Source of the DNA: Candidatus Levyibacteriota bacterium | Lineage (GTDB): Bacteria; Patescibacteriota; Microgenomatia; Levybacterales; UBA12049 | Direction of reading: 5' to 3' | Assembly (NCBI GenBank): GCA_016182185.1 | Contig: JACOXU010000001.1 | Location: 207,251-271,250, forward strand | Length of the DNA: 64,000 bases | Shown: piece after piece, positions 1-64,000 of the stretch | How the letters are laid out: every line of letters starts with the position of its first letter | Numbering within the stretch: the first letter of the stretch is position 1 | Position numbers and translations under genes: made by a program | Notes under the pieces: model-generated | What the model was told of the DNA's origin: nothing | What the model saw: only the letters and a program-made list of their open reading frames with translations | The model's database searches: none

Positions 1-264
1 AAGAATTTCAGGAAGCACAACCTGTTCTTTAAGAGAATGCCAGAGGATATTTACCTTAACAATTTTAAATTTTAAATTTTTCCCCGCTTCGCCCAAGCTT
101 CGCGGGGCGAGAATTTTTAATTCAACCTGATCGTAATCTTGACGTCTTACAAACAGAATATACTGATTTTTTCGATCTACTTGCGCAAGCTGATCAATCA
201 AGTTACGGGTATATCTCCCAACTCCTGTCTGATTCCATAACCTGCAATCAATTCCAATTTTCAT
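1..264 (-). CDS. GT4-family glycosyltransferase, N-terminal part only; the gene runs off the left edge of the window
   Basis: Not in the ORF track because there is no stop in the window. A minus-strand ATG at 262-264 overlaps the stop of 261..1160 (ATGA). The open frame to position 1 reads MKIGIDCRLWNQTGVGRYTRNLIDQLAQVDRKNQYILFV..., the typical GT4 N-terminus. Confidence 0.55.
   Translation of the reverse strand, partial: MKIGIDCRLWNQTGVGRYTRNLIDQLAQVDRKNQYILFVRRQDYDQVELKILAPRSLGEAGKNLKFKIVKVNILWHSLKEQVVLPEIL
61..81. repeat. heptanucleotide tandem repeat (AATTTTA)x3 inside a coding sequence
   Basis: aatttta aatttta aattttt, encoding KNLKFKI on the minus strand. Confidence 0.7.
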
Positions 265-1160
265 TTTTGAATAGATGAAAGAGAAATCTTACGCTTAAAC
301 TCAATTACTGATAATATGAAGGAATTAAGAATTTTTGGGTATTTTTTTTCATAATGTTTTTTGTAAAAGATCCTCATAGCATTAAAACGAGCATTTGTCG
401 CTATCATTTTTGTTTGTAAATTTGCTGTAGATTTTCTTTCTGAATGTTTTTTGATTCCGCCTGAAATTCCTTTATGATGAAGTACGAAAACTTTTGGAAC
501 AAAATAAACTTTCCAGCCCTTCTCTTTAAGCCGGAAACAAAAATCTATGTCTTCTCCGTAAAAAAAATAATCCTCATCCCACCAATTTATCTCATCTCCT
601 GCTCTTCTTCTTACCATCATAAAAGCACCCACTACTGAATCGACTTCATGCTCAGTTGACAAATCAAGCCAGCCCATTGTATAGCCTGAAAATATTTTAC
701 TTTTTGGAAAAACTCTAGAAAAACCTGAAAAATAACAGAAAGAATTCCAGGGTGTAGGAAATCCCCGATGAGCCCCGTCATCAAGTTTCCCCGTTGGAAG
801 TCTTACAAAGCAGGTCGATACTCCTACATCGCTATGTTTATTCATAAAAGAAATCATATATGGCAATGTATTTTCATCAACCTGTGTATCTGGATTTAGA
901 AACAGAAGAAATTTTCCCTGTGATTTTCTGATGCCTATATTGTTTGCTTTTGAAAAACCAAAATTATCACTATTTTTTATTATGAAAACTTGTGGGAAAT
1001 GTTTTTTAACCTCTTCAACAGTACCGTCGGATGAAGCATTATCAACTAAAATAATCTCATAATTTCTTCTAGAAAGATCTGAGTTATAAATCGCGTCTAT
1101 GCATTGTTTTATGAATCCTTTTGTATTAAATGAGACAATAATTATTGAAAGCTCAATCAT
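261..1160 (-). CDS. GT2-family glycosyltransferase
   Basis: The N-terminus SIIIVSFNT...ILVDNASSDGT is typical of GT2, followed by the NPD/DxD region. It overlaps the next gene by 4 nt. Confidence 0.8.
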   Translation of the reverse strand: MIELSIIIVSFNTKGFIKQCIDAIYNSDLSRRNYEIILVDNASSDGTVEEVKKHFPQVFIIKNSDNFGFSKANNIGIRKSQGKFLLFLNPDTQVDENTLPYMISFMNKHSDVGVSTCFVRLPTGKLDDGAHRGFPTPWNSFCYFSGFSRVFPKSKIFSGYTMGWLDLSTEHEVDSVVGAFMMVRRRAGDEINWWDEDYFFYGEDIDFCFRLKEKGWKVYFVPKVFVLHHKGISGGIKKHSERKSTANLQTKMIATNARFNAMRIFYKKHYEKKYPKILNSFILSVIEFKRKISLSSIQK

Positions 1161-2353
1161 GATCTTAAAACGATCCTATATACATCTTCCAATTTCTTTG
1201 TAACCTTCTTCCAATCATATTTTTGCTCTACCAATTGCCTTGCATTTGCTGAAATCTTTTTATAAAACTCCTCATCGGTTACTAGTTTAATAATTTGATC
1301 TGCTATCTCTTTCTCGTTTTCTGAAACAATAATTTCTTTATCTTCAACTGCTCCGAGAGGGCCGGCTCCTAATCGGGTTGTAACAACAGGAACTCCTGAT
1401 GCCATTGCTTCAAGAATCTTATAACTTGACCCTCCACCGACTCTGATTGGCGAAAGTAAAAGGTCTACTTTCTGAAAGATAAGCGAAGTATCATCTGGAG
1501 CATTTTCATCGAAAAAAATATCACTACCGGCAAGTTTTTTTATATCATTATGAATATTTTTTCCAACTACCCACAATTTAACTTTTAATTTCTCACTTTT
1601 TACTTTTAACTTTATTGATGGCCAAATTTTCTCGATAATCCATTTTATTGCATCTCTATTCTGCACCCATTTAAAATCACCAATATATAGAATTGTTTTT
1701 TCGCCGCCAGTTTCTAAATCTGAACTTATGACTTTGAATTTTTCAAGGTCGACTCCGTTCGGGACAACTGCCGTATTCTCATTTTTTGGCTGCATCAAAT
1801 TTTTCTCTTCTTCTGAAACTGCTACGAGAAAATTTGCTTTTTCCCAGAATTTTTCTTCCTGTCTTTTTAACTTCAAGATATCAATATTTAATAATGGACG
1901 GGCGAAAAAAGGTGCCGTATTCGAATATCTTTTATAAACCATATATTCAATATTATGCTCAACTAAAACAATTGGAAGAGATGTCTCTGGTAAATTCTGC
2001 ATAATATAAGAGGTTTCAATATGGATCAAGTCAAATTTCTCTTTTTCTAAAAGATTTTTGATTTTTTGTTTCATTTCAGGACTGGTGTGTCCGGCAATAA
2101 GAAATGATGAAAAAGAAAAACCGGTCTTAAGAATATTATCTAATGACCACTGTTTTTTTCTTTTGACAGTAATCACTTCTTTACAAACATTAGTAACCTC
2201 ATCAACATCTTTTTGAGTCTGATAATCTCTTTTCTCACAAACTAGAGTAATTTGATGCGTTTTACTTAAATTTTTCAAAATATTATATAAGCGAATATGC
2301 CCGCCAGAAAAAAGAGGGTAGGGTAAGAACGACGAGACCATTAAAATCTTCAT
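1157..2353 (-). CDS. GT4-family glycosyltransferase
   Basis: Two-Rossmann GT4 layout with the C-terminal E(A)M..G.PVV motif (EAMASGVPVVTTRLGAGP). Confidence 0.8.
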   Translation of the reverse strand: MKILMVSSFLPYPLFSGGHIRLYNILKNLSKTHQITLVCEKRDYQTQKDVDEVTNVCKEVITVKRKKQWSLDNILKTGFSFSSFLIAGHTSPEMKQKIKNLLEKEKFDLIHIETSYIMQNLPETSLPIVLVEHNIEYMVYKRYSNTAPFFARPLLNIDILKLKRQEEKFWEKANFLVAVSEEEKNLMQPKNENTAVVPNGVDLEKFKVISSDLETGGEKTILYIGDFKWVQNRDAIKWIIEKIWPSIKLKVKSEKLKVKLWVVGKNIHNDIKKLAGSDIFFDENAPDDTSLIFQKVDLLLSPIRVGGGSSYKILEAMASGVPVVTTRLGAGPLGAVEDKEIIVSENEKEIADQIIKLVTDEEFYKKISANARQLVEQKYDWKKVTKKLEDVYRIVLRS

Positions 2354-3795
2354 GGTTTTTGGTGAAGATCAACCAAAATATAATCAGGAGTTGAAGAAAT
2401 AATTTTATAAGTTTCACCAATATCATCTCCTGTCGGATTAACAATCACCAAATAATCTGCACCCATCATTATCATTTTGGGTAATTCTTCCTGAAAGCTT
2501 GCCCAGCCCTGCCTATTTATTTGATATAAAAATGCTGTGTCTCCATCATATGGAGCAATAACTTTTGCGTCTTTAGGAATCAAATTATTTACTGCTTGAC
2601 CCGCCCGTACTATGGCCGGATTATTTATGTTATAGTAATCTCGAATACTCTGCCAGGAAAAAGCAAACATAAATAGCGCACAAACAGCAAATAGCAATAA
2701 ACCAAAACCACGTCTTATAAGTGAACTGTTTAATTTAAGTAAATATTCACTACCTAAAGCCAAGAAGATAACCAAGCTTGGAACTATAGGAATTTGATAA
2801 TAATCATGATGGACATTTCCACCGGCGACTACAAAAATATAAATAAGAGATGAGATAACAAAAGAAAGAAAAAATAAGTGCTCCTTGATTTTAACTTTTT
2901 GAATCAAGCCCAAAACAAAAAGCGGAAGCCCCCAAGATCCCAAAATTAAAGTCGCTATTCTTTTTTCAAATATCCAGGAGAAAAATGCACCTTTAAATCG
3001 TATATTATTCATATTAAACAGCCAATCGCTTCGAGGAATTCCTTCAGGATTTTGGATAATCCATATTCGCCAAAGAATAAGGGGGTAGATAGAAAAAATT
3101 AAAAAAATCCATAATTGCCATTTTTTTAAAAAACTCAATCCTAACTTGTTCAAAGCAAGAACAAATAACGGTAGTGTAAAAAATAAGGCAAATGGTTTAA
3201 GAAGAAATGACGAAGCAATCAGAATTAAAGATAGAATGAATCTGAAATCATAAATCTTAAGTTTTGAATTTTTTTCAAGCCATAAATCAAAAAAATAAAT
3301 ACCTCCAAGCAAAGTCATAAGCATCATGGCGTCAGGTAAAATCGTTCTGCTATAATAAACGTTATAAGGAAGAAATATAAAAAAGAACAAAGCCAACATT
3401 CCTGCAAAATTATTCTGGTATTTTTTAACAATTAGATACATGAAGATGGCAGCAAGAAGAGAAGAGAAAATCGAAACCAGTCTTCCCCATTGTTCAATCG
3501 TAAATATTCCAAATATTTTAAAAAGTCCGGCTTGAATAATATTATATATCGGAAATTCCACAAAACGATACCCATTTGGATTGTCATAGAAATTTGAGGG
3601 CACATTTGAGAGATCGTCAAACCGAGGATATAAAACATAAAAGCCGTATTTAATAAAATTCCTAGAAACTGCCGATGTATCTGCTTGTCGCCAGCTATGC
3701 CAGTCTGCTACTGGATTATTGAATTTATAAAGCCTTAATACAAAACCTAGTATTAAAATAGAAATTAAAAGAAAAAATTCTTTTTTTTTCATCAA
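2350..3795 (-). CDS. polytopic membrane glycosyltransferase, GT-C fold (ArnT/PMT, GT39/GT83-like)
   Basis: About 12 predicted TM helices. The first loop carries VADWHSWRQADT, which resembles the ArnT/PMT_2 aspartate-containing loop. Confidence 0.55.
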   Translation of the reverse strand: MMKKKEFFLLISILILGFVLRLYKFNNPVADWHSWRQADTSAVSRNFIKYGFYVLYPRFDDLSNVPSNFYDNPNGYRFVEFPIYNIIQAGLFKIFGIFTIEQWGRLVSIFSSLLAAIFMYLIVKKYQNNFAGMLALFFFIFLPYNVYYSRTILPDAMMLMTLLGGIYFFDLWLEKNSKLKIYDFRFILSLILIASSFLLKPFALFFTLPLFVLALNKLGLSFLKKWQLWIFLIFSIYPLILWRIWIIQNPEGIPRSDWLFNMNNIRFKGAFFSWIFEKRIATLILGSWGLPLFVLGLIQKVKIKEHLFFLSFVISSLIYIFVVAGGNVHHDYYQIPIVPSLVIFLALGSEYLLKLNSSLIRRGFGLLLFAVCALFMFAFSWQSIRDYYNINNPAIVRAGQAVNNLIPKDAKVIAPYDGDTAFLYQINRQGWASFQEELPKMIMMGADYLVIVNPTGDDIGETYKIISSTPDYILVDLHQKP

Positions 3796-3798
3796 ATA

Positions 3799-6700
3799 TC
3801 AAATATTTAGGGGAGTAATTTCTCCATGAATATTCTTAATCCACTCAACCAAAGTTCCATCCTCATTGAATTTGAACACTCTCCCGTTTGGTTCACTCAT
3901 TATAGCAAAAGCTTCATCCACTGATTTAACGATATTGACTTTTATATTTTTACCGGGAAAAAGAAGCCATGTCGCATCCTCAAGACCTACCGGGAAAATC
4001 CATGCCTCGCCTTCCCTAATTGGAACATCAACGAAATATAAAGTTGATGCCTCAGAAACACCATAATGAACGTAAGCATTTTCTAAAGATGAAAGAAAAC
4101 TTTTAGATTTTTGACCTGCTCTTTGCCAATCTGTTTGGGTTTTTTGAAACTGAAAAAGCTGAATTGATAAAAAAAATACTGCTATCAGTGCAAAAATAGA
4201 AATTGTAATTTGCCTATCTTTGACATAAAGAAACTTAAAAAGCTTTACGAGAAAGAATGAAAGAAGAAGAGATATTCCAAAAGAAGCAAGATAGCTGTAC
4301 CTTGATGTGATATTTCCTAGTCCTAAAAACGGTAGGAGAGACACAATAAAAAATAGAATCGAAAAGACTAAAATTCTTTTTTCATTATTTTCCAATTTTC
4401 TAAATAAAAATCTATAGAATAAAATAAATATTAATAATAAAACCACCAATGATAAAAAGGCAAATGGAATGTTCGCCCGTAAAAGTGACCTGAGTCCTTC
4501 ATAAAAATTTAAAGAAAAAGAACCAAAAAGTATAAGAATAAAATAGCCAAGAATATTACCAAAAAAATTAAAAGGAAGTTTCAGAAGATTATAATTATAG
4601 TCTCCGCTTAGCCAGTGACTTTGAGATAATAATCTTAGCAGTAAATAAGGTAAGACTGGGAAAAATAATATATAGTAATAAAGTTTGCTAAATAGAGATT
4701 TCAATATAATTTTTTCTTGAAAAATCAAATCATAAAAAATAATCAGTAGTGGAGCAATAATTCCCAGTTCATGAAAAAGTAAGCTTATTATGATTGATAC
4801 AAAAGAAAGAGCAAAATAAAATATTTTTTTATTTTCGCGCCACAAGATAAAAGACAATAACGCCAGGAGAATAAACGTAATGTTAAATAAATGTCCTGTT
4901 GCGGCAATCCAGAAAATCGCCTCTGTATATCCGCTTAGGAAAATAAAAATCAATACAGAAATTACAGACAAATAATAATTTTTAAATATTTTTCTTGAAA
5001 TCAGAAAAAAGAGAACTATATTCAGAAGATGAAGAACGATTGAGACAAAGTGGTAAACTGTTTGATTCAACCAGAATAAATTTTGCATTAAATAAAAATA
5101 AAGTTTTGTTCCCGGCCGGTAAAAAAACCCATTGGCTTTTGTGAAGTACTCGCTAACTATTGCAAGGGGGTTACAATTTATACAATCAGTAGCCCAACGA
5201 AGCCAAGTAAAATCGTCGCCAACGAAATAGTAACTTATGGCACCAGCAAATAATATAAATCCTGCCGTAATTAAGTAGATAATAAATGCATAGGGAGAAA
5301 TTAATATTTTTTTAATCTCACTAACTGTATCTATTTCTTTTTTCTTATAAAGAGCCAGACCTCCGATTACTATTCCCATAATAAGCCAATAAGAAAAAGC
5401 AATTTTTGATGCTTCAAAAACATCGATAAATATTGCGTTTAGGAAAAGACCTACGGATCCTGCAATAAATCCAATGATAAAACTTTTTACCGGCCCTGAA
5501 TCAATATCAGGCAAAATCTTCTTAATATATATGGCGGAAATTAGAAAAATTATTAGAAAAGAAAGAAAACCGATAAGACCTGATTCGCCCAATATTCTTA
5601 AATAATCATTGTCAACTGCAAGACTTACCGATCCATAGCCGCTTCCCAAAAAAATATTTCTTTTGAAGGCCGCAAGCGTATTGGGCCACTCGCCTTGAAA
5701 CCTAGTTGTAAATGAAATGTCATAAGCTTTGGCATTTTTTATAACGAAATCTCCGAAGACGGCTCGAATCTCTCCTTGTCCTTCAGGTTCTTTGTCGCTG
5801 GCTTTTTCAAAGAAATAAAGATGGGAAGTTTTGATAACGGGCGAGAGTGAAAGATTTATATAGCTTGATCCTTGAGGCAAGCTTTCTCCGTTTGGTTTAT
5901 TTGACTCTACAATTAATTGTGATTGAGGAGGTATTTTTTCAAATGGGAATACCGCAGAAGAAGTAGTATTTTTCTTATCAACTTCTGAGATTGGCTGAAT
6001 AAAAACGATTCTGTTTTTAAAATATGATGCTGGTACTTCCTTAATATGTCCGATTGCCTGTCCTGTTTTCGTATCTACCAAAACATCTACTTTCCCAACT
6101 GTGCTTGCAAAACGAGACAACAGGCTTGGAGCCAGTATTACAAAGACAGATATGAGTAAGATCAAAGAGATAACTGCCAGTTTTTTCTTTTGTATAATTA
6201 TTACGATTAAAAGGGCGATTAAAAGTACAGCAAAAGATATACGTGAAACAGTCATAAACATCAAAATAAAACCTAATGAAGCAGAAATTAGAAAAAAGAT
6301 CCGAAGCAATATTTTTTTAAAACCAAATATAGCGCTTACAATAATTGGAACAACAAGTACCAAATATGCTGCGAGATCATAGTGACCAGCAAAAGTTGAG
6401 GGCACACGACCAAGCGTTGAAATCCGAAGAGGAATACCCTTGGCGAACTCTTCATTTCCAGTAAGAAAGGCTGGAAACCCGAGGAATTTTTGACCAAACC
6501 CATATAATGAAGCAAGAATAACTATAATTCCTAGAAGTATAGGAATATATTGTAATAATTTCTTATCTCGCATTCCTGAAAAAGCTACAAAGAATAAAAA
6601 CATATACTCAATTCTCCGAATAAAGCTTAAAATTGCAACATTTGAAAAAACATTTGATAGTGTGGGAAAAAGAATTAATACTCCATGAAGAGTTGATATC

Positions 6701-6945
6701 CCGCCAATAATCCAAAAGAGAATTATAGGTAAAGTCAGGGGCGTTTTGAAACTAATTTTATTTTTCAAAAGTAAAATAAACCAGACAATAATTGTCGACA
6801 AGACTACAAAATCTTCAAGTCGGACATACGCCCACGTATTTCTCACATCGATTAAGGGAAGTTTTGGATAAAGAGGGATAAAAGCAAAAAGTGCCAAGGT
6901 AATTAAATATAAAATATTATCTTTTATAAAGGTAAAAAACTTCAT
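3799..6945 (-). CDS. fusion of an O-antigen ligase/polymerase-like (Wzy_C) domain and a GT-C-like membrane domain, 1048 aa
   Basis: The N-terminal half has Wzy_C-like motifs (RVPSTFAGHYDLAAYLVLVVP, TVSRISF, GSGYGS...DNDYLRILGESGLIGF) with a large inserted periplasmic loop. The C-terminal half is a second multi-TM domain (YYFVGDDFTWLRW) plus a soluble tail. Confidence 0.5.
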   Translation of the reverse strand: MKFFTFIKDNILYLITLALFAFIPLYPKLPLIDVRNTWAYVRLEDFVVLSTIIVWFILLLKNKISFKTPLTLPIILFWIIGGISTLHGVLILFPTLSNVFSNVAILSFIRRIEYMFLFFVAFSGMRDKKLLQYIPILLGIIVILASLYGFGQKFLGFPAFLTGNEEFAKGIPLRISTLGRVPSTFAGHYDLAAYLVLVVPIIVSAIFGFKKILLRIFFLISASLGFILMFMTVSRISFAVLLIALLIVIIIQKKKLAVISLILLISVFVILAPSLLSRFASTVGKVDVLVDTKTGQAIGHIKEVPASYFKNRIVFIQPISEVDKKNTTSSAVFPFEKIPPQSQLIVESNKPNGESLPQGSSYINLSLSPVIKTSHLYFFEKASDKEPEGQGEIRAVFGDFVIKNAKAYDISFTTRFQGEWPNTLAAFKRNIFLGSGYGSVSLAVDNDYLRILGESGLIGFLSFLIIFLISAIYIKKILPDIDSGPVKSFIIGFIAGSVGLFLNAIFIDVFEASKIAFSYWLIMGIVIGGLALYKKKEIDTVSEIKKILISPYAFIIYLITAGFILFAGAISYYFVGDDFTWLRWATDCINCNPLAIVSEYFTKANGFFYRPGTKLYFYLMQNLFWLNQTVYHFVSIVLHLLNIVLFFLISRKIFKNYYLSVISVLIFIFLSGYTEAIFWIAATGHLFNITFILLALLSFILWRENKKIFYFALSFVSIIISLLFHELGIIAPLLIIFYDLIFQEKIILKSLFSKLYYYILFFPVLPYLLLRLLSQSHWLSGDYNYNLLKLPFNFFGNILGYFILILFGSFSLNFYEGLRSLLRANIPFAFLSLVVLLLIFILFYRFLFRKLENNEKRILVFSILFFIVSLLPFLGLGNITSRYSYLASFGISLLLSFFLVKLFKFLYVKDRQITISIFALIAVFFLSIQLFQFQKTQTDWQRAGQKSKSFLSSLENAYVHYGVSEASTLYFVDVPIREGEAWIFPVGLEDATWLLFPGKNIKVNIVKSVDEAFAIMSEPNGRVFKFNEDGTLVEWIKNIHGEITPLNI

Positions 6946-6946
6946 A

Positions 6947-7822
6947 TTAAAACTTAAGTGCCTGCTTGTAGGTTTTCTTAAGATATTTATTTCCTGTAAT
7001 TATTCCAATTATAAATGCCGCAAATGCTTTTGTATTAAGTAATATTTTGACCAAATTATATTCCCAGAAACTTTTATGTTTCTTGTAAAAATACAATATC
7101 CCTTTATAAATATTTAATATGGCAAAGGTTTTATTTCCACTTCCCCTTTCTGTATGTAAAAGCTTTAAGTTAGGAAAAAAATAAGTATCAAATCCAAATT
7201 TTTTAGCTCTGAAACATAATTCTACATCATCCATATACATAAATATATTTTCATCAAATCCTTTAATTTTTTCAAAAACATCTCTTCTTATCATCATGCA
7301 GGCACCGCTCACCCAATCTACTTTTGTAATTATGGAAGGGTTTACTCGCACCAGTCCAAATCTTTCTCCTCCTATCAACATGATGACTAAATTGAAAAGA
7401 TTATAAAATTTACCTGCCGACAATTGAGAAGAACCATTTATATTGGTAAGTTTTCCTCCTAAAATTCCAGCACCGGTATTTTTCTCTAAAAATTCGATCA
7501 TGTTTAAAAAATTACGATCCTTCACTTCCGTATCCGAGTTTAGAAACAAAATATACTTACCGCCTGCAGTTTTGGCAGCTATGTTATTTCCTTTGCTAAA
7601 ACCGTAGTTTTCTTTATTTCCGACAATGTTTAAATTTGGGATTTGAAATTTAGGATCTGAGACTTCATTTAAAGTTCCATCTGTTGAAGCATTATCAGCA
7701 AGAATTATTTCAAAATCACCCATTTCAAGCTCTTTCCTGTACTGTTTTATTAACGACTGAATGCAATTAAGGGTTAATTCTTTTGTATTATACGAGAGGA
7801 TAATAATAGACAATTTAACCAT
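6947..7822 (-). CDS. GT2-family glycosyltransferase
   Basis: LSIIILSYNT...ILADNASTDGT and the rest of the GT2-A fold motifs. Confidence 0.8.
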   Translation of the reverse strand: MVKLSIIILSYNTKELTLNCIQSLIKQYRKELEMGDFEIILADNASTDGTLNEVSDPKFQIPNLNIVGNKENYGFSKGNNIAAKTAGGKYILFLNSDTEVKDRNFLNMIEFLEKNTGAGILGGKLTNINGSSQLSAGKFYNLFNLVIMLIGGERFGLVRVNPSIITKVDWVSGACMMIRRDVFEKIKGFDENIFMYMDDVELCFRAKKFGFDTYFFPNLKLLHTERGSGNKTFAILNIYKGILYFYKKHKSFWEYNLVKILLNTKAFAAFIIGIITGNKYLKKTYKQALKF

Positions 7823-7823
7823 C

Positions 7824-8375
7824 TTATCTAAACCAAGCTGCTCTACCCAGTTTGTAATTTAACTCTTTGTTTCTTTTTCCGATTTCTTTGGCGGGAACTC
7901 CACCGACTATTGTGAACTCTTCGACATCCTTTGTAACCACAGCTCCAGCTCCCACGACTGCTCCCTTTTTAATCTTTACTCCAGGCAAAATAATTGTCCT
8001 AGGTCCTACGAAAACATAATCTTCTATAGTTACCGGTGCTGTTATAGCGTGAAAATCAACGCTTTGTACATCATGCTGGGCATTATAAATCATAACCTCC
8101 GAAGCAATATCAACATGATTTCCTATAATAAGAGCGTCTCTTCCATCCAGAACCGTGCCTTCTCCTATAATCGAATCTTCACCTATCTTTATATTCTTAG
8201 GGTCATAAAAAACTGCGCCCATGTGAACAGCTGACCCTTTTCCAATGCTTAATCCTGAAATTCTGTAGAAAAATCTTCTGACATGATGAGACGGAATAAA
8301 ACCTACAACTCGCAATATAAAATTAATAAGTTCCGTAAGTATCGTATATAATCTCTTGAAAATTTTTCCAATCAT
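7824..8375 (-). CDS. hexapeptide-repeat (left-handed beta-helix) sugar O-acetyltransferase
   Basis: Tandem [LIV]G..xx hexapeptide repeats (IGEDSIIGEGTVLDG...IGNHVDIASEVMI...VGPRTIILPGVKIKKGAVVGAGAVV). Confidence 0.75.
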   Translation of the reverse strand: MIGKIFKRLYTILTELINFILRVVGFIPSHHVRRFFYRISGLSIGKGSAVHMGAVFYDPKNIKIGEDSIIGEGTVLDGRDALIIGNHVDIASEVMIYNAQHDVQSVDFHAITAPVTIEDYVFVGPRTIILPGVKIKKGAVVGAGAVVTKDVEEFTIVGGVPAKEIGKRNKELNYKLGRAAWFR

Positions 8376-9499
8376 ATACTTTCAAGTGCCTTCAATGTTT
8401 CCCTTGCTGTTTTTTCCCAAGAGAATTTTTTGACTTGTTCATAGCCTTTCGTAGCTAGTTCTCTACGAAGATCTAAGTCCTCAATAATTTTTTTTAAATT
8501 TTTCGTAATCTCTTCCACATTTTCAGGATTAAAATAAATAGCCGCTTGTCCCCCTGCTTCAGGCAGACTTGAGATATTACTGGTCAAAACCGGACATCCA
8601 TATTTCATGGCCTCAAGAATTGGTAATCCGAATCCCTCATAAAGACTAGGCAATACAAAACAAATGGCATTTTTGTAAAAATTTGGAAGCTCATCATCCG
8701 GAATTTCATGTAAAAATTTAACTCTTTTTTCTACATCAAATTTTTCAGGGGCCACAAGAATTTCTTCCCACATCCAGCCCTTTCTGCCTACAATTACTAA
8801 TTCAACATCTGTCTTAAGCTTTGAAAAAGCTTCTATAAGTCTTACAATATTTTTCCTTGGCTGAATTGTACCGACAAATAAAATGTAAGGGTTATTAATT
8901 CCGTATTTTTTCTTTAAATCTTCCATATTTTGAGATTTGAGATTTGAGATTTGAGATTTTATACCCGGATATGTAACTATGATTTTTTCGCTGGGTATTT
9001 TATATAAATTGATTATATCATCTTTGGAAGCTTGGCTTATGGTAAAAATTCGCTTGGCTTTTTTGATGGAATACCTTCCCCAGTATTTAAGTTGAATAAA
9101 GTCTTTCCCTTTAAAAAGTTGAGGGAAATGTAGATAAGAAAGGTCTAAAATTGAAATTGCGGACGGGATAGACGTAAAAAGAGGAAGATAATGGGTGGGT
9201 GTAAAAAAAATATCAGGTTTTGAATTTCCCAATATTAGCTCAAAAGACAAACCAAACATTGTCCATAATTTCCGGGGTTTTACTATTTTATAATTCCAAT
9301 TTTCTGATTCTTGAGGCATATCTGAAGCAGGATTGTCTGGAATATAAATAATGTAGTTATTTTTTTTGTCAATTTCATTAAAATTCAAAAGAAGCTCGAA
9401 GCAGTATTGTCCGCTTCCAACTCTGTTTGGCAAACCTGTTTTTGGATCGTATCCGAATCTCGACACAACAGCTTCAAAACCATTTATTCCAATTGTCAT
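8372..9499 (-). CDS. GT4-family glycosyltransferase; its interdomain linker contains a heptanucleotide repeat
   Basis: GT4 N-domain (MTIGINGFE...) and C-domain (ILFVGTIQPRKN...EAMKYGCPVLTSN). The linker KSQISNLKSQN is encoded by (TTTGAGA)x4 at 8929-8956. Confidence 0.8.
   Translation of the reverse strand: MTIGINGFEAVVSRFGYDPKTGLPNRVGSGQYCFELLLNFNEIDKKNNYIIYIPDNPASDMPQESENWNYKIVKPRKLWTMFGLSFELILGNSKPDIFFTPTHYLPLFTSIPSAISILDLSYLHFPQLFKGKDFIQLKYWGRYSIKKAKRIFTISQASKDDIINLYKIPSEKIIVTYPGIKSQISNLKSQNMEDLKKKYGINNPYILFVGTIQPRKNIVRLIEAFSKLKTDVELVIVGRKGWMWEEILVAPEKFDVEKRVKFLHEIPDDELPNFYKNAICFVLPSLYEGFGLPILEAMKYGCPVLTSNISSLPEAGGQAAIYFNPENVEEITKNLKKIIEDLDLRRELATKGYEQVKKFSWEKTARETLKALESI
8929..8960. repeat. 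heptanucleotide tandem repeat (TTTGAGA)x4.4 inside a GT4 coding sequence
   Basis: tttgaga x4 followed by tttt. The 7-nt unit is not a multiple of 3. Confidence 0.85.
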
Positions 9500-9500
9500 A

Positions 9501-10040
9501 TTAAATACCAGGATAAATAACTTTTATTTTTTTTTCTGGAATTTCTAAAATATCCATTACGTCTTTCTTAGTAGAATCCGAGATGCAAAATATCATATCT
9601 GATTCTTTTTTAACCAACTCAAATTTTCTTTTTTGAGTATTGATAATTTTTTTATCCATTTCATTTGAAGCTTTATAAATTGTTAGATCGTAGATAATTG
9701 TAGTCTTTTTTCCATTCCTCAGTGGTGGCTCTGTCCAATCAGATGTCATGAAAATATCGATATCATCGATAAGCTTATCGATCGACAGCACATGAAGCTT
9801 ATTCCATAAAATGTCCAAAAGAGTTGGTGGAAACTTAAATTTCTTTATTGTGACCTTTTTATTAAGCCTGACCTTGTTCTCAAATGGAATAGGCAATGAT
9901 CTTCTTAATGAAGAAAAAAATAAAATATAATAATTTTCTTTATCAATTGCTGTAAGGTTTAATAAAAGATTTGACAGATAATTATAAACTCCGGTTTTGC
10001 TTGGATAAGCAAGCTGAGAGATATCAATTCCAATTCTCAT
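9501..10040 (-). CDS. GT4 N-terminal-domain-only ORF; a gene-fission product or truncated duplicate
   Basis: MRIGIDISQLAYPSKTGVYNYL...KIKVIYPGI stops exactly at the GT4 interdomain boundary (YPGI). One nt later a complete GT4 gene begins. Confidence 0.5.
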   Translation of the reverse strand: MRIGIDISQLAYPSKTGVYNYLSNLLLNLTAIDKENYYILFFSSLRRSLPIPFENKVRLNKKVTIKKFKFPPTLLDILWNKLHVLSIDKLIDDIDIFMTSDWTEPPLRNGKKTTIIYDLTIYKASNEMDKKIINTQKRKFELVKKESDMIFCISDSTKKDVMDILEIPEKKIKVIYPGI

Positions 10041-10065
10041 ATATTAATTCTAAGTCAACTCAAGG

Positions 10066-10941
10066 TTATTTTCTAGTAGATAGATATATTCCCAGAAGAG
10101 CAAGCGTACCTCCGATGAGAAGTCCTAGCGTAAGTCTCTCGCTCAAAAGCACGAATGCTGCTATAAACGCGAAAATTGGCAAAAGATAAAAAGACATTGA
10201 CGCAAATACTGATCCGCCGTGTTTTATGGCGTATTGGTTAAGAAGATAAGTTATTATTGTACCAAAAATTGCTACATATCCAAGAGATAAAATGCTTGGG
10301 AAATTTATAATTGATATCCATTCGTTATTTTTCCAAAAGTCGACAATAAAGATGGGAAAAAGAATTATTGTTGTGATAAGTATGAATACGCTGTTTATCA
10401 AAAATGGTGAGTAATCTTTGCTATATTTTTTGGAAAATACTATATAAAATGACCAAGATAAAACTCCTCCCGCAATCAAGAGATTTCCTATTAAATCTCC
10501 TGCAAACGGCTTACCCTGTTCAAGAACGGGAAGAAAAGCTACAATAGCAACACCGATAAATCCTACGATAATGCCAATAGATTTGCTAATTGATTGCCTA
10601 TCATTAAAAAGAATAAATAAAATTAAAGATGTGATAAATGGTGTCCCTGCATAAAGCAGTTGTCCTATTGTTGCAGTTGTTGTTCTAATTCCTACTATAA
10701 AAAGAATAATATTAAGAGTTGCAAAAAGAGTAAACGGAATTAATTTTTTTAGCTGCTTAATTGAAAAATTATATTTTTTAAAAAATAGAGGAAGTATGAT
10801 TACTGATGCAATAAAAAATCTCAGAAAGGCAAAAGTAAGAGGAGGAATACTTACCAGTCCAATTTTTGTGGCTGTTGTTACCGCACCACCCATCAATGAG
10901 CCAAGGAAAACTGCCAAAAATGCTATTTGCCGATCAGACAT
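10066..10941 (-). CDS. EamA/DMT-superfamily transporter
   Basis: About 10 TM helices with duplicated EamA-like halves (LRFFIASVIILPLFF...; ...LSERLTLGLLIGGTLALLGIYL). Confidence 0.6.
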   Translation of the reverse strand: MSDRQIAFLAVFLGSLMGGAVTTATKIGLVSIPPLTFAFLRFFIASVIILPLFFKKYNFSIKQLKKLIPFTLFATLNIILFIVGIRTTTATIGQLLYAGTPFITSLILFILFNDRQSISKSIGIIVGFIGVAIVAFLPVLEQGKPFAGDLIGNLLIAGGVLSWSFYIVFSKKYSKDYSPFLINSVFILITTIILFPIFIVDFWKNNEWISIINFPSILSLGYVAIFGTIITYLLNQYAIKHGGSVFASMSFYLLPIFAFIAAFVLLSERLTLGLLIGGTLALLGIYLSTRK

Positions 10942-10942
10942 T

Positions 10943-11164
10943 TTATTTTGCTTTCTTTAAGCTTAATAGATGAAAAATAACTGAGACTAAAAAAAAGGCT
11001 GCAGCATAATAAGTCAGTCTTTGAGCTGTAAAAAATATTTGGAGATAAAAAAGAGGAATAGATACAATAAGCGAAATAATTCCAGTATATGCCGATATAG
11101 CCGGATTACGCTTTAAAATTAAAAAAACAAAGATAATTAAAAAAATAATATCTTGGATTTTCAT
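10943..11164 (-). CDS. small 2-TM membrane protein
   Basis: A 73-aa hydrophobic ORF packed between the transporter and a GT2 gene. It could be a GT2 accessory such as a GtrA- or DUF2304-like protein, but this is unverified. Confidence 0.35.
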   Translation of the reverse strand: MKIQDIIFLIIFVFLILKRNPAISAYTGIISLIVSIPLFYLQIFFTAQRLTYYAAAFFLVSVIFHLLSLKKAK

Positions 11165-11166
11165 TT

Positions 11167-12093
11167 CTATTCATCACTTGAAAACTTAAGCATTTTTCTT
11201 TCGGAAACTTTATCTGAGCTATGAAGAAAAAGATCAGCCAAGAATCCGGTGAAAAATATCTGAATTCCGCTTATAACCAAAAGGATTCCGAGAAAAAGCA
11301 GTGGTCTATTTCCAATTGTATAACCTTCAATACGAAGAACTGTAAGATAGAGAAGAACTATAGTTCCTGCTATAAATAGGAGTCCGCCAACAGGGGCAAA
11401 GAAATGAAGAGGTCTTTTAGCATATTTTGAAAGAAAAAGCATGGTAAACATATCAGGAATTTCAGTAAATACTTTGGAAAATCCATATTTTGATTTACCG
11501 AACTTTCTTTTTTCATGAGTAACCGGAATTTCTGTTACTCTAAAACCATCCTCGTGGAGAAAAAGCGGGATAAAACGATGTCTTCCTCCATATAAATTTA
11601 AGGATTTAGCAGCATCACTTGTATAAAGTTTTAAACCACAATTGTAATCATGCAGCTTTGTTCCCCAAAAGACAGATGCAATCAGATTAAAAAATTTTGA
11701 TGAAATAACCTTTACGATAGAATCCTTACGATTTTTTCTCCAGCCAGAAACAGCATCCCAGCCCTCTTCTTGTTTTTTGATTAATTTTGAAATCTCACTT
11801 GGTTTGTCCTGAAGATCAGCATCAAGTGTAGCTATCAATTCTCCTCTTGCTTTTTGAAATCCAAAGGTTAAGGCTTCTGCTTTCCCCCGATTTCGCCTAA
11901 ATGAAAATATATGAACGCTTTTTTCTTTACTATGAAATTCTTTTAATATTGTAAGGCTATTATCACTTGACCCATCATCAACAAAAATTACCTCATAATC
12001 CACTTTTAGCTTTTTAAATTCTGCTGTAAGCTCTTTAAAAAATGGATTTAAGCTCTCTTCTTCGTTAAAAACAGGCACAATTACGCTTAGCAT
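11167..12093 (-). CDS. GT2 polyprenyl-phosphate sugar transferase (DPM1/GtrB/ArnC-like) with C-terminal TM helices
   Basis: MLSVIVPVFNEEESL...VIFVDDGSSDNS...DADLQD, plus two C-terminal TM helices typical of GtrB/ArnC. Confidence 0.8.
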   Translation of the reverse strand: MLSVIVPVFNEEESLNPFFKELTAEFKKLKVDYEVIFVDDGSSDNSLTILKEFHSKEKSVHIFSFRRNRGKAEALTFGFQKARGELIATLDADLQDKPSEISKLIKKQEEGWDAVSGWRKNRKDSIVKVISSKFFNLIASVFWGTKLHDYNCGLKLYTSDAAKSLNLYGGRHRFIPLFLHEDGFRVTEIPVTHEKRKFGKSKYGFSKVFTEIPDMFTMLFLSKYAKRPLHFFAPVGGLLFIAGTIVLLYLTVLRIEGYTIGNRPLLFLGILLVISGIQIFFTGFLADLFLHSSDKVSERKMLKFSSDE

Positions 12094-12102
12094 ATGCCTA
12101 TT

Positions 12103-14166
12103 TTACCATTTTTTACTTATGTAGCCAAAAATAAGAAGACCTAGAACCAAAGAAACACTAATTAAACTTATCACAACTCCCCTATTGACCCAGTCTTGGG
12201 GGGTATAGTAGATCTCAAGCGTATAATCCCCGCCCTTGGGAAGAGTAAAGCTATTGAATAAATTACTATATTTATGGCTTTTTATACTAATCTCATTATT
12301 TCTTGCCACCCAATATTTATCAAAACTTTCAGAAAAAACAAGAACGTCGTTTTTCTGTGCATTTTTCACTGAAAGTTTATATTTCGTTGGATTAATAGAT
12401 TGAAAACTAATTTCTAAATTTTCCGACGGACTCCAAAAATGACCTCTTGGATCTAAGATTTCAAAAACTGTAATCTTCCCAAATCCCTTAACTTCCTTTA
12501 GCCAATTAATTTTTCTCACGTCTTCTATCGTTTTCAGATATAACGAATCAAAATATTTTCTGTCTTTTAAGAAAATCTCGTGTTGTGAATCAAAGGGGAC
12601 AATTACATATTTAACAGAAAGGTTTTGAAGCTCTACTTGTGATTTTTTATCATTCAGATATTTAACGACATCATAAGGATTATATTTATTTATAAATTCC
12701 TGGCCTGAAATTGAAGGATGAATATCTGATCGAAATCCAAATCTTTCATGTGTAGGGATCCAAAAAGTTCTGTAAAAAACTTTTTCTTTTGATAAGAAAT
12801 TTGCAAGTTTTACATATTCCTGAGGTAAACTTTGTTGCCTGAATGTTCCAGTCAACTCTCCAAAAAATGCAGGGCGGATTAAATACAATAGATATAAAGT
12901 TATAAATAACAAAAAAAAATTCTTTACATTTAGGATCTTGCCTTTGGTGGTTATTTGAAATTTGAAGTTAGAAATTTGAAATTTTAGCTGAGATTCCAGC
13001 AACTTATATAATTTCCAAATGCTAAATGGGATTAGTATTGAATATGAGAGAACAACTAGAAAATACCATTTAGTCGGATCTCTAAACATTACAAATCCCG
13101 GGATATGTTCAAAAAGCCATAAATATATTCCGCCAAATGGGTCATTTGCCCCTTTTGCCAAAAAGGAACCAATTAAGCCCAGGAATATAAAAAAAATTAT
13201 ATATTTTTTTTCATCTTGAGCTAATTTTTTGACAAAAAATAAACTTAAGTATGCAAGAATCGGTATTAGTAAAAACTCTGATTTCATAAAATAAACTTTA
13301 CCAAAAATATTTTCCGGCCAATATGGATGAAGCATTGATATTGTCTGTTCAAATTTTGCAAAACTAAGATATGGAACTATTTCCACCGATGAATAAGCCG
13401 GTCCAAGTTGTTGTATGGGATTTTGCTTAGTAACCAAAAGGGGAATAAGCCAAAAAGCATGAACCAAAAAAGCAATTACACCAGGAGGAACAAAAATAAC
13501 TATAAATTTCTTTATTAAGTCTATGCTATTCCTATTTGCGAGCTGAACAACTATGAAGTAAATCAATACAGAAACAATTGTCGCGTAAAATGCTCTAGGA
13601 TCAAATATTAATTGTAGGGCAATAATTAAACCGGTCAGTATTGATTTCTTAAGATCAAAGTGTTCTTCTTCAATAAGTTTTATGAAAATCCCCAAAACTA
13701 AAGGGGCGATTGCGTAGGCGATTGCAATTGCCATTTGCCCTCCCCCCACAATCATTAAAAGATATGTGTTAAAGATAAATACAAAAGGAGATAAAAAGGA
13801 AAGTTTATTCTTAGGCATCGTTATCTTAAACAAATACCAGGAGGATAAAAATGAAATCAGAATAAATGGCCAAAACCAAATTAATCTTTCTATAAATATC
13901 CATGGAAGATTAAAGTATCTGAATAACACAATCGTTGTGGTTGAAAAATAGGTATGAAGACCTAAAATAAAATTAATATTTATACCCGTATTGCTTAATA
14001 GATAACTCCATACATAGGGGAAGATGGTAAGGCTTTCTATTTGATTTTCAAATCTGAAATTCCAATCACCTGAGGAAATAACATCAAAAGAAAGCCAAGT
14101 TTTAAAAACGGCCAGAACGAGAAAAAAAATGAACAAATATGCAAGCTTTGTAATTATATTTTTCAA
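12103..14166 (-). CDS. large polytopic membrane protein, putative GT-C glycosyltransferase (687 aa) with an extracytoplasmic C-terminal domain
   Basis: At least 12 TM helices, an early-loop ISSGDW motif, a soluble roughly 250-aa C-terminal domain and a terminal TM anchor. It contains heptamer repeats at 12954-12987. Confidence 0.45.
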   Translation of the reverse strand: MKNIITKLAYLFIFFLVLAVFKTWLSFDVISSGDWNFRFENQIESLTIFPYVWSYLLSNTGININFILGLHTYFSTTTIVLFRYFNLPWIFIERLIWFWPFILISFLSSWYLFKITMPKNKLSFLSPFVFIFNTYLLMIVGGGQMAIAIAYAIAPLVLGIFIKLIEEEHFDLKKSILTGLIIALQLIFDPRAFYATIVSVLIYFIVVQLANRNSIDLIKKFIVIFVPPGVIAFLVHAFWLIPLLVTKQNPIQQLGPAYSSVEIVPYLSFAKFEQTISMLHPYWPENIFGKVYFMKSEFLLIPILAYLSLFFVKKLAQDEKKYIIFFIFLGLIGSFLAKGANDPFGGIYLWLFEHIPGFVMFRDPTKWYFLVVLSYSILIPFSIWKLYKLLESQLKFQISNFKFQITTKGKILNVKNFFLLFITLYLLYLIRPAFFGELTGTFRQQSLPQEYVKLANFLSKEKVFYRTFWIPTHERFGFRSDIHPSISGQEFINKYNPYDVVKYLNDKKSQVELQNLSVKYVIVPFDSQHEIFLKDRKYFDSLYLKTIEDVRKINWLKEVKGFGKITVFEILDPRGHFWSPSENLEISFQSINPTKYKLSVKNAQKNDVLVFSESFDKYWVARNNEISIKSHKYSNLFNSFTLPKGGDYTLEIYYTPQDWVNRGVVISLISVSLVLGLLIFGYISKKW
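12954..12987. repeat. imperfect heptanucleotide repeat (TTTGAAA-like)x4.7 inside the coding sequence of 12103..14166
   Basis: tttgaaa tttgaag ttagaaa tttgaaa ttttag, encoding KFQISNFKFQI. Confidence 0.7.
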
Positions 14167-14172
14167 TCTAGC

Positions 14173-15384
14173 CTACTTGTTGGTTTTAATAAATTCTTCA
14201 ATCGCATCAATCATATAATCGAGCATCTCTTTTGTCTGAGAAGAATGCACGCCGAGCAGGAATGAATCTCGATGAACCTTATCCGCTGTTTCTAGTCCGC
14301 CTACCAAAATGACAGGTAAGGATTTGAATCCTGATTGACGAAGAATATTTCCGGCGAAGAAAAGACGGGTTCTAATCTTATTTTTTTCTAAAAATTCTAC
14401 CAGATCTTTCCTACTAAAAGGAACTTTATCTCTCAAAGTTAAGGGAAAATTGAACCATGATGGATTAGCCTGTGGCAAAGTTTCAACAAAATGAAAGTAA
14501 TCTCCCAACTTATTTAATTTTGTCATAAGATATTTAAAATTTTTTCTTCTATCCCTGTGGAAATTTTCTAGCCTGTCCATTTGAACCAAGCCAAATGCTG
14601 CCATAATTTCAGGTACTTTAAAATTATAGCCTATTTCAGAATATGAATACCTATGGTCATAAGGAACTCCATTGCTTATGCTATCAAAATAAACACCATG
14701 ATCTTTGTCGTAACCTAATGTAATCTGTTCTTTTCCCCATTCCCTAAGGCTTTTAACCCGATAGGCAGACTTTTCATTTTTTGAAAGAACTATTCCTCCT
14801 GCACCTGCAAGTGTCATGTGATGGCTGGCATAGAAAGAGCATGTGGAAAAATTGCCAAACGAACCTGTTTTTCTACCATAAATTTCACTTCCTAAACCAT
14901 CACAGTTATCTTCAATAACCTGAAGCTTATACTTAGATGCAAGATGCATAATTCTTTTCATATCAACCGGATTACCAAGGGTGTGAGCAAAAATTATTGC
15001 TTTTATATCTTTATGTTTCTTAACCGCCTGTTCAACTCTATCAAGATCGATGTTTAAACTTTTAAGATCAACATCAACGGCAACAACCTGAAGATGGGAG
15101 TGCCATATAGGAGAAAGAGTCGAAGGAAATCCAGCTGCGCAGGTCAAAACCTTACTCCCCTCGGGAAGATTTAGCACACGTATAGCCAGAAGGTTTGCGG
15201 ATGAACCTGAGTTTACCAGACTTGCATAGGGCATTCCGATATATTTTGCAAAACGTTTTTCGAAACGCTCTGTCAGTCGTCCAGTACCAAGCCATCCGTA
15301 TTTTAGGCAATCCACGACTGCGTTTATCTCTTTCCCATCATAAACTGCTTTTGCAAAAAATATCTGATCTTTTCTTTTCTTCAC
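14173..15384 (-). CDS. DegT/DnrJ/EryC1/StrS-family PLP/PMP enzyme, E1-like sugar 3-dehydrase (RfbH/DdhC-type); GTG start
   Basis: VNSGSSANLLA is the DegT signature. The active-site segment reads SFYASHHMTLAGAGG, with His where aminotransferases have the PLP lysine; this is the hallmark of 3-dehydrases (E1, ColD). AGGA sits 7 nt before the GTG. Confidence 0.6.
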   Translation of the reverse strand: MKKRKDQIFFAKAVYDGKEINAVVDCLKYGWLGTGRLTERFEKRFAKYIGMPYASLVNSGSSANLLAIRVLNLPEGSKVLTCAAGFPSTLSPIWHSHLQVVAVDVDLKSLNIDLDRVEQAVKKHKDIKAIIFAHTLGNPVDMKRIMHLASKYKLQVIEDNCDGLGSEIYGRKTGSFGNFSTCSFYASHHMTLAGAGGIVLSKNEKSAYRVKSLREWGKEQITLGYDKDHGVYFDSISNGVPYDHRYSYSEIGYNFKVPEIMAAFGLVQMDRLENFHRDRRKNFKYLMTKLNKLGDYFHFVETLPQANPSWFNFPLTLRDKVPFSRKDLVEFLEKNKIRTRLFFAGNILRQSGFKSLPVILVGGLETADKVHRDSFLLGVHSSQTKEMLDYMIDAIEEFIKTNK

Positions 15385-15456
15385 AAGATTTTCCTAAAAG
15401 TTTTTATTTTGGAGTATATCATAGTGAAATTTCAATAGTAAAGAAGAATTTTCAAG

Positions 15457-16470
15457 TCAATGTTGCTTAACATTTTTCTTTACCCACAAATAAAGTTTTT
15501 CCAGCCCTTCATAAACACCTGTTTTTGGTTCCCATCCAAAATCTTTTTTTGCTTTACGAATGTCCGAGATATAAATACGCTGATCTCCCGGACGCCAGTC
15601 CGAAAAACTAACGTTTATCCTTCTTTTCATCAATTTTTCAAGCATTGGCTTGAATTCAATCCAAACGGAAATTGATTTATCTGTTCCTCCGCCGATGTTG
15701 TATATCTGCCCTTTCGTTTTACTTATGTTCTTTATTGCAAGCTCAAATGCCCTGATGAGATCTTGAATAAATAAAACATCTCTTACTTGTTTGCCGTCAC
15801 CGTAAATTGTGAACTTTTGTCCTAATGTAAGTGCAATAATAAACCACGCCAGCCAGCCCTGATCTTCGACTCCATATTGGTGCGGTCCGTAAATACAGGA
15901 TTGCCTAAAAACTATGGTTTTTAATCCATAGATTCTCGCATAATCCCGAACATATTGATCCGCAGCTCCCTTACTGCACCCATAGGGAGAATGAAAGTCT
16001 AAATTTCTCTCCTCTGAAATACCGTTTGGAAAATCCTCAAGTACGTACCTTGTTCTTTTTTCTCCAATCCTAAGATCTTCAAGTCCGCCGTAAACTTTAT
16101 TGGTTGAACTATACAAAATAATAGGTTTACTTTTGGATAAGCGGATTGACTCAAGGACATTTAATGTTGCAAGCGTGTTATTTTCAAAATCATCGCGTGG
16201 GTTTTCAACAGAGGTCGTAACTGCGACCTGACCTGCAAAGTGAAAAACAACATCACTGCCTTCTACCGCCTTTTTAAGAGAGGTGAAATCTCTTACATCT
16301 TTTTCCGCAACCCTTACCTTTGGGAAATTCTTTGATAAAAACACAAGATTTTTCTCAACATTTTTTCTTGAAAGATTATCATATATCGTCACTGAATCTT
16401 CTTTCTTTAAAAAATGTATAGCCGTATTTATACCGATGAAACCCGCTCCTCCCGTGATTAAAATTTTCAT
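15457..16470 (-). CDS. NAD-dependent SDR epimerase, CDP-paratose/tyvelose 2-epimerase-like
   Basis: GGAGFIG, DNLSRK, HFAGQVAVTTS, YSSTNKVYG, DFHSPYGCSKGAADQY and GDGKQVRDVL match my memory of tyvelose epimerase (RfbE). Not database-verified. Confidence 0.5.
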   Translation of the reverse strand: MKILITGGAGFIGINTAIHFLKKEDSVTIYDNLSRKNVEKNLVFLSKNFPKVRVAEKDVRDFTSLKKAVEGSDVVFHFAGQVAVTTSVENPRDDFENNTLATLNVLESIRLSKSKPIILYSSTNKVYGGLEDLRIGEKRTRYVLEDFPNGISEERNLDFHSPYGCSKGAADQYVRDYARIYGLKTIVFRQSCIYGPHQYGVEDQGWLAWFIIALTLGQKFTIYGDGKQVRDVLFIQDLIRAFELAIKNISKTKGQIYNIGGGTDKSISVWIEFKPMLEKLMKRRINVSFSDWRPGDQRIYISDIRKAKKDFGWEPKTGVYEGLEKLYLWVKKNVKQH

Positions 16471-16514
16471 ATTTTATTATTTAAAGATTATTATGAATAA
16501 TTCCCAAAAAAATA

Positions 16515-18179
16515 TTATAATTTTTTTTGAATTTCCCTAGTTATATCATAAATCTCATTTTTTTCAGAATTATAGCGAAATGCTGTAATATTTTCCTTTT
16601 TAAATTTTTCGTTTGCGATCTCTTCTTTTAGCTTAGTAAGATCGGTAAAGAAGCCGAATCCCTGGCCATTTTTTTCAAAATACCCCTGGTTTCCTAGCTT
16701 CCAGAAAAAATTATCAAGCAAAAAGGGATTTAACCTATCTGTATTATTTTTGTATGCATAGACAACTAAAAGTGTGTATCCAATTCCATTTTGAAATGGC
16801 AAGGGATTATTTGGGACAATAAAACTATGATCACTTTCTATATAAATTACCTCCCTCTGTGCAATAATTGGATGCTTCACTAATATTTCAGAAAGAATAT
16901 GTCTTTGAATTGCTCCCCTTTCTTTAAGAAAACTTATCTGATCTTGAATAAAACCAGCATTCATAATTAAATAGAATCCTATCAAAAAAAGGGTTACGGA
17001 GTAAATTGGTAGTGAAAGTTTTATATTATTGGTTATTCTTTTTAATCCTCCAAAGAAGCCTTGAAAGCCCATGCCGATTATTAAGACTAAGGGAGCCGCA
17101 GGGAGATAATAATATCTCGACTCTAAATACCCATTTGGCTTTATTAACACGATAAAAGGAATAAAGGCTAATAAATAGAAGGGGAAAGAAAAAATTATCG
17201 GCCATTTCTCTTTGCGCGAAAATAAAAAAAATAATATTGGTAGAATAAACAACGAAGCAGCCAAAACTGAAATAAACTCTACGATTATCTGTTCTGATAT
17301 GATTCCTGCATACCCTGTAGGCTCAAAATAGGGGAAAATAATTTCCGTAACCTTTCTTGATAAAGGAAAAATGATTTCTCCGGGAATGATTATCTGCGAC
17401 AATGATTCGAAAGGATAGGTTATTGCAGCCCAAACCAATCTCAGTAAACCACCAGATACTTCGCTACCTATATATCTAGTATTACTAGTAACGGTGAAAA
17501 AAAGACTTAAGAATTTTAAAACAAATATTAGGATCCCCAAAAATAAAAAAAAGAACGAAAATCGGGAAACTTTTACCTTATTTTTTTTGCTGATAAAATA
17601 AACAAATTCGACGAATGGAAAAAGCAAAAACAAAAAAAGGGCGTTTTCCTTAAAACCTAGTGAAATAGATAGAGTTATAACTGATCCAATTAGATAGAAT
17701 GTTTTCTTTGAATGTAAAAAATTCAAAAAAAAGAGTATCGATAATAAAATAAAACTTACTGCCGGAAGTGTCCCCGTGGATGCTCCAAACCATAATACTG
17801 CTTGCTTGCTTGTCGCATTGAATATGAAAAACAGCACAACTAAAGCTGAAAAAAAATGATTTCTGATAAAACGGTAGGCAATTTTATAAAGCAGGTAGGA
17901 ATTTATTGTGTGAAAAAAAGTCGAAAATAAAAATAAGGGGATAATATTGAGGGGAAATTGTCCAAAAAGCACCAAGTTTGTCAATCTGGCTAATGGCCTG
18001 TTCTCCAACAATAATAATCCTGTGAGAGATGGACCTGAAAAAATATATGAGATCCCTTCAGCTCTCAGCGTTCCCAGCGTATGCCATTCATCTTGTTGAT
18101 AAAAAGTTTGTATTAAATCTCTGTATAAAAATAGAATTATAGCAAAGAAAAAAATGATTATAAAAACGTCTCTTTTCAT
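16515..18179 (-). CDS. polytopic membrane protein, putative GT-C glycosyltransferase (554 aa)
   Basis: At least 12 TM helices. The first loop has FYQQDEWHTLG (a DE motif). It is a paralog of the C-terminal half of 3799..6945 and of 37808..40387. Confidence 0.45.
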   Translation of the reverse strand: MKRDVFIIIFFFAIILFLYRDLIQTFYQQDEWHTLGTLRAEGISYIFSGPSLTGLLLLENRPLARLTNLVLFGQFPLNIIPLFLFSTFFHTINSYLLYKIAYRFIRNHFFSALVVLFFIFNATSKQAVLWFGASTGTLPAVSFILLSILFFLNFLHSKKTFYLIGSVITLSISLGFKENALFLFLLFPFVEFVYFISKKNKVKVSRFSFFFLFLGILIFVLKFLSLFFTVTSNTRYIGSEVSGGLLRLVWAAITYPFESLSQIIIPGEIIFPLSRKVTEIIFPYFEPTGYAGIISEQIIVEFISVLAASLFILPILFFLFSRKEKWPIIFSFPFYLLAFIPFIVLIKPNGYLESRYYYLPAAPLVLIIGMGFQGFFGGLKRITNNIKLSLPIYSVTLFLIGFYLIMNAGFIQDQISFLKERGAIQRHILSEILVKHPIIAQREVIYIESDHSFIVPNNPLPFQNGIGYTLLVVYAYKNNTDRLNPFLLDNFFWKLGNQGYFEKNGQGFGFFTDLTKLKEEIANEKFKKENITAFRYNSEKNEIYDITREIQKKL

Positions 18180-18928
18180 TTTTTTTCTAAATAAATTATA
18201 AGATTTGAGGAAAAATATGGTATCAAAGAAAAAATGTAGTCAAGCAAATCATACACTTGTTGTAGTCCAGGAGGAAATTCATACTTAATAGTTGCTCCAC
18301 GCAATGCCAGTAATTTGAAATTATAAATTTTGGCCATATCTTTTATCGCCAATGCTGTAAAAATTCTTATATGACCGACGGGCTGTGTATTATGGAGAAT
18401 TTTTTTTAATACACCCAAACCTACACTTCTGTCTTTTGTGCTCATCTCGCAGAAAGTCGGAACAATTCCCACAACACAAAGTAATCGTTGATACCAAGCG
18501 AGAAGATTTGGTGTTGTGATAACGACCCTGCCTCCTTTTTTTAACACTCGGTTAAACTCTTCGAAATACCTATCCGTATCTAGAATATGTTCAAGAACTT
18601 CTTGCGAAACAATAAAATCAAAGTAATTGTTTGGGTAAGGAATTTTTTTATTAAGATCTGCCACTTTTGTTTCGACGCAATATTTTTTAGCCAATCTACA
18701 TCCCTCTCTTGAAATATCTACTCCATATAATTTCACCGTAGAAAAACGCGCTGCGATTTCTTTTGCCAGGCCACCATCCCCACAGCCAGCGTCTAAAATA
18801 TTTCCTTTGAATTTGAGGTTTAATTTATTAATAAGCAAAGATAATCGTAGTGGATAATAATGGTCTTTTCTCCATTGAATCATTTTTTTTTCGTAACGAG
18901 TTGTCTGGTAGTATTGATCTATTTTCAT
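18176..18928 (-). CDS. class I SAM-dependent methyltransferase
   Basis: Motif I ILDAGCGDGGLAKEIAARF and the post-I acidic residue (YGVDIS). Confidence 0.75.
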   Translation of the reverse strand: MKIDQYYQTTRYEKKMIQWRKDHYYPLRLSLLINKLNLKFKGNILDAGCGDGGLAKEIAARFSTVKLYGVDISREGCRLAKKYCVETKVADLNKKIPYPNNYFDFIVSQEVLEHILDTDRYFEEFNRVLKKGGRVVITTPNLLAWYQRLLCVVGIVPTFCEMSTKDRSVGLGVLKKILHNTQPVGHIRIFTALAIKDMAKIYNFKLLALRGATIKYEFPPGLQQVYDLLDYIFSLIPYFSSNLIIYLEKK

Positions 18929-19866
18929 CTTATCTTTAATTTATATAAAAAAAATATTGCAACGTATACAACTATGGTAAGAAAAGAAACTATTGGGTGC
19001 CAAAACCAGATCGGATTCTTACTCTTATTATACATTTTTATTGCCTCAATTAAGGGAGCGACAATTGAAAGATTATAAAGTACTGCCAAAAAAAAGTCTA
19101 TCTTCGAAGTTTTATCTACCCATGTTTCCTGACCTCTGTTCTTTCTTGCCATAAATTTTTTGCCAATTTTAATTCTTTTTTTGACATAGCCCCCTAGAGA
19201 AGAAACGTAATGATGATAGATGCCGATATTCTTAGGCACTGCATAGCGAACGAGCCCCCCGCTTACAAGTTTTGACACAAAATTAACTTCTTCAAATCTA
19301 TCGCCAAATCCTATTCTATCGATAAAATTTTTTCTATATAAAAATCCGTTTGCACCTATAACCGGTGCTTCTCCTATCTTAAGTTCATAGATTAGATAAT
19401 CTTTCTTTTCAATTATATTTGCTCTTGGATGAAGTTTTCTCGCTAATGGATCGGCAATCCTCAGAAGAGCAAAATATTGATTAAGAGAAGAGTCGTTTTT
19501 CCGAACTAGCCACGGTGACTCTACGCCAAAAACTCTTCTGTCTTCTTTTAACGGTTTTAGCATCTGCGTCAGCCATATTTTTTCAACCAACTCGTTATCA
19601 GCATCGATAAGCGCAATTATTTCTCCTTTTGCATTTTTTATACCTATCGCTTTTCCTCTTTCAGCATCACGAAGTTGGTTCTTAAGAATCTTAGTTCCCC
19701 ATTTTTTGGCAACCTTGATGGTATTATCAGTACTCCCCCCATCTATAACTAGAATTTCATACTTATTTTTTGGATAATCCTGTTTTCTAATACTCTTAAG
19801 ACACCTATCTAAAAACTTCTGTGCATTGTATGTTGGAATGATAATTGAAACAAAATATTTTCTCAC
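18925..19866 (-). CDS. GT2-family glycosyltransferase with C-terminal TM helices
   Basis: VSIIIPTYNAQKFL...ILVIDGGSTDNT...IDADN. Confidence 0.8.
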   Translation of the reverse strand: MRKYFVSIIIPTYNAQKFLDRCLKSIRKQDYPKNKYEILVIDGGSTDNTIKVAKKWGTKILKNQLRDAERGKAIGIKNAKGEIIALIDADNELVEKIWLTQMLKPLKEDRRVFGVESPWLVRKNDSSLNQYFALLRIADPLARKLHPRANIIEKKDYLIYELKIGEAPVIGANGFLYRKNFIDRIGFGDRFEEVNFVSKLVSGGLVRYAVPKNIGIYHHYVSSLGGYVKKRIKIGKKFMARKNRGQETWVDKTSKIDFFLAVLYNLSIVAPLIEAIKMYNKSKNPIWFWHPIVSFLTIVVYVAIFFLYKLKIR

Positions 19867-19878
19867 TCTAGAAAAAAT

Positions 19879-20871
19879 TTATTCATCATCAAATAAATTC
19901 GTATTAAAATATTTATGATTTATTTTCAGATCCCTACTGATTAATAGATGTGAGAAATTCTTGTACAGCAATTTTGTAATCTCCAATGCGCTCGACGGTA
20001 TACAGTAAACTACTTTATATGGTATACTTTCCAATCCTTTATTCAAAGCTAAACATTCCTGATAATATTTATGAATATTTCTTGTACTACCCGAGTAAAT
20101 TTTATAATTTATTAATTCGGCCACGGAAACATGTCTTGTGTATTTACGTCCGATAATTTTATATGATTTTTCGAGAGCATCCTGATTAGAAGTATGTTCA
20201 TTATATACTAACGTAGCCAATTGCATGTGTTCAGTTTTTACTAAAACAGTGATCTTATTAGGCAAAAAATTGAATTTCTTCTTGATAAGAATTTTAAGCA
20301 GTGGGGCAATAAAAGGAGTAATTAGATCAACATCACGACAGAGATATGGATTAAAATAATCATTTCTATATAAAATGCCTGAATAAGACGTAATGTGCAA
20401 TATAACTCCTTTATCAACTTCTTCTAAACCCTGCACTTGTTCTAAGTATTTATGATCATGAATTGTTATTCTTGTAAATCGAGGAGGCTTGCTTATAAAT
20501 TCTACATACCCCCCTCTTACAACATGTACGTCTTTATCCTTCTTGATTAAAGTAAGTAAATCCCTCAAAACACCACTGTAAGCCAGGATGTCATCATCTC
20601 CCAACAGGAATGAATACTTAAAGCCTCTGATTTTGACATAGTTTGTAGCAAGCCTAAAATTTTTTGCAAAACCGATATTCCTTCTGTGTCTTACGTATGT
20701 AATCTTTGAATTTTTTGGAAAATACTCAGAAACAGGTTTTTTTGAAGCATTATCAAAAACAAATATGTGGAATGGGGCATGTTTTTGCATGAGCACAGAT
20801 TTTAAAGCTAGTCCAAATTCCTCAAACCTGTTATGGGTTAGAATAATTACAGCAATTTTGTTATGATTCAT
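19879..20871 (-). CDS. GT2-like glycosyltransferase
   Basis: IAVIILTHNR...FVFDNAS...LLGDDD (GT-A fold DxD). Confidence 0.55.
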   Translation of the reverse strand: MNHNKIAVIILTHNRFEEFGLALKSVLMQKHAPFHIFVFDNASKKPVSEYFPKNSKITYVRHRRNIGFAKNFRLATNYVKIRGFKYSFLLGDDDILAYSGVLRDLLTLIKKDKDVHVVRGGYVEFISKPPRFTRITIHDHKYLEQVQGLEEVDKGVILHITSYSGILYRNDYFNPYLCRDVDLITPFIAPLLKILIKKKFNFLPNKITVLVKTEHMQLATLVYNEHTSNQDALEKSYKIIGRKYTRHVSVAELINYKIYSGSTRNIHKYYQECLALNKGLESIPYKVVYCIPSSALEITKLLYKNFSHLLISRDLKINHKYFNTNLFDDE

Positions 20872-20895
20872 TGGTAATGGCTTATTTAGGATCCG

Positions 20896-21756
20896 CTAAG
20901 GTAAGGTAGCTAAATATCTTATCAATGCAGTTCTCCATGGAGGCAAAACAACACCCAAAGATTTTGCGCTTGTATTCTTAAGAGAGGACACTACGGGAAT
21001 TCTTATACCTTTAAAAACTCCTTTTCTGTCTACAGGAACAATTTCTAAATTAAGCCTTCTTAATTTAACAATTTCCTGTGCAATTTTTACCCAAGAGCAA
21101 TAACCGGTGTTTACCAAATGATAAATTCCTGAACTTGCTTTTTTTTCCAATAATTCTAGTACTCCGCTTGCCAAGTCTTCTGCGTACGCTACGCTTACAA
21201 TTTGCTCCGATGAGATCTCCAAAGTTTTTTTGTTTTTCGCCTCATTTAATATATACAGTATGAAATTTCCTTTTTTAGCTCTACTTCCTCTCTGTCCTCC
21301 AAAAACTCCGCATGTTCTTATTATAATCGTATCCGAATTATAATTAATTGAAGCGATTTCTCCTGCAAATTTTGATAGTCCATAAATTTGCAAAGGGTTT
21401 GGTATATCTTTTTCAACATACGGACCCTCCTTGTCCCCATCGAAAACCCAACTCGTACTAAAATGAACAAATTTTATTTTTTTTTGACTGCATAAATCTC
21501 CTATGTTTCTTACAGCCAAGGTATTAATATTAAAGGCTTTTTGAGGATACCTCTCGCAATTTAATACTACATGATATGCGGCAGTATTAATAACAATTTC
21601 CGGTCTGACTCTATCGATCTTTTTTTTTAGTCTATCAAAATTAGTAATATCTAATTCTTGTTTACTAAAAGCGTGTATTTCATGTCCGTAAATATTAGAA
21701 ATGCGTTCAATTTGGGCGCCTATCTGACCATTTTTACCTAAAAGCAATATTCTCAT
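20896..21756 (-). CDS. RmlD-family (dTDP-4-dehydrorhamnose reductase-like) nucleotide-sugar 4-reductase
   Basis: MRILLLGKNGQIGAQI...INTAAY...NINTLAVRNI...YGLSKFAGE (YxxxK) follows RmlD/RfbD. Its substrate may be a CDP-sugar, given its neighbours. Confidence 0.65.
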   Translation of the reverse strand: MRILLLGKNGQIGAQIERISNIYGHEIHAFSKQELDITNFDRLKKKIDRVRPEIVINTAAYHVVLNCERYPQKAFNINTLAVRNIGDLCSQKKIKFVHFSTSWVFDGDKEGPYVEKDIPNPLQIYGLSKFAGEIASINYNSDTIIIRTCGVFGGQRGSRAKKGNFILYILNEAKNKKTLEISSEQIVSVAYAEDLASGVLELLEKKASSGIYHLVNTGYCSWVKIAQEIVKLRRLNLEIVPVDRKGVFKGIRIPVVSSLKNTSAKSLGVVLPPWRTALIRYLATLP

Positions 21757-21762
21757 TTTTTT

Positions 21763-22212
21763 TCATTTCATGACAATATCCCAGGAATATGGGACTTTTT
21801 GACTTAATGGATCTATTCTAATTATCTCTTTCTCATTGTATGGATGCGTAGAGCAATTAATAAGTACTGCTGGTTTTACGCCGATCGTTTTATAACCATT
21901 AATTACTCCCGGGGGAATTTGTACTAGGCAGTAATTATCTTCTCCAACAAATATTTCCTGAAGTCTCTTGTATGTTTTTGAATTCTTCCTATCATCAAAT
22001 AGGACCAGCTTAATCATTCCCTCCGCAACACAATAGTTTAGTGTCATTTTTTTGTGTTTATGCCAGCCTTTAATAATTCCCGGATAGCTTTTGGAAAAAT
22101 AGACTTCTCCAAAACGCTCGAACTCCCTATCGTCCTCTCTTAACATATGCATAATTGTGCCTCTTTCATCTGGGATTTTACTCAATTTTTTAATGTGGAC
22201 TCCGTCTATCAT
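21763..22212 (-). CDS. RmlC-like cupin sugar 3,5-(or 5-)epimerase
   Basis: DERGTIMHM..., KGWHKHKK (compare RGLHFQ) and a LNYCVAEGMIKLVLFDDR core; about 150 aa. Confidence 0.5.
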   Translation of the reverse strand: MIDGVHIKKLSKIPDERGTIMHMLREDDREFERFGEVYFSKSYPGIIKGWHKHKKMTLNYCVAEGMIKLVLFDDRKNSKTYKRLQEIFVGEDNYCLVQIPPGVINGYKTIGVKPAVLINCSTHPYNEKEIIRIDPLSQKVPYSWDIVMK

Positions 22213-23240
22213 ATCCAGTAAAGTTTTTTGTTTATTTTACGACTATCCAGTAAATATTTCAATTTTTTCATTCTGAAATAATCCGCGCTCTTAAGTTCCG
22301 CCGCAGTCAATTTGGTTTCCTTAAAAAATTTTATCAACTCACTAATACTCTTTTGCAAGTTCATCTTGAATCTGAATTTTGGAAATTTTGTGTTAAACTT
22401 GTAAAAATTCATTTTATAACTTCTTCTATCTCTGCTCTTCTTGTCGCCGAAAACTATTTTACATTCAGGCAATTGTCCATGTATCTCTTGAGCGATATTA
22501 ATAATTAAATAGTTTTGGCTATTTTCTCCTACCAGAAATACTTGATTGTGCACAAGCAACCTCTGACTCTCTATCATTAGCATAAAAACGCGGGATAAAT
22601 CTTTTACATGAATTACAGGACGCCAAGCTCTTCCATCGGATAGAAGAATTATCTTACGGTTAGCTATAGCACAGGCCACAAGATTATTAACCACAAGATC
22701 CAATCTTATGTTGGGAGAATAACCATGAACTGTCGGGTTACGCAGAATAATAGGAGAAAAATTTTCATTAGACAATTCCAGCAATGCTTTTTCTGTCTGA
22801 ACTTTGGTTTTTGCGTAACTGGTCAAAGGGTTGACTGAATCCTCCTCTGTTACCGAAGCTTTAAATTTATTTCCATAAACACTACAAGAAGAGGAAAATA
22901 TAAATCTCTTAACTCCTGTCTGCTTACTTAATTCTGCTAGTCGAACTGAAGCCGAAAAGTTTATTTCGCGAGTTAAGGCAGAATTTAGCTCAGCCATCGG
23001 ATCATTGGACAGAGCTGCTAGATGAACAACAGAGTCAACTCCTTCTAAATCCCTTTTCTCCAGTTTTCGAATATCTTTTTTGAGTCTTGGGTAGGAAAAC
23101 TTTTTCTTATTACTCACAAAATAGTCGGTGTCGCAACCGACAACAGAATATTTTTTGTGAACGAGCATAGGAACCAATACTGCTCCGATATAACCTTGAT
23201 CGCCGGTAACCAAAATTTTTTTCATAACTTTCTCTACCAA
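22209..23240 (-). CDS. NAD-dependent epimerase/dehydratase (SDR); candidate CDP-sugar dehydratase or reductase
   Basis: VTGDQGYIGAVL (GxxGxxG), SSSCSVYG, YAKTK (YxxxK). It lacks the GHTGFKG N-terminus of canonical CDP-glucose 4,6-dehydratase, so the exact reaction is unresolved. Confidence 0.6.
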   Translation of the reverse strand: MVEKVMKKILVTGDQGYIGAVLVPMLVHKKYSVVGCDTDYFVSNKKKFSYPRLKKDIRKLEKRDLEGVDSVVHLAALSNDPMAELNSALTREINFSASVRLAELSKQTGVKRFIFSSSCSVYGNKFKASVTEEDSVNPLTSYAKTKVQTEKALLELSNENFSPIILRNPTVHGYSPNIRLDLVVNNLVACAIANRKIILLSDGRAWRPVIHVKDLSRVFMLMIESQRLLVHNQVFLVGENSQNYLIINIAQEIHGQLPECKIVFGDKKSRDRRSYKMNFYKFNTKFPKFRFKMNLQKSISELIKFFKETKLTAAELKSADYFRMKKLKYLLDSRKINKKLYWI

Positions 23241-24025
23241 ATTTTCCAGACAGGATTATCCACCCATTGTTTGTTCAGCTCTTCTAAATCTTGATAAGTA
23301 TCTACAGCCGACCAATAACCGTTGTGGGCATAAACAGCCAATTGTCTTATCTTAACTAAACGCTCGAGTGCAATTTCTATTGTTTCTTCTGGTTTCACGT
23401 ATTTTAAAAAGGACTTTTTAAAAACCATAAAACCCCCATTAACATATTGATTAAGAAGAGGCTTTTGTACAAAATTTTTGATGATGCCATCCTTATCCGC
23501 TATCACTAAACCCCACTTTGATTTAGGATGTACACCTGTAATAGCGCCAACTGTTTTTTTTGATTTAAAATAAGATAACAATTTAAGTATGTTTATATTA
23601 CCTATACCATCTCCATAGGTTGCCATAAAAATGTCTGACTTGATATATTTTTTAACGCGGAGCAAACGTTCTCCAGTTAGGGTTTCAAGTCCTGTATTAA
23701 CAAAAGTAATTTTAAAATTTTCATGCTTTTCGACACTTCTTCGATAAATTATTTTCCTACCCGTTTTTACTTTAATAGTAAAATCATGAATAAGATACTC
23801 TTCATTTAGAAAGTAGCTTTTAATATAGTCTCCCTTATAGCCTAAAGCGATAATAAAATTATTAAATCCGTAATGAGAATAAATTTTCATGATATGCCAA
23901 AGAATCGGTTTCTCTCCGACAAGCACCATTGGTTTTGGACGAAATTCTGTTTCTTCTTTCATTCTAGTCCCTTGTCCGCCACAAAAAATAACAATAGGAA
24001 TATTCATGATTAACGAGTATAGCAT
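23234..24025 (-). CDS. rfbF: glucose-1-phosphate cytidylyltransferase
   Basis: IVIFCGGQGTRM...RPKPMVLVGEKPILWHIMKIYSHYGFNNFIIALGYKGDYIKSYF...GGFMVF...W.AVDT and a C-terminal PVWKIW match RfbF/DdhA closely. It is the first gene of the leftward operon. Confidence 0.8.
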   Translation of the reverse strand: MLYSLIMNIPIVIFCGGQGTRMKEETEFRPKPMVLVGEKPILWHIMKIYSHYGFNNFIIALGYKGDYIKSYFLNEEYLIHDFTIKVKTGRKIIYRRSVEKHENFKITFVNTGLETLTGERLLRVKKYIKSDIFMATYGDGIGNINILKLLSYFKSKKTVGAITGVHPKSKWGLVIADKDGIIKNFVQKPLLNQYVNGGFMVFKKSFLKYVKPEETIEIALERLVKIRQLAVYAHNGYWSAVDTYQDLEELNKQWVDNPVWKIW

Positions 24026-24030
24026 AGCTA

Positions 24031-24060
24031 ATTCTACCTTGTCGAATATTTTAATTTCAA
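24031..24060 (-). promoter_or_regulatory. sigma70-like promoter of the 24-kb leftward operon; leaderless
   Basis: On the minus strand: TTGAAA (24060-24055), an 18-nt spacer, TAGAAT (24036-24031), then 5 nt to the ATG at 24025. Confidence 0.4.
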
Positions 24061-24067
24061 GTATAAT
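24039..24067 (+). promoter_or_regulatory. sigma70-like promoter; near-leaderless transcript for 24076..25290
   Basis: TTGTCG (24039-44), a 17-nt spacer, TATAAT (24062-67); the ATG is 8 nt downstream. It overlaps the leftward promoter face-to-face. Confidence 0.45.
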
Positions 24068-24075
24068 CCTGAATA

Positions 24076-25290
24076 ATGATTAGCAGTCCAAAAAAAATAA
24101 GAATCCCATATGCTTTGGCTGTATATGATGAGAAAGAAAAAAAACGAATTATAAAAGTTTTAGACGAACACAGAACCAATCTTGGGAGTGAAACTATTTC
24201 GTTTGAGAAAAGTGTGGCAAGACTTTTTGGTAAAAAATTTGGGGTAATGGTAAATTCCGGATCTTCGGCAAATTATCTCGCAGTTGAGTTACTTCAGCTT
24301 CCTCCCGGATCAGAAGTGATCACTCCTCTTTTGACTTTCTCAACAACGGTTGCACCACTTATTCAGCACCGCCTTATTCCAGTTTTTGCAGACGTTGAAC
24401 CAGGTAAATATACGATTGACATAAATCAAATCGAAAAACTCATCTCAAAAAAAACAAAAGCTTTAATGATTCCGCTACTTTTAGGTAATGTGCCAGACAT
24501 GCATGAACTCGCAGGTCTTGCCAAAAAATACAAACTACGATTTATTGAGGACTCATGTGATACATTGGGTGCAAGGTTTAACAAAAAACCTACCGGAAGT
24601 TTTTCCGATATTTCTACTACTAGCTTTTTTGGGTCACATATTATAACTACCGGAGGGAATGGAGGCATGATCTTGATGAATAAATCTAAATGGAAAGACA
24701 GAGCGAAAGTTTTAAGAGGTTGGGGAAGAAGTTCTTCCCTTTTTAGTGAGTCAGAGCAAATTTCAAAACGTTTCAAAACAAAGATAGGTGATATTCCATA
24801 TGATGCTAAATTTATATTTGAAGAGATTGGATATAATTTCCTTCCTTCGGAAATTGGCTCCGCCTTTGGTAACGAGCAGCTTAAAAAACTTCCGACATTC
24901 AGAAGAAAAAGGAGAATACATTTTGCAAGATTACGGAAATTTTTTAAAAAGTATGAAGAATTTTTTATCCTTCCCATACAAAACCCCTCTGCGGAAACTC
25001 AATGGCTCGCTTTCCCGCTGACGATTAGGAAAGAGTCTCCTTTTTCCAGAATGGAAATTACTACATATCTTGAAAAAAATAATGTTCAAACTCGTCCAAT
25101 TTTTACGGGGAGCGTTCTTAGGCAACCTGGCTTTAGAAACATAGTTCATCGCTCTGTTAATAATGGGGCTCCAGTGACTCGCGAAGTTATGGAACGAGGT
25201 TTTCTAATAGGTTGTCATCATGGACTTGAAGAAAAACATATAGAAAAGCTGAAGGAACTTTTCAGGAGATTTTTAAAACGGTACGCTTAA
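24076..25290 (+). CDS. DegT-family PLP/PMP enzyme, second E1-like sugar 3-dehydrase paralog
   Basis: VNSGSSANYLA; the active-site segment SFFGSHIITTGGNGG has His in place of Lys, as in 14173..15384. Confidence 0.6.
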   Translation: MISSPKKIRIPYALAVYDEKEKKRIIKVLDEHRTNLGSETISFEKSVARLFGKKFGVMVNSGSSANYLAVELLQLPPGSEVITPLLTFSTTVAPLIQHRLIPVFADVEPGKYTIDINQIEKLISKKTKALMIPLLLGNVPDMHELAGLAKKYKLRFIEDSCDTLGARFNKKPTGSFSDISTTSFFGSHIITTGGNGGMILMNKSKWKDRAKVLRGWGRSSSLFSESEQISKRFKTKIGDIPYDAKFIFEEIGYNFLPSEIGSAFGNEQLKKLPTFRRKRRIHFARLRKFFKKYEEFFILPIQNPSAETQWLAFPLTIRKESPFSRMEITTYLEKNNVQTRPIFTGSVLRQPGFRNIVHRSVNNGAPVTREVMERGFLIGCHHGLEEKHIEKLKELFRRFLKRYA

Positions 25291-26750
25291 ATTTTAATCA
25301 ACTTTTTAATTTTATAAATACGAACATCTCCAAACTTAGCGGCCATCATATAGTTTTCATCGAGGAATTCATAAAACGGCCAGTCATTAAGAGAAGGTAC
25401 CTGCGGATAATCGACGTGATTTAATTTACTATCGATAACAAATTTAGGAGGATCCATTTCAATTTCTCGGGCGCTTTTGTCGTAAGGTTTAAGAAGCCAT
25501 GGAATAGGCCACAAATACTTATTCGCTGGAAGGCGCTGACTTAAAAAAAGTATATAGTGATTTCCAAGATTCATAATCTTTTCGTCTTTAACCGTATTCT
25601 TCTTAAGCCACACCACAGCTTTCAAATCGTCTTTATTATAATCTACAATATTGTATGGTTTTCCTGGAAAAGATTGGATGTACTCAAAAAGGTTTTGTAC
25701 GTAAGGAATTGAAACAAGTGTGAAAACGATCAGAATAATAAATGACGTTTTAGAAAAAAGGCCGAAGTTTTTGTCGGAGAATTTTGATGACATTGAAATG
25801 AGCTTTGCGAATAAAAATCCGTATCCGACTGAAGAAATGACAAAAAGACCGCGCAAACGATTGATATAAAAGCTCGGTAAAAGTCCAAAAAGAAGCCCGA
25901 ACGCAAACAAGACTAACACAATTACGGCTTCTCTTTCAAATGATGATAAATATTTTTTCTTGTAGATGAAAAGTAAAGGAAAAACAAAAGATGTAAAAAT
26001 AAAAGCGACTTTTAGTCCTTCAGAAGCTGATGCTACGGGCGCATCTTTTGCATATGTTGTTAGATTAAATAAAATGTTCCAGTAAAAGAAATCGATGAAT
26101 GCATTCTGTAAAAAAAAATATAGTGAAATAATCCCTATTACAGAACTGAGTCCTAGAGAAAACCACCAAATTTCTATATTTAATGCCCATCTCTCTTCCC
26201 TGATTTTTTTTACGAAAAGATATATAAATATAACAGGAGCAAGAACAGCAACAACTTGTTTTGTCATAATAGCGGCGCCTATAGATGCGCCGCTTAAAAA
26301 AATGTATTTATCTTTATTTGTTTTTATATACCGCACGAAAAGATACAAGGAGATTGAAGAGAAAAACGCAACAGTTACTTCTTCAAGCTGTGAGTCGGAA
26401 AAGAAAGGAAGGTAGAAAATCGTAAAAAACAAAACGGCAAAAAATCCCGATTTCTGTGAAAGATAGCTTCCGCTTTTGTAGACAAAAAAAAGAGTTAATA
26501 AAACGGTTAATAAAAAATACAGTCTGTAGGCAAAGAATGTATAACCGAAAGTCGTATAGAATCCAGTTAATATAAACTGCATAAGTGGAGTATGGTGATA
26601 AACAATATCTCTATATAAAACGAGGCCATTTTTAATAAGATATGGGACAGTTATATGAATAAGTTGTATGGGTAAGGAAAGTCCCAGATAGACGTAGGCA
26701 AAAAATGAACAAAGAAGAACAAACGCTACTACCAAAAGGATGTGTCGCAT
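25287..26750 (-). CDS. polytopic membrane protein, putative GT-C glycosyltransferase (487 aa)
   Basis: At least 11 TM helices with a conserved early loop (LYRDIVYHHTPL). It is convergent with, and overlaps, the plus-strand gene at TTAA. Confidence 0.4.
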   Translation of the reverse strand: MRHILLVVAFVLLCSFFAYVYLGLSLPIQLIHITVPYLIKNGLVLYRDIVYHHTPLMQFILTGFYTTFGYTFFAYRLYFLLTVLLTLFFVYKSGSYLSQKSGFFAVLFFTIFYLPFFSDSQLEEVTVAFFSSISLYLFVRYIKTNKDKYIFLSGASIGAAIMTKQVVAVLAPVIFIYLFVKKIREERWALNIEIWWFSLGLSSVIGIISLYFFLQNAFIDFFYWNILFNLTTYAKDAPVASASEGLKVAFIFTSFVFPLLFIYKKKYLSSFEREAVIVLVLFAFGLLFGLLPSFYINRLRGLFVISSVGYGFLFAKLISMSSKFSDKNFGLFSKTSFIILIVFTLVSIPYVQNLFEYIQSFPGKPYNIVDYNKDDLKAVVWLKKNTVKDEKIMNLGNHYILFLSQRLPANKYLWPIPWLLKPYDKSAREIEMDPPKFVIDSKLNHVDYPQVPSLNDWPFYEFLDENYMMAAKFGDVRIYKIKKLIKI

Positions 26751-27470
26751 TTAAAAATATCCTAAAGCCCGAAGTCTTTTCATGATTACTTCTCTATCCT
26801 TTGCTCGTCCAGACCTTTCATCTCCCCCAGACTTTGCTGGTTTTGTAAATTCTTTCTCGCCCAGAGACCTGTACCCCAAATCGTATAATGAGATGTAGGG
26901 AACATTTTTACTATGAATGTACTCCCATATATCTTCTTCTGTCCAATGAAGAAGCGGGTGAATCCGGATATGATCTTCTCGCTTGGAAAAATATTTCTCA
27001 TCTATTCTTTCCTTATGCTCGTCCCATCGAATTCCAATAACAAGAGCGGGCAGTTTGTGTTCTTTTACCGCCTGTTTTAGAAGAATAATTTTCATCATAC
27101 TTGCAAAGGTTACCCTATCCCTTTTTGTTTTTTGTTTTTTATACTCGGATGCTAATTTTTTCGAGGGCTTTATAGTAATTAGGTTAAGATTCCACATTCT
27201 GTTTGTCCTTTCTATAAAATTGTAAACCTCCTCAAAATCTAATCCCGTATCCAGAAATAAAACAGGAAATTTTGCTTTTGCTCCAAACATTTCTCGAATT
27301 AAATGAAGTAGGACCGTGGAGTCCTTACCTCCTGTCCAGAATATTGCCATCTGCTCCCCATGCGCTTTAAACGCTTCATTTAATTTCTCTCTACTTTTAG
27401 CAATCTTTTTACTAAGAGAGGTGATTAATTTTTTTTTCATTTTTTTATTTTTATTTTTATTTAATTTCAT
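26751..27470 (-). CDS. CysD-like PP-loop ATP pyrophosphatase (PAPS reductase/sulfate adenylyltransferase subunit 2 family)
   Basis: WTGGKDSTVLLHL is the SGGKDS PP-loop. LFLDTGLDFEEVY matches the CysD HVDTGWKF region. The C-terminus ERSGRAKDREVIMKRLRALGYF resembles the E. coli CysD C-terminus (ERQGRVIDRD...KKRQGYF). Confidence 0.55.
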   Translation of the reverse strand: MKLNKNKNKKMKKKLITSLSKKIAKSREKLNEAFKAHGEQMAIFWTGGKDSTVLLHLIREMFGAKAKFPVLFLDTGLDFEEVYNFIERTNRMWNLNLITIKPSKKLASEYKKQKTKRDRVTFASMMKIILLKQAVKEHKLPALVIGIRWDEHKERIDEKYFSKREDHIRIHPLLHWTEEDIWEYIHSKNVPYISLYDLGYRSLGEKEFTKPAKSGGDERSGRAKDREVIMKRLRALGYF

Positions 27471-27487
27471 AAATCTTTAATCATATT

Positions 27488-27516
27488 AGTTTATCAGTGA
27501 AAACATATACTGTCAA
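27488..27516 (-). promoter_or_regulatory. candidate sigma70-like promoter for 26751..27470
   Basis: On the minus strand: TTGACA (27516-27511), a 17-nt spacer, TAAACT (27493-27488), then 17 nt to the ATG. It lies back-to-back with the plus-strand promoter. Confidence 0.3.
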
Positions 27517-27521
27517 CCTAA

Positions 27522-27550
27522 TTGACTTATGAAGAGTCCTTATTTATACT
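27522..27550 (+). promoter_or_regulatory. sigma70-like promoter; leaderless transcript for 27557..28252
   Basis: TTGACT (27522-27), a 17-nt spacer, TATACT (27545-50), then 6 nt to the ATG at 27557. Confidence 0.5.
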
Positions 27551-27556
27551 TCTGTA

Positions 27557-28252
27557 ATGAACAGAATAAAACCAACAGTTTCTATTATTGTCCCTCTTTA
27601 TAACGACAAGAAATTTATTCTCGAAACTCTAAAAAGAATCGAAAAAGCAAAAATTCCGGGATTTAAAAAAGAAATAATTGTCGTCGATGATTATTCAACA
27701 GATGGAGGGCGCGAACTTATTAAAAAATATAAAAACAAATATAAAATCATTCTTCACAAAAAAAATATCGGGGTCGGCGGCGCATTACGCTCGGGCATTA
27801 AGGTGGCGACAGGAGAATATATTGTAAGACAAGACGATGATCTTGAATATGACCCGAATGATATTTTTTACCTTCTTCATCCGCTCATAACAAACCAGGC
27901 TGACATAGTATATGGATCCCGAACCCTAAATAAAAATAATGATTATTCTAAAAAATCCTACTATTGGGGAGGAAGACTACTTAATCTAATTTTTAACATC
28001 TTATATTTAAATACCATAAGCGATTTCATCACGGGTTCAAAAGTTTTTAAAAGAAGTGTATTTAACAATTTGCACCTTGAGACAAATGGGTTTGAGATTG
28101 AATCTGAAATATCGGCAAAAGCCACCAAGGAAAAATACCGGATAGTAAGCCTGCCTATAGCGTATCGCTCCCGAAGTTTTGAAGAGGGTAAAAATATCCG
28201 TTGGTACCATGCTTTTTCAATAATAGTGACTTTGATTAAATATAGGTTCTAG
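27557..28252 (+). CDS. GT2-family glycosyltransferase (DPM1-like, soluble)
   Basis: VSIIVPLYNDKKFI...IIVVDDYSTDGG...QDDDLEYDP. Confidence 0.8.
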   Translation: MNRIKPTVSIIVPLYNDKKFILETLKRIEKAKIPGFKKEIIVVDDYSTDGGRELIKKYKNKYKIILHKKNIGVGGALRSGIKVATGEYIVRQDDDLEYDPNDIFYLLHPLITNQADIVYGSRTLNKNNDYSKKSYYWGGRLLNLIFNILYLNTISDFITGSKVFKRSVFNNLHLETNGFEIESEISAKATKEKYRIVSLPIAYRSRSFEEGKNIRWYHAFSIIVTLIKYRF

Positions 28253-28267
28253 ATAACATTTTCAATA

Positions 28268-28296
28268 TTGCTACAATTTTCCTAATCGTGTATTAT
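28268..28296 (+). promoter_or_regulatory. sigma70-like promoter; leaderless transcript for 28304..28846
   Basis: TTGCTA (28268-73), a 17-nt spacer, TATTAT (28291-96), then 7 nt to the ATG at 28304. Confidence 0.45.
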
Positions 28297-28303
28297 TTAT
28301 AGA

Positions 28304-28846
28304 ATGAAATTTATAACTCTCTTATCCTTGTTTTTCGTAACTTTATTTTTAGCAAATACACCATCGCTTTATGCGCAGGGGTCAACGGAATCTGCAAGCC
28401 CAAAGGTAGATTACACGCTTCCCTATCCTGGAATACTTCCTGATCATCCGCTTTATAAACTAAAAGTTCTGCGGGATAAATTAATTCCTTTATTTATCAG
28501 TGCTCCGCAAAAAAAGGTTGAATTTTATTTACTTCAAACAGATAAAGGTATCGAGGCAACCAGAGTGCTTGTAAAAAAGGGTGATATTGAGCTTGCTAAA
28601 GAAACGGGACTCAAGGCAGAAAATAATTATACAATCCTTTCATATATTGTCAAAGCAAATAAATTGGATATATCCGATAAAGAGTATGCTAAGCTTTATT
28701 TGGCGGCTGAGAAACATCAGGATGTATTACGCACGATTATTTCATCAGTTCCCAAGAAGGATCAAAAGATCTTTCAGACAATACTATATTTTTCTGAGAA
28801 GAATGAGAAAGAAATCAAAAATACACAAAATTCTCTCATCAAGTAA
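28304..28846 (+). CDS. small secreted protein with a conserved LPYPG(I/F)xPxxPxYK N-terminal motif (paralog A)
   Basis: Signal peptide (MKFITLLSLFFVTLFLANTPSLYAQG), then YTLPYPGILPDHPLYKLKVLRDKLI. It is homologous over its full length to 57806..58333. Confidence 0.6.
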   Translation: MKFITLLSLFFVTLFLANTPSLYAQGSTESASPKVDYTLPYPGILPDHPLYKLKVLRDKLIPLFISAPQKKVEFYLLQTDKGIEATRVLVKKGDIELAKETGLKAENNYTILSYIVKANKLDISDKEYAKLYLAAEKHQDVLRTIISSVPKKDQKIFQTILYFSEKNEKEIKNTQNSLIK

Positions 28847-28895
28847 AACTCGATCCATTCTTCTAAGTCACCGCTTTCAAACAGTTAAGGAATTT

Positions 28896-30599
28896 GTGGA
28901 GAAAAATTTTTACTCAATTCTTCTTGTTTCTCTTATTATCGGAATTTCTATAAGTCATATCCTATACGTCATAAAGACCTATCAATACCCCCAATGGGAC
29001 GAACATCCATACCTAGATTATGCTGTCAATGTGCTCCCCCTTATAAAACATCCAACAATTTCCATATGGAACGATATACTGCATATTACAAAATTTAGAC
29101 AACCGCTTTATTCAGTTATTATTGCCATTGTACTTAGTATCTTTGGAACAATACATGCCTACAAAACTATACTCATTCTAAACGGCATTTTCTATTCCTT
29201 AACAATAATTGGAACATATTTTTTGGCAAAACACTTTATGAATCGCTTTCTTTCGCTTCTAGCAGCATACAGCTTTGCCTTTTATGGATTTCCGCTTTTT
29301 TATCTTCATTTCACCGTAAGTGAAACAGCCACGACAACATTTATTATTCTTTCGTTACTCTTTCTTATGAAATCAGATATCTTTAAAAAAAATATCTACA
29401 CCATATTATTTTCAATTTTTGCCAGTTTTAGCTTACTTGTTAGATGGGAAAGTATTATTTTCCTCATCGGCCCATCGCTATGGATTTTTTTGTTTTATAT
29501 AAAATTTGTTTTAAAACAGAATAAACTGAATGTCATTCGCATTGTATCCACGGTTAAGCCTATGCTTCTCATAATATTTTTCTTTGTTATTCCTACGCTC
29601 CTCCTCTATTACGTGCCCAATTTTAACTATTTTAAACAATATGTAGAAGAAAATAGAATGTATGGACCAATCTGGGCACCTGGATCAATAAAAAACCCCT
29701 TTTCCCCATCTTCATTAATTTGGTACTCAAATGTCTTAGCGCAGCAAACGATTTTCTTTTGGTTATTATTTATCGCCGGATTTTTACTAAGCGTATCAAA
29801 AATAAGAAAAAATGGCTTTCTTGTTATAACCTTCCTGACGCCATATATAGTTTTGACAATTGGTGGAGTTTGGAAAGACGACAGATTTATTGTTCCAATT
29901 TATCCATACATGGCTATTTTATCTATAACGTGTATAGATATGATTAAATTAAAAAAAATAAAATATTTGTTGATAGGCAGTGTTATCGTAATCGGATTTC
30001 TTAATTTTTTGGGCGCAAGTTGGGGCATTGGCCCTATGAAATTCAGCGTAACAGGAAACCGTACAACTGTTCCGCATTCAATTCTCGTCCCAATGCCAAT
30101 CGGGCATCCCAGGCGGGTGTGGTTTGCTCCAATTTCCTGGCCCCCAAGAGAAAACGAAGGAAATTCAGATTTAATCCTCAAGACAATTCTGGAAGATAAT
30201 AAAAATGAGAAAAGACCAAATGTCCTTCTTACATTTTCTATCCCTCAGATAGAAGGACCTTTATATAAAACTGTTCTCTATGAACAAAGAGATATTATTG
30301 ACCTTCGCGCTCTTTGGGGATTCAATGCCGATGATTACGAAATATTGTTTAACAGAATCAAAAATGCTGACTACATCTTGATTAAAGAAGAAGGCGCCTT
30401 TGATGATCAGTTTGATGGCAAACTTGACTTGCTGCAAACCTTTAACGAAACCATACGATCTTCTAATGTCCGGCTTCCCATGGCGTACCAGAAATTAAAA
30501 GAGGTAAACATTCCTTTTGATGAAAGTCGAGTATATATTTATAAAAGAATTCGCTCTCTGTCTCAAGAAGATATTGAAACATTTGAAGAAATTTTTTAG
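28896..30599 (+). CDS. polytopic membrane protein, putative GT-C glycosyltransferase with a C-terminal soluble domain; start uncertain
   Basis: The track ORF 28581..30599 overlaps the previous gene by 266 nt. An in-frame GTG at 28896, preceded by AAGGA, gives MEKNFYSILLV... without overlap. The first loop has YPQWDEHPYLDY (DE motif). Confidence 0.45.
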   Translation: MEKNFYSILLVSLIIGISISHILYVIKTYQYPQWDEHPYLDYAVNVLPLIKHPTISIWNDILHITKFRQPLYSVIIAIVLSIFGTIHAYKTILILNGIFYSLTIIGTYFLAKHFMNRFLSLLAAYSFAFYGFPLFYLHFTVSETATTTFIILSLLFLMKSDIFKKNIYTILFSIFASFSLLVRWESIIFLIGPSLWIFLFYIKFVLKQNKLNVIRIVSTVKPMLLIIFFFVIPTLLLYYVPNFNYFKQYVEENRMYGPIWAPGSIKNPFSPSSLIWYSNVLAQQTIFFWLLFIAGFLLSVSKIRKNGFLVITFLTPYIVLTIGGVWKDDRFIVPIYPYMAILSITCIDMIKLKKIKYLLIGSVIVIGFLNFLGASWGIGPMKFSVTGNRTTVPHSILVPMPIGHPRRVWFAPISWPPRENEGNSDLILKTILEDNKNEKRPNVLLTFSIPQIEGPLYKTVLYEQRDIIDLRALWGFNADDYEILFNRIKNADYILIKEEGAFDDQFDGKLDLLQTFNETIRSSNVRLPMAYQKLKEVNIPFDESRVYIYKRIRSLSQEDIETFEEIF

Positions 30600-30961
30600 A
30601 TTTTATTTCTTAAATCCCACAGATATTGTCCAAGACCTAAAACCATCAGACCGTAAACGATATTTCCCAGGTTCTCCGAAAGAGGGCTATCAATGGTTAA
30701 TATATTTATCACTGCGTTTACCCCAAGAAGAGTCATGGTAAAAATAACCGTATGTCTTGCCTTTAAATTAAAAAGAAGTAAAATTGCAATATAGAAAACG
30801 ATAGCTGAAATTATTGGATCACCAAACACTAAGTTTAAATATGGAACATTTTTTGAGAAATCAAAGAAGTAAAGTAAGAAAAGCAGGAATATAATTTTTG
30901 TAAAATTTCTTCGTATAAATTCAGAACTTTTGTTCCGTAAATAATCTAATCTATTTTTCAT
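30596..30961 (-). CDS. small 3-4-TM membrane protein; last gene of the long leftward operon
   Basis: A 121-aa hydrophobic ORF. It is convergent with the plus-strand gene and its stop codon overlaps at TTAG. Confidence 0.4.
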   Translation of the reverse strand: MKNRLDYLRNKSSEFIRRNFTKIIFLLFLLYFFDFSKNVPYLNLVFGDPIISAIVFYIAILLLFNLKARHTVIFTMTLLGVNAVINILTIDSPLSENLGNIVYGLMVLGLGQYLWDLRNKI

Positions 30962-33900
30962 TTTTAATCAAAACTATAGCTAGCGAACCTAAGACAATAA
31001 AAACGCTCGAAAATGTAATTAAAAATCCAATCCAGGTTATGATCTGAGGAAAATAAATTACTGCCAGAAAACTATTATCATCAAGATTATTCGGGTCGAT
31101 ATACCACGCGTTTGCGTAATTATTGGCCATGTAATGATTGGATTTTTCAAGTTCTCTGCCTTTAATAACTGTGTATATTTGCATTGTTGCTTGACAAACT
31201 ATATTTGTACAATCTTTAAGCGGCATTTTATTGGGCATTTTAAATAGCCTCCAACCCTCAGAGTAACCCTGTTTCAGTAAAATAAAAAATGGATTTTTTT
31301 GAGATTTTATATTAAATGCATAAAACGTAGGATTATGTTTTTGTAAATCAGGAAAAATTGTTGACGAAACAGGAATAACATCTCTCCTGGTTGGCAAAAG
31401 CATTAGGATTGGATCTTTTATCAACTGATGCATTTTTAATTTTTCAATATTTATAGATTGAGAGTTATTTCGCGGATCTGAATAATTAAATCCTAAAATA
31501 ATTTCTCTAGTCCTGTTTGGGGTCTCAAATATAATTCGTTGTTCTTCGTCTTTTTTGGGAGTCAGCACTTTAGATGCAACTGTTTGTTTCTTTTCACCCT
31601 GTAATACGGCAGTGACGCTTATTTTAGTATCTCTAGTCGAATTCTCTTTATATTTAAAGCTCAATAGATATTTCTGATTTGGTTTTATAAATGTAGGAGA
31701 AATATAAGAAGGATCGCCGTAGGACGCGATATCTACATTAGAAACGGAAAGCAAATTTTTATATTGAGGCGTATTAACGGAAACTTTATAAGTTCCCTTA
31801 TCTAGGGAAATCTTTCCGTAATTAAACCCGAGATTCGGATCAGAAGATTCTATGTCTTTATTTTCTTTCGTATTTTCTAACACAATGCTTGATTTGACAG
31901 AATTCTCATCAAAAATATTTGCATATTCAATGGGGTCTTCTGAGACTAGGTAAAAAGTGTATGAATCTAGTTTGGGAATATTAACTGTAAATTTTAAAGA
32001 ACTTTCCTGGGATGTCCGCCAAAAATTTTTATTTCCGAGAATCCGTAATTTTTCTATTTTTTCATATATAGATTCGAGCTTCTTATCAAATTCACTTGAA
32101 TGAGAAAGTTCATAGCTTAAATTTCTAGTTTCATTCGCCATTGCAGTCGTAAAACTTTCCATGTACTGATTGTAGGGATAATTAATCGGCTCATTAAGAA
32201 TCTCTATACTTCTGATCTTATAAATATCATCAAGTAGTATTTCTACATCAGCGAAAGTTTCGTTTATTACTTTTGCGTATGTGGACTGAGAAAACTTATT
32301 TTCTGTTTTTGATAAAATAAGTGATAAATTTTTTATTTCGTCTATCCTCCTTAGTGCGTATCCTGCCATAAGAGAAGTTTTCTTCTGGTTAGTTCCTGAA
32401 ATTTTAACATTTATTCTCTCCTTTAATCTTAGAAAGCTGTAAAAAGGGGATGTAGAAAGCATGTTTGATTTTTGAATAGGAAAACTTGGAGGAGAAATAT
32501 CAGTGTCGCAAAAATTGCACTCTGCTGTGATTACTGCTCTGTCAATTGGCGTTTTTATTTTTTCAGTATCGACTGTATTTGGAATTACAATTGTATTAAC
32601 GTTTAAAAGTTTTATAAATTTATCCAGATTCGTTACATCGTTTGTATAGGACACGGCTTGTTTTACATCAAGTGGTAAAAATTTGTAACCATCTCTTTTT
32701 GGCAACTCGTAAACAACCCATCTATCAAATATATAAACAGGCTTTATCCAAGGCGATTCTGAGAGTATATTCTCGTAATAACTTACTGGGAAATCATCTA
32801 GATTTGTTTGCACGTCTTTTCTGAATAAAATAAACTTAACATCGAGTAAATCAGCAATTGAAATGGTTTTTTTCTCATCTTTTGATTCAATTACCTTGTA
32901 AAACTGATCGACGATATCATACTGTTCCTTGCTTAAAAAGATGCTATCTGAAATGACAGATTTTTCTGTCAGAAGGTTTATAAAGGGAGTTAGGCTCCAA
33001 TAATTCCATGTATATTGATCCGCCCGTCCTCTTTGAAGCCTAGGGTAAAGCAGAATTTTGTTATTATCTTTTTTCTCATTAATCCACTTTTGGAAGTCAA
33101 AAGAATATTGAGGAGGACGAACCATTGTCGAAAGGGGCGTATCCCATTTGAAAAAAACCCCTGTAAAAAACGGGTAGCTATAGATACCTGTCAGAAGTAG
33201 AAAAAGTACCAACGTAAGTAACTTGATGATTTTTTTAAACAATTCTCTTTTAAAATTTATTTGAGATATTTTTTCAATAAACGTAGAAAAGGAATAAGAT
33301 ATCAAAACCGCATATCCAATCCAAAGCATATAGCCAAACTTGTAAAATGGGGTACGTATTGTGGCGAAACCGGGAATATTAAGTAGACTTGAGAATATAA
33401 AACCCAAAGGAGATCTGGTTCCGCTCATGAAAAATATTGTCAAAAGTAATAAACCAAAGAAAAAACCTATAAAAACTTTATCCTTACGATTTACTTTCTT
33501 TAGAATTAATGAAGTCAATACCATTAGAGACCAAACAAAACTAATAATAATAAAAAACGGATTTTTCAAAAGTATATTTGAATAAGGATGGTTTTCAATG
33601 TCGTACCAGCCCGAGAATCCTTGAAGTCTTAGTAAATTATCAAACGTCGCATATCTTGTAATTATCTCAACCCAGCTTGAAACACCCGCAACTCCTCCTG
33701 CTAAATTAAGTTCTGCTGTATAATTATTTTTTACATAATTACCAAAGGGTAAAATCCAATAAGCATTAAATAAAATAAAAAATATTATTAACACTGTGAT
33801 AAATTTACCGCAGGCGAAAAAATTTTTCCTTCTATGTTTTTGTGAAAATGAGATAAACCCAAAGTAGATAAAAAACCAGATCAGAGCTAGTCCTAAACCC

Positions 33901-34505
33901 GCAACTATTGGAATACCGACTCCTCCCGTACCATTAAAAATGGTAAGAAGAAATGCTCCAATTATACCCAGTAAAAGAAAATTATCTCCTTTTGTAAAAA
34001 TTTTTATTAAAAATGCAATAAGTATTGGGGTAACAATTACAAAGGAGATTTCTTGCTTTAAGGCCACAAACCAAGCTTGAAGCAAATAGTGATTTAGACT
34101 ATAAAAAATACTACCTGAGAGAAGAAAATATAAACTATATTTTCTTGGAAAATCTTTATTGTCTATAATTGTTTTTAAAAGATAAAACATCGATAAGCCT
34201 GGCAAAACAAACCAAATCATAAAGACTATTATTTGTCCAGTTCTAATGGGAACTCCTAAAAGTTGAAGAATTGCCTCCGGAAGATACGTAGCGATAGCCC
34301 CTATGTTAAATGATGCATCAGAGCCTAAATTCAATGTATCAGACCAGATAAAAATTCTATTAATAACTCTTGAAAGAGGATCTAGCGAATAACCCATATC
34401 ATGACCGGAAGCAATAAATCCCGGCTTAAACCAAAGTAGAGGAATTAAACCAATTAAAAAAAGGGGAAATAATGGAATAAGAGCTTTCAATCTATTGCGC
34501 CACAT
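30951..34505 (-). CDS. giant (1184 aa) polytopic membrane protein, AftD/arabinofuranosyltransferase-like GT-C architecture
   Basis: About 12 N-terminal TM helices with an early loop FIASGHDMGYSLDP, a 600-aa soluble domain and a C-terminal TM anchor (ITWIGFLITFSSVFIVLGSLAIVL). Confidence 0.45.
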   Translation of the reverse strand: MWRNRLKALIPLFPLFLIGLIPLLWFKPGFIASGHDMGYSLDPLSRVINRIFIWSDTLNLGSDASFNIGAIATYLPEAILQLLGVPIRTGQIIVFMIWFVLPGLSMFYLLKTIIDNKDFPRKYSLYFLLSGSIFYSLNHYLLQAWFVALKQEISFVIVTPILIAFLIKIFTKGDNFLLLGIIGAFLLTIFNGTGGVGIPIVAGLGLALIWFFIYFGFISFSQKHRRKNFFACGKFITVLIIFFILFNAYWILPFGNYVKNNYTAELNLAGGVAGVSSWVEIITRYATFDNLLRLQGFSGWYDIENHPYSNILLKNPFFIIISFVWSLMVLTSLILKKVNRKDKVFIGFFFGLLLLTIFFMSGTRSPLGFIFSSLLNIPGFATIRTPFYKFGYMLWIGYAVLISYSFSTFIEKISQINFKRELFKKIIKLLTLVLFLLLTGIYSYPFFTGVFFKWDTPLSTMVRPPQYSFDFQKWINEKKDNNKILLYPRLQRGRADQYTWNYWSLTPFINLLTEKSVISDSIFLSKEQYDIVDQFYKVIESKDEKKTISIADLLDVKFILFRKDVQTNLDDFPVSYYENILSESPWIKPVYIFDRWVVYELPKRDGYKFLPLDVKQAVSYTNDVTNLDKFIKLLNVNTIVIPNTVDTEKIKTPIDRAVITAECNFCDTDISPPSFPIQKSNMLSTSPFYSFLRLKERINVKISGTNQKKTSLMAGYALRRIDEIKNLSLILSKTENKFSQSTYAKVINETFADVEILLDDIYKIRSIEILNEPINYPYNQYMESFTTAMANETRNLSYELSHSSEFDKKLESIYEKIEKLRILGNKNFWRTSQESSLKFTVNIPKLDSYTFYLVSEDPIEYANIFDENSVKSSIVLENTKENKDIESSDPNLGFNYGKISLDKGTYKVSVNTPQYKNLLSVSNVDIASYGDPSYISPTFIKPNQKYLLSFKYKENSTRDTKISVTAVLQGEKKQTVASKVLTPKKDEEQRIIFETPNRTREIILGFNYSDPRNNSQSINIEKLKMHQLIKDPILMLLPTRRDVIPVSSTIFPDLQKHNPTFYAFNIKSQKNPFFILLKQGYSEGWRLFKMPNKMPLKDCTNIVCQATMQIYTVIKGRELEKSNHYMANNYANAWYIDPNNLDDNSFLAVIYFPQIITWIGFLITFSSVFIVLGSLAIVLIKNEK

Positions 34506-35178
34506 AAAAAACAGTCGAGTTTATGAAGGGAAGATTGCTGTTAAATGGAAAAATTATGTTTAATCTGGAATCAATTCTGTATAAAAATGGAAAAAATGTA
34601 ACAGGTTGAAATTTTACCTCTTTAAAACCGGCATCTTTCATAAACCTCCTCCACTTTTTAGGATGTAAAACATTGACATGAGTATTAATCTCTATATATT
34701 TTTTAAAAGGGTATGGAGTAGTAGCGATCAACTTTCCATTCTTATTAAGTGATTTCTTTATGTTAATCAAACCTGATAAAGGATCAGTCAGATGCTCTAG
34801 TACTTCAAATGCGAAAATAAAATCGAATTTTTCCCTGATAGGAATTTCCTCCTGTACATCACACACCAAAAAATTTACCTCTGGGGAAAGTTTTTTCGCT
34901 CTACTTATAGCATACCTTGATATATCTACTGCCCATGCATTGCTTCCCTTCTCCTGAAAAATGTCTGCTATGCCACCTATCGCACATCCTACTTCCAATA
35001 CTTTCCTTGCCTTCTTAAATGAAACTGAAAAGTGTTGCTCAAAAAATGAAAGCTGCCCTTTAAACCAATACCTGTTTCTTTTTAACGCGCTTGAATCAAA
35101 GTCTCCAACTGCATTAAACTGTTTTATAAAATAGCCTTTGTCGTAATCTTTTTTTTTATTCTTAAGTTTTTTGTTCAT
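34492..35178 (-). CDS. class I SAM-dependent methyltransferase
   Basis: VLEVGCAIGGIADIF...AVDIS...FDFIFAFEVLEHL. Confidence 0.75.
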   Translation of the reverse strand: MNKKLKNKKKDYDKGYFIKQFNAVGDFDSSALKRNRYWFKGQLSFFEQHFSVSFKKARKVLEVGCAIGGIADIFQEKGSNAWAVDISRYAISRAKKLSPEVNFLVCDVQEEIPIREKFDFIFAFEVLEHLTDPLSGLINIKKSLNKNGKLIATTPYPFKKYIEINTHVNVLHPKKWRRFMKDAGFKEVKFQPVTFFPFLYRIDSRLNIIFPFNSNLPFINSTVFYVAQ

Positions 35179-36719
35179 CTGTCAAATATATCTTTTCTTA
35201 TTTTTCCTTCCATTGTTTTGGGAGCCGGTAAACCTAGAATATATAGCAAAGATGGTGCAATATCAAGTATTTGCATTTTCTCTACTTTAGAATTTCTTTT
35301 TTTAAGTTTATCATGATAATAAATAAACATTCCATCCCTCCCGTGCTCTGCACTTTTCGGAACCCCACCCTCAGATGCAAGCCCTATTTTACCCTTTTTT
35401 ATCCCTTTTTGAAGATGATACCCGCTCTTAGTTTCAACAATCAAATCCTGAGCATTTTCAACATACGGACCCGAGTATATCTCTTCCCTTCTGTAGACTC
35501 GTTTAATTATTTTTTCTCCGGTATTTGGATCTTTAAGGTTAAGTAACTTATTGATAACATAATTTCTTATTTTATTATAATCTTTTTCTTTTACAGCTCC
35601 TTTTTCTTCTCTACCGACAAGATTTACCCTTAAGCCTTGGCTTGAAGGCGTGGGAAAATAGACTTTTGTATTTGACCATTCAATGTGTAATTCTTTGCCC
35701 TCAATACCAGATGTTTGTGCCAAAAACGTAAAAATATTACCCGGTAAGATTCTCTGAACATATTGAGCAAGTCCCAATTTATAAGCCAATTTTCTTCCTA
35801 TTAAAATACTCTCTGTAAAGTACTTGGTTAAATATCCCGCATAATTTTTTTTAAAAGATAAAAGCTTCCATTCCTCCAAATATTTTTCAATAAACACATC
35901 ATTATAGAGAGCTTCGGTGCCATGATCTGAAAATATGAAAAAAGAGAAATTACGGAACGATTTGAGCAAATCTTCTAAAATCTTATCAAGAACTACATAA
36001 TATTCTTCTATTCTATTTTTTTTCTTTTTATTATCATAAAGCGGATGGCTCTTGTCGATATGGTGGTAAAAATAATGATGAACTCGATCTAACTGTGTAA
36101 GGAATATAAGAGACAAGTCCCAAGGATACTTTCTTAGCAAATATTTCACTGCTTTTGCATGATCGAGTGTTAAACGCACAATATCATCAAAATATAAATC
36201 TTCCTTGCCGTTTATAATATGATCACCAAGTACATCTATTTTGTATGATGGTGCCACTTGGAGTATTTCTTTTTTAATCGATGCAGGGTATGTAAAGTTT
36301 GTATTGACCCCAGGAGTGTTCATCCCGGAAACAAAAATTCCTTCAATTTTTTTTGGAGGATACCCCATCGGATAATTGAAAACGATTGTCTTTTTTTTGG
36401 CAAAACCAAGGAAATCCCAAACGGCGAGGGATGATCTATCAGTTGAATTTAATACCTCAACTCCATAATCGCTTGTATAAGAAAAGAAATCAAAAATATT
36501 ATGTTTTCCCGCATTTACTCCTGTCACTGCAGTTTCCCATGCGCAAGGAGTAATTGGAGGAACTGTACTTTCAAGTGCTCCATATATCCCCTCCTCCATT
36601 ATTTTTTTAAATGTAGGAAGATAACCTTTTTCTACTAACGGAGATAAAATACTTAAGGTTGCACTATCCAGCCCTAGACCGATTAGTTTCTTTTGACCAG
36701 CGCTCTTTTTTGCTTTCAT
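35175..36719 (-). CDS. alkaline-phosphatase-superfamily enzyme (type I phosphodiesterase/nucleotide pyrophosphatase-like)
   Basis: LIGLGLDSATLS...PPITPCAWETAVTGVNAGKHNIFDFF matches the NPP-family metal-site motifs (GlDg...PTxTxP...TG..P.HGI). Downstream there are LDRVHHYF and SDHG. Confidence 0.55.
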   Translation of the reverse strand: MKAKKSAGQKKLIGLGLDSATLSILSPLVEKGYLPTFKKIMEEGIYGALESTVPPITPCAWETAVTGVNAGKHNIFDFFSYTSDYGVEVLNSTDRSSLAVWDFLGFAKKKTIVFNYPMGYPPKKIEGIFVSGMNTPGVNTNFTYPASIKKEILQVAPSYKIDVLGDHIINGKEDLYFDDIVRLTLDHAKAVKYLLRKYPWDLSLIFLTQLDRVHHYFYHHIDKSHPLYDNKKKKNRIEEYYVVLDKILEDLLKSFRNFSFFIFSDHGTEALYNDVFIEKYLEEWKLLSFKKNYAGYLTKYFTESILIGRKLAYKLGLAQYVQRILPGNIFTFLAQTSGIEGKELHIEWSNTKVYFPTPSSQGLRVNLVGREEKGAVKEKDYNKIRNYVINKLLNLKDPNTGEKIIKRVYRREEIYSGPYVENAQDLIVETKSGYHLQKGIKKGKIGLASEGGVPKSAEHGRDGMFIYYHDKLKKRNSKVEKMQILDIAPSLLYILGLPAPKTMEGKIRKDIFDR

Positions 36720-36764
36720 ATGTTTTAAAGGGTAAAATTTTCTAGGTATTTACCAGAAACAATG

Positions 36765-37811
36765 TCAATCTGGATAATCTTCATTTTCAAATAACACCTC
36801 CTTATTAAGAAACATGTTTAAATAATATTTAAGATTAAATTTTCTGCTTATCCAAGGAAGATAAGCTTTGTCAGCGACCGCTCTTATTTTAGTTTGGATT
36901 ACCCTGCGTTTTTTGAGAGTATTGTCGATATTTACAACATTCCATAAAAGAGCATTTATTACTGCTATGCTCAGTCTTAACTTAAACTTTATCGAATAAA
37001 TAATAGCCAGAAATAAATATATTACTACCAATGATAAGACAATTCTGGCAAGCGTTGGAAGTTCAAAATTTTTAATGGAGCTTGCCAACCTATTCTTGAA
37101 TGAGTGAAAAAAAATAAAACTTTCTGCCATTTTCTGACTTGTCTGTCCTCCTTTGTGATATATCACCGATGCCGGTTCATAGACGACTTTATAGCCTGAA
37201 AGCCAAACCCGATGACAAAAATCAGTTTCTTCGTAATATGCAAAAAAATCCTTGTCAAATAAAGAAACTTTCTTTATGGCCTCTCTTCTTATCAGTAAGC
37301 AAGCTCCATTGCCGGAGAATATGGGCATTGATTTGTTGTAGATTTTTTTCTCGGGATCCTGGCCGTAACCGAAGTAATATAAAAAACCGGGAGTAGTAAA
37401 AAAAGCACCCCCGGATTGAAGACGCTTGTTATCAAGAAATATAATCTTAGGCTGAACAACTCCTATCAGTCTATCTGATCTTATTTTTTCAACTAAAACT
37501 GTTAAAAAATTGGGTTTAACAATAGTATCATTATTTAAAAGCAGTACTAGATTCCCATTTACCATTGGTATAGCCTGATTATTAGCCTCGGCAAAACCTA
37601 CATTTTTGACATTCCTGATTAATCTTATATTTAAATCTTGATATCTTTTTTTTGATAATTCTTCGAGTGAGCCATCTGTTGAACCATTATCTACAATAAT
37701 TATCTCTGTATTTTTATATGTATTGTTTTTAAAAGACATAAGACATTCTTTAAGTAGCCCAGAGCCATTAAGATTAACAATAATGATTGATACAAGATAA
37801 GATTTTTTCAT
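36765..37811 (-). CDS. GT2-family glycosyltransferase with C-terminal TM helices
   Basis: VSIIIVNLNGSGLL...IIIVDNGSTDGS...LLNNDT. Confidence 0.8.
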   Translation of the reverse strand: MKKSYLVSIIIVNLNGSGLLKECLMSFKNNTYKNTEIIIVDNGSTDGSLEELSKKRYQDLNIRLIRNVKNVGFAEANNQAIPMVNGNLVLLLNNDTIVKPNFLTVLVEKIRSDRLIGVVQPKIIFLDNKRLQSGGAFFTTPGFLYYFGYGQDPEKKIYNKSMPIFSGNGACLLIRREAIKKVSLFDKDFFAYYEETDFCHRVWLSGYKVVYEPASVIYHKGGQTSQKMAESFIFFHSFKNRLASSIKNFELPTLARIVLSLVVIYLFLAIIYSIKFKLRLSIAVINALLWNVVNIDNTLKKRRVIQTKIRAVADKAYLPWISRKFNLKYYLNMFLNKEVLFENEDYPD

Positions 37812-40387
37812 TCTGAAACGGAGATTTTAGGTACCAGCCGTAGGCTTTCTACGACGACATTTCCAGGAAAATTGCTAAAATCAAGACTTATCTTCTGAAT
37901 TTTTCTTTTTAAAAATTGTCCTGGTAAGCTATAATTTTCAGATTCGTAAATTGGAATTTTGTATGCATGAAACTTCCCATCAACTGCAATTTTGAAATAA
38001 AAACTTGTTTGGTCTTGGGGAATATTTGTAAGATTTGTTTCCCATGTCAACTTCCCAAATGAATAATCGGGTATTTCAGTAAATTTTGAATTCATAACGT
38101 ATGCATGAAGGTTGTATAAATCTTCTTTTAATTCTTGTCTGCTAGACCACAAATTAAATATCCCTACTGCATCTGCAAGCACCGGCTCAACTTCATCAAG
38201 CTTGACAAAACTTCCTTTTTGAGTTGAATCAACACTTGCTCTAACAAAACGCGCATTATAAGTCTTGGGCCATTTATCTAATATTTCCCATCTTGTATTA
38301 TTCTTAACAGTCATAACCTTTTCCCAAGCTTTCCCGTCCTTAGATACCTCATAGTTATAATCCTGAGGAAGTAGCGGGTCATCTTTGATCCCTCCCATTA
38401 TGAAACCTGAAAGCTCGTATTCTTTTCCCAAATCCATAATAAACCACCCTGGTAAACAATCTGCCCACCAGGTAGAGCGTGTTCCGAAATTCCCGTCGAC
38501 TAGATGATCTGGATCAAACATTAGCATGTTTCCGCGGGTTCTACACACCTCTAAAATTTTTCTATCTATCATCTCCTCGTAGCTTTTGGAATACGCCAAC
38601 AATGCTTTTAATTTTTCTTCGGTCATTTGAGCATCATCCTGTTCCTTGGGTATTTTTGCTGGAAACAAATCAGCTTTTAAACTAATCTCTGCGATATATG
38701 GAATTTCAACGGGAGATATATCATCAACAGAAAGGTTTAAAAAAGATTTCTGAGACTGTTCATTTGAGAGGTTAAATTGAACTGTTTTCTGATGCAATAT
38801 TACTTCTTTTACCTCATCTGTGTAATTAACAACGCCAATATCTGGATCGAAATCAATAAAATGTAGATTCTGAAAAACAGAGGGTTCATGTTTTATAAGC
38901 GTGATGACTTTTTCCATCTCGCCATACGACCAATCTGTTCTTAAGGTTGATAAACCCTTATAGTAAAATTCTTTAGAAAAGTACCATTCCCATAAATAGT
39001 CTCCCAGTTGATATGAATAGGGATACACGTAAAGAATACTATCTTTTGAATAACTTGGGAATGTTTTTAAAAAAGTTGAATAAAAAAGTTTCTGAGCACG
39101 AAACATATCAGAATACATCCTATCCTGTTCTGTCCAGAGAAAAAAAATATTCCCTACGATATTTAAAAAAAATATACCGCCAATAAGAATCAATCCAAAC
39201 GACTTTCTAAGCTTTTTAAGTTTAAGGCTCAATAGGGAAATTACGATAAACAGTGATGTTCCATAAAAAGCGAAATAACGCCATCTATTTTCGTCATAAC
39301 TATAGTTCCGAAGAAACATGTTTTCATCCATGCTGATTGCCGTTGAATAGAAAAATGTCGGAACGGTTATCATCACAATTGAAAAAAGAAGTAATTTGAA
39401 GTACTTACTTTTTTTTTGCTTATAGACAACATAGAACGCGCTGGCATAGATAAGAAACCCCAAGACAGAAAAGAAATATACTTTTGCAATTTTTTGCGGC
39501 AGTAAAATGACAACAATCTCACGCAACGTATTTAACACCGGATAGGGAATTACGTGAGGAGGAAGATATGTGCCAAATGATGCAATAGAAATAAAAAAAT
39601 ATTCTAAATATCTTTTCTGAGTAAGAAGTACGAACTGGAATTTTACTCTTTCATCGATGAAATAATTGGGCGGTTCAAGAAAACTTTTTGAGAGAACAAA
39701 GTAAATACATGCAATAATGATAAGTGGAAGCTGCGGAAGGAGAAAACGTATGATTTTCTTTCCATTTGCTAAAATAGACTCTTTCTTATGATGGGGAAAA
39801 AAAAAGATGATATCGAAAAAAAGCAAAATAGGAAAAAATATAAGTCCCAGTTCACGAAGAGGCAGAGTGATTACAAGAGAAATAAATGCAATAATATAAC
39901 TTGCTGCGGCGTGTTTTTTTTCTCGAAATTGTTTATAAAAAAATAATGCTATAAAAAATAAAAAAAACTGTAAACTATAAACTCCTTCCTGGCTTCCAAA
40001 AGTAATCGCATCGATCCAGGACAAGTTTGCAGAAAACCATATACCAGTAAGAAAGCCTATTACTCTGCTTTTCGCAAGATTTGTTGTTAAAACAATAAGC
40101 ATGAATGTTGCGAGAATATGAAATAAGATAGCTGTTGCATACCAGCCAGCAGGATTAACGCCAAATAACTTGTAATTTATGAATGATAAAAACCCATGGC
40201 TTCTAATAAGGTTCACTAGGGTAAACTGCTCCCCGGTTGTGCCAATCAGCCATCCGATTTCTCTATTTGCATGGAAGGAGAAATTAAATACTTTATAAAA
40301 ACCGACCAATACAAGGCTTGCGACAATAACAAATTGTAAGAGATATGACTGTAAAATTTTTTTAAATATTAATTTTGCAATTATCAT
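37808..40387 (-). CDS. polytopic membrane protein (putative GT-C) fused to a C-terminal discoidin/F5-8-type-C-like carbohydrate-binding domain
   Basis: At least 13 TM helices in the N-terminal half. The C-terminal VDGNFGTRSTWWADCLPGWFIMDLGKEYELSGFIMG...YEVSKDGKAWEKV fits the F5/8 type C pattern. The start was moved to M11 (40387), giving a TAATG overlap with the upstream MTase. Confidence 0.5.
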   Translation of the reverse strand: MIIAKLIFKKILQSYLLQFVIVASLVLVGFYKVFNFSFHANREIGWLIGTTGEQFTLVNLIRSHGFLSFINYKLFGVNPAGWYATAILFHILATFMLIVLTTNLAKSRVIGFLTGIWFSANLSWIDAITFGSQEGVYSLQFFLFFIALFFYKQFREKKHAAASYIIAFISLVITLPLRELGLIFFPILLFFDIIFFFPHHKKESILANGKKIIRFLLPQLPLIIIACIYFVLSKSFLEPPNYFIDERVKFQFVLLTQKRYLEYFFISIASFGTYLPPHVIPYPVLNTLREIVVILLPQKIAKVYFFSVLGFLIYASAFYVVYKQKKSKYFKLLLFSIVMITVPTFFYSTAISMDENMFLRNYSYDENRWRYFAFYGTSLFIVISLLSLKLKKLRKSFGLILIGGIFFLNIVGNIFFLWTEQDRMYSDMFRAQKLFYSTFLKTFPSYSKDSILYVYPYSYQLGDYLWEWYFSKEFYYKGLSTLRTDWSYGEMEKVITLIKHEPSVFQNLHFIDFDPDIGVVNYTDEVKEVILHQKTVQFNLSNEQSQKSFLNLSVDDISPVEIPYIAEISLKADLFPAKIPKEQDDAQMTEEKLKALLAYSKSYEEMIDRKILEVCRTRGNMLMFDPDHLVDGNFGTRSTWWADCLPGWFIMDLGKEYELSGFIMGGIKDDPLLPQDYNYEVSKDGKAWEKVMTVKNNTRWEILDKWPKTYNARFVRASVDSTQKGSFVKLDEVEPVLADAVGIFNLWSSRQELKEDLYNLHAYVMNSKFTEIPDYSFGKLTWETNLTNIPQDQTSFYFKIAVDGKFHAYKIPIYESENYSLPGQFLKRKIQKISLDFSNFPGNVVVESLRLVPKISVSE

Positions 40388-41139
40388 TACTTCTTGCGGC
40401 AAACAAAAATGAAACAATAACTCAAATTAAAAGGTACGAATTTGTTAAAGAACACGTTATAAAGTTTTATTATGAGAGGATGTGCGAATCTGGTACCTCC
40501 TAGATGGTTATATACGCTTGCCGATTCTATTTCAAGACCTCCTTTAGCCAGAACTTCTCTCCAGCCCTGATATGTATAAAATTTCTCGTTATTGTAATCA
40601 TATATGTTCTCGCCGCTATTTGTAGTTCCTCCGTGGGTGGGCATAAGGCCACGACGTAATGCGAGCCATACATAACCTACAAACATAAGATTTGGCACAA
40701 ATATAACTGCCCGTCCATTATTCTTAAGAACGCGGGCGATTTCCCTTGCGCCTTTCACTGGATTTTGGTAGTACTCAAGTCCGCCAAGACAGGAAACAAA
40801 ATCGAATTGGCTGCTCGTAAAGGAGAGCGCTTCTCCGTCATCTACGGAAAACGTTGCATTTGGAACAATTTTTTTTGCATTAGTAATTGCGTATCTTGAA
40901 ATATCTGATCCGTAAAGTTCAAGGTAATTATTCTTTTCATTAATTTGTTTAATTAGTAGTCCTTTTCCGCAAGCCACGTCCAATAACCTTCCTCTTGTTT
41001 TACTGGTGATGCCTAAAGCCTGCATGACATTCCTGTTGGAGAACGAAAAGTCTTTTATGCTTTTTTCTATATCAAGTTGGTAAACTTCTTTATGCCAACG
41101 ATCGTATAGTTCCTGCTTGGTTCTATTCCTTTTTCTCAT
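40387..41139 (-). CDS. class I SAM-dependent methyltransferase
   Basis: RLLDVACGKGLLIKQI...GSDIS...FDFVSCLGGLEY. Confidence 0.75.
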   Translation of the reverse strand: MRKRNRTKQELYDRWHKEVYQLDIEKSIKDFSFSNRNVMQALGITSKTRGRLLDVACGKGLLIKQINEKNNYLELYGSDISRYAITNAKKIVPNATFSVDDGEALSFTSSQFDFVSCLGGLEYYQNPVKGAREIARVLKNNGRAVIFVPNLMFVGYVWLALRRGLMPTHGGTTNSGENIYDYNNEKFYTYQGWREVLAKGGLEIESASVYNHLGGTRFAHPLIIKLYNVFFNKFVPFNLSYCFIFVCRKK

Positions 41140-41752
41140 TGTTTACTATTGCTAAATTATATGCACGAAAAGGTTCTAAAAAGGGAACTTTTTCCATAAA
41201 AAATTCAAAAATTTTGAAAGGGAAACGTACGAAAGAAGGATATGCGTGTGCTTCAAAATATTTAAACTGGGACCTAGGAAATATTGAGCGGATTATTCTT
41301 ATAAAATATCCTTTCGTAAAATGATTATGACCTTCCATTTTGACCATATGCGGGTAGAAAAGAGGATTATACCTATTGGCCTCAAGAATAATAATCTTCC
41401 CCCCCCGCTTACAAACCCTTCTTAGCTCCTTTAAACCATCGAGATGCAACCTAGTACTTTGATTTTTCTCATCTATGTGATGGAGTACATCGTGTAAAAA
41501 AACGTAATCAAAAGAATTATCTTTGAAAGGAATTTTGTAGATACTTCCTTTCTTAAAATTAAGAGCTTTTATGTTTTTGATGTTTTTGTCCTTATAAATA
41601 TCTGTCCCCCATGTTTTTAGACTATATTTTTCAATAAAAATTTTATCATCATCACCGTCGCCGCATCCCACATCCAGAAGTGTGTTTCCTTTTTTGAAGG
41701 AAAGTCCCATTTTTTCAAAAATATCTTTTTTGTAAAGCTGTTTTACAGTCAT
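41123..41752 (-). CDS. class I SAM-dependent methyltransferase (type 11-like)
   Basis: TLLDVGCGDGDDDKIF...GTDI...FDYVFLHDVLHHI. Confidence 0.75.
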   Translation of the reverse strand: MTVKQLYKKDIFEKMGLSFKKGNTLLDVGCGDGDDDKIFIEKYSLKTWGTDIYKDKNIKNIKALNFKKGSIYKIPFKDNSFDYVFLHDVLHHIDEKNQSTRLHLDGLKELRRVCKRGGKIIILEANRYNPLFYPHMVKMEGHNHFTKGYFIRIIRSIFPRSQFKYFEAHAYPSFVRFPFKIFEFFMEKVPFLEPFRAYNLAIVNNEKKE

Positions 41753-42936
41753 ACAAATACTCTTTTCAGGTGCTTAGCAAGAAGAGACGGATAATCAAAT
41801 TGTTTTGCATACCGAAGAGATGATCTCCTATATTCTTTTAAGCGTTTGTCATTACCTATGATTGATATTATAGCACTTGCTGCTTCTTTCGAACTCTCTT
41901 TTATTACTATTCCTCCTCCTGCATCCTGAATATCATACGCATTATAGAAAGTATCAGTCATAACAACAGGTATACCAGCTCCTAAATATAATTTAGTCTT
42001 TGCAGGATCCGCATAAAAGGTGAGACCACTTTCATCTTCATTGGTATATGTTGCAATACCTACACCACATGAAGCAATAATATTTTCCACTTCTTTGTGA
42101 TCTTCGACATATCCCATAAATTTTACATTATCTGAAACTCCTAAATTCTTTGCTAATTTTTCAAGCGAGTTTTTATAATCACCTTTTCCGATAATAATAA
42201 GAATAAAATCAGGGATTCTTTCAAGAATTATCGGCATTGCGCGAATAACAATTTGAACACCCATTCTTTTGACAATATGTCCTACAAATATTGCTGAATG
42301 TTTATTAACATTGAAAAATGGTAATCTTTTAATTCTATCAATCCAGACACCCTCAGGGACAAGTTTTTGTTTTTTGTCATACTTATTATTCAACTCAAGT
42401 AGATTCCGTCTTCCTTCAATCACTCTAGGGGACAGTATCCAAACTTCATCGGAAAAAATTACTGCAAGTTTTTCAACCCAATGATAAAAATTATTCAAAA
42501 GTTTATTTTCAAATCTTTGAGGGACGAAATCGACTGTATAAAAAATGACCTTATCTACAAAACCCAGTTTTTTTAAAATTACTCCAGATATGGTATTGAG
42601 ATTATCAGCGCCGATGTAAAGATCCCATCTCTTTCTCTTACTCAAAACGAAAACAATATTTAAAATGCCGTCTTTTAAATAAGTCAGTAATCCCTTATTC
42701 TTTAAAAAAGAAAACTTCTTCATTTCTACAGCTTTACCTTTTTTTGAAAAACGATAAAAGGATAGTTCATTTTCTCTTTCTGGATGCAATGGGTGGCCTA
42801 TGTATAAAAGTTTTTTTATTTTTATAATACGAAGGAATTCTTCCAGGTGCTGTATAAATGCAGTTGATGAATAATGTGTTGCAATGATAACAGATTTGTT
42901 TTGAAGAATAGTGTTGTCATTATCGCGCTTGTGCAT
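41749..42936 (-). CDS. GT4-family glycosyltransferase
   Basis: The C-domain ...IIIGKGDYKNSLEKLAKNLGVSDNVKFMGYV...GIPVVMTD is typical of GT4. Confidence 0.75.
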   Translation of the reverse strand: MHKRDNDNTILQNKSVIIATHYSSTAFIQHLEEFLRIIKIKKLLYIGHPLHPERENELSFYRFSKKGKAVEMKKFSFLKNKGLLTYLKDGILNIVFVLSKRKRWDLYIGADNLNTISGVILKKLGFVDKVIFYTVDFVPQRFENKLLNNFYHWVEKLAVIFSDEVWILSPRVIEGRRNLLELNNKYDKKQKLVPEGVWIDRIKRLPFFNVNKHSAIFVGHIVKRMGVQIVIRAMPIILERIPDFILIIIGKGDYKNSLEKLAKNLGVSDNVKFMGYVEDHKEVENIIASCGVGIATYTNEDESGLTFYADPAKTKLYLGAGIPVVMTDTFYNAYDIQDAGGGIVIKESSKEAASAIISIIGNDKRLKEYRRSSLRYAKQFDYPSLLAKHLKRVFV

Positions 42937-44026
42937 AAAATTTTTTTATAGCATCACAGATATATTTTATTTGTCCTTTTTTTAATTCATAATAAACAGG
43001 GAGCGATAATCCATTTTTATATGCATAAATTGAATTTGGAAAATTTTGGTCATTGTATTTATACATTTTATAGCAAGGCTGCTTATGCAGAGGATAAAAC
43101 ATTTCTCTAGTTTGAATTCCTTTTTCTTGTAAAAATTCTGTAAGCCCTGGTAGATTTTGGACAAAAATATTAAATCTGAATGGAGTAAAGCTTGAGTATG
43201 AAAGCGGTTTTATTATTTCAACATTCTTAAGATTTACTAAGTATTTTTCATACAAGCTGTGATTTTCTAATCTTTTCTTCAAAATTTTGTCAAATTTTTT
43301 AATCTGCGCGAGACCAACAGCGCATTGAAGATCCGTCATTCTGAAATTATAACCTATTTGAGGATGGATAAAGGAACCGCTTGTTAATCTTCCTTGATTT
43401 CTAAAATACAAAAGTTTTTCGTACAATCTCTTGTCGTTGGTAACAACCATTCCTCCTTCCCCGCCCGTTGTAAAAGCTTTGTCAGCAAAAAAAGAAAAAC
43501 AGCCTAAATCTCCAATAGTTCCCACGTGTTTATTTTTGTAAAACAACCCATGACCCTGACATGCATCTTCGACAATAAATAATTTATTTTTCTTGGCAAT
43601 TTTTTGAATTATATCTATATCGCATGCTGCGCCATAAATATGAACAGGCATTATCGCTTTGGTTTTCTTAGTTATCACTTTTTCGATCTTGTCGGTATCA
43701 ATGTTTAAATCATCAATTTTTACATCAACAAATATTGGTGTTGCGCCTGTTAAATAGACGGCATTCGATGACGCAATCATAGTAAAATCAGGCACTATTA
43801 TCTCATCTCCCGGACCAATACCGAGAACCATTAATGACATATATAAAGCCAGCGTCCCATTTGGAGCAAGAACACCATATTTTGATCCAGTTATTTTCAG
43901 CATTTCTGAAATAAAACTTTTGGCTTTTGGCCCTTCAGTAACCCAGGCATTTCTTAAAGTATCTAAGACTTCTTTTTCTTCATCTTTTGTAAAATATGGA
44001 TAAACTTGTGGAATTATTTGTTTCAT
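42920..44026 (-). CDS. DegT/DnrJ/EryC1-family PLP-dependent sugar aminotransferase
   Basis: The active-site segment FSFFADKAFTTGGEGGMVV keeps the catalytic Lys, unlike the two E1-like paralogs. It is about 368 aa. Confidence 0.75.
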   Translation of the reverse strand: MKQIIPQVYPYFTKDEEKEVLDTLRNAWVTEGPKAKSFISEMLKITGSKYGVLAPNGTLALYMSLMVLGIGPGDEIIVPDFTMIASSNAVYLTGATPIFVDVKIDDLNIDTDKIEKVITKKTKAIMPVHIYGAACDIDIIQKIAKKNKLFIVEDACQGHGLFYKNKHVGTIGDLGCFSFFADKAFTTGGEGGMVVTNDKRLYEKLLYFRNQGRLTSGSFIHPQIGYNFRMTDLQCAVGLAQIKKFDKILKKRLENHSLYEKYLVNLKNVEIIKPLSYSSFTPFRFNIFVQNLPGLTEFLQEKGIQTREMFYPLHKQPCYKMYKYNDQNFPNSIYAYKNGLSLPVYYELKKGQIKYICDAIKKFYAQAR

Positions 44027-44030
44027 AAAT

Positions 44031-44963
44031 TTAATCGTTTAAATAGGATTTGTACGTTGTTTTAATTCCTTGTTCAATACCGGTTTCTGGTAACCATTTA
44101 AAAATTTTTTTGCATAGGGAAACATCCATAACTTTATAGGGAGCTCCATCCGGTTTTGTTTTATCAAAGACTAACCTACCTTTATATCCAACAATTTTTT
44201 TAATTAACTTTGCCAAATCTAATATGGTTATTCCCTTGCCAACTCCTATATTTATTGGCTCTATGAAGTAATCGATATTTATAGCTTTGATCAGTGCTTC
44301 AGCCCCATCGTCAACATATAACCATTCTCTGACAGGTTTTCCTGTTCCCCATACCACAACTTCAGATAGCCCCTTCTTTTTGGCATTAATAATTTTCATA
44401 AGAAGAGCTCCTAAAGCATGGGATCTTTCGGGATCAAAGTAATCACCGGGTCCGTACATATTTGGTAAGACTAAGTTGATAAATTTCATTCCGTACTGCC
44501 GTGCATACGCCCATGTTTGCGCCCACTGTGCTTTTCTAACCATGCCGTACACCATAACTGAGGGGTGAAGCGGACCATTCCAAAACTCAGATTCTTTAAA
44601 ATCTTTATTCACCACATCAGGATACGCACAATTGGCAATGGGACTTATAAAAAGCTCAACTCCAGTAAGTCTTGCTGCCTCTATTAAATTTGTGCTGATC
44701 AAAATATTATTAAAATATACTTCACCTGCATGATCCAATCCAAACTTAATTCCGCCTATATAGGCAGCTGAGTGAATTACGATATCAGCTTTATTTTTCC
44801 TGAAGTAGGTAAGGGTTTTGTTAAAATTTCTGAAGTCAACTCCACTAGTTAAAGAGGCAGAAACAACCTTGTATTGTTTTTTTTCTTTTAGTTTTTTGAC
44901 TATCCTTTTACCTAAAAATCCATTTCCACCGGCAACAAAAACAGTTTTATTTATCATGCGCAC
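44031..44963 (-). CDS. fcl: GDP-L-fucose synthase-like 3,5-epimerase/4-reductase (Fcl/GMER family; ColC is a homolog)
   Basis: VVVWGTGKPVREWLYVDD and VGYKGRLVFDKTKPDGAPYKVMDV closely parallel E. coli Fcl ([42 protein letters not shown]). Confidence 0.7.
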   Translation of the reverse strand: MRMINKTVFVAGGNGFLGKRIVKKLKEKKQYKVVSASLTSGVDFRNFNKTLTYFRKNKADIVIHSAAYIGGIKFGLDHAGEVYFNNILISTNLIEAARLTGVELFISPIANCAYPDVVNKDFKESEFWNGPLHPSVMVYGMVRKAQWAQTWAYARQYGMKFINLVLPNMYGPGDYFDPERSHALGALLMKIINAKKKGLSEVVVWGTGKPVREWLYVDDGAEALIKAINIDYFIEPINIGVGKGITILDLAKLIKKIVGYKGRLVFDKTKPDGAPYKVMDVSLCKKIFKWLPETGIEQGIKTTYKSYLND

Positions 44964-44996
44964 AGATTAATCTTCAATATCATATAGAATATACGA

Positions 44997-46208
44997 TCAT
45001 TTTTCAACAGGAATCAAAGGAAGAATAAGGGGATCGCGAGGTCCTGACTTGAAATCGAAAGCGTTCAGCATATTTGCAGATTTCCCATCACGCTCTGTTA
45101 AAGAAGGCAAGTTATAAAGTGTTTGAAAAAATTTTAGTACAGAACTTGTATTATACGTGGTATGATCTATATACCCCTTTTTACTGTAGGCTGAAATTAC
45201 TAAACCTGGCACTCTTGGTCCAGGACCAAACTGGTCTGTTATTTCTGGCTTAACATGATCAAAATAACCCCCGAAATCATCCCAAATAACAATTATGGCT
45301 GTGTCCTTCCAATATTTGCTTTTCATAATTTCGTTTATAACCTCCGTTACATGATTCATTCCCTTTCTCACATTTTGAGGAGGATGCTCGCTTTCTTCCG
45401 CTTCCGGAAAAATCCAGGAGAATTGTGGCAAGGTACCATTTTTTATATCCTTAAAAATTTTATCTCTATGAACAATGTTACTAATGACTTTTTTGTCATT
45501 TTTATGCTGCTTAAAAGTAAGGATGTAATTAAAACCATTAGGGACATTTGTTAGATTATTAAAAGTTTCGCCGGAGTAAAGCTTCCAGCTGATGGAGTAT
45601 TCTTTAAAAAGGTCTATCATGGTCTTTGAAGCTAGATAAGGTTTCTCCATTCTGTTGGTCATCCAACCTTCTGCAGTTGCAGCAATTAAATAAAAATGCG
45701 ACGGCACAGAATATCTGACTCTCACTGCGCTAAAAAGTCTGTCTAAAAGCACAAAATTTTTAGCATATGCCCAGTAATTGGGAATTTCCTTCTCCTCAAA
45801 ATATTGCATTACAACCATCCCGTTAGCATCTTCTCTACCAGTATCAAAATCCTTATGATAGGCTCTTTCTCTTAAACTGGGAGTTTTTGTATTTTGTGTG
45901 CGTCGCAAACCAATTGATGGTTTTTCGCCTGGAAGCCTAGGAAGCAGAGTATTTGGATCAAAACCATCCGCTCCAGGATATGTTCCGAAATAACTATCAA
46001 AACTATGGTTTTCCTGAACTATTAAAACTACCCTTTTAATCGGGTAGCTTGAAACAGCTTTTTTCTGATCAAGTACGATTGGAACTTTTGTTTTATGACG
46101 AACAAAGGTCTTGATAGTTAAGGACAAGGTGACAATTAAGATCAGTAAGGCAAATAGTAAAAATGATTTTCTCATCAAGAAATCCACCATATTTTTTTGT
46201 TTTTTCAT
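44997..46208 (-). CDS. phosphoesterase-family protein (phospholipase C/AcpA-like), N-terminally membrane-anchored
   Basis: VVLIVQENHSFDSYFGTYPG is the phosphoesterase-family (PF04185-type) signature. There is an N-terminal TM helix. Confidence 0.6.
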   Translation of the reverse strand: MKKQKNMVDFLMRKSFLLFALLILIVTLSLTIKTFVRHKTKVPIVLDQKKAVSSYPIKRVVLIVQENHSFDSYFGTYPGADGFDPNTLLPRLPGEKPSIGLRRTQNTKTPSLRERAYHKDFDTGREDANGMVVMQYFEEKEIPNYWAYAKNFVLLDRLFSAVRVRYSVPSHFYLIAATAEGWMTNRMEKPYLASKTMIDLFKEYSISWKLYSGETFNNLTNVPNGFNYILTFKQHKNDKKVISNIVHRDKIFKDIKNGTLPQFSWIFPEAEESEHPPQNVRKGMNHVTEVINEIMKSKYWKDTAIIVIWDDFGGYFDHVKPEITDQFGPGPRVPGLVISAYSKKGYIDHTTYNTSSVLKFFQTLYNLPSLTERDGKSANMLNAFDFKSGPRDPLILPLIPVEK

Positions 46209-46237
46209 TAGATATCTAAATACGTAATAAACCCATG

Positions 46238-47143
46238 CTATCTTTTTTTAAAATAGTCTACCGTTTGTCTAAGTCCCTCTCCTATAGTTGTCTTTGGTTG
46301 CCAATTAAGTAGCTTTGACGCTTTATGAATATCTAGTAACCATTCATCCGCTTCCCCCAATCTTTCCGGAATTTGTCCGTAGAAAACCTTAGATTTGCTT
46401 TTTGCGAAAGATAGTATAAGATCTACTATTTTACGTAGAGAATAACTTCTACCGCCGCTAATATTTATTATATTTACACCATTGTTAAATGTTGCTTCTT
46501 TAATTCTAATAAGTGCCTCAACAACGTCATCTATAAAAACATAGTCTCTTTTTTTTAGCCCTGAATTTAGGTCAATTTGTTTATTATTTATTGCCCGGAC
46601 AATAATCTGTGGTATTAATCTATGTATTCTATCGCCTGGCCCATACATAGTTCCTATTCGTGCAATAATTAATTGAAATTTAAATTCTTTTGCATAAATC
46701 ATGCACAATCTTTCGGCCGCCAGTTTAGAAATTGAGTATCCTGAGGGAGGATCCACTTTTGATTCTTCAGTGTAAGGAATATTGCTGTTTCCATATATTT
46801 CTTCTGTACTGATGAAAACAAATTTTTTTGGTGGATAATCTCTTAGAGATTCTAAAAGATTGAGAGTTCCTATCGTATTTATCTCAAGACAATTTTTGTA
46901 TACCTCATAATCCCTTGAAAGATTAACTAAACCCCCTATGTGGTAGATAACTGATGATCTTGCCCTGCTTATTGTTTCTTTTACCTCCTCAGGAAACAAA
47001 AAATTCATCTTTTGAATTTTTAGATTCTTATTTTCGCCTGAAGCAGTCGCAAAAACGTCTACTTTTTGTTTTGAAAGATACGCCAAGAAGCGTCTTCCTA
47101 AAAAACTTGTAGCGCCTGTCATCAATATTGTATCTTTTATCAT
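46238..47143 (-). CDS. NAD-dependent epimerase/dehydratase (SDR)
   Basis: The start was moved to the internal ATG at 47141-47143 (MIKDTILMTGATSFLGRRF), which forms an ATGA overlap with the upstream gene. STEEIYG and YSISK (YxxxK) are present. Confidence 0.65.
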   Translation of the reverse strand: MIKDTILMTGATSFLGRRFLAYLSKQKVDVFATASGENKNLKIQKMNFLFPEEVKETISRARSSVIYHIGGLVNLSRDYEVYKNCLEINTIGTLNLLESLRDYPPKKFVFISTEEIYGNSNIPYTEESKVDPPSGYSISKLAAERLCMIYAKEFKFQLIIARIGTMYGPGDRIHRLIPQIIVRAINNKQIDLNSGLKKRDYVFIDDVVEALIRIKEATFNNGVNIINISGGRSYSLRKIVDLILSFAKSKSKVFYGQIPERLGEADEWLLDIHKASKLLNWQPKTTIGEGLRQTVDYFKKR

Positions 47144-48156
47144 ATATGTAGAATTTTTTTGAGTGTTGCAAAAGAATATGCCAGAAGATACACCCAACAC
47201 ACAATTGGATGAAGAAACCAAGCTCGATCCCGAATGACAATGTATCCTCTTAAGCTGTCCATAAATGGCTTTACTAAAGTGATCGTATACAAAATGAATA
47301 AAATAAGTTTAATCGTGTCACTCAGTTTTTTTGGATTGTAGATATAATATCTCCTTTCCATTCTACTGTTTTTAGATTTAAAATAATACGAAAGAAGAAA
47401 GGCCATTCTTTTTTTCATCAACGTTCTTAGATTAACTGCCGTATCATGTGAGATGCTATTTTTAACTATCGCATACGTGTCGTATTTTTTATCAAGCAAA
47501 TCAACAAAAACATCCATGTGAAGAAACTTTGACGGATCACTTTGAGCATGCGCAAGTAATAAGTCTTTTCTATATACAACTCCATTGCATCCAACAGTCG
47601 GAAGAGTTTCGTGAGTGAACTTTACTATATAATAACGCTGTGTTTCCTTTAAAATTGTACCAACGGCCCACTTTTTCTTAAAATAAGGAAGTCGATCGGG
47701 TTTACCTATGTAGAAAACGACAGGATCTAACACTCCAAATAACGCAACGTATCTGTTAAAAATGTTGTCTGTTTCTGTATATGTAAAGTAAATTGTACCA
47801 GCATGAATTATTTTCTTTTCACTCATAAAAGGCTCAACCATTTGCTTGAGCCAATTTTTATGGGGAATGTAATTGTCTGCATCTAATGATACGATGAGAT
47901 TATTTTTTGCATACATCAAGCCAATTGCTCTTTGAGCCTCGGCGTTATGCGGAATCGGACTTTTAATTATTTTGAAAGAATGATTCTTTAATATTTTTTC
48001 TGTATTGTCAGTAGATCCTCCATCGATATTTAAATATTCAATTTTTTCTTTGGGGTAATCTTGAAACTTAATGGCCTGAACGCATTTTTTGATCGTCCTT
48101 CCATTATTGTAGGTAACAATTACTATCGAGATTTTTGGTAATTTTTTATTTTTCAT
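47140..48156 (-). CDS. GT2-family glycosyltransferase with C-terminal TM helices
   Basis: ISIVIVTYNNGRTI...NIDGGSTDNT...LDADN. Confidence 0.8.
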   Translation of the reverse strand: MKNKKLPKISIVIVTYNNGRTIKKCVQAIKFQDYPKEKIEYLNIDGGSTDNTEKILKNHSFKIIKSPIPHNAEAQRAIGLMYAKNNLIVSLDADNYIPHKNWLKQMVEPFMSEKKIIHAGTIYFTYTETDNIFNRYVALFGVLDPVVFYIGKPDRLPYFKKKWAVGTILKETQRYYIVKFTHETLPTVGCNGVVYRKDLLLAHAQSDPSKFLHMDVFVDLLDKKYDTYAIVKNSISHDTAVNLRTLMKKRMAFLLSYYFKSKNSRMERRYYIYNPKKLSDTIKLILFILYTITLVKPFMDSLRGYIVIRDRAWFLHPIVCWVYLLAYSFATLKKILHI

Positions 48157-49270
48157 TTAGTTTATGATTAAGTAAATAGTTATTGAAATTATTGAAGCTT
48201 TTAGACCAAGAGAAATTTTTACTCCACTTAATTGAGTTCTGATAAAGACTACTTCTGTCTTTATTTTCAATTAAACTGATTAAGGCATTAGCAATCTCAG
48301 TGGGCGATGGATTACTTGATAAAATTGTTCCTGTTCTTTTATGAATTACAGAATCCCGCAGACCCGTTACATTTGATACTATTGATGGTGTCCCGCATGC
48401 GGCCGCTTCGGTAACCACCATGCCCCAGCCCTCTTTTACCGATGGTAATATTAATGCCCACGCTTGCTGCATTAATCTAACTTTTTCATCGCGCATATCC
48501 CTTTTGAGAAAAAAATTATTTTTGTTAACTATAAATACATTTTTTTTGAGTTTTAATTTTTCGATTTGTGTTTTTAAGTTTTTCTCCTCTTTCCCATATC
48601 CTATTAAATATAATTTAGCTTTTGGATATTTAGAAATAACAATAATCATTGCAGAAACACATCTTTCAGGTCTTTTATTCCGAACAAACCTTGCGACAAA
48701 AATGAACGTTGGGTTTTCGGATTTCTTTTGTGGATAATATCTTTTGTGATCGAGTCCAAGAGGAAAAACATAAATATTCTTCTTATCAATCCCAAGAGAT
48801 ATTAAATCCTCTTTTGTGCTATTACTATAACAAACAACATCTGTATTCTTATAAGTAAGGTATTGTAACGGTTCAACTAGATAAGCCAGTATGGAAAAAG
48901 GGAACGGGTATTCATAAAAGAATACTTCCCTCGCCGCTTGATTAGTATATAAAACCCTTCTATCTTTACTTACATAAAGAGGCGTTTGCCAACAAGCCGT
49001 ATTTACGCAATCTAGCACGATGTCGGGTTTTACTTTTAGACTCCGATAATATTGAAAAGCATGAAAAAATACTGAATATTTTCCTCCTGAACGAATTATT
49101 TTTATTCCTTCCTGCACCTCTTCTTCGGAAGAATTCTTAAAACCACTGCAAAACCAAGTAACAGAATTACCTTTTTTGACAAGTCTTTTGACGAGCTCGT
49201 AAAGAATAATTTCAGCTCCTCCGCCTTCCGGATTCTTGATATCACGCCAATTAAGTATTAATATATTCAT
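48146..49270 (-). CDS. GT4-family glycosyltransferase
   Basis: MNILILNWRDIKNPEGGGAEI...EGWGMVVTEAAACGTPSIVSN. Confidence 0.8.
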   Translation of the reverse strand: MNILILNWRDIKNPEGGGAEIILYELVKRLVKKGNSVTWFCSGFKNSSEEEVQEGIKIIRSGGKYSVFFHAFQYYRSLKVKPDIVLDCVNTACWQTPLYVSKDRRVLYTNQAAREVFFYEYPFPFSILAYLVEPLQYLTYKNTDVVCYSNSTKEDLISLGIDKKNIYVFPLGLDHKRYYPQKKSENPTFIFVARFVRNKRPERCVSAMIIVISKYPKAKLYLIGYGKEEKNLKTQIEKLKLKKNVFIVNKNNFFLKRDMRDEKVRLMQQAWALILPSVKEGWGMVVTEAAACGTPSIVSNVTGLRDSVIHKRTGTILSSNPSPTEIANALISLIENKDRSSLYQNSIKWSKNFSWSKSFNNFNNYLLNHKLNEK

Positions 49271-50157
49271 TACAAAAGACTAATTATTTCTCGAAGATCA
49301 TCTATCCTGATTATTTTTCCCTCAATGTGCGCACCCTTTATTGTCTCGTCGACCAGAATGCCCATACCAAAACCAAGCTCACTTATTGGAACCACAAGAT
49401 CGTCTTCAAAAGAATTCCCAACGACTACCAAATCTTCTGAACCTACATATCTCCCTAAAACTTTATTTATCGTAGATATTCCTTTCTTAAAATAATCCCT
49501 TGAAGGCTTATCATGTGGATCTCCAACTATAATATCATTAAAATATAATCCTTCTTTTCGAAGCTCTTCCATACGCCTCTTTTTGAATTCTTCGGAATAA
49601 ATTGGGTCATAAGAAAAAACTCCGTTTTCAAAAAGTAACCTTCCATCACTACTTGTTAATAAATAAATTGGGATATTATGTTTTTTAAGCTCCTTGAATA
49701 AAATTTTTGCAGATATGAAAGTTTTTGCTTTTTTTGTAATTGCATGCCAATGAGCATCTACTACTGATTTTATTATTCTGTTGTCTATTTCTACCCCTAC
49801 ACTATCTGCAGCAATCTTAAGAAATACCTCCCTGCTCCATTTTTTTATAAATCCCCATTTGTCATTTATTAATTTCTGATGAAGACTTATCTTTGAAAGT
49901 ATCTCCTTATATGCCTTCTTACCACCCGGAACACCATCCCAATCCTTCTCGTTTGTTATGAGAAAACCTGCAATCATAAGACTTGTTATATAGTGAACAT
50001 GCTTAATAATACTATTTGCTTTATGTTTCTCTATTCCGTTATCTATAAGTTCTTGTTCCATGCTCTTCATTGCATAAAGATGACCCGTTGCTGTATTAAT
50101 CAAAGTATGGTTAACATCAAATAGAAAAATTTTATTCTTTAAATTCACGCTTTTCAT
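49270..50157 (-). CDS. HAD-superfamily-like hydrolase (atypical motif I)
   Basis: IFLFDVNHTL (the DxDxT position, with D-x-N), LLTSS, a K...D pair and a terminal VVVGNSFEDD (GDxxxD-like). Weak. Confidence 0.35.
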   Translation of the reverse strand: MKSVNLKNKIFLFDVNHTLINTATGHLYAMKSMEQELIDNGIEKHKANSIIKHVHYITSLMIAGFLITNEKDWDGVPGGKKAYKEILSKISLHQKLINDKWGFIKKWSREVFLKIAADSVGVEIDNRIIKSVVDAHWHAITKKAKTFISAKILFKELKKHNIPIYLLTSSDGRLLFENGVFSYDPIYSEEFKKRRMEELRKEGLYFNDIIVGDPHDKPSRDYFKKGISTINKVLGRYVGSEDLVVVGNSFEDDLVVPISELGFGMGILVDETIKGAHIEGKIIRIDDLREIISLL

Positions 50158-50237
50158 GTTTTTTGCATAAACCGTTTACTTCTTTATAGAAACACCTGCG
50201 GTTTTTTAAGTGTTGTCAGCCCTTTAATATCCCAGTG

Positions 50238-50990
50238 TTAATGAGTTTTATTTATTTTACTATAATAATTAAGTATTTTAAGTCTGTAGAATACAGCAAT
50301 TGTATCCCACAATGCGTTAAATATTATATTCCAAAAATTTCTAGAGGTTATACTTCCGCTTTTAAAATTGAGTTTTATAGGAGACTCATAAATTCTTGTA
50401 TATCCCAGTTTATGTGCCAGAGCTAAAACTTCTATGTCAAAGGCAAATCTTTTAACAATTATCATCGGGAAAACTTCTTTTGCAACCCGTTTTTTAAATA
50501 TTTTAAGTCCAACCTGCGTGTCTTTAATTTCAAATCCAAAAAGTGCGTGGGTAAGAGTTCTATATCCCCAAGATAGGATTTTTCTAGTAAATGGGTAATT
50601 CACCTTTGATTCAGGATGAAGTTTACTGCCCATAACAATGTCTGCTTTATTCCAATCCATAATATCAAGCATTATTGAAATTTGCGTCGGATCTAAATCC
50701 ATCCCCGCATCAATAAAACCTATTGTTTCGCCTCTAGCTTCGCTTACTCCGTATTTAATTGCAAAACCCTTTCCTTTGTTTTCTTCGTACCCGAAGATTT
50801 TTATATTATTATTTTTTATTGATTTTAGAATTTCATATGTTTTATCCACAAAACCATCAACAACTATAAGTATTTCGTAATTAATATGAAGTGAGGTTAA
50901 AATTCTATTAAGATTCTTAATATCTCTAATTATAGTTTTTTCTTGTTTATAGGCAGGAACTATTATTGAAAGAAGATTTCCTTCACTCAT
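50238..50990 (-). CDS. GT2-family glycosyltransferase (DPM1-like)
   Basis: SIIVPAYKQEKTI...LIVVDGFVDKT...IDAGMD. The start was moved to the internal ATG (MSEGNLLSII) to avoid an 83-nt overlap; the longer form would add an N-terminal TM helix. Confidence 0.7.
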   Translation of the reverse strand: MSEGNLLSIIVPAYKQEKTIIRDIKNLNRILTSLHINYEILIVVDGFVDKTYEILKSIKNNNIKIFGYEENKGKGFAIKYGVSEARGETIGFIDAGMDLDPTQISIMLDIMDWNKADIVMGSKLHPESKVNYPFTRKILSWGYRTLTHALFGFEIKDTQVGLKIFKKRVAKEVFPMIIVKRFAFDIEVLALAHKLGYTRIYESPIKLNFKSGSITSRNFWNIIFNALWDTIAVFYRLKILNYYSKINKTH

Positions 50991-51537
50991 TAGTATTGAA
51001 AAGTTTCCTAATAATATCCCAATTAAAAAAAGTGTCATCGGGAAATTTAATACCAGCTCTATCAAAAGGCAATCTTTCTTCTTCTTCTGGATTATAAAGT
51101 GCAGTCGGAAAGTTTAGCAAAATCGCTGGCTTTTGAGATACGACTAGGAACCCATGAAGAGTCTTCTTTGGTATCAACAGGATATATGGGTCAATGTCAG
51201 ATTGCATGTGAAATAAATTCAATAATCCTTTTGTCGGTGATTCTTCTCGGTTATCTGCAATTGCAACTACTGTTGCACCTTGGACAACAATAAATCTGTC
51301 GTCCTGAACTGTTGGATGATAATGCCAAACGTCTTCATCTCGAGCCGTACCTGGAGGAGTAACAGAGTAATATTGCATAAAAAATTCTCTTTTTTTTCCG
51401 TAAATCTCCTTCCAATCTATCCTTAAAGTTTCAACCAGGACTCCCGATTCGTCGCTATTTATTTTGAGCGGATAAAGAAAAACGTCTTTAATAAGATCAG
51501 CACTATCCTTATTCTTAAAATCAATAAACTCAATCAT
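50983..51537 (-). CDS. rmlC: dTDP-4-dehydrorhamnose 3,5-epimerase
   Basis: KINSDESGVLVE..., ESPTKG, LLIPKKTLHGF and YNPEEEERLPFDRAGIKFP match RmlC family motifs. Confidence 0.75.
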   Translation of the reverse strand: MIEFIDFKNKDSADLIKDVFLYPLKINSDESGVLVETLRIDWKEIYGKKREFFMQYYSVTPPGTARDEDVWHYHPTVQDDRFIVVQGATVVAIADNREESPTKGLLNLFHMQSDIDPYILLIPKKTLHGFLVVSQKPAILLNFPTALYNPEEEERLPFDRAGIKFPDDTFFNWDIIRKLFNTNE

Positions 51538-51581
51538 TGATAAATGATATCAAATATTAATTGTTATTCCAACTACGTGCT

Positions 51582-52901
51582 CTAATTTCTTGGATTATTA
51601 ACAAAAGTAATGGCTTTTATAATTCTATTAAAATTTCCGTATTCTTTAAAATAGTATGCGAGAAGAATTATAAAAATTACCGATGAGGCAATAAGGGAAA
51701 CGCCAATTACCTGAAAAAAAGTTCTATGGAAAGCCGAAATAAGTATTATTTGAGAGAGCACCCCTAATCCAATAATTATAAATACATTTGTTTTTTTTAA
51801 AGAAAGGAAAAAATTTGCACATACATTTAACAAGCTAAATACTACAATAAACAAACCATAAATTCCAAGATAGGGAGAGATTTCTACATACTCTCTTCCT
51901 CCTAAAAAGAAATTAATAGTAAGTAGTGGAAAGAGAAAGTAAAATAGCATTATCACAATTGAAGGAATAGCTACCAATATTAAAGCCAGGTAAAATAAAG
52001 AATTATAATCTTTCCCGAGATTATGTCTTTTAATAAGCAAAGGGAACATAACAGATACTATAGGGCTAGTAAAATAGAATATTACCTTGCCTGCGAGAGA
52101 AAGACCTGCATATAGCCCTGCATCATGAGCATGGAAAAAATGCTTAACTAAAATTATGTCTATTGAAGTAAGAGAATTAAGAGAAAGAATTGTAATAGTG
52201 GTTGGAAGAGCATAAATTATGATTTCTTTTGTTGGAAATTTAATATCCATAGTTTTCTTTTTATTTATCAAGAAACGAAGCGGTATAAATGTAAAAAATA
52301 AAGGTAATAAAAAAGCGAGCACTATTGCCCAAAGAGCAGCGAATACCTTAAATCCCAAAAATACCAGCAGTCCTCCAATCGCAATCTTTAAAGCCCCTCC
52401 TGCTATCTGAGTAAAAGAAATAAACGAAAATTTAAGCAAGCTTTGTAGATAAGCATTATTAACTATTCCCAAATAATTAATGCTCACAATAAAGCCAGTT
52501 AAAATAACATACCAAATATTATCTAGATTTAAAAATTCTTTTATTGAGATCGAAAATAAAACAAATCCCAGAAATATAAAAATGGAAAAAATTATAGACA
52601 ATTTTAATAATCTAGAATATAATACTTTAGCTTCATCGATTTTGTTTTTGGTAAAATAGTCAGCGGCAAATTTAATAATTACAGTCGTTATAGACTGAGC
52701 AGGAATTCCTATAAGAATAAAAAGTGATAATAAACTAGCATAAGCTCCATAATCTACGGTATTAAGATTTCGAGCAAGGAGAAGATTAAATAAGAAAGCA
52801 AAAATGTTGGCAATTAAAGATCCTGTGAATATATAAAAACTCCCTGTTATTAATTCATGTTTTATAAATTTTTCTCCTATATTTAATAAATTCTGTTTCA
52901 T
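51582..52901 (-). CDS. wzx: Wzx-type polysaccharide/oligosaccharide flippase (MOP superfamily)
   Basis: A 439-aa protein with about 12 TM helices and N-terminal ...FTGSLIANIFAFLFNLLLARNLNTVDYG, as in polysaccharide biosynthesis protein family members. Confidence 0.6.
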   Translation of the reverse strand: MKQNLLNIGEKFIKHELITGSFYIFTGSLIANIFAFLFNLLLARNLNTVDYGAYASLLSLFILIGIPAQSITTVIIKFAADYFTKNKIDEAKVLYSRLLKLSIIFSIFIFLGFVLFSISIKEFLNLDNIWYVILTGFIVSINYLGIVNNAYLQSLLKFSFISFTQIAGGALKIAIGGLLVFLGFKVFAALWAIVLAFLLPLFFTFIPLRFLINKKKTMDIKFPTKEIIIYALPTTITILSLNSLTSIDIILVKHFFHAHDAGLYAGLSLAGKVIFYFTSPIVSVMFPLLIKRHNLGKDYNSLFYLALILVAIPSIVIMLFYFLFPLLTINFFLGGREYVEISPYLGIYGLFIVVFSLLNVCANFFLSLKKTNVFIIIGLGVLSQIILISAFHRTFFQVIGVSLIASSVIFIILLAYYFKEYGNFNRIIKAITFVNNPRN

Positions 52902-52902
52902 A

Positions 52903-54033
52903 TTAAGCTATAAAATAACCTCTAAGAAAGAAGGATGTTAATATGATTAATAATATTGATAATATTGTCAATAATAATAGTTTATATACAGTTTTTTTAA
53001 TTCTAGCCAGTAATATAAAAATGGGAAAAACAACAAGCGTATATCTTGGCATGGAAGATAACGTCCCTGAAAATGTTGGAACTATAATAGCAAATAAACT
53101 AAACAATACATAGGAAAACCTAATGTTTTTTCTAAATAACATTAGCAAAAGTAAAAATGCAGAAAAAATAATAATTTCCAAGAGAGCGATAAGATAATTA
53201 TGTGTTAGAGGATTGAGGGTAGTCAATATTTTCACATATCTAAAAAATAATTGTGGCAGTAAAATTATTTCCCCCCCGCTTCTTTCTGCCCCGAAAGCAG
53301 GCTGAGTATGAATGAATAAGAAGGAATCTTGGTAGTTAACCCATAAGTAAATCATATAAGCAAGTACTCCAGATGAAGAAATTAGAGTAAAAGAAAGAAA
53401 ATTTAAGAGATATGACTTTAAATTACTCACATTTTTAATTCTAGAAAGATAAAATTCTAGTAAAAGAGGAATCAAAAGAAAAATTCCGATTATTCTTGTT
53501 GCTGAAGCAAATCCAATTAAAATACTCGTCAAAGTAAATTTTTGCCTACGCATGAAATAAAAAGACGAAAAGACAAAGGCAAGAAATAAAGATTCAGTAT
53601 ATATACTGCCTAAAAAAAATGCTGTTGGGAAAAACAACAAGAAAATAAGAGTCCACTTTACGGTATCAGTTTTAAAATCCATTGAAGCTAACTTATATAA
53701 AAATATTAGAGAGATTAATAAACTAACATGAACAATAAATAACGCGCTGAGAATATAATTTCCCATAAAGAAAAGAGAAAAAAATTTAATTAATAACGGA
53801 AATAAGGGGAAAAATGCCTGTTGATAAATACCGTATCCATATTTAGCAATGTTTAGATAATGCTCTCCGTCAAAATTCGCCCATGGAATAAGACCTGTAA
53901 ATTGAGGGTTTAAAATAATATATTTACTGAAATATTCAACAACATAAAGAACGAGTTTCCAAATAACAAATAATATAAAAATAAATAAAAATAAATCCCT
54001 ATTGCCCTTTAATAACTTCTTCATATACGGCAT
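52903..54033 (-). CDS. polytopic membrane protein, PIG-V/DUF2029-like mannosyltransferase-type GT-C; start uncertain
   Basis: WANFDGEHYLNIAKYGY...AFFPLFPLL resembles PIG-V-type GT-C motifs. The track ORF start (54195) would overlap the upstream GT4 by 197 nt. An internal ATG at 54033 (or 54024) is preferred. Confidence 0.4.
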   Translation of the reverse strand: MPYMKKLLKGNRDLFLFIFILFVIWKLVLYVVEYFSKYIILNPQFTGLIPWANFDGEHYLNIAKYGYGIYQQAFFPLFPLLIKFFSLFFMGNYILSALFIVHVSLLISLIFLYKLASMDFKTDTVKWTLIFLLFFPTAFFLGSIYTESLFLAFVFSSFYFMRRQKFTLTSILIGFASATRIIGIFLLIPLLLEFYLSRIKNVSNLKSYLLNFLSFTLISSSGVLAYMIYLWVNYQDSFLFIHTQPAFGAERSGGEIILLPQLFFRYVKILTTLNPLTHNYLIALLEIIIFSAFLLLLMLFRKNIRFSYVLFSLFAIIVPTFSGTLSSMPRYTLVVFPIFILLARIKKTVYKLLLLTILSILLIILTSFFLRGYFIA

Positions 54034-55066
54034 TCGTTTCTTTAGCTGTTTTTTGCCAGGAAAATTTTTTGGACTGAATTGATCCTTTTTCTGAAAGTTC
54101 TTTCTGTAAATTTGTATTCGAAAAAACCTCTTCAATTCCCTCTCTAATACTATTGGCATCATAGGGATCAACATAGAAAACAGCATCTTCTGCAACTTCG
54201 GGAATTGATCCCTCTCTTGAGGTTACTACCGGACAACCGCAAGACATTGCCTCAAGAATCGGCAGTCCAAATCCCTCATACAAGCTCGGCATTGCAAAAA
54301 CTGATGCGTAATTATAAAGAGAAACTAAATCTTTTTGATCCACAAATCCAAGCCTAATAAATCTGCCATCATTTCTAATCATTTCTTGAATTTTTCTAAG
54401 ATCCTGATTCCATGGATTATCAATGTCGTAATCTTTAGATATTAAAGCTTCTCCAATCATTACGATCTTAAGGTTCGTTTTTTTAATCGCTTCGATTAAC
54501 CGAGGTAAATTCTTATTCCATGTCACATCACCTACATAAAGAACAAAACTTTCCGGCAGGCTGTATTTCTTTCTCAAATTCTGAATTTTGAATTCTGAAT
54601 TTTGAATTCTTTTGAATTCTTCTCCCGCAGCTAAATATACAACACTAATTTTATTTTCATCAATTCCGGCGAATTTGCTTATATCTCTCTTTGATGACTC
54701 AGAATCTGTAATAATAGTTTCTACCTTATTCAGCGCTTTTTTTTGTATTTGCCACCTCAATTCTCCTTTTATGCCTCTTGGAAAATAATTGGGAAAAACA
54801 AGAGGAGTTAAATCATGAACAGTGACAATTGTCTTAAATTTTTTAAAAAAGGGCAGCGTCAAAAAAAAGGGTTCAAAATAAGGGTAGTGGACTAAATCTA
54901 GTTTTTGGAGTAATTTTTCTCCTCGAGTAAAAAAAATATACTTATTTTCTGGATAGTACTTCAATAGAGCCTTTTTAAGATTTTTTAAATAAAAGCCCGT
55001 ACCCCTAACTCTGTGCTGTAAATAATTTTTCTTTTCCAATGGAGAGATATCGATACCAATTATCAT
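53999..55066 (-). CDS. GT4-family glycosyltransferase; its interdomain linker contains a heptamer/14-mer repeat
   Basis: MIIGIDISPL...EAMSCGCPVVTSREGSIPE. The linker EEFKRIQNSEFKIQNLRKK is encoded by (AATTCTGAATTTTG)x2 and related copies at 54577-54620. Confidence 0.8.
   Translation of the reverse strand: MIIGIDISPLEKKNYLQHRVRGTGFYLKNLKKALLKYYPENKYIFFTRGEKLLQKLDLVHYPYFEPFFLTLPFFKKFKTIVTVHDLTPLVFPNYFPRGIKGELRWQIQKKALNKVETIITDSESSKRDISKFAGIDENKISVVYLAAGEEFKRIQNSEFKIQNLRKKYSLPESFVLYVGDVTWNKNLPRLIEAIKKTNLKIVMIGEALISKDYDIDNPWNQDLRKIQEMIRNDGRFIRLGFVDQKDLVSLYNYASVFAMPSLYEGFGLPILEAMSCGCPVVTSREGSIPEVAEDAVFYVDPYDANSIREGIEEVFSNTNLQKELSEKGSIQSKKFSWQKTAKETNAVYEEVIKGQ
54577..54620. repeat. 14-nt tandem repeat (AATTCTGAATTTTG)x2 plus degenerate copies inside a GT4 coding sequence
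   Basis: Two exact 14-mers at 54577-54604, followed by aattcttttg aattcttc. Confidence 0.8.
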
Positions 55067-56697
55067 ATTATCTTATATCGAAAATTTTTGAAAATTATTA
55101 TCGTAAATATTACGAAAGATATCAATGAAAGAGCTTCAGCAAAATTTCTGACCGAAGTATTTCCAAATTTTAGTTCAACAACATGTTTCCCTCTTGGAAC
55201 TAAAAATTTAATTAAACCGTTTTCAGTACGTCCCAGAGCTGAAGGTCTATTATCTATAGTAACATACCAGCCGGGAAAATAAGCAGTGTTTACAATAATT
55301 TCGCTTTTTTCTTTTATCTTTATTTCAAATAAGTATCTCGATGGGTTTAATTTTTTTATGAAAATTTCTCCGTGATTTTTATTAATAGATATCTTTTTAT
55401 CACTTCTGGAAAATGATCCATTGATCCAATTTGTGTTAAATAAATTCCCTGGACTATTTGTCCCGTCCATAAAATTTGATCGGGTTAAATAGTAATTATC
55501 TTCTCTATCAAAATAATGAGCTGGTCGAGCATAACCTATCCCGAGCAGGAATACTAAAAAAATTATGATTCCGGCTAGTATTTTTGAATGATATACAGAA
55601 AATAGGCTTCCAGCCATGAACGACGCTGTAAGCATCACGATACTTAAAAATCGCCATGGAAACTGAAAATAGTTCATAAGCGGGAAAAAATCCCAAATAG
55701 AGATAGAGAACTTTGTTATCAATAAAACTGATAAAAAAAACCAAATTAAGAAAAACAAGAGGATTTTAAATTTTTTATCTTTCCTCTTCAGCAAGGGGAC
55801 AAGTAAAACAATACTTGCTAAAACCGCAAAAATATTTGCTATTCCAATTTGAACTGACATTTCGTTTCCTCCCCCCGTTCCGAAAAAGCCGGAACCCCAC
55901 GATGGAATAATGAGCTGGTAAATCTCGGCAAAGTTTCTTTTGACATCAAAAATTTGAAGACCGGTAACGTATTTTAGTTCAAAAATTGCCGGAATCCAAA
56001 AAATAGACGCTAACCCTAGTCCGAGAAAAATAACGGCTACAGAATTTTTTAAACTTGTAATTATATTATTACCTAAATAACTTAGTAATAACATATAAGA
56101 CAGGACGAATGGAAAAAAGGCAAAGGCAAGTATATTGTGTGCAAATATTATTAAAGCCAAAATTAAACCGGAAAATGCAATAAAGATTTTTTCATCTCTA
56201 AATATTGCTTTTGTTACAGCCCATAAAAAAACGGGAAATAATCCCAAAGCCCAAACCTCACCGACTGATCCTCTAATATAGATGTCTACAAAAAAATATG
56301 GTGAAAATGAATAGAAAATTGCGCCAACTACTCCTCCTAACTTACCCCAAAATTCTTTACTCCATAAATAAAAAGATATAGCACCAAAAACATAGGCCAT
56401 GAACATATTCAACTTAAAGGCATTAATAAAGCTAATTCCAAGCAAATGCAAGAACGATGCAATATAGTTAGGTAAGGGGTAAACATAGTTAAAAAGTGGT
56501 ACTCCCAAACCGAAATTTAAGTCCGGTGCCCAACGGGGATATAAATTTCCATCTGCTAAAACTTTATAAAATTCATAAAAACGCACAATATGATACTCAC
56601 CGTCATGGGTTGGAATGAGACCGGAATAAAGCAAAGGGAATCCTCCTATCAAAGGAAAAATAATTAACAAAACCCATACTAGATATTTCTTGACCAT
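55063..56697 (-). CDS. polytopic membrane protein, uncharacterised GT-C-like family (paralog of 60120..61763)
   Basis: Shared N-terminal motif PTHDGEYHIVRF...NLYPRWAPDLNFGLGVPLF.YVYPLPNY. The C-terminal soluble domain has YFPGWYV...VPRGKHVVE, followed by a TM anchor. Confidence 0.45.
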   Translation of the reverse strand: MVKKYLVWVLLIIFPLIGGFPLLYSGLIPTHDGEYHIVRFYEFYKVLADGNLYPRWAPDLNFGLGVPLFNYVYPLPNYIASFLHLLGISFINAFKLNMFMAYVFGAISFYLWSKEFWGKLGGVVGAIFYSFSPYFFVDIYIRGSVGEVWALGLFPVFLWAVTKAIFRDEKIFIAFSGLILALIIFAHNILAFAFFPFVLSYMLLLSYLGNNIITSLKNSVAVIFLGLGLASIFWIPAIFELKYVTGLQIFDVKRNFAEIYQLIIPSWGSGFFGTGGGNEMSVQIGIANIFAVLASIVLLVPLLKRKDKKFKILLFFLIWFFLSVLLITKFSISIWDFFPLMNYFQFPWRFLSIVMLTASFMAGSLFSVYHSKILAGIIIFLVFLLGIGYARPAHYFDREDNYYLTRSNFMDGTNSPGNLFNTNWINGSFSRSDKKISINKNHGEIFIKKLNPSRYLFEIKIKEKSEIIVNTAYFPGWYVTIDNRPSALGRTENGLIKFLVPRGKHVVELKFGNTSVRNFAEALSLISFVIFTIIIFKNFRYKII

Positions 56698-57809
56698 AGA
56701 ATTTTTTTGGAATAAAAGAAAATTAGTAAGATTAACGATGGGAAAAATAGAAATAATGTTTTTAATACTGGTGTTATCTCAAAATGAGTTCCTAAAAACA
56801 TAAAAGGTATATAACGCAAGAGAAGACCGAAAGATAAAGATATAGATAAATAAAAAATGATCTTTTTTTCAGGAATCAAAGCTGTAAACACTAAGAACCA
56901 TATTGCATACCACGGATATATCTCCTCCCTTAACGGGGACAGAAGAAAAATTAGAAACATTGATATTGCTGAAAAATAAATAAATTTTTCAATGTTTAAA
57001 TTTTTATTCTTAATTATTTGAAAGATTCCATAAAAATAAATTGGAATTAAAAATAATGTAGAATATTTTATCAGTACTGAAAGTATTATTGTTAATAAAC
57101 CACTCCAAATTTTTTTCTTTATTAGGAAAAACAATGAAGCAATTGCCAAAAACATCATCACAGTATCATTATGTCCTGAAACCATTGTTTCAATTATAAC
57201 TAGAGGATTTAAGCCAAAAATTATTAATGATATATTTTTTTTTGAAATTTTCCAAATGAAATATAAAGTCCCTATGTAAAAAAGAATATTTAAAAATTTA
57301 AAGCTAAATAGAATTATAAGAAAATTTCCAAAACCCAAGGAAAATGGTATTACGGACAGCAAAATCCAAAATGGTCCATAAAGAGCAATCTTATTTGCGG
57401 CATGTGTAAAAGACAAAAGTGGATCATTTATAAATTCAATTGGCATAATAATATAGGGGTTTTCATGATAAAAGAAAGCAACCTTGGCTGTTGAAATATA
57501 ATTAAAAATATCATATGAAAGCATTGCTGGATATGAAAAAAGTAAGGAAAGAGTTGTAATTGTTATTAAAACTACTACTCCCCTTTTGTTAAGTAACTTA
57601 TTCCTTCCAAACTGAATAAATGATATATAAAATATAAAAAAAATGATGATACCTATTAGATATATTACTGTTGTGATTTCTCTATTATTAAATGCAAAAC
57701 CTGTATACAAATTACTTAAATATATTAAGTTAGGATCTACAAATAGATATGAAAATATGCTAAACGACAGTAGAAAGAGTCCGTATAAAATGAGGAATAA
57801 TTTTTTCAT
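56679..57809 (-). CDS. polytopic membrane protein, putative GT-C glycosyltransferase (376 aa)
   Basis: At least 10 TM helices and no soluble domain. Hypothetical. Confidence 0.35.
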   Translation of the reverse strand: MKKLFLILYGLFLLSFSIFSYLFVDPNLIYLSNLYTGFAFNNREITTVIYLIGIIIFFIFYISFIQFGRNKLLNKRGVVVLITITTLSLLFSYPAMLSYDIFNYISTAKVAFFYHENPYIIMPIEFINDPLLSFTHAANKIALYGPFWILLSVIPFSLGFGNFLIILFSFKFLNILFYIGTLYFIWKISKKNISLIIFGLNPLVIIETMVSGHNDTVMMFLAIASLFFLIKKKIWSGLLTIILSVLIKYSTLFLIPIYFYGIFQIIKNKNLNIEKFIYFSAISMFLIFLLSPLREEIYPWYAIWFLVFTALIPEKKIIFYLSISLSFGLLLRYIPFMFLGTHFEITPVLKTLFLFFPSLILLIFFYSKKILWSRNI

Positions 57810-58333
57810 AAATTTTTCCTTCGAATAGATATAGACATTTCTATATCTTTCTTAAGATAGATTTTGGTTGAAAAAGATTTCTCCGGCCTCCAATAAACTT
57901 TTTCCGGAATTCCTTCTCTCAACATCAATAACGCTTCTATATGCTTTAGGCTCGCCTCTTTTAATAATGTCCGTTTTGAATCAATGCTCTCTTTATTAGC
58001 TTTCGAATTGTCAAGATTTGATCGAATATTATAAAAATATTCGTCAGATTTTTTTAGCGCTTTTTGCCCTAATAAAAACTGGTCATATTCAAAAAGCGTT
58101 TTTGCTTCAACTAGATATTTATCTGCTTGTTTAAGATTATAATTAAACTGCCCAAATTTACCAAAATACCAGTATTTTAAGATTTTATCCTTAATAAGAT
58201 TGATTTTGTAAAAAGGGCTTCCTGGCATAAATGATGGGTATGGAAGTACATAAGAAGATTGAGCAAAAATTGGACTATAGAAAAAAAATAAAAACATGAT
58301 AGAAAGGAGAAAAGATCGAAGAATCCACCTCAT
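57806..58333 (-). CDS. small secreted protein, paralog B of 28304..28846 (LPYPxxxPxxPxYK motif)
   Basis: Signal peptide (MRWILRSFLLSIMFLFFFYSPIFAQS), then YVLPYPSFMPGSPFYKINLIKDKIL. Its start codon sits inside the (TTTTGAA)x4 repeat. Confidence 0.55.
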   Translation of the reverse strand: MRWILRSFLLSIMFLFFFYSPIFAQSSYVLPYPSFMPGSPFYKINLIKDKILKYWYFGKFGQFNYNLKQADKYLVEAKTLFEYDQFLLGQKALKKSDEYFYNIRSNLDNSKANKESIDSKRTLLKEASLKHIEALLMLREGIPEKVYWRPEKSFSTKIYLKKDIEMSISIRRKNL

Positions 58334-59325
58334 TTTGAATTTTGAATTTTGAATTTTGAATTATTTTTGCGCCATTCCCATGCGGTTTTAACAATTGTTT
58401 CAAGATCAGAATATTTTGGCTCAAACCCCAATTCCTTTTTAATCTTTGTCGGATCCGCAATTAAAACATCTACATCCCCTGATCTTCTTGAGGAGTTTTT
58501 TACCTTAAAATCAATTCCTGATATTTTTTTTACCATTTCAAGTACTTCTTTATTTGAATATCCTTTTCCGGTTCCAACGTTGTAATAGTAATCATCTGGA
58601 TTTTCTTTTAGTTTTTGAAGCGTTAAAAGATGAGATTCAACTAAATCAATCACATGAATATAATCCCTAATACATGTTCCATCAGGGGTATCATAATCAT
58701 TTCCAAAAAGACTAAATTCGGAGTTTCCTAAGGTTGCTTTAATTGCTAGAGGAATTATATGAGTTTCAGGATCATGATCTTCTCCCATATTTCCATCAAG
58801 AGAGGCGCCAGCTGCATTAAAATAGCGAAGACTTGCAAAGCTCAATCCAAAGATTTTATTATACCAAGCAAGAATTTTCTCAACCATTAATTTACTTTCT
58901 CCATAAGGGTTAGTGGGAAGAGTCTGGTGATCCTCAGATATAGGAGTTTTAATTGGATTCCCATAAACTCCGGCCGTAGAAGAAAAAACTAAAGATTTAA
59001 TATTGTGCCTTACAGCTTGCTCGATCAAATTAAGAGATCCAAGAGTATTGTTTTGAAAATACAATTTGGGATTTTCCATAGATTCTGCCATAGATATATA
59101 TCCTGCGAAATGGATCACGGCATCGAACTTATCGGTGGAAAATGTATTTTCTAGTATTTCAGGATTTAAAAGGTCTCCTTGAACAAACTTTGCTTTCGTA
59201 TCAATAGCTTCTCTTTGACCGCGCTCCAAACTATCAAGCACAACCACATCATCTCCATTTTTTAGAAGTCGCTTAACCATAAAGCTTCCAATATAACCTG
59301 CCCCACCCGTAACCAAGATTTTCAT
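58330..59325 (-). CDS. galE: UDP-glucose 4-epimerase
   Basis: MKILVTGGAGYIGSFMVKRL...AVIHFAGY...FSSTAGVYG...YGESK matches GalE throughout. The C-terminus NNSKFKIQNSK is encoded by a heptamer repeat. Confidence 0.8.
   Translation of the reverse strand: MKILVTGGAGYIGSFMVKRLLKNGDDVVVLDSLERGQREAIDTKAKFVQGDLLNPEILENTFSTDKFDAVIHFAGYISMAESMENPKLYFQNNTLGSLNLIEQAVRHNIKSLVFSSTAGVYGNPIKTPISEDHQTLPTNPYGESKLMVEKILAWYNKIFGLSFASLRYFNAAGASLDGNMGEDHDPETHIIPLAIKATLGNSEFSLFGNDYDTPDGTCIRDYIHVIDLVESHLLTLQKLKENPDDYYYNVGTGKGYSNKEVLEMVKKISGIDFKVKNSSRRSGDVDVLIADPTKIKKELGFEPKYSDLETIVKTAWEWRKNNSKFKIQNSK
58333..58362. repeat. heptanucleotide tandem repeat (TTTTGAA)x4 spanning the galE stop codon and the next gene's start
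   Basis: Four exact copies at 58333-58360. It encodes the GalE C-terminus KFKIQNSK-stop and overlaps the ATG of 57806..58333. Confidence 0.85.
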
Positions 59326-60104
59326 AATTTTAAGTACTTAATATATGATACAGGAAATCGAAGAGATGAGAAAAGAGAGAAGACAAATCCTGGCCACAAA
59401 TCCATAAAACCTTTATGCCTTAAATAAGTAAAAAGAAACCAATAAACAGGTTTAAAAGTTAAGGAGGCGCCTGCAAAAATTATTTTGTAAAAAATATTTT
59501 TATTTTTTAGCTTTTCTTTAATTTGCGATGCAATAAGATCAGTATATCTATCCCACTTTAAAAGATAATCGTTAAAATCTTTATATGGATAATGTAATAA
59601 CGGGTTTTTAAGATATGTGACTTCTCCTTCAACTTCTGCTTGTTCATGAACATCCTTCTGAGGAAGCCTTCCTTTTCCCCTTTTATACAGTCTTAAAGTA
59701 TAGTCAGGATACTGCCCGCCCTTCATAAGAAATCTACCCAAAAACCAATTTTTTCTCGGAATCCAATATCCATTAACATGACTGACTATTGATGACTGAC
59801 TATTGATGACTGACTTAATCTCTTTTCTAAGTCCTTTGGAGACCACTTCATCTGCATCAAGTTGCAAGATCCAATCAGAAGTTGCCATATCTATAGCCAT
59901 TTGCTTATTGATATGAAAAATAGGTTTATTTGTTGTGATTTTAATTTTGGCTCCGAATTGCTTCGCCTTATCAACTGTCTTGTCACTTGAAGCTCCATCA
60001 ACAACAACAATCTCATCTGCCAAACCATCTACGCTTTCAAGACAAGCTGGAAGATTCTTTTCCTCATTGTAAGTTGCCAAAACCACAGACAAAGTTGCCT
60101 TCAT
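59322..60104 (-). CDS. GT2-family glycosyltransferase; contains a 14-bp tandem repeat
   Basis: LSVVLATYNEEKNL...IVVVDGASSDKT...LDADEVV. The segment KSVINSQSSIVSHVNG is encoded by (ATGACTGACTATTG)x2.7 at 59779-59818. Confidence 0.75.
   Translation of the reverse strand: MKATLSVVLATYNEEKNLPACLESVDGLADEIVVVDGASSDKTVDKAKQFGAKIKITTNKPIFHINKQMAIDMATSDWILQLDADEVVSKGLRKEIKSVINSQSSIVSHVNGYWIPRKNWFLGRFLMKGGQYPDYTLRLYKRGKGRLPQKDVHEQAEVEGEVTYLKNPLLHYPYKDFNDYLLKWDRYTDLIASQIKEKLKNKNIFYKIIFAGASLTFKPVYWFLFTYLRHKGFMDLWPGFVFSLFSSLRFPVSYIKYLKL
59779..59818. repeat. 14-nt tandem repeat (ATGACTGACTATTG)x2.7 inside a GT2 coding sequence
   Basis: atgactgactattg atgactgactattg atgactgact. Confidence 0.85.
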
Positions 60105-60119
60105 AATACATATGATACC

Positions 60120-61763
60120 CTAAAATTTCGTTTTTATAAACTTGAATAAGTAAAAAGTTAATATACCAAATAAAACAAACGTTGAAGCAATATTGGAAAA
60201 CAATCTTAATTTAGTTTCTCTGTAAACAATTTCAATATCGTGTTTTCCTTCCGGGACGTAAAAGGTTATTAAGCCTCGGAAACGTTGATCTTGAAACTCA
60301 ACTATTGCAGGTTTACTGTCCAACAAAACCGTCCAGCCTGGAAAATATAATGTATTTTCAAGAATTCTGCTTGTTTTCTGGGCGTTAATTTTATAAATAC
60401 GTTTCGTCGTTGACCTTTGAACGAGCTCTATTGATGCTTTTCCGTCAATCAGCTGTATTTGCTCTAAAGCTCTCTTTTCCATAAACCTCACAGACCAGAT
60501 TGGGGAACTTTCACCGGTGTCAGTTGTGCTGTTATAAATTCCAGTGTAAAAGTTTTCAGGTTTGTAGAGATAATCTATCGGCCTCATATAATCTTTGCTC
60601 AAAAACAAAAGTAAAATAATCGCAAAGACTGTAAACCAGATTCGAGATTTACGAAAAACCTGCTCAAAAACGACTGCTCCTAATACAGACGTTGTGAAAA
60701 CCGGAATTGCCAAGAATCGCCAGGGAAATTGAAAATTTTGAAGGAGAATAAATTTCTGCCAAATAAAACTAGAGATAGGAAGCATTAAAAAAATCGCAAT
60801 TAATGTATAGACGATTAATCCTAAAGAGAATACCAGGTTTTTTCTATCTTTTTTTATATAAAATTTAGTAAGTAATATAATAGACAAAATAAAACTAGCC
60901 CAATGTAGAATTCCAAGTTGGACCGTAAATTGTCCGGATATACCATAGCTCCACGGTCCATATAGTAAATCTCTGAAATTTACAAACCTTCCGATATAAC
61001 CTCCGGCCGTCACAATATTCCTTAATGTATATTTTCCCTCCAAAAGTCCCGGTATCCAGAAGAATGCAGAAAGGCCGAATCCGATGAGCATTAAAGAAGT
61101 AAGATTTATGATATAAGATTTACGATTTTTAGATAAATTAAGAAGAAAAAATCCATAAAAAATAATAAATGGCATAAGCATAAGGCTAATGGCATTATGA
61201 GAAAGAATTAGGAACGCCAAGGAAAAACCTCCTAGAAAAATGTTGTTCATATTTTTCTTTTTATAAATACTATAAATAAAAAATAAAACAAGAGGTATAA
61301 AAGCAAAAGCGAGATGCTCTCCTATATCTCCCCTTACATAAACTTCAACAAATCTATAAGGCGCATGTGTATATAAAACTGCTCCAAAAAGAGCAGAAAA
61401 CTTGTTAAGAAAAGATGATAACCATAAATACATAAATATTATTGATAATATTGTGCCTAATCCGAAAACTATTTTCACTGAATCAACCAATGAAAATCCC
61501 AAGAAATGAAAAAATGAGGCTGTATAAGATGGAAAAGGATACAGAAACTCAAGGATCGGATGGCCATATCCCCAATTAAGGTTCCCCGCCCAACGAGGAA
61601 TAATATTTCCCTCGGAAAGATTTTGGTAAAAATTTGCAATTCTTGCCACATGATCCTGTCCATCATGAGTAATCGGAAGTCCTGAATGGAAAAGAGATAT
61701 CGCTGGAATAATACCGATAAAAATTAAAACTAAATATAAAAAATGTTTTTTATATTTTTTCAT
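60120..61763 (-). CDS. polytopic membrane protein, uncharacterised GT-C-like family (paralog of 55063..56697)
   Basis: PITHDGQDHVARIANF...NIIPRWAGNLNWGYGHPILEFLYPFPSY. The C-terminus has YFPGWTV...VPEGKHDIE and a TM anchor. Confidence 0.45.
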   Translation of the reverse strand: MKKYKKHFLYLVLIFIGIIPAISLFHSGLPITHDGQDHVARIANFYQNLSEGNIIPRWAGNLNWGYGHPILEFLYPFPSYTASFFHFLGFSLVDSVKIVFGLGTILSIIFMYLWLSSFLNKFSALFGAVLYTHAPYRFVEVYVRGDIGEHLAFAFIPLVLFFIYSIYKKKNMNNIFLGGFSLAFLILSHNAISLMLMPFIIFYGFFLLNLSKNRKSYIINLTSLMLIGFGLSAFFWIPGLLEGKYTLRNIVTAGGYIGRFVNFRDLLYGPWSYGISGQFTVQLGILHWASFILSIILLTKFYIKKDRKNLVFSLGLIVYTLIAIFLMLPISSFIWQKFILLQNFQFPWRFLAIPVFTTSVLGAVVFEQVFRKSRIWFTVFAIILLLFLSKDYMRPIDYLYKPENFYTGIYNSTTDTGESSPIWSVRFMEKRALEQIQLIDGKASIELVQRSTTKRIYKINAQKTSRILENTLYFPGWTVLLDSKPAIVEFQDQRFRGLITFYVPEGKHDIEIVYRETKLRLFSNIASTFVLFGILTFYLFKFIKTKF

Positions 61764-63324
61764 CTTCTATTCGTTTTTGAATAATAAAACCCGATGGCAA
61801 TGTTTGAGTCCATTCAATTTTACCTGATTTAATTACCGTCTCCATCCATCCTTTGTAAGACCATGGTTTTGAAGAATCAACCTCTATCCATAAGTAAAAC
61901 GTGTCTTTTTTTTCTTTGCTAGGAACATAATTATATTTTCTCTGACCATACCACCATATAACATAATCATAGGGATAAGTATAAACCGGAGGGCTAAAAA
62001 CCAAAAGGTTAAATGGTTTTCCTTTTGAATCTTGATAAATGAAATCGAGTGCGTCTATTTTCCCTTTAATTTTTGCCGTTCCTCCGTAATCTTTATAATC
62101 ATAGAAAAATGTTACTGAACCTTTAATAGAGGCGTTGATAACCATTACTATAGTCAAGACAATTCCGACAAGCTGAACAATTTTAAGCTTATATTTAAAA
62201 GAAGAATATAAAATATAGACAAAAAACAGGATGTAAACAAAATAAAGATGTGTTAGATAATAAACATATATTGCTCCTTTAATGAAAGATAAAATAAAAA
62301 AACTGATTATTGGAAGTAGAATAATAAAAAAAAGAAAATTTTTTAACTTTCCTCTTGGTTCCCTTAGGAAAAAGTAAATAAATACAAGGAAAAATAATAT
62401 TAAAAAGAAAGTATTTTGTACAGGAAAAACTCGTTGAAAAGTATCAAGAAAATTGTAAATAAATAATCCAAAATGATCTTTTAGATTTAGCTCAATAAAT
62501 TTAGCCGTTACGATATTTTTTTCTCTAATAAAGATGTACGTATATATTCCATTAATTGTTGTAAAACCATGTCTAATCTCAAAGAAAATCATAGGAGCAA
62601 AAGCCAAGATGAAACCAGAGAATAAAGTGATAAACTTGATAATTCTTTCTTTTCTGATAATAAATATATAGAAAAGGATAACAGTCAAACTAAGAGGTGT
62701 GGCGACTGCAAGCTGAAAATTATAGGAAAAACCTGCAAAGAATGAAGTAAGAAATAGATTTCTCAATTTTATTTGTTTTTCCTCAAGACTCTTAAGTAAA
62801 AAATAGAAAGACAGCAGGATAAAAATAGTTGAGCCATGGGTATTCCAGACAAAACGAGAATAAGATATTAAAGGAGGAGATATGGCAATAAGAAGCGACG
62901 TTACGATCCCTGCCCAACGTCCTAATAATTTTTTTCCAAGAAGATAACCGAGAAAAATTGTGATTGCTCCATAAAGAAATGTCAGTAAAACCCCACCGTA
63001 TGGATTACCATTTAAGACAGCGAAAAAAGTCGCCAGAAAAAAATAATGTAAAGGGCCGTGGAATACTCCTTGAAATCCAGCAGATCCTGCTCCAATCTCA
63101 GAACCAATCAGCGTCAGCTTCTTATCTACCACGATATTTTTAACTGCGAGATAATCCCTGCCCTGATCAAAGCCAAATAAATAGTTTCCGCTTAAGACTT
63201 CCGCTGCTCGCGGAAATACGGATAAAAAAATAATTAATGTAATTATTAAATATTCGATAATTTTCAAGGTTTTTTTAGAAAAAATTTTCTCTCTGTTATT
63301 TTTCAAAAAAGTTTTTGTTTTCAT
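61750..63324 (-). CDS. polytopic membrane glycosyltransferase, GT-C fold (ArnT/PMT, GT39-like) with a C-terminal soluble domain
   Basis: The first loop has YLFGFDQGRDYLAV (a DxxRD/DE-type motif). There are about 11 TM helices, and the soluble C-terminal domain is rich in Y and W. Confidence 0.5.
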   Translation of the reverse strand: MKTKTFLKNNREKIFSKKTLKIIEYLIITLIIFLSVFPRAAEVLSGNYLFGFDQGRDYLAVKNIVVDKKLTLIGSEIGAGSAGFQGVFHGPLHYFFLATFFAVLNGNPYGGVLLTFLYGAITIFLGYLLGKKLLGRWAGIVTSLLIAISPPLISYSRFVWNTHGSTIFILLSFYFLLKSLEEKQIKLRNLFLTSFFAGFSYNFQLAVATPLSLTVILFYIFIIRKERIIKFITLFSGFILAFAPMIFFEIRHGFTTINGIYTYIFIREKNIVTAKFIELNLKDHFGLFIYNFLDTFQRVFPVQNTFFLILFFLVFIYFFLREPRGKLKNFLFFIILLPIISFFILSFIKGAIYVYYLTHLYFVYILFFVYILYSSFKYKLKIVQLVGIVLTIVMVINASIKGSVTFFYDYKDYGGTAKIKGKIDALDFIYQDSKGKPFNLLVFSPPVYTYPYDYVIWWYGQRKYNYVPSKEKKDTFYLWIEVDSSKPWSYKGWMETVIKSGKIEWTQTLPSGFIIQKRIEDEKI

Positions 63325-64000
63325 GTTTCTGTTATTACAACAACTACATTCCCGTCAAGATTTTTAAATTCTGTTACGGATTGTATATCTTTAGGAAAAT
63401 CTGTGGGATTACCAACATAAAGAGTTTTTTCTTTTTTGACTTCACTATTCCAATTGATAGGCCGGAATTCGTACTTTCCAATTTTATGTGTTGCCGCAAA
63501 ACCCCCCGAAAGTGTTCCCCCCTGCTTAAGATATTTTTCCGGATCATATTTAGTATGAAAAAGAAAAAACATATATGATTGATAAAGATTATCCTTATTC
63601 GATAAAACTATATGGTTATAATCATTTTGTCTTGAAAATACATATGGGATAGCCTGAGTTAAACCGTATTGAAAAGATTTGGATTGTTCCTTTGGAAAAT
63701 TATTGAAATAATTTTTGAAAAGAGTAAATAAACTAAATAAAGTAACGAGTAAAAAAAGAGAGAGTATCCACAGCTTAAGCTTTCGTAATTTGTAAAATAA
63801 ATAACCCAAACCAAGCGCAGTAAATATTTGCCAGACTGGAACGAAATTGTACGATCTCATCGCATGAGGGGCTTGTGTGGCAATTGAAGCAGGAACTGCC
63901 GATAATAAAAACCATAGTAAGATTAATTTTTTATAATTAGCATCAACCTCTTTTCGTAGAAGAATAAACCCTGTCCCAAAAATTATAAAAGGGGCCTGCC
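63321..64000 (-). CDS. C-terminal part of a membrane protein whose 5' end lies beyond the window (probably another GT-C-like protein)
   Basis: The track ORF starts at M (63860), but the frame stays open upstream to position 64000 (...FGTGFILLRKEVDANYKKLILLWFLLSAVPASIATQAPHAMRSYNF), encoding TM helices. There is an ATGA overlap with 61750..63324. Confidence 0.5.
   Translation of the reverse strand, partial: QAPFIIFGTGFILLRKEVDANYKKLILLWFLLSAVPASIATQAPHAMRSYNFVPVWQIFTALGLGYLFYKLRKLKLWILSLFLLVTLFSLFTLFKNYFNNFPKEQSKSFQYGLTQAIPYVFSRQNDYNHIVLSNKDNLYQSYMFFLFHTKYDPEKYLKQGGTLSGGFAATHKIGKYEFRPINWNSEVKKEKTLYVGNPTDFPKDIQSVTEFKNLDGNVVVVITET

What the first reader, a model, noticed from the sequence alone, without database searches (positions are those of the whole stretch)
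58333..58362. (TTTTGAA)x4 spans the galE stop codon and the overlapping start codon of the downstream secreted-protein gene
The four exact heptamers encode the last residues of GalE (KFKIQNSK), its TGA stop and the ATG of 57806..58333 (ATGA overlap). A change of one repeat unit would extend or alter the GalE C-terminus and at the same time change translational coupling of the downstream gene. This placement at a gene junction is unusual.
Basis: seen in the sequence. Interest (0 to 1): 0.55.

Follow-up and report, generated by a model that had tools for sequence, protein, structure and literature searches.

The report
Variable heptamer repeat at galE junction
A four-copy 7-base repeat lying on the stop/start overlap between a sugar-epimerase gene and a secreted-protein gene of an uncultivated Levybacteria (CPR) bacterium is a real, fast-mutating repeat: near-identical relatives carry 2, 3 or 4 copies, which leaves the two genes separate, fuses them, or gives the epimerase a wrong-frame tail.

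Summary
Window 58332..58362 is a perfect period-7 array (4.4 copies). On the coding (-) strand, AA(TTCAAAA)4 encodes the GalE tail NSKFKIQNSK and runs into an ATGA stop/start overlap with a DUF5667-like signal-peptide gene. Perfect heptamer arrays of 4 or more copies occur twice in the window, against none in 300 simulations. Orthologs 64-73% identical keep a heptamer array at this junction, but the unit differs by lineage (TTCAAAA, TCTCAAA, ACTCAAA, AAAAATG). In three independent lineages, contigs differing by 0-3 substitutions per ~6 kb differ by whole units, and that is their only indel. The resulting products match the frame logic: separate genes, a ~500-aa GalE::DUF5667 fusion, or a GalE with an out-of-frame tail. 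The best reading is a slipped-strand simple-sequence-repeat switch (contingency-locus type) with three translational states. It is one of several period-7/14 arrays in the same envelope-glycosylation cluster. The closest known case is the heptanucleotide repeat in Neisseria pglE. Not shown here: variation in this exact strain, the switching rate, reversibility, or any phenotype.

The parts
58332..58362 (-). Perfect heptanucleotide array, (TTCAAAA)x4 on the coding strand. It encodes the last 10 residues of GalE (NSKFKIQNSK).
58330..58333 (-). ATGA stop/start overlap: GalE TGA at 58330-58332 and the downstream ATG at 58331-58333.
   Evidence: The same overlap is present in L001-L004.
58330..59325 (-). 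GalE-like UDP-glucose 4-epimerase, 331 aa. It has the TGGAGYIG NAD-binding motif and the YGESK catalytic motif.
   Evidence: Pfam Epimerase 3.5e-58. Identical to an NCBI protein named GalE from a Candidatus Levybacteria MAG.
57806..58333 (-). 175-aa DUF5667-like protein with an N-terminal signal-peptide-like segment (MRWILRSFLLSIMFLFFFYSPIFA|QSSYVLPYPS). Its start is coupled to the GalE stop.
   Evidence: DUF5667 at 25.2 bits, below the 27-bit cut-off; 606 homologs sharing the A[QE]SSYVLPYPS motif.
58275..58332 (-). Alternative frame that GalE would read if the unit number were 0, 3 or 6. It gives a 19-residue out-of-frame tail NEVDSSIFSPFYHVFIFFL, with the stop at 58275-58277, about 56 nt inside the downstream ORF.
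   Evidence: (ORF 58275..58460). Natural equivalents are P0127 and P0130.
56679..57809 (-). Next gene in the overlap chain (4-nt overlap). Its orthologs in related loci carry the MptA_B-family GT-C domain.
   Evidence: PF26314 on the syntenic gene. No Pfam hit for the window copy itself.
59778..59815 (-). Sister array: perfect 14-mer x2.7 inside the GT2 gene 59322..60104 (peptide KSVINSQSSIVSH). One unit more or less truncates GT2 to 105/110 aa.
   Evidence: Orthologs carry different heptamer arrays at the same protein position.
8929..8959 (-). Sister array: perfect (TCTCAAA)x4.4 in the interdomain loop of GT4 8372..9499 (KSQISNLKSQN). One unit more or less truncates the enzyme to 192/203 aa.
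   Evidence: The loop is hypervariable in orthologs.
54577..54610 (-). Sister array: perfect 14-mer x2.4 (TTCAAAA/TTCAGAA units) in the interdomain loop of GT4 53999..55066. One unit more or less truncates the enzyme to 174/168 aa.
12953..12984 (-). Imperfect heptamer array (TTTCAAA-like, x4.6, 84% matches) in the 687-aa membrane ORF 12103..14166 (KFQISNFKFQI).
1577..1613 (-). Decayed heptamer array (x5.3, 76% matches) in GT4 1157..2353 (IKLKVKSEKLKVK).

Best explanation
The array is a hypermutable heptanucleotide simple-sequence repeat placed on the galE / DUF5667-gene stop-start overlap. It behaves as a three-state translational switch of the contingency-locus type. Replication slippage adds or removes whole 7-nt units (inferred). 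Because 7 is not a multiple of 3, the unit number n sets the frame in which GalE-translating ribosomes reach the junction AA(TTCAAAA)nTGAGG. With n = 1, 4 or 7 (the window has 4), GalE stops at a TGA that overlaps the ATG; the downstream gene, which has no Shine-Dalgarno motif, can then be started by termination-reinitiation and yields a protein with its own N-terminal signal peptide. With n = 2 or 5, GalE is fused in frame to the downstream protein (about 500 aa), so the signal peptide becomes internal. With n = 0, 3 or 6, GalE gains a roughly 19-residue wrong-frame tail and terminates about 56 nt inside the downstream ORF, which should uncouple or occlude its start. Shown here: the repeat, the predicted ORF outcomes, and all three states as dominant alleles in natural near-clonal populations of three related lineages. 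Inferred: slippage as the mechanism, the effect on expression and export, and that the switching is selected for (bet-hedging of envelope glycosylation, together with the sister period-7/14 arrays in the GT2 and GT4 genes of the same cluster).
For: The repeat is real and non-random. Lineage A: L011 has 2 units and a 500-aa fusion P0126 (..NSKFK-MIRFF..AQSNYILPYPS); L012 has 3 units and a 347-aa product P0127; L013-L017 have 4 units. These contigs differ by 2-3 substitutions in about 6 kb and the array is the only internal indel. Lineage B (unit AAAAATG): L020 has one unit fewer than L021/L022 and encodes the 499-aa fusion P0140, with 0 mismatches in 5,980 nt. Lineage C: L018/L019 have 3 units (354 aa) against 4 units in the seven fetched contigs L143-L149 (one search reports 13 contigs carrying this 331-aa protein), with 0-2 mismatches per ~5,990 nt and the unit as the only indel. 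The same allele was recovered in independent assemblies, and the arrays (14-28 nt) are far shorter than the assembly k-mers named in the records (k127, k141). An array at the same junction persists across orthologs of 64-73% identity with lineage-specific units, and fixed copy numbers of 1 and 4 preserve the frame. Only 5 of 52 window genes have an SD-like motif, 14 gene pairs overlap by 4 nt, and none of the 20 nt upstream of the downstream ATG is SD-like. Modelling n = 0..7 reproduces the three states. The sister arrays all have period 7 or 14, all sit in glycosylation genes, and all truncate the enzyme on a change of one unit. In homologous loci every perfect tandem array found has period 7. 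Precedent: phase variation of Neisseria pglE is controlled by a heptanucleotide repeat (PMC7157529).
Against: The copy number is low (2-4), whereas many well-studied phase-variable tracts are longer, so the rate may be modest. All variation seen is between consensus assemblies of different samples, not within one clone, so rate and reversibility are unknown. No second genome of the window's own strain exists. No expression, export or phenotype data are available. The GT2 array did not vary among the lineage A contigs, and variation in the GT4 loop is only hinted at. The control clusters without arrays had only two members each.
Confidence: 0.7

Rival explanations
1. A hypermutable but functionally neutral or slightly deleterious microsatellite. 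Slippage-prone A-rich heptamers arise in an AT-rich (33% GC) reduced genome and persist only at structurally permissive sites such as a dispensable C-terminal tail or an interdomain loop. The fused and extended alleles would then be tolerated mutants, not a selected switch.
For: The tail is dispensable: 30 of 120 homologs have no more than 4 residues after W-x-W-H, and 12 have a single unit. Arrays occur in loops and tails. Many lineages carry decayed arrays. Copy number is low. No phenotype is known.
Against: A tolerance-only model predicts frame-neutral periods (3, 6, 9) in coding DNA. Instead, every perfect array in the window and in the homologous loci has period 7 or 14. Arrays recur at the same three or more sites with different units in different lineages. 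Out-of-frame alleles became the dominant (assembled) allele in at least four sample-lineage combinations. All hosts are envelope-glycosylation genes, the class classically under phase variation.
Confidence: 0.25
2. An RNA-level cis element. The G-poor, A-rich, unstructured repeat would serve as an SD-independent translation-initiation leader for the downstream gene, with repetition incidental to that role.
For: The array lies directly upstream of the downstream ATG in every lineage. The organism rarely uses SD motifs (5 of 52 genes). The mean unpaired probability around the ATG rises from 0.42-0.43 (n = 0-1) to 0.52-0.55 (n = 2-5) in folding models. The perfect GT4 array at 8929 is also followed directly by an in-frame ATG.
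Against: Some lineages manage with one unit or no tail. The same kind of array lies deep inside GT2, GT4 and membrane-protein ORFs with no start codon nearby. The modelled accessibility gain is small. This idea does not explain the unit-number polymorphism. It is compatible with the best explanation rather than an alternative to it.
Confidence: 0.1
3. A conserved functional C-terminal peptide of GalE (NSKFKIQNSK), for example a localisation or interaction tag, with the DNA repetition merely a by-product.
For: Seven of 120 homologs end in exactly NSKFKIQNSK and 13 in close variants.
Against: The identity is explained by identical DNA units. Other lineages encode unrelated peptides from other units at the same place (ISNLKSQISK, ISNLKTQNSK, KLKMKNEK). 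Many orthologs lack the tail. Near-identical strains differ in tail length and frame.
Confidence: 0.03
4. An assembly or sequencing artefact. The copy-number differences between contigs would be errors.
For: All variants come from short-read metagenome assemblies. No raw reads were inspected.
Against: The arrays are 14-28 nt, much shorter than reads and than the k-mers named in the records (k127, k141). The differences are always whole 7-nt units. The 3-unit allele of lineage C was recovered on three contigs, of which two (different samples) were read here, and the 4-unit alleles in seven or more assemblies by different pipelines. Flanks are otherwise identical.
Confidence: 0.02

Closest known systems
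Neisseria meningitidis/gonorrhoeae pglE (protein O-glycosylation galactosyltransferase), whose phase variation is controlled by a heptanucleotide repeat
   Same: A 7-nt unit, an A/C-rich and G-poor repeat inside coding sequence, located in a glycosylation pathway, one of several switchable genes of one glycan module, and frame-shifting by whole units (PMC7157529).
   Different: The pglE repeat lies within the gene and gives simple ON/OFF switching. Here the array sits on a stop/start overlap between two separate conserved genes and gives three states (separate, fused, extended). The host is an uncultivated environmental CPR bacterium, not a host-adapted pathogen. Copy number is lower (2-4). 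Switching rate and phenotype are unknown.
Haemophilus influenzae contingency loci (tetranucleotide repeats in LOS genes; heptanucleotide repeats at hmw1A/hmw2A and in a TonB-dependent receptor gene)
   Same: Slipped-strand simple-sequence repeats with units that are not multiples of 3, associated with surface structures. Unit number differs among strains (for example (AACAACC)1-7 and (TGAAAGA)16-23) (PMC2651432).
   Different: The hmw heptamers act in promoters on transcription. Tracts are usually much longer. None is described at a stop/start overlap in that paper.
Campylobacter jejuni poly-G tracts in capsule, LOS and flagellar-glycosylation clusters (multi-locus phasotypes)
   Same: Many hypermutable tracts concentrated in surface-glycan gene clusters, giving combinatorial states (abstracts of PMC8437040 and PMC13317227). 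From my own knowledge, some tracts split or merge adjacent annotated ORFs.
   Different: Homopolymer tracts, not heptamers. From my own knowledge, the split ORFs there are halves of one gene, whereas here two independently conserved genes are joined or separated.
Translational coupling through overlapping stop/start codons (ATGA), termination-reinitiation
   Same: A 4-nt ATGA overlap, no SD upstream, and 14 such overlaps in the window.
   Different: Ordinary coupled junctions are genetically stable. Here a mutable repeat sets whether the upstream ribosome terminates at the overlap at all.

Membership tests
SSR-mediated phase-variable (contingency) locus, slipped-strand type | A perfect tandem repeat, with a unit length not a multiple of 3, within or abutting coding sequence | tested here: met
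   58332..58362, period 7, 4.4 copies, 100% matches. None expected by chance.
SSR-mediated phase-variable (contingency) locus, slipped-strand type | Unit-number polymorphism among otherwise near-identical genomes (localised hypermutation) | tested here: met
   Met in three orthologous lineages: 2/3/4 units with 2-3 SNPs per 6 kb; one unit of difference with 0 SNPs in 5,980 nt; 3 versus 4 units with 0-2 SNPs in ~5,990 nt. Not testable for the window's own strain, which has a single genome.
SSR-mediated phase-variable (contingency) locus, slipped-strand type | A change in unit number changes the reading frame or expression of a gene | tested here: met
   Met in silico for n = 0..7 and in natural alleles: P0126/P0140 are fusions, P0127/P0130 are extensions. 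The effect on protein level was not measured.
SSR-mediated phase-variable (contingency) locus, slipped-strand type | High-frequency, reversible switching within a clonal population | not testable with these tools
   This needs read-level allele counts or culture. Only consensus contigs were available.
SSR-mediated phase-variable (contingency) locus, slipped-strand type | A phenotypic consequence for a surface or interaction trait | not testable with these tools
   The gene context is envelope glycosylation, but there are no phenotype data.
GalE / extended SDR UDP-hexose 4-epimerase (upstream gene) | Epimerase-family domain, N-terminal GxxGxxG NAD-binding motif, catalytic YxxxK | tested here: met
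   Pfam PF01370 at 3.5e-58 over residues 3-251. TGGAGYIG and YGESK are present in the translation. Substrate specificity was not tested.
DUF5667 (PF18915) (downstream gene) | A score above the Pfam gathering threshold | tested here: inconclusive
   25.2 bits against a cut-off of 27. Many orthologs carry a precomputed PF18915 hit, and one is named a DUF5667 domain-containing protein.
Translationally coupled overlapping gene pair | Stop codon of the upstream gene overlapping the start codon of the downstream gene, with no independent SD | tested here: met
   ATGA at 58330..58333. No SD-like motif in the 20 nt upstream. Actual coupling was not measured.
Programmed -1 ribosomal frameshift site | A slippery heptamer X XXY YYZ in the zero frame, followed by a stimulatory structure | tested here: not met
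   No in-frame window of AAT TCA AAA TTC AAA ATT CAA AAT TCA AAA TGA fits X XXY YYZ (read). The region is weakly structured (MFE about -16 kcal/mol for 156 nt).

The most novel reading that the evidence does not exclude
Levybacteria and related Microgenomates may maintain, by second-order selection, a lineage-wide set of heptamer-only simple-sequence repeats at fixed sites of one envelope-glycosylation cluster: a GT2 loop, GT4 interdomain loops, a GT-C loop and the galE/DUF5667 junction. Together these would form a combinatorial 'phasotype' system in free-living or episymbiotic groundwater CPR bacteria. Within it, the galE junction would be a true three-state switch that toggles between soluble GalE plus an exported DUF5667 protein, a membrane-tethered GalE::DUF5667 fusion, and an uncoupled state.
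Probability: 0.35. Interest if true: 0.78.

Novelty: new variant of a known kind. Interest (0 to 1): 0.62.

Why it matters
Slipped-strand phase variation is regarded mainly as a strategy of host-adapted pathogens. I found no report of it in Patescibacteria/CPR in the searched library. Here natural populations of uncultivated groundwater Levybacteria carry alternative unit numbers on otherwise identical backgrounds, in the genes that build their cell envelope glycans. That would imply strong fluctuating selection on the surface, from phages, hosts or partners. It also gives a simple handle, read-level allele counting, for studying population dynamics of organisms that cannot be cultured. Placing the repeat on a stop/start overlap, so that two conserved genes are reversibly separated, fused or uncoupled, extends the usual ON/OFF logic. 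There is a practical consequence too: gene callers annotate these loci inconsistently (500-aa 'epimerases', and 140-, 157- or 188-aa versions of the downstream gene), so the repeat state should be considered when annotating such MAGs.

Tried and rejected
1. Exact-protein look-ups of the window's GalE and downstream protein found no contig on record, so strain-level variation of this exact locus could not be examined.
A longer anchor should have been used. The first attempt was rejected for syntax.
3. Searching with the downstream protein for ~500-aa fusions found none among the top 120 representatives, because fusions cluster with GalE. The N-termini were still informative.
4. Cluster analysis of the GT4 gave only two possible truncated alleles, P0271 and P0280, which may be contig-end effects. 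I do not claim variation there.
5. A programmed ribosomal frameshift was rejected: there is no X XXY YYZ heptamer in frame.
6. I considered a Rho-utilisation-like reading (a YC dinucleotide every 7 nt, G-poor). I dropped it because the AAAAATG and AAATTTA-type units in other lineages lack C.
7. I considered transposon target-site-duplication footprints as the source of 7-nt units. Nothing in the data supports this.
8. Literature searches for simple-sequence repeats or phase variation in Patescibacteria returned nothing relevant.
Full report
**1. The observation**

The window is AT-rich (32.9% GC) and almost all its genes lie on the minus strand. At 58332..58362 Tandem Repeats Finder reports a period-7 array of 4.4 copies with 100% matches. 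On the + strand this is A(TTTTGAA)4TT. On the coding strand it reads AA(TTCAAAA)4TGA, that is AAT TCA AAA TTC AAA ATT CAA AAT TCA AAA TGA = NSKFKIQNSK*. This is the C-terminus of a 331-aa ORF (58330..59325) that matches the Pfam Epimerase family at 3.5e-58. That ORF is identical to an NCBI protein named UDP-glucose 4-epimerase GalE from a Candidatus Levybacteria MAG (P0001, 617-kb contig).

The TGA overlaps the ATG (ATGA) of a 175-aa ORF (57806..58333). This ORF has a signal-peptide-like N-terminus and a sub-threshold DUF5667 match. Perfect period-7 arrays of 4 or more copies occur twice in the window, against zero in 300 second-order Markov simulations.

**2. It is one of a group**

The highest-scoring tandem repeats of the window all have period 7 or 14 and all lie in minus-strand ORFs:
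- (TCTCAAA)x4.4 at 8929..8959, in the interdomain loop of a GT4 enzyme.
- A 14-mer x2.4 made of TTCAAAA/TTCAGAA units at 54577..54610, in the equivalent loop of another GT4.
- A 14-mer x2.7 at 59778..59815, in the GT2 gene immediately upstream of galE.
- Imperfect heptamer arrays at 12953..12984 (a membrane ORF) and 1577..1613 (a GT4).

One unit more or less truncates each host enzyme: 375 to 192/203 aa, 355 to 174/168 aa, 260 to 105/110 aa, and 687 to 402/475 aa. All are intact in this genome. The window is one large envelope-glycosylation cluster: GT-C enzymes of the AftD-, PMT_2- and YfhO/PTPS-related types, GT2, GT4 and a flippase.

**3. Orthologs: a conserved repeat with changing units**

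Among the 120 best GalE homologs the next relative is only 73-74% identical. Even so, 7 end in exactly NSKFKIQNSK and 13 in close variants. A further 13 end in KLKMKNEK-type tails, 12 in a single-unit tail (NSK/SSK), 10 in short FKI-type tails and 35 in other tails, and 30 have no tail.

The DNA of five orthologous loci shows why:
- L001 (71% identity) has AA(TTCAAAA)4TGA.
- L002 (67%) has (TCTCAAA)4 then ATGA, giving the tail ISNLKSQISK.
- L004 (64%) has (TCTCAAA)2(ACTCAAA)2 then ATGA.
- L003 (64%) has a single TTCAAAA unit then TGA.
- L005 has AAATTTA/AAATTAA units with a stop inside the array.

In L001-L004 the same signal-peptide gene follows with the ATGA overlap. So what is conserved is a heptamer array at this junction, not a peptide. 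Units are homogeneous within a lineage and differ between lineages, which is the pattern of repeat turnover. The fixed copy numbers seen, 1 and 4, differ by three units (21 nt) and keep the frame.

**4. Copy number varies among near-identical genomes**

Members of 90%-identity protein clusters revealed length variants, and their DNA was fetched.

- **Lineage A.** L011 has 2 units, and GalE is fused in frame to the downstream protein (P0126, 500 aa..NSKFK-MIRFFRIATFFF..AQSNYILPYPS). L012 has 3 units, giving a 347-aa GalE with a wrong-frame tail (P0127). L013-L017, from five other assemblies, have 4 units. Over about 6 kb these contigs differ by 2-3 substitutions, and the array is the only internal indel.
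- **Lineage B, unit AAAAATG.** L020 has one unit fewer than L021/L022 and encodes a 499-aa fusion (P0140). There are 0 mismatches in 5,980 aligned bases.
- **Lineage C.** L018/L019 have 3 units (354 aa), against 4 units in the seven fetched contigs L143-L149 (one search reports 13 contigs carrying this 331-aa protein). There are 0-2 mismatches per ~5,990 nt, and one unit is the only indel. Sample accession numbers that are numerically close carry different dominant alleles.

P0110 (..KLKMKNVRQGRIRLWRKK) looks like a further out-of-frame allele in another lineage. Ten clusters without arrays showed no fusion or extension alleles, but they have only two members each.

An assembly artefact is unlikely. 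The arrays are 14-28 nt, the differences are whole units, and the same alleles recur in independent assemblies.

**5. How it most likely works**

For the window sequence AA(TTCAAAA)nTGAGG, modelling n = 0..7 gives three states:
- n = 1, 4, 7: GalE stops at the TGA that overlaps the ATG.
- n = 2, 5: a GalE::DUF5667 fusion of about 501-508 aa.
- n = 0, 3, 6: a 19-residue wrong-frame tail (NEVDSSIFSPFYHVFIFFL), with termination about 56 nt inside the downstream ORF.

Only 5 of 52 genes in the window have an SD-like motif, 14 gene pairs overlap by 4 nt, and the downstream gene has no SD. Its translation therefore plausibly depends on termination-reinitiation at the overlap, and the other two states would abolish that. 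This step is inferred, not shown. In the fused state the signal peptide is internal; whether it then acts as a membrane anchor is speculation.

Slipped-strand mispairing as the mutational mechanism is inferred from the whole-unit differences. From general knowledge, loops of 7 nt fall outside the range that MutS-dependent repair handles efficiently, but this was not tested here.

**6. The wider pattern**

In homologous loci every perfect tandem array found (periods 5-14 tested) has period 7. The GT2 gene next to galE carries a different array at the same protein position in each lineage, between ..ADE.V.PEL.KEI and NGYW.PRKNWFLGR:
- Window: 14-mer x2.7.
- L015: (AAATTGG)x4.7.
- L038: (ATATCAA)x5.
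- L002: (GCCACAA)x4.1.
- L003: (AAATTAG)x2.7.

(AATACTT)x3 recurs in a YfhO-like membrane protein of L001, L003 and L004. The GT4 loop that hosts the 8929 array is hypervariable in orthologs and filled with heptamer-type peptides.

The downstream-protein family (606 homologs at E <= 1e-10) often starts inside an array (MKNEKF...). In other cases it was called through one (MAQAKFKIQNLKFKM...), including decayed arrays. A pure tolerance model would predict frame-neutral periods in coding DNA. The exclusive use of 7 and 14, at fixed sites, in surface-glycan genes, argues for selection on switchability. A heptamer-specific mutational bias is not excluded. Why the period is 7 remains unexplained.

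**7. Comparison with known systems**

The closest case is Neisseria pglE, where "PV is controlled by a heptanucleotide repeat" in a protein-glycosylation galactosyltransferase that belongs to a multi-gene switchable module (PMC7157529). Heptanucleotide repeats are also known in Haemophilus influenzae (PMC2651432), and multi-locus phasotypes are known in Campylobacter glycan clusters.

Four things differ here. The repeat sits on a stop/start overlap between two independently conserved genes. It gives three states rather than ON/OFF. Copy number is low. The organism is an environmental CPR bacterium, for which I found no description of simple-sequence-repeat switching. I therefore class it as a new variant of a known kind.

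**8. Limits**

No variation data exist for the window's own strain. There is no within-population frequency, rate or reversibility, and no expression or phenotype data. The metagenome census scan failed. I estimate about 0.9 that this is a genuinely hypermutable repeat producing the three ORF states in nature. I give 0.7 to the best explanation as submitted, which also includes the uncoupling effects and the reading that switching is selected; that last, adaptive step is the least certain part.

Noticed in passing
window 59778..59815; L015 520-552; L038 2612-2646; L002 2434-2462; L003 2526-2544: The GT2 gene beside galE has a second fixed repeat hot spot. At the same protein position each lineage carries a different period-7/14 array (KSVINSQSSIVSH, KIGNWKLEIGNS, DIKYQISNIKYQ, GHKPQATSHK, KLEIRNS). 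No copy-number variation was seen among the lineage A contigs.
   Followed up: partly
window 8929..8959 and 54577..54610 (GT4 genes 8372..9499 and 53999..55066): Perfect (TCTCAAA)x4.4 and 14-mer x2.4 arrays lie in the GT4 interdomain loops, and one unit more or less truncates the enzymes. The loop is hypervariable and rich in heptamer-type peptides in 120 orthologs. Two possible truncated alleles (P0271, P0280) were not verified at the DNA level.
   Followed up: partly
L001 779-797, L003 6254-6274, L004 6276-6295: (AATACTT)x~3, encoding KYLILNT(F), recurs at the same position of a YfhO/PTPS-related GT-C membrane protein in three lineages. The window's homologs lack it.
   Followed up: no
L001 2960-2985: (GTCTTAA)x3.7 lies in no ORF of 80 aa or more and ends about 15 nt upstream of the galE start. 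It may be a promoter- or leader-located heptamer array.
   Followed up: no
whole window (52 minus-strand genes): Only 5 of 52 genes have an SD-like motif within 20 nt upstream, and 14 gene pairs overlap by exactly 4 nt. This suggests largely SD-independent or coupled translation in this organism.
   Followed up: partly
window 30951..34505 (-): A 1184-aa protein combines a GT-C AftD-like N-terminal domain with an internal weak DUF5667 match. This hints that DUF5667 is an extracytoplasmic accessory module of GT-C glycosyltransferases, which bears on the role of the small DUF5667-like gene after galE.
   Followed up: no
L004 (CAYPUE010000001.1), L002 (QZIP01000039.1) and P0026/P0197: Records labelled 'uncultured Gammaproteobacteria', 'Candidatus Parcubacteria' and 'Candidatus Pacearchaeota archaeon' carry this Levybacteria-type galE/DUF5667 synteny or very similar proteins. 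The taxonomic labels are probably binning or classification errors.
   Followed up: no
L015-L017 3451-4017; L012 3588-4010; L018 3540-4013; L143 3547-4020: Gene callers annotate the downstream gene inconsistently around the array: 188 aa when started inside galE through the array, or 140 or 157 aa when started from later ATGs. L143 is a 4-unit contig and L018 a 3-unit contig, yet both received the 157-aa call, so the call depends on the pipeline as well as the repeat state. This is an annotation pitfall for these MAGs.
   Followed up: partly
window 61..108: (AATTTTA)x2.9 is followed directly by a G+C-rich inverted repeat (CCCCGCTTCGCCCAAGCTTCGCGGGGCG). It looks terminator-like and was not examined.
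   Followed up: no

What the first reader, a model, noticed from the sequence alone, without database searches (positions are those of the whole stretch)
59779..59818. 14-bp tandem repeat (2.7 copies) inside a GT2 gene
ATGACTGACTATTG repeated in 59322..60104 encodes KSVINSQSSIVSHVNG in an insertion between GT2 core motifs. A 14-nt unit shifts the frame on expansion or contraction. Its sequence is unrelated to the heptamer family, so it is an independent candidate phase-variation site in the same locus.
Basis: seen in the sequence. Interest (0 to 1): 0.5.

Follow-up and report, generated by a model that had tools for sequence, protein, structure and literature searches.

The report
Frameshift-prone repeat in a glycosyltransferase gene
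A perfect 14-base repeat inside a sugar-transferase gene of a Levybacteria (CPR) genome is this genome's version of a 7-base repeat hotspot found at the same spot in many related species, where gaining or losing one unit demonstrably breaks the gene, so it is probably a slow genetic on/off switch for a cell-surface sugar.

Summary
In detail: 59778..59815 is a perfect 14-nt x 2.7 tandem array, with none expected by chance. It lies in a 260-aa GT2 gene (59322..60104, minus strand) and encodes residues 97-109, after the DxD motif. The gene is intact (ON). Losing one unit gives a 105-aa product; gaining one or more gives 110 aa.

The unit is two diverged heptamers (AGTCAGT+CATCAAT). Of 81 genes (80 orthologs plus the window), 19 carry perfect 7- or 14-nt tandems at this loop, with many different units.

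Two relatives about 25% diverged in DNA (L083, L084) have the same 14-nt x 2.7 array in the same register. Their unit differs at the same two positions in nearly every copy, which indicates concerted evolution.

In three other species, alleles differ only by whole heptamers and split the gene: 4.4/3.4/2.4 copies, a 14-nt loss, and an out-of-frame allele in two assemblies.

Best reading: a heptamer-derived, slippage-prone frameshift switch, as in SSR phase variation and NeuO, here in a CPR surface-glycan locus. Switching in this genome is inferred, not shown. A non-adaptive, heptamer-specific mutational hotspot remains a serious rival.

The parts
59778..59815 (-). Perfect tandem array. The coding-strand unit is AGTCAGTCATCAAT x 2.71, i.e. 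two diverged heptamers AGTCAGT + CATCAAT. It encodes K97-H109, and the three copies are read in three different frames.
   Evidence: TRF; sequence; shuffles; lag-14 self-match 24/24 and lag-7 self-match 17/31
59322..60104 (-). GT2 glycosyltransferase gene, 260 aa, currently intact (ON). It is identical to P0001, from a Candidatus Levybacteria MAG.
   Evidence: ORF; Pfam PF00535 on residues 6-104; 100% hit to P0001 and a large ortholog family of 255-270 aa; GT-A fold closest to SunS/ThuS and to GmaR by sequence
59850..59858 (-). DxD motif (D83-A84-D85), 11 codons upstream of the array. D83 and D85 are invariant.
   Evidence: Alignment A1, invariant columns D83 and D85
59730..59774 (-). Highly conserved segment NGYWIPRKNWFLGRF (residues 111-125) immediately downstream of the array. 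It opens the C-terminal ~150 aa that go out of frame after any single-unit change.
   Evidence: Alignment A1; simulated +/- unit products; out-of-frame readings of this segment seen in ortholog OFF alleles
60120..61763 (-). Upstream neighbour: a 547-aa polytopic membrane protein (PTPS_related / PMT_2, GT-C-like). It is syntenic in the orthologs. It has a decayed 14-nt x 1.9 repeat at 61100..61126, at a site that carries heptamer arrays in other species.
   Evidence: Pfam; synteny; TRF; homologous position
58330..59325 (-). Downstream neighbour: an NAD-dependent sugar epimerase (GalE-like), with a heptamer array (TCAAAAT x 4.4, 58332..58362) at its C-terminus.
   Evidence: Pfam PF01370, E=3.5e-58; TRF; heptamer arrays at the same position in orthologs

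Best explanation
The 14-nt x 2.7 array is this genome's version of a heptanucleotide simple-sequence repeat. It has partly decayed into a compound unit of two heptamers. It occupies the same helix-end/loop of this GT2 gene throughout Levybacteria and related CPR lineages.

Proposed mechanism: the repeat copies mispair during replication or repair (slipped-strand mispairing), adding or removing whole units. Neither 7 nor 14 is a multiple of 3. A one-unit change therefore puts the conserved C-terminal ~150 residues out of frame and yields a 105- or 110-aa stub, which is a null allele. The reverse slip restores the gene.

In this window the gene is ON. The array cannot expand even by three units, because a fourth unit creates an in-frame TAG at the unit junction. 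The present length is therefore the only ON state found among the unit changes simulated (-2 to +3). The gene sits between GT-C-like membrane glycosyltransferases and a sugar epimerase, so the switch would toggle a cell-surface glycan modification.

Shown here:
- The repeat is real.
- It derives from heptamers.
- Its units evolved in concert relative to homologous arrays.
- ON and OFF alleles differing by whole units exist in three orthologous species.

Inferred: switching occurs in this genome (probably slowly, given only 2.7 copies), the switch is adaptively maintained, and the OFF state changes the surface glycan.
For: 1. The repeat is real and not due to chance.

2. Frame consequences: -1 unit gives 105 aa and +1 unit gives 110 aa.

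3. Of 81 genes (80 orthologs plus the window), 19 have perfect period-7 or period-14 tandems of at least 2 copies in this loop. Units differ between species: AGCCATC x4.4, AATCATC x4.7, AATTGGA x4.6, CAAATCA x4.7, TCCAAAA x3.3, TCTCAAT x3.3 and others. Density in the loop is about 54-63 times that in the rest of the gene. Of 141 full-length homologs, 54 show 7-aa periodicity in the loop peptide.

4. Concerted evolution. L083 and L084 are about 75% identical to the window in DNA. They carry the same 14-nt x 2.7 array in the same register. Each is nearly perfect internally (24/24, 23/24 and 22/24 matches at lag 14). The window unit AGTCAGTCATCAAT differs from AATCAATCATCAAT at the same two positions in every copy. 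Because the copies are read in three frames, selection on the protein cannot explain this.

5. Direct ON/OFF polymorphism in orthologs:
- Species A: L004 (4.4 copies, intact), L081 (3.4) and L205 (2.4). The heptamers are the only variable columns in 810 nt.
- Species B: L207 versus L206 differ by -14 nt in an ATCAAAT array, with 4 mismatches in 3.4 kb.
- Species C: L208 and L209 are identical. The two gene halves are in different frames across an AAATCTC array, in two independent assemblies on contigs of 215 kb and 159 kb.
- A fourth case is seen only at protein level (P0161).

6. The other long heptamer arrays in the window also sit in sugar-pathway genes: three GT4 genes and the epimerase.
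Against: - No length variant of this species could be found. P0001 is seen on one contig only and is not indexed for contig look-up. No near-identical truncated fragment exists in the protein collection.
- With only 2.7 copies of a 14-nt unit, 24 nt remain for mispairing, so the slip rate is expected to be low compared with classic contingency loci.
- The same copy number is kept in three lineages about 25% diverged.
- All 80 species-representative orthologs are in frame.
- These genomes appear to make only heptamer SSRs: 25 observed against 0.8 expected over 519 kb, with no other period comparably enriched (period 6: 9 vs 5.6). These arrays also occur at gene 3' ends and in a membrane-protein loop. 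The absence of in-frame repeat periods in the GT2 loop is therefore not in itself evidence of selection for frameshifting.
- OFF alleles could simply be loss-of-function variants.
Confidence: 0.6

Rival explanations
1. Non-adaptive mutational hotspot. A lineage-specific process generates heptamer duplications wherever the protein tolerates extra or variable residues, such as loops, inter-domain linkers and C-termini. The window's array is an evolutionary fossil that is effectively stable at 2.7 copies. The OFF alleles in relatives are ordinary loss-of-function or pseudogene variants, not a regulated bet-hedging switch.
For: - Heptamers are the only clearly enriched SSR class across 519 kb of related loci.
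- They also occur at the epimerase C-terminus and in a loop of a transmembrane protein, where no ON/OFF logic is evident.
- The window array has a low copy number and cannot expand in frame.
- The copy number is identical in three diverged lineages.
- 80 of 80 species representatives are intact.
Against: - Concerted evolution of the units shows the array is still turning over by misalignment.
- Frameshifted alleles reach assembly-consensus level in at least three species, so the OFF state is viable.
- Perfect, non-decayed arrays persist at the same codon positions across many species although each slip is a null mutation in an otherwise strongly conserved gene.
- Several other glycosyltransferase genes in the same genome carry such arrays, the pattern typical of contingency-locus sets.
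Confidence: 0.3
2. Protein-level function. The repeat is kept because the encoded peptide (KSVINSQSSIVSH) or its length tunes enzyme activity or acts as a linker, as the heptad-encoding repeats do in NeuO. Frameshifting would then be incidental.
For: The segment forms the end of helix 90-104 plus a short loop next to the DxD motif. Loop length varies between 12 and 29 aa in the family. [quoted passage not shown]
Against: - Loop peptides differ completely between species, for example PSAISHQPSA, IGNWKLEIGN, KSQITNHKSQ and NSELRTQNSEL.
- The three DNA copies are read in three frames, so identity at the DNA level gives no repeat at the protein level.
- A nucleotide change shared by all copies (A to G at two unit positions) has different amino-acid effects in each copy.
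- The array cannot lengthen in frame.
Confidence: 0.07
3. Chance similarity or an assembly artefact.
For: None beyond the general caveat that this is a MAG contig.
Against: - 0 of 100 shuffles give a comparable repeat.
- The 38-nt array is shorter than a typical sequencing read or assembly k-mer (general knowledge).
- Homologous arrays occur in independent assemblies L083, L084 and L001.
Confidence: 0.02

Closest known systems
NeuO, the phase-variable polysialic-acid O-acetyltransferase of E. coli K1 (CUS-3 prophage): a heptanucleotide (AAGACTC)n VNTR inside the ORF
   Same: A heptanucleotide tandem repeat lies inside the coding sequence of a surface-glycan-modifying enzyme. Strand slippage changes the unit number, and a full-length protein is made only when the frame is kept. 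ON and OFF genotypes are both common in genome collections (PMC13001214). The ortholog arrays found here behave the same way: 4.4, 3.4 and 2.4 copies.
   Different: - NeuO has 3-53 units at the 5' end. All three frames of its unit are open, so every multiple of 3 is ON and array length tunes activity.
- The window array has 2.7 copies of a 14-nt compound unit at codons 97-109 of 260. It has a single ON length, because a fourth unit creates a TAG.
- The enzyme family differs (GT2) and so does the organism (a CPR bacterium, not a prophage in E. coli).
- Switching has been measured for NeuO but not here.
SSR-mediated phase variation of LOS/LPS/capsule glycosyltransferases in Haemophilus, Neisseria and Campylobacter (contingency loci)
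   Same: Intragenic repeats whose unit is not a multiple of 3 lie in several glycosyltransferase genes of one genome. Slipped-strand mispairing gives frameshift ON/OFF states, and the genes are non-essential surface-structure genes (PMC2651432; PMC8437040 and PMC11868660). The window has such arrays in the GT2 gene, three GT4 genes and an epimerase.
   Different: The classic loci use mono- to pentanucleotide tracts with many units, at measured rates that depend on repeat number, in host-adapted pathogens. Here the unit is 7 or 14 nt with 2-5 copies. The unit sequence turns over between species while the position is conserved. The organisms are environmental Patescibacteria. I found no paper linking CPR/Patescibacteria to SSR phase variation.
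Intragenic heptanucleotide SSRs of H. influenzae, e.g. (AATTTTG)14 within hmw1A and (AACAACC)n in a TonB-dependent receptor gene
   Same: Heptanucleotide units inside ORFs, with frameshifted or truncated alleles attributed to length variation (PMC2651432).
   Different: These are strain-specific rarities in a genome dominated by tetranucleotide SSRs. In the Levybacteria-type loci, heptamers are the only clearly enriched SSR class.
Tandem repeats in Borg elements of Methanoperedens
   Same: Perfect, rapidly evolving tandem repeats inside ORFs of uncultivated environmental microbes, creating variable protein segments (PMC9879509, listed).
   Different: From my own knowledge, Borg intragenic repeats have unit lengths divisible by three and add disordered regions without frameshifting. 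Here the units are 7 or 14 nt, and single-unit changes destroy the reading frame.

Membership tests
SSR contingency (phase-variable) locus | Tandem repeat within the ORF (or promoter) whose unit length is not a multiple of 3, longer than expected from base composition | tested here: met
   14-nt x 2.7 perfect array in the ORF, against 0.0 expected
SSR contingency (phase-variable) locus | A unit-number change switches the gene between full-length and truncated products | tested here: met
   Simulated products: -1 unit gives 105 aa and +1 gives 110 aa, against 260 aa. Real examples exist in orthologs: P0122, P0165, P0163 and P0154
SSR contingency (phase-variable) locus | Repeat-number polymorphism among near-identical genomes or within a population of the same species | tested here: inconclusive
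   For the window's species no second sequence could be found. For three orthologous species the feature is met
SSR contingency (phase-variable) locus | High-frequency, reversible switching (measured rate) with a phenotypic consequence | not testable with these tools
   This needs read-level or culture data. Concerted evolution of the units shows historical misalignment only.
NeuO-type heptanucleotide coding VNTR | Unit of exactly 7 nt | tested here: not met
   The window unit is 14 nt, with lag-7 self-identity of only 17/31. Orthologs L004, L005, L010, L014, L045 and L060 do meet this feature.
NeuO-type heptanucleotide coding VNTR | All three reading frames of the unit are open, so any multiple of three units is ON and length is freely variable | tested here: not met
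   +1, +2 and +3 units all stop at 110 aa because of a TAG at the unit junction
NeuO-type heptanucleotide coding VNTR | Homology to the NeuO acetyltransferase and location of the array at the 5' end of the ORF | tested here: not met
   The protein is a GT2, and the array is at codons 97-109 of 260
Glycosyltransferase family 2 (GT-A fold) | Match to the GT2 profile, a DxD motif, and a GT-A fold | tested here: met
   PF00535, 66.4 bits against a cut-off of 23.3; invariant D83 and D85; Foldseek hits to SunS, ThuS, TarS, GtrB and ArnC; GmaR by sequence, E=3.2e-21

The most novel reading that the evidence does not exclude
Levybacteria and neighbouring CPR lineages may use heptanucleotide repeats as a lineage-wide contingency system. 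Arrays sit at conserved positions in several genes of a surface-glycan cluster: the GT2 loop, GT4 inter-domain linkers, a loop of a GT-C-like membrane protein, and the epimerase 3' end. The position persists over long evolutionary times while the unit sequence turns over. This would give combinatorial, stochastic ON/OFF variation of the cell envelope in ultra-small environmental bacteria, perhaps against phages or in host attachment. It would be driven by an unexplained, heptamer-specific slippage process.
Probability: 0.35. Interest if true: 0.75.

Novelty: new member of a known kind. Interest (0 to 1): 0.55.

Why it matters
SSR phase variation is regarded mainly as a trait of host-adapted pathogens. 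The data here show whole-unit, frame-breaking repeat polymorphism in a conserved glycosyltransferase gene of uncultivated groundwater and sediment CPR bacteria. The hotspot keeps its position across many species while the repeat unit changes.

If it acts as a switch, it gives a concrete and testable handle on how these episymbiont-like cells vary their surface. It would also mean that split glycosyltransferase genes in CPR MAGs should not automatically be read as assembly errors or pseudogenes.

The exclusive preference for 7-nt units is itself unexplained and may point to a peculiarity of replication or repair in this lineage.

Tried and rejected
1. The metagenome scan with ARTCARTCATCAATARTCART, intended to find copy-number variants of this array type, returned 120 loci. 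None encodes the GT2 gene by tblastn. They are unrelated AATCAAT/CATCAAT arrays in other, mostly GC-richer contigs.

2. P0148 on L082 looked like an OFF allele, but the split is a scaffold gap (a run of N with duplicated flanks). I rejected it as an artefact.

3. The search with the N-terminal half found no fragment close to 100% identity. The best hit was 77%. There is therefore no evidence for or against OFF alleles in this species.

4. The exact-protein contig look-up for P0001 found nothing on record.

5. P0171 is frameshifted after the loop, and P0221 and P0240 are truncated at the DADE motif. P0152 and P0246 have odd tails. None of these is attributable to the repeat, and I did not count them.

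6. A non-coding role is unlikely:
- No Rfam match at E of 1 or below in 58800..60600.
- No unusual single-strand DNA structure (z = -0.35).
- No ORF of 50 aa or more on the + strand over the array.

7. I first took the enrichment of period 7 over periods 3, 6 and 9 in the loop as evidence of selection for frameshifting. I downgraded this after one search showed these genomes make essentially only heptamer SSRs.

Full report
**Observation.** The + strand at 59778..59815 reads ATGACTGACTATTG ATGACTGACTATTG ATGACTGACT. TRF reports period 14, 2.7 copies and 100% identity, with score 76, the highest in the window. The window is 32.9% GC. It holds two perfect period-14 tandems of at least 2 copies, against 0.0 expected, and 0 of 100 order-1 shuffles gave a comparable array. 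The array lies in the minus-strand ORF 59322..60104 (260 aa) and encodes K97-H109 of ...EIKSVINSQSSIVSHVNGYW.... Nothing else explains the site:
- no + strand ORF of 50 aa or more overlaps it;
- there is no Rfam match;
- there is no unusual DNA secondary structure.

**The gene.** Pfam assigns GT2 (PF00535, residues 6-104). NCBIfam gives only sub-threshold GT2 equivalogs. The exact protein is P0001 from a Candidatus Levybacteria MAG. Thousands of homologs exist, and the best 120 are 255-297 aa long, mostly 255-270 aa, and 67-80% identical.

In alignment A1 the array-encoded segment is the only length-variable part of the protein. It lies between the invariant D83/D85 (DxD) and the almost invariant NGYWIPRKNWFLGRF. 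An AlphaFold model (mean pLDDT 77.5, with the N-terminal domain near or above 90) places residues 97-109 at the end of helix 90-104 and in the loop before strand 110-117. The fold is GT-A. The nearest solved structures are SunS and ThuS, and GmaR is nearest by sequence.

The neighbours are GT-C-like polytopic membrane proteins (PTPS_related, PMT_2, YfhO), a GalE-like epimerase and a DUF5667 protein. The same synteny is seen in the orthologs. This is a cell-envelope glycosylation cluster.

**What orthologs have at this site.** I fetched 80 species-representative loci and extracted the loop DNA. Many carry perfect heptamer tandems at exactly this position, and the units differ between species:
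- L004 AGCCATC x4.4
- L005 AATCATC x4.7
- L014 AATTGGA x4.6
- L045 CAAATCA x4.7
- L010 TCCAAAA x3.3
- L060 TCTCAAT x3.3
- L003, L011 and L053 with about 2.7 copies

The closest relative, L001 (78% nt identity), has a 14-nt unit made of two heptamers (AAGTCAA AACTCAA x2.1).

Across 81 genes (80 orthologs plus the window), 19 have a perfect period-7 or period-14 tandem of at least 2 copies in the loop. The density of such tandems there is about 54-63 times that in the rest of the gene. Periods 3, 6 and 9 are not enriched. Of 141 full-length homologs, 54 show 7-aa periodicity in the loop peptide.

**The window's 14-mer is heptamer-derived and evolves in concert.** L083 (P0004) and L084 (P0005) are only 74-75% identical to the window gene in DNA. 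Both have the same architecture in the same register. On the coding strand they read A|AATCAATCATCAAT|AATCAATCATCAAT|AATCAATGAT. The window reads A|AGTCAGTCATCAAT|AGTCAGTCATCAAT|AGTCAGTCAT.

The L083 unit is two heptamers that match at 6 of 7 positions, and CATCAAT is a rotation of L005's AATCATC. The arrays are internally near-perfect in each lineage (24/24, 23/24 and 22/24 matches at lag 14). Between lineages the unit differs at the same two positions in every copy of L083, and in all but the first position of L084's first copy (AGTCAAT).

The three copies are read in three frames, so protein-level selection cannot produce this pattern. Under independent site evolution at 25% divergence, one lineage would keep 24/24 matches with a probability of only about 2e-3. 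The arrays have therefore been homogenised repeatedly by misaligned pairing. That is the same process that changes copy number.

**Direct ON/OFF evidence in relatives.** Cluster look-ups and a search with the N-terminal half turned up truncated proteins on long contigs. These were verified at the DNA level:
- *Species A.* L004 has AGCCATC x4.4 and is intact; its protein is recorded on 24 contigs. L081 has x3.4 and L205 has x2.4, and both are split genes. The heptamers are the only variable columns in 810 aligned nt.
- *Species B.* L207 is intact. L206 lacks 14 nt of an ATCAAAT array, with 4 mismatches over 3.4 kb.
- *Species C.* L208 and L209 are identical across the gene (nt 1501-2260 compared). 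The N- and C-terminal halves are in different frames across an AAATCTC array, in two independent assemblies (215-kb and 159-kb contigs).
- *A fourth case* (P0161) is seen only at protein level.

These arrays are at most 33 nt long. As general knowledge, that is shorter than a typical read or assembly k-mer, so collapse during assembly is unlikely.

**Consequences in the window.** The gene is ON. The -1 allele ends at 105 aa and the -2 allele at 117 aa. The +1, +2 and +3 alleles all end at 110 aa, because a complete third unit followed by a fourth creates CAA|TAG. Among the simulated unit changes (-2 to +3), only the present 38-nt length gives a full-length protein. Unlike pure heptamer arrays whose three frames are all open, this array cannot vary in length in frame.

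**Interpretation and limits.** The mechanism I commit to is a slippage-prone, heptamer-derived SSR that acts as a frameshift ON/OFF switch for a surface-glycan GT2. It is analogous to NeuO and to the phase-variable LOS glycosyltransferases (PMC13001214; PMC2651432; PMC11868660). Four things are shown: the repeat, its heptamer origin, its concerted evolution, and whole-unit ON/OFF alleles in three related species. Three things are not shown: switching in this genome, its rate and its adaptive value. No second sequence of this species was obtainable. With 2.7 copies, the rate is likely to be low.

The main rival is a non-adaptive hotspot. Over 519 kb of related loci, period 7 is the only clearly enriched SSR class: 25 arrays against 0.8 expected. 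The arrays cluster at three conserved positions, namely the GT2 loop, a loop of the upstream membrane protein and the epimerase 3' end. The lack of in-frame periods in the loop may therefore reflect how the repeats arise rather than selection for frameshifting. Why the lineage favours 7-nt units is unexplained.

**Novelty.** Literature searches combining CPR/Patescibacteria with SSR or phase-variation terms found nothing relevant. The mechanism is a known kind, so I rate this a new member of that kind in a new lineage. The interesting twists are that the position is conserved while the unit turns over, that the window's unit is a compound 14-mer, and that the SSRs of this lineage are essentially all heptamers.

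Noticed in passing
window 8929-8959, 54577-54610, 1577-1613, 12953-12984: Other long heptamer-based arrays all lie inside minus-strand ORFs:
- 8929-8959: TCTCAAA x4.4 on the coding strand, in GT4 gene 8372-9499, in the linker between its two Rossmann domains (KSQISNLKSQN).
- 54577-54610: a 14-nt super-unit AATTCTG+AATTTTG x2.4, in GT4 gene 53999-55066, also in the inter-domain linker.
- 1577-1613: an imperfect array in GT4 gene 1157-2353.
- 12953-12984: an array in a 687-aa ORF with no Pfam family.
These are likely further frameshift-prone sites.
   Followed up: partly
window 58332-58362; L043 4738-4770, L059 4752-4771, L060 4721-4743, L002 4731-4748: A heptamer array (TCAAAAT x4.4 on the coding strand) encodes the last residues of the GalE-like epimerase (NNSKFKIQNSK*) and overlaps the start of the downstream DUF5667 gene. 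Orthologs carry different heptamers at the same C-terminal position. A slip here would alter only the tail and perhaps translational coupling to the downstream gene.
   Followed up: partly
window 61100-61126; L005 1993-2024, L011 1991-2011, L012 1990-2007, L059 1989-2007: There is a third position-conserved heptamer hotspot, in a loop between transmembrane segments of the upstream PTPS_related/PMT_2 membrane protein. The window has only a decayed 14-nt x1.9 repeat there. L005 has ATTTCTC x4.6.
   Followed up: partly
L085-L204 (JGI metagenome contigs): AATCAAT/CATCAAT-type heptamer arrays occur in at least 120 unrelated metagenome contigs, mostly with GC-rich flanking sequence. By eye they often abut what look like gene ends or intergenic regions, and several share flanking motifs (for example ...cgtttagcgtctccccagagcagttcgaggtcgtag). 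This is a different, widespread heptamer-repeat phenomenon.
   Followed up: no
P0131 vs P0012; P0133 vs P0022 (clusters at 90% identity): Within clusters of near-identical proteins, the loop together with about 10 residues upstream is replaced wholesale by a different heptamer-derived sequence (NSELRTQNSELGY or IKYQISNIKYQGI instead of SHKSYVLSPKSDI or SHKSYILSPKSDI), while the rest of the protein is identical or nearly so. This suggests recombination or very fast turnover confined to this segment.
   Followed up: no
L206 2290-2652, L207 2304-2666: In species B a 120-aa gene with bAvd / 23S_rRNA_IVP Pfam hits sits between the GT2 gene and the epimerase. The window has no such gene. From my own knowledge, such Avd-like proteins act as accessory factors of diversity-generating retroelements.
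   Followed up: no
P0170, P0175, P0209, P0222, P0225 and others: A sister subfamily has a conserved insertion of about 35-45 aa (…MTDDEIxxYQxxLPxRKLFLRHQxLLExRDGxIG…) at the same loop. This site is therefore the general insertion-tolerant point of the fold.
   Followed up: no
L001, L002, L011, L013 and other record titles: Many contigs that carry this Levybacteria-type gene cluster are titled 'uncultured Gammaproteobacteria', 'Candidatus Pacearchaeota archaeon' or 'Deltaproteobacteria' in their records. These are probably taxonomic mislabels of MAGs.
   Followed up: no
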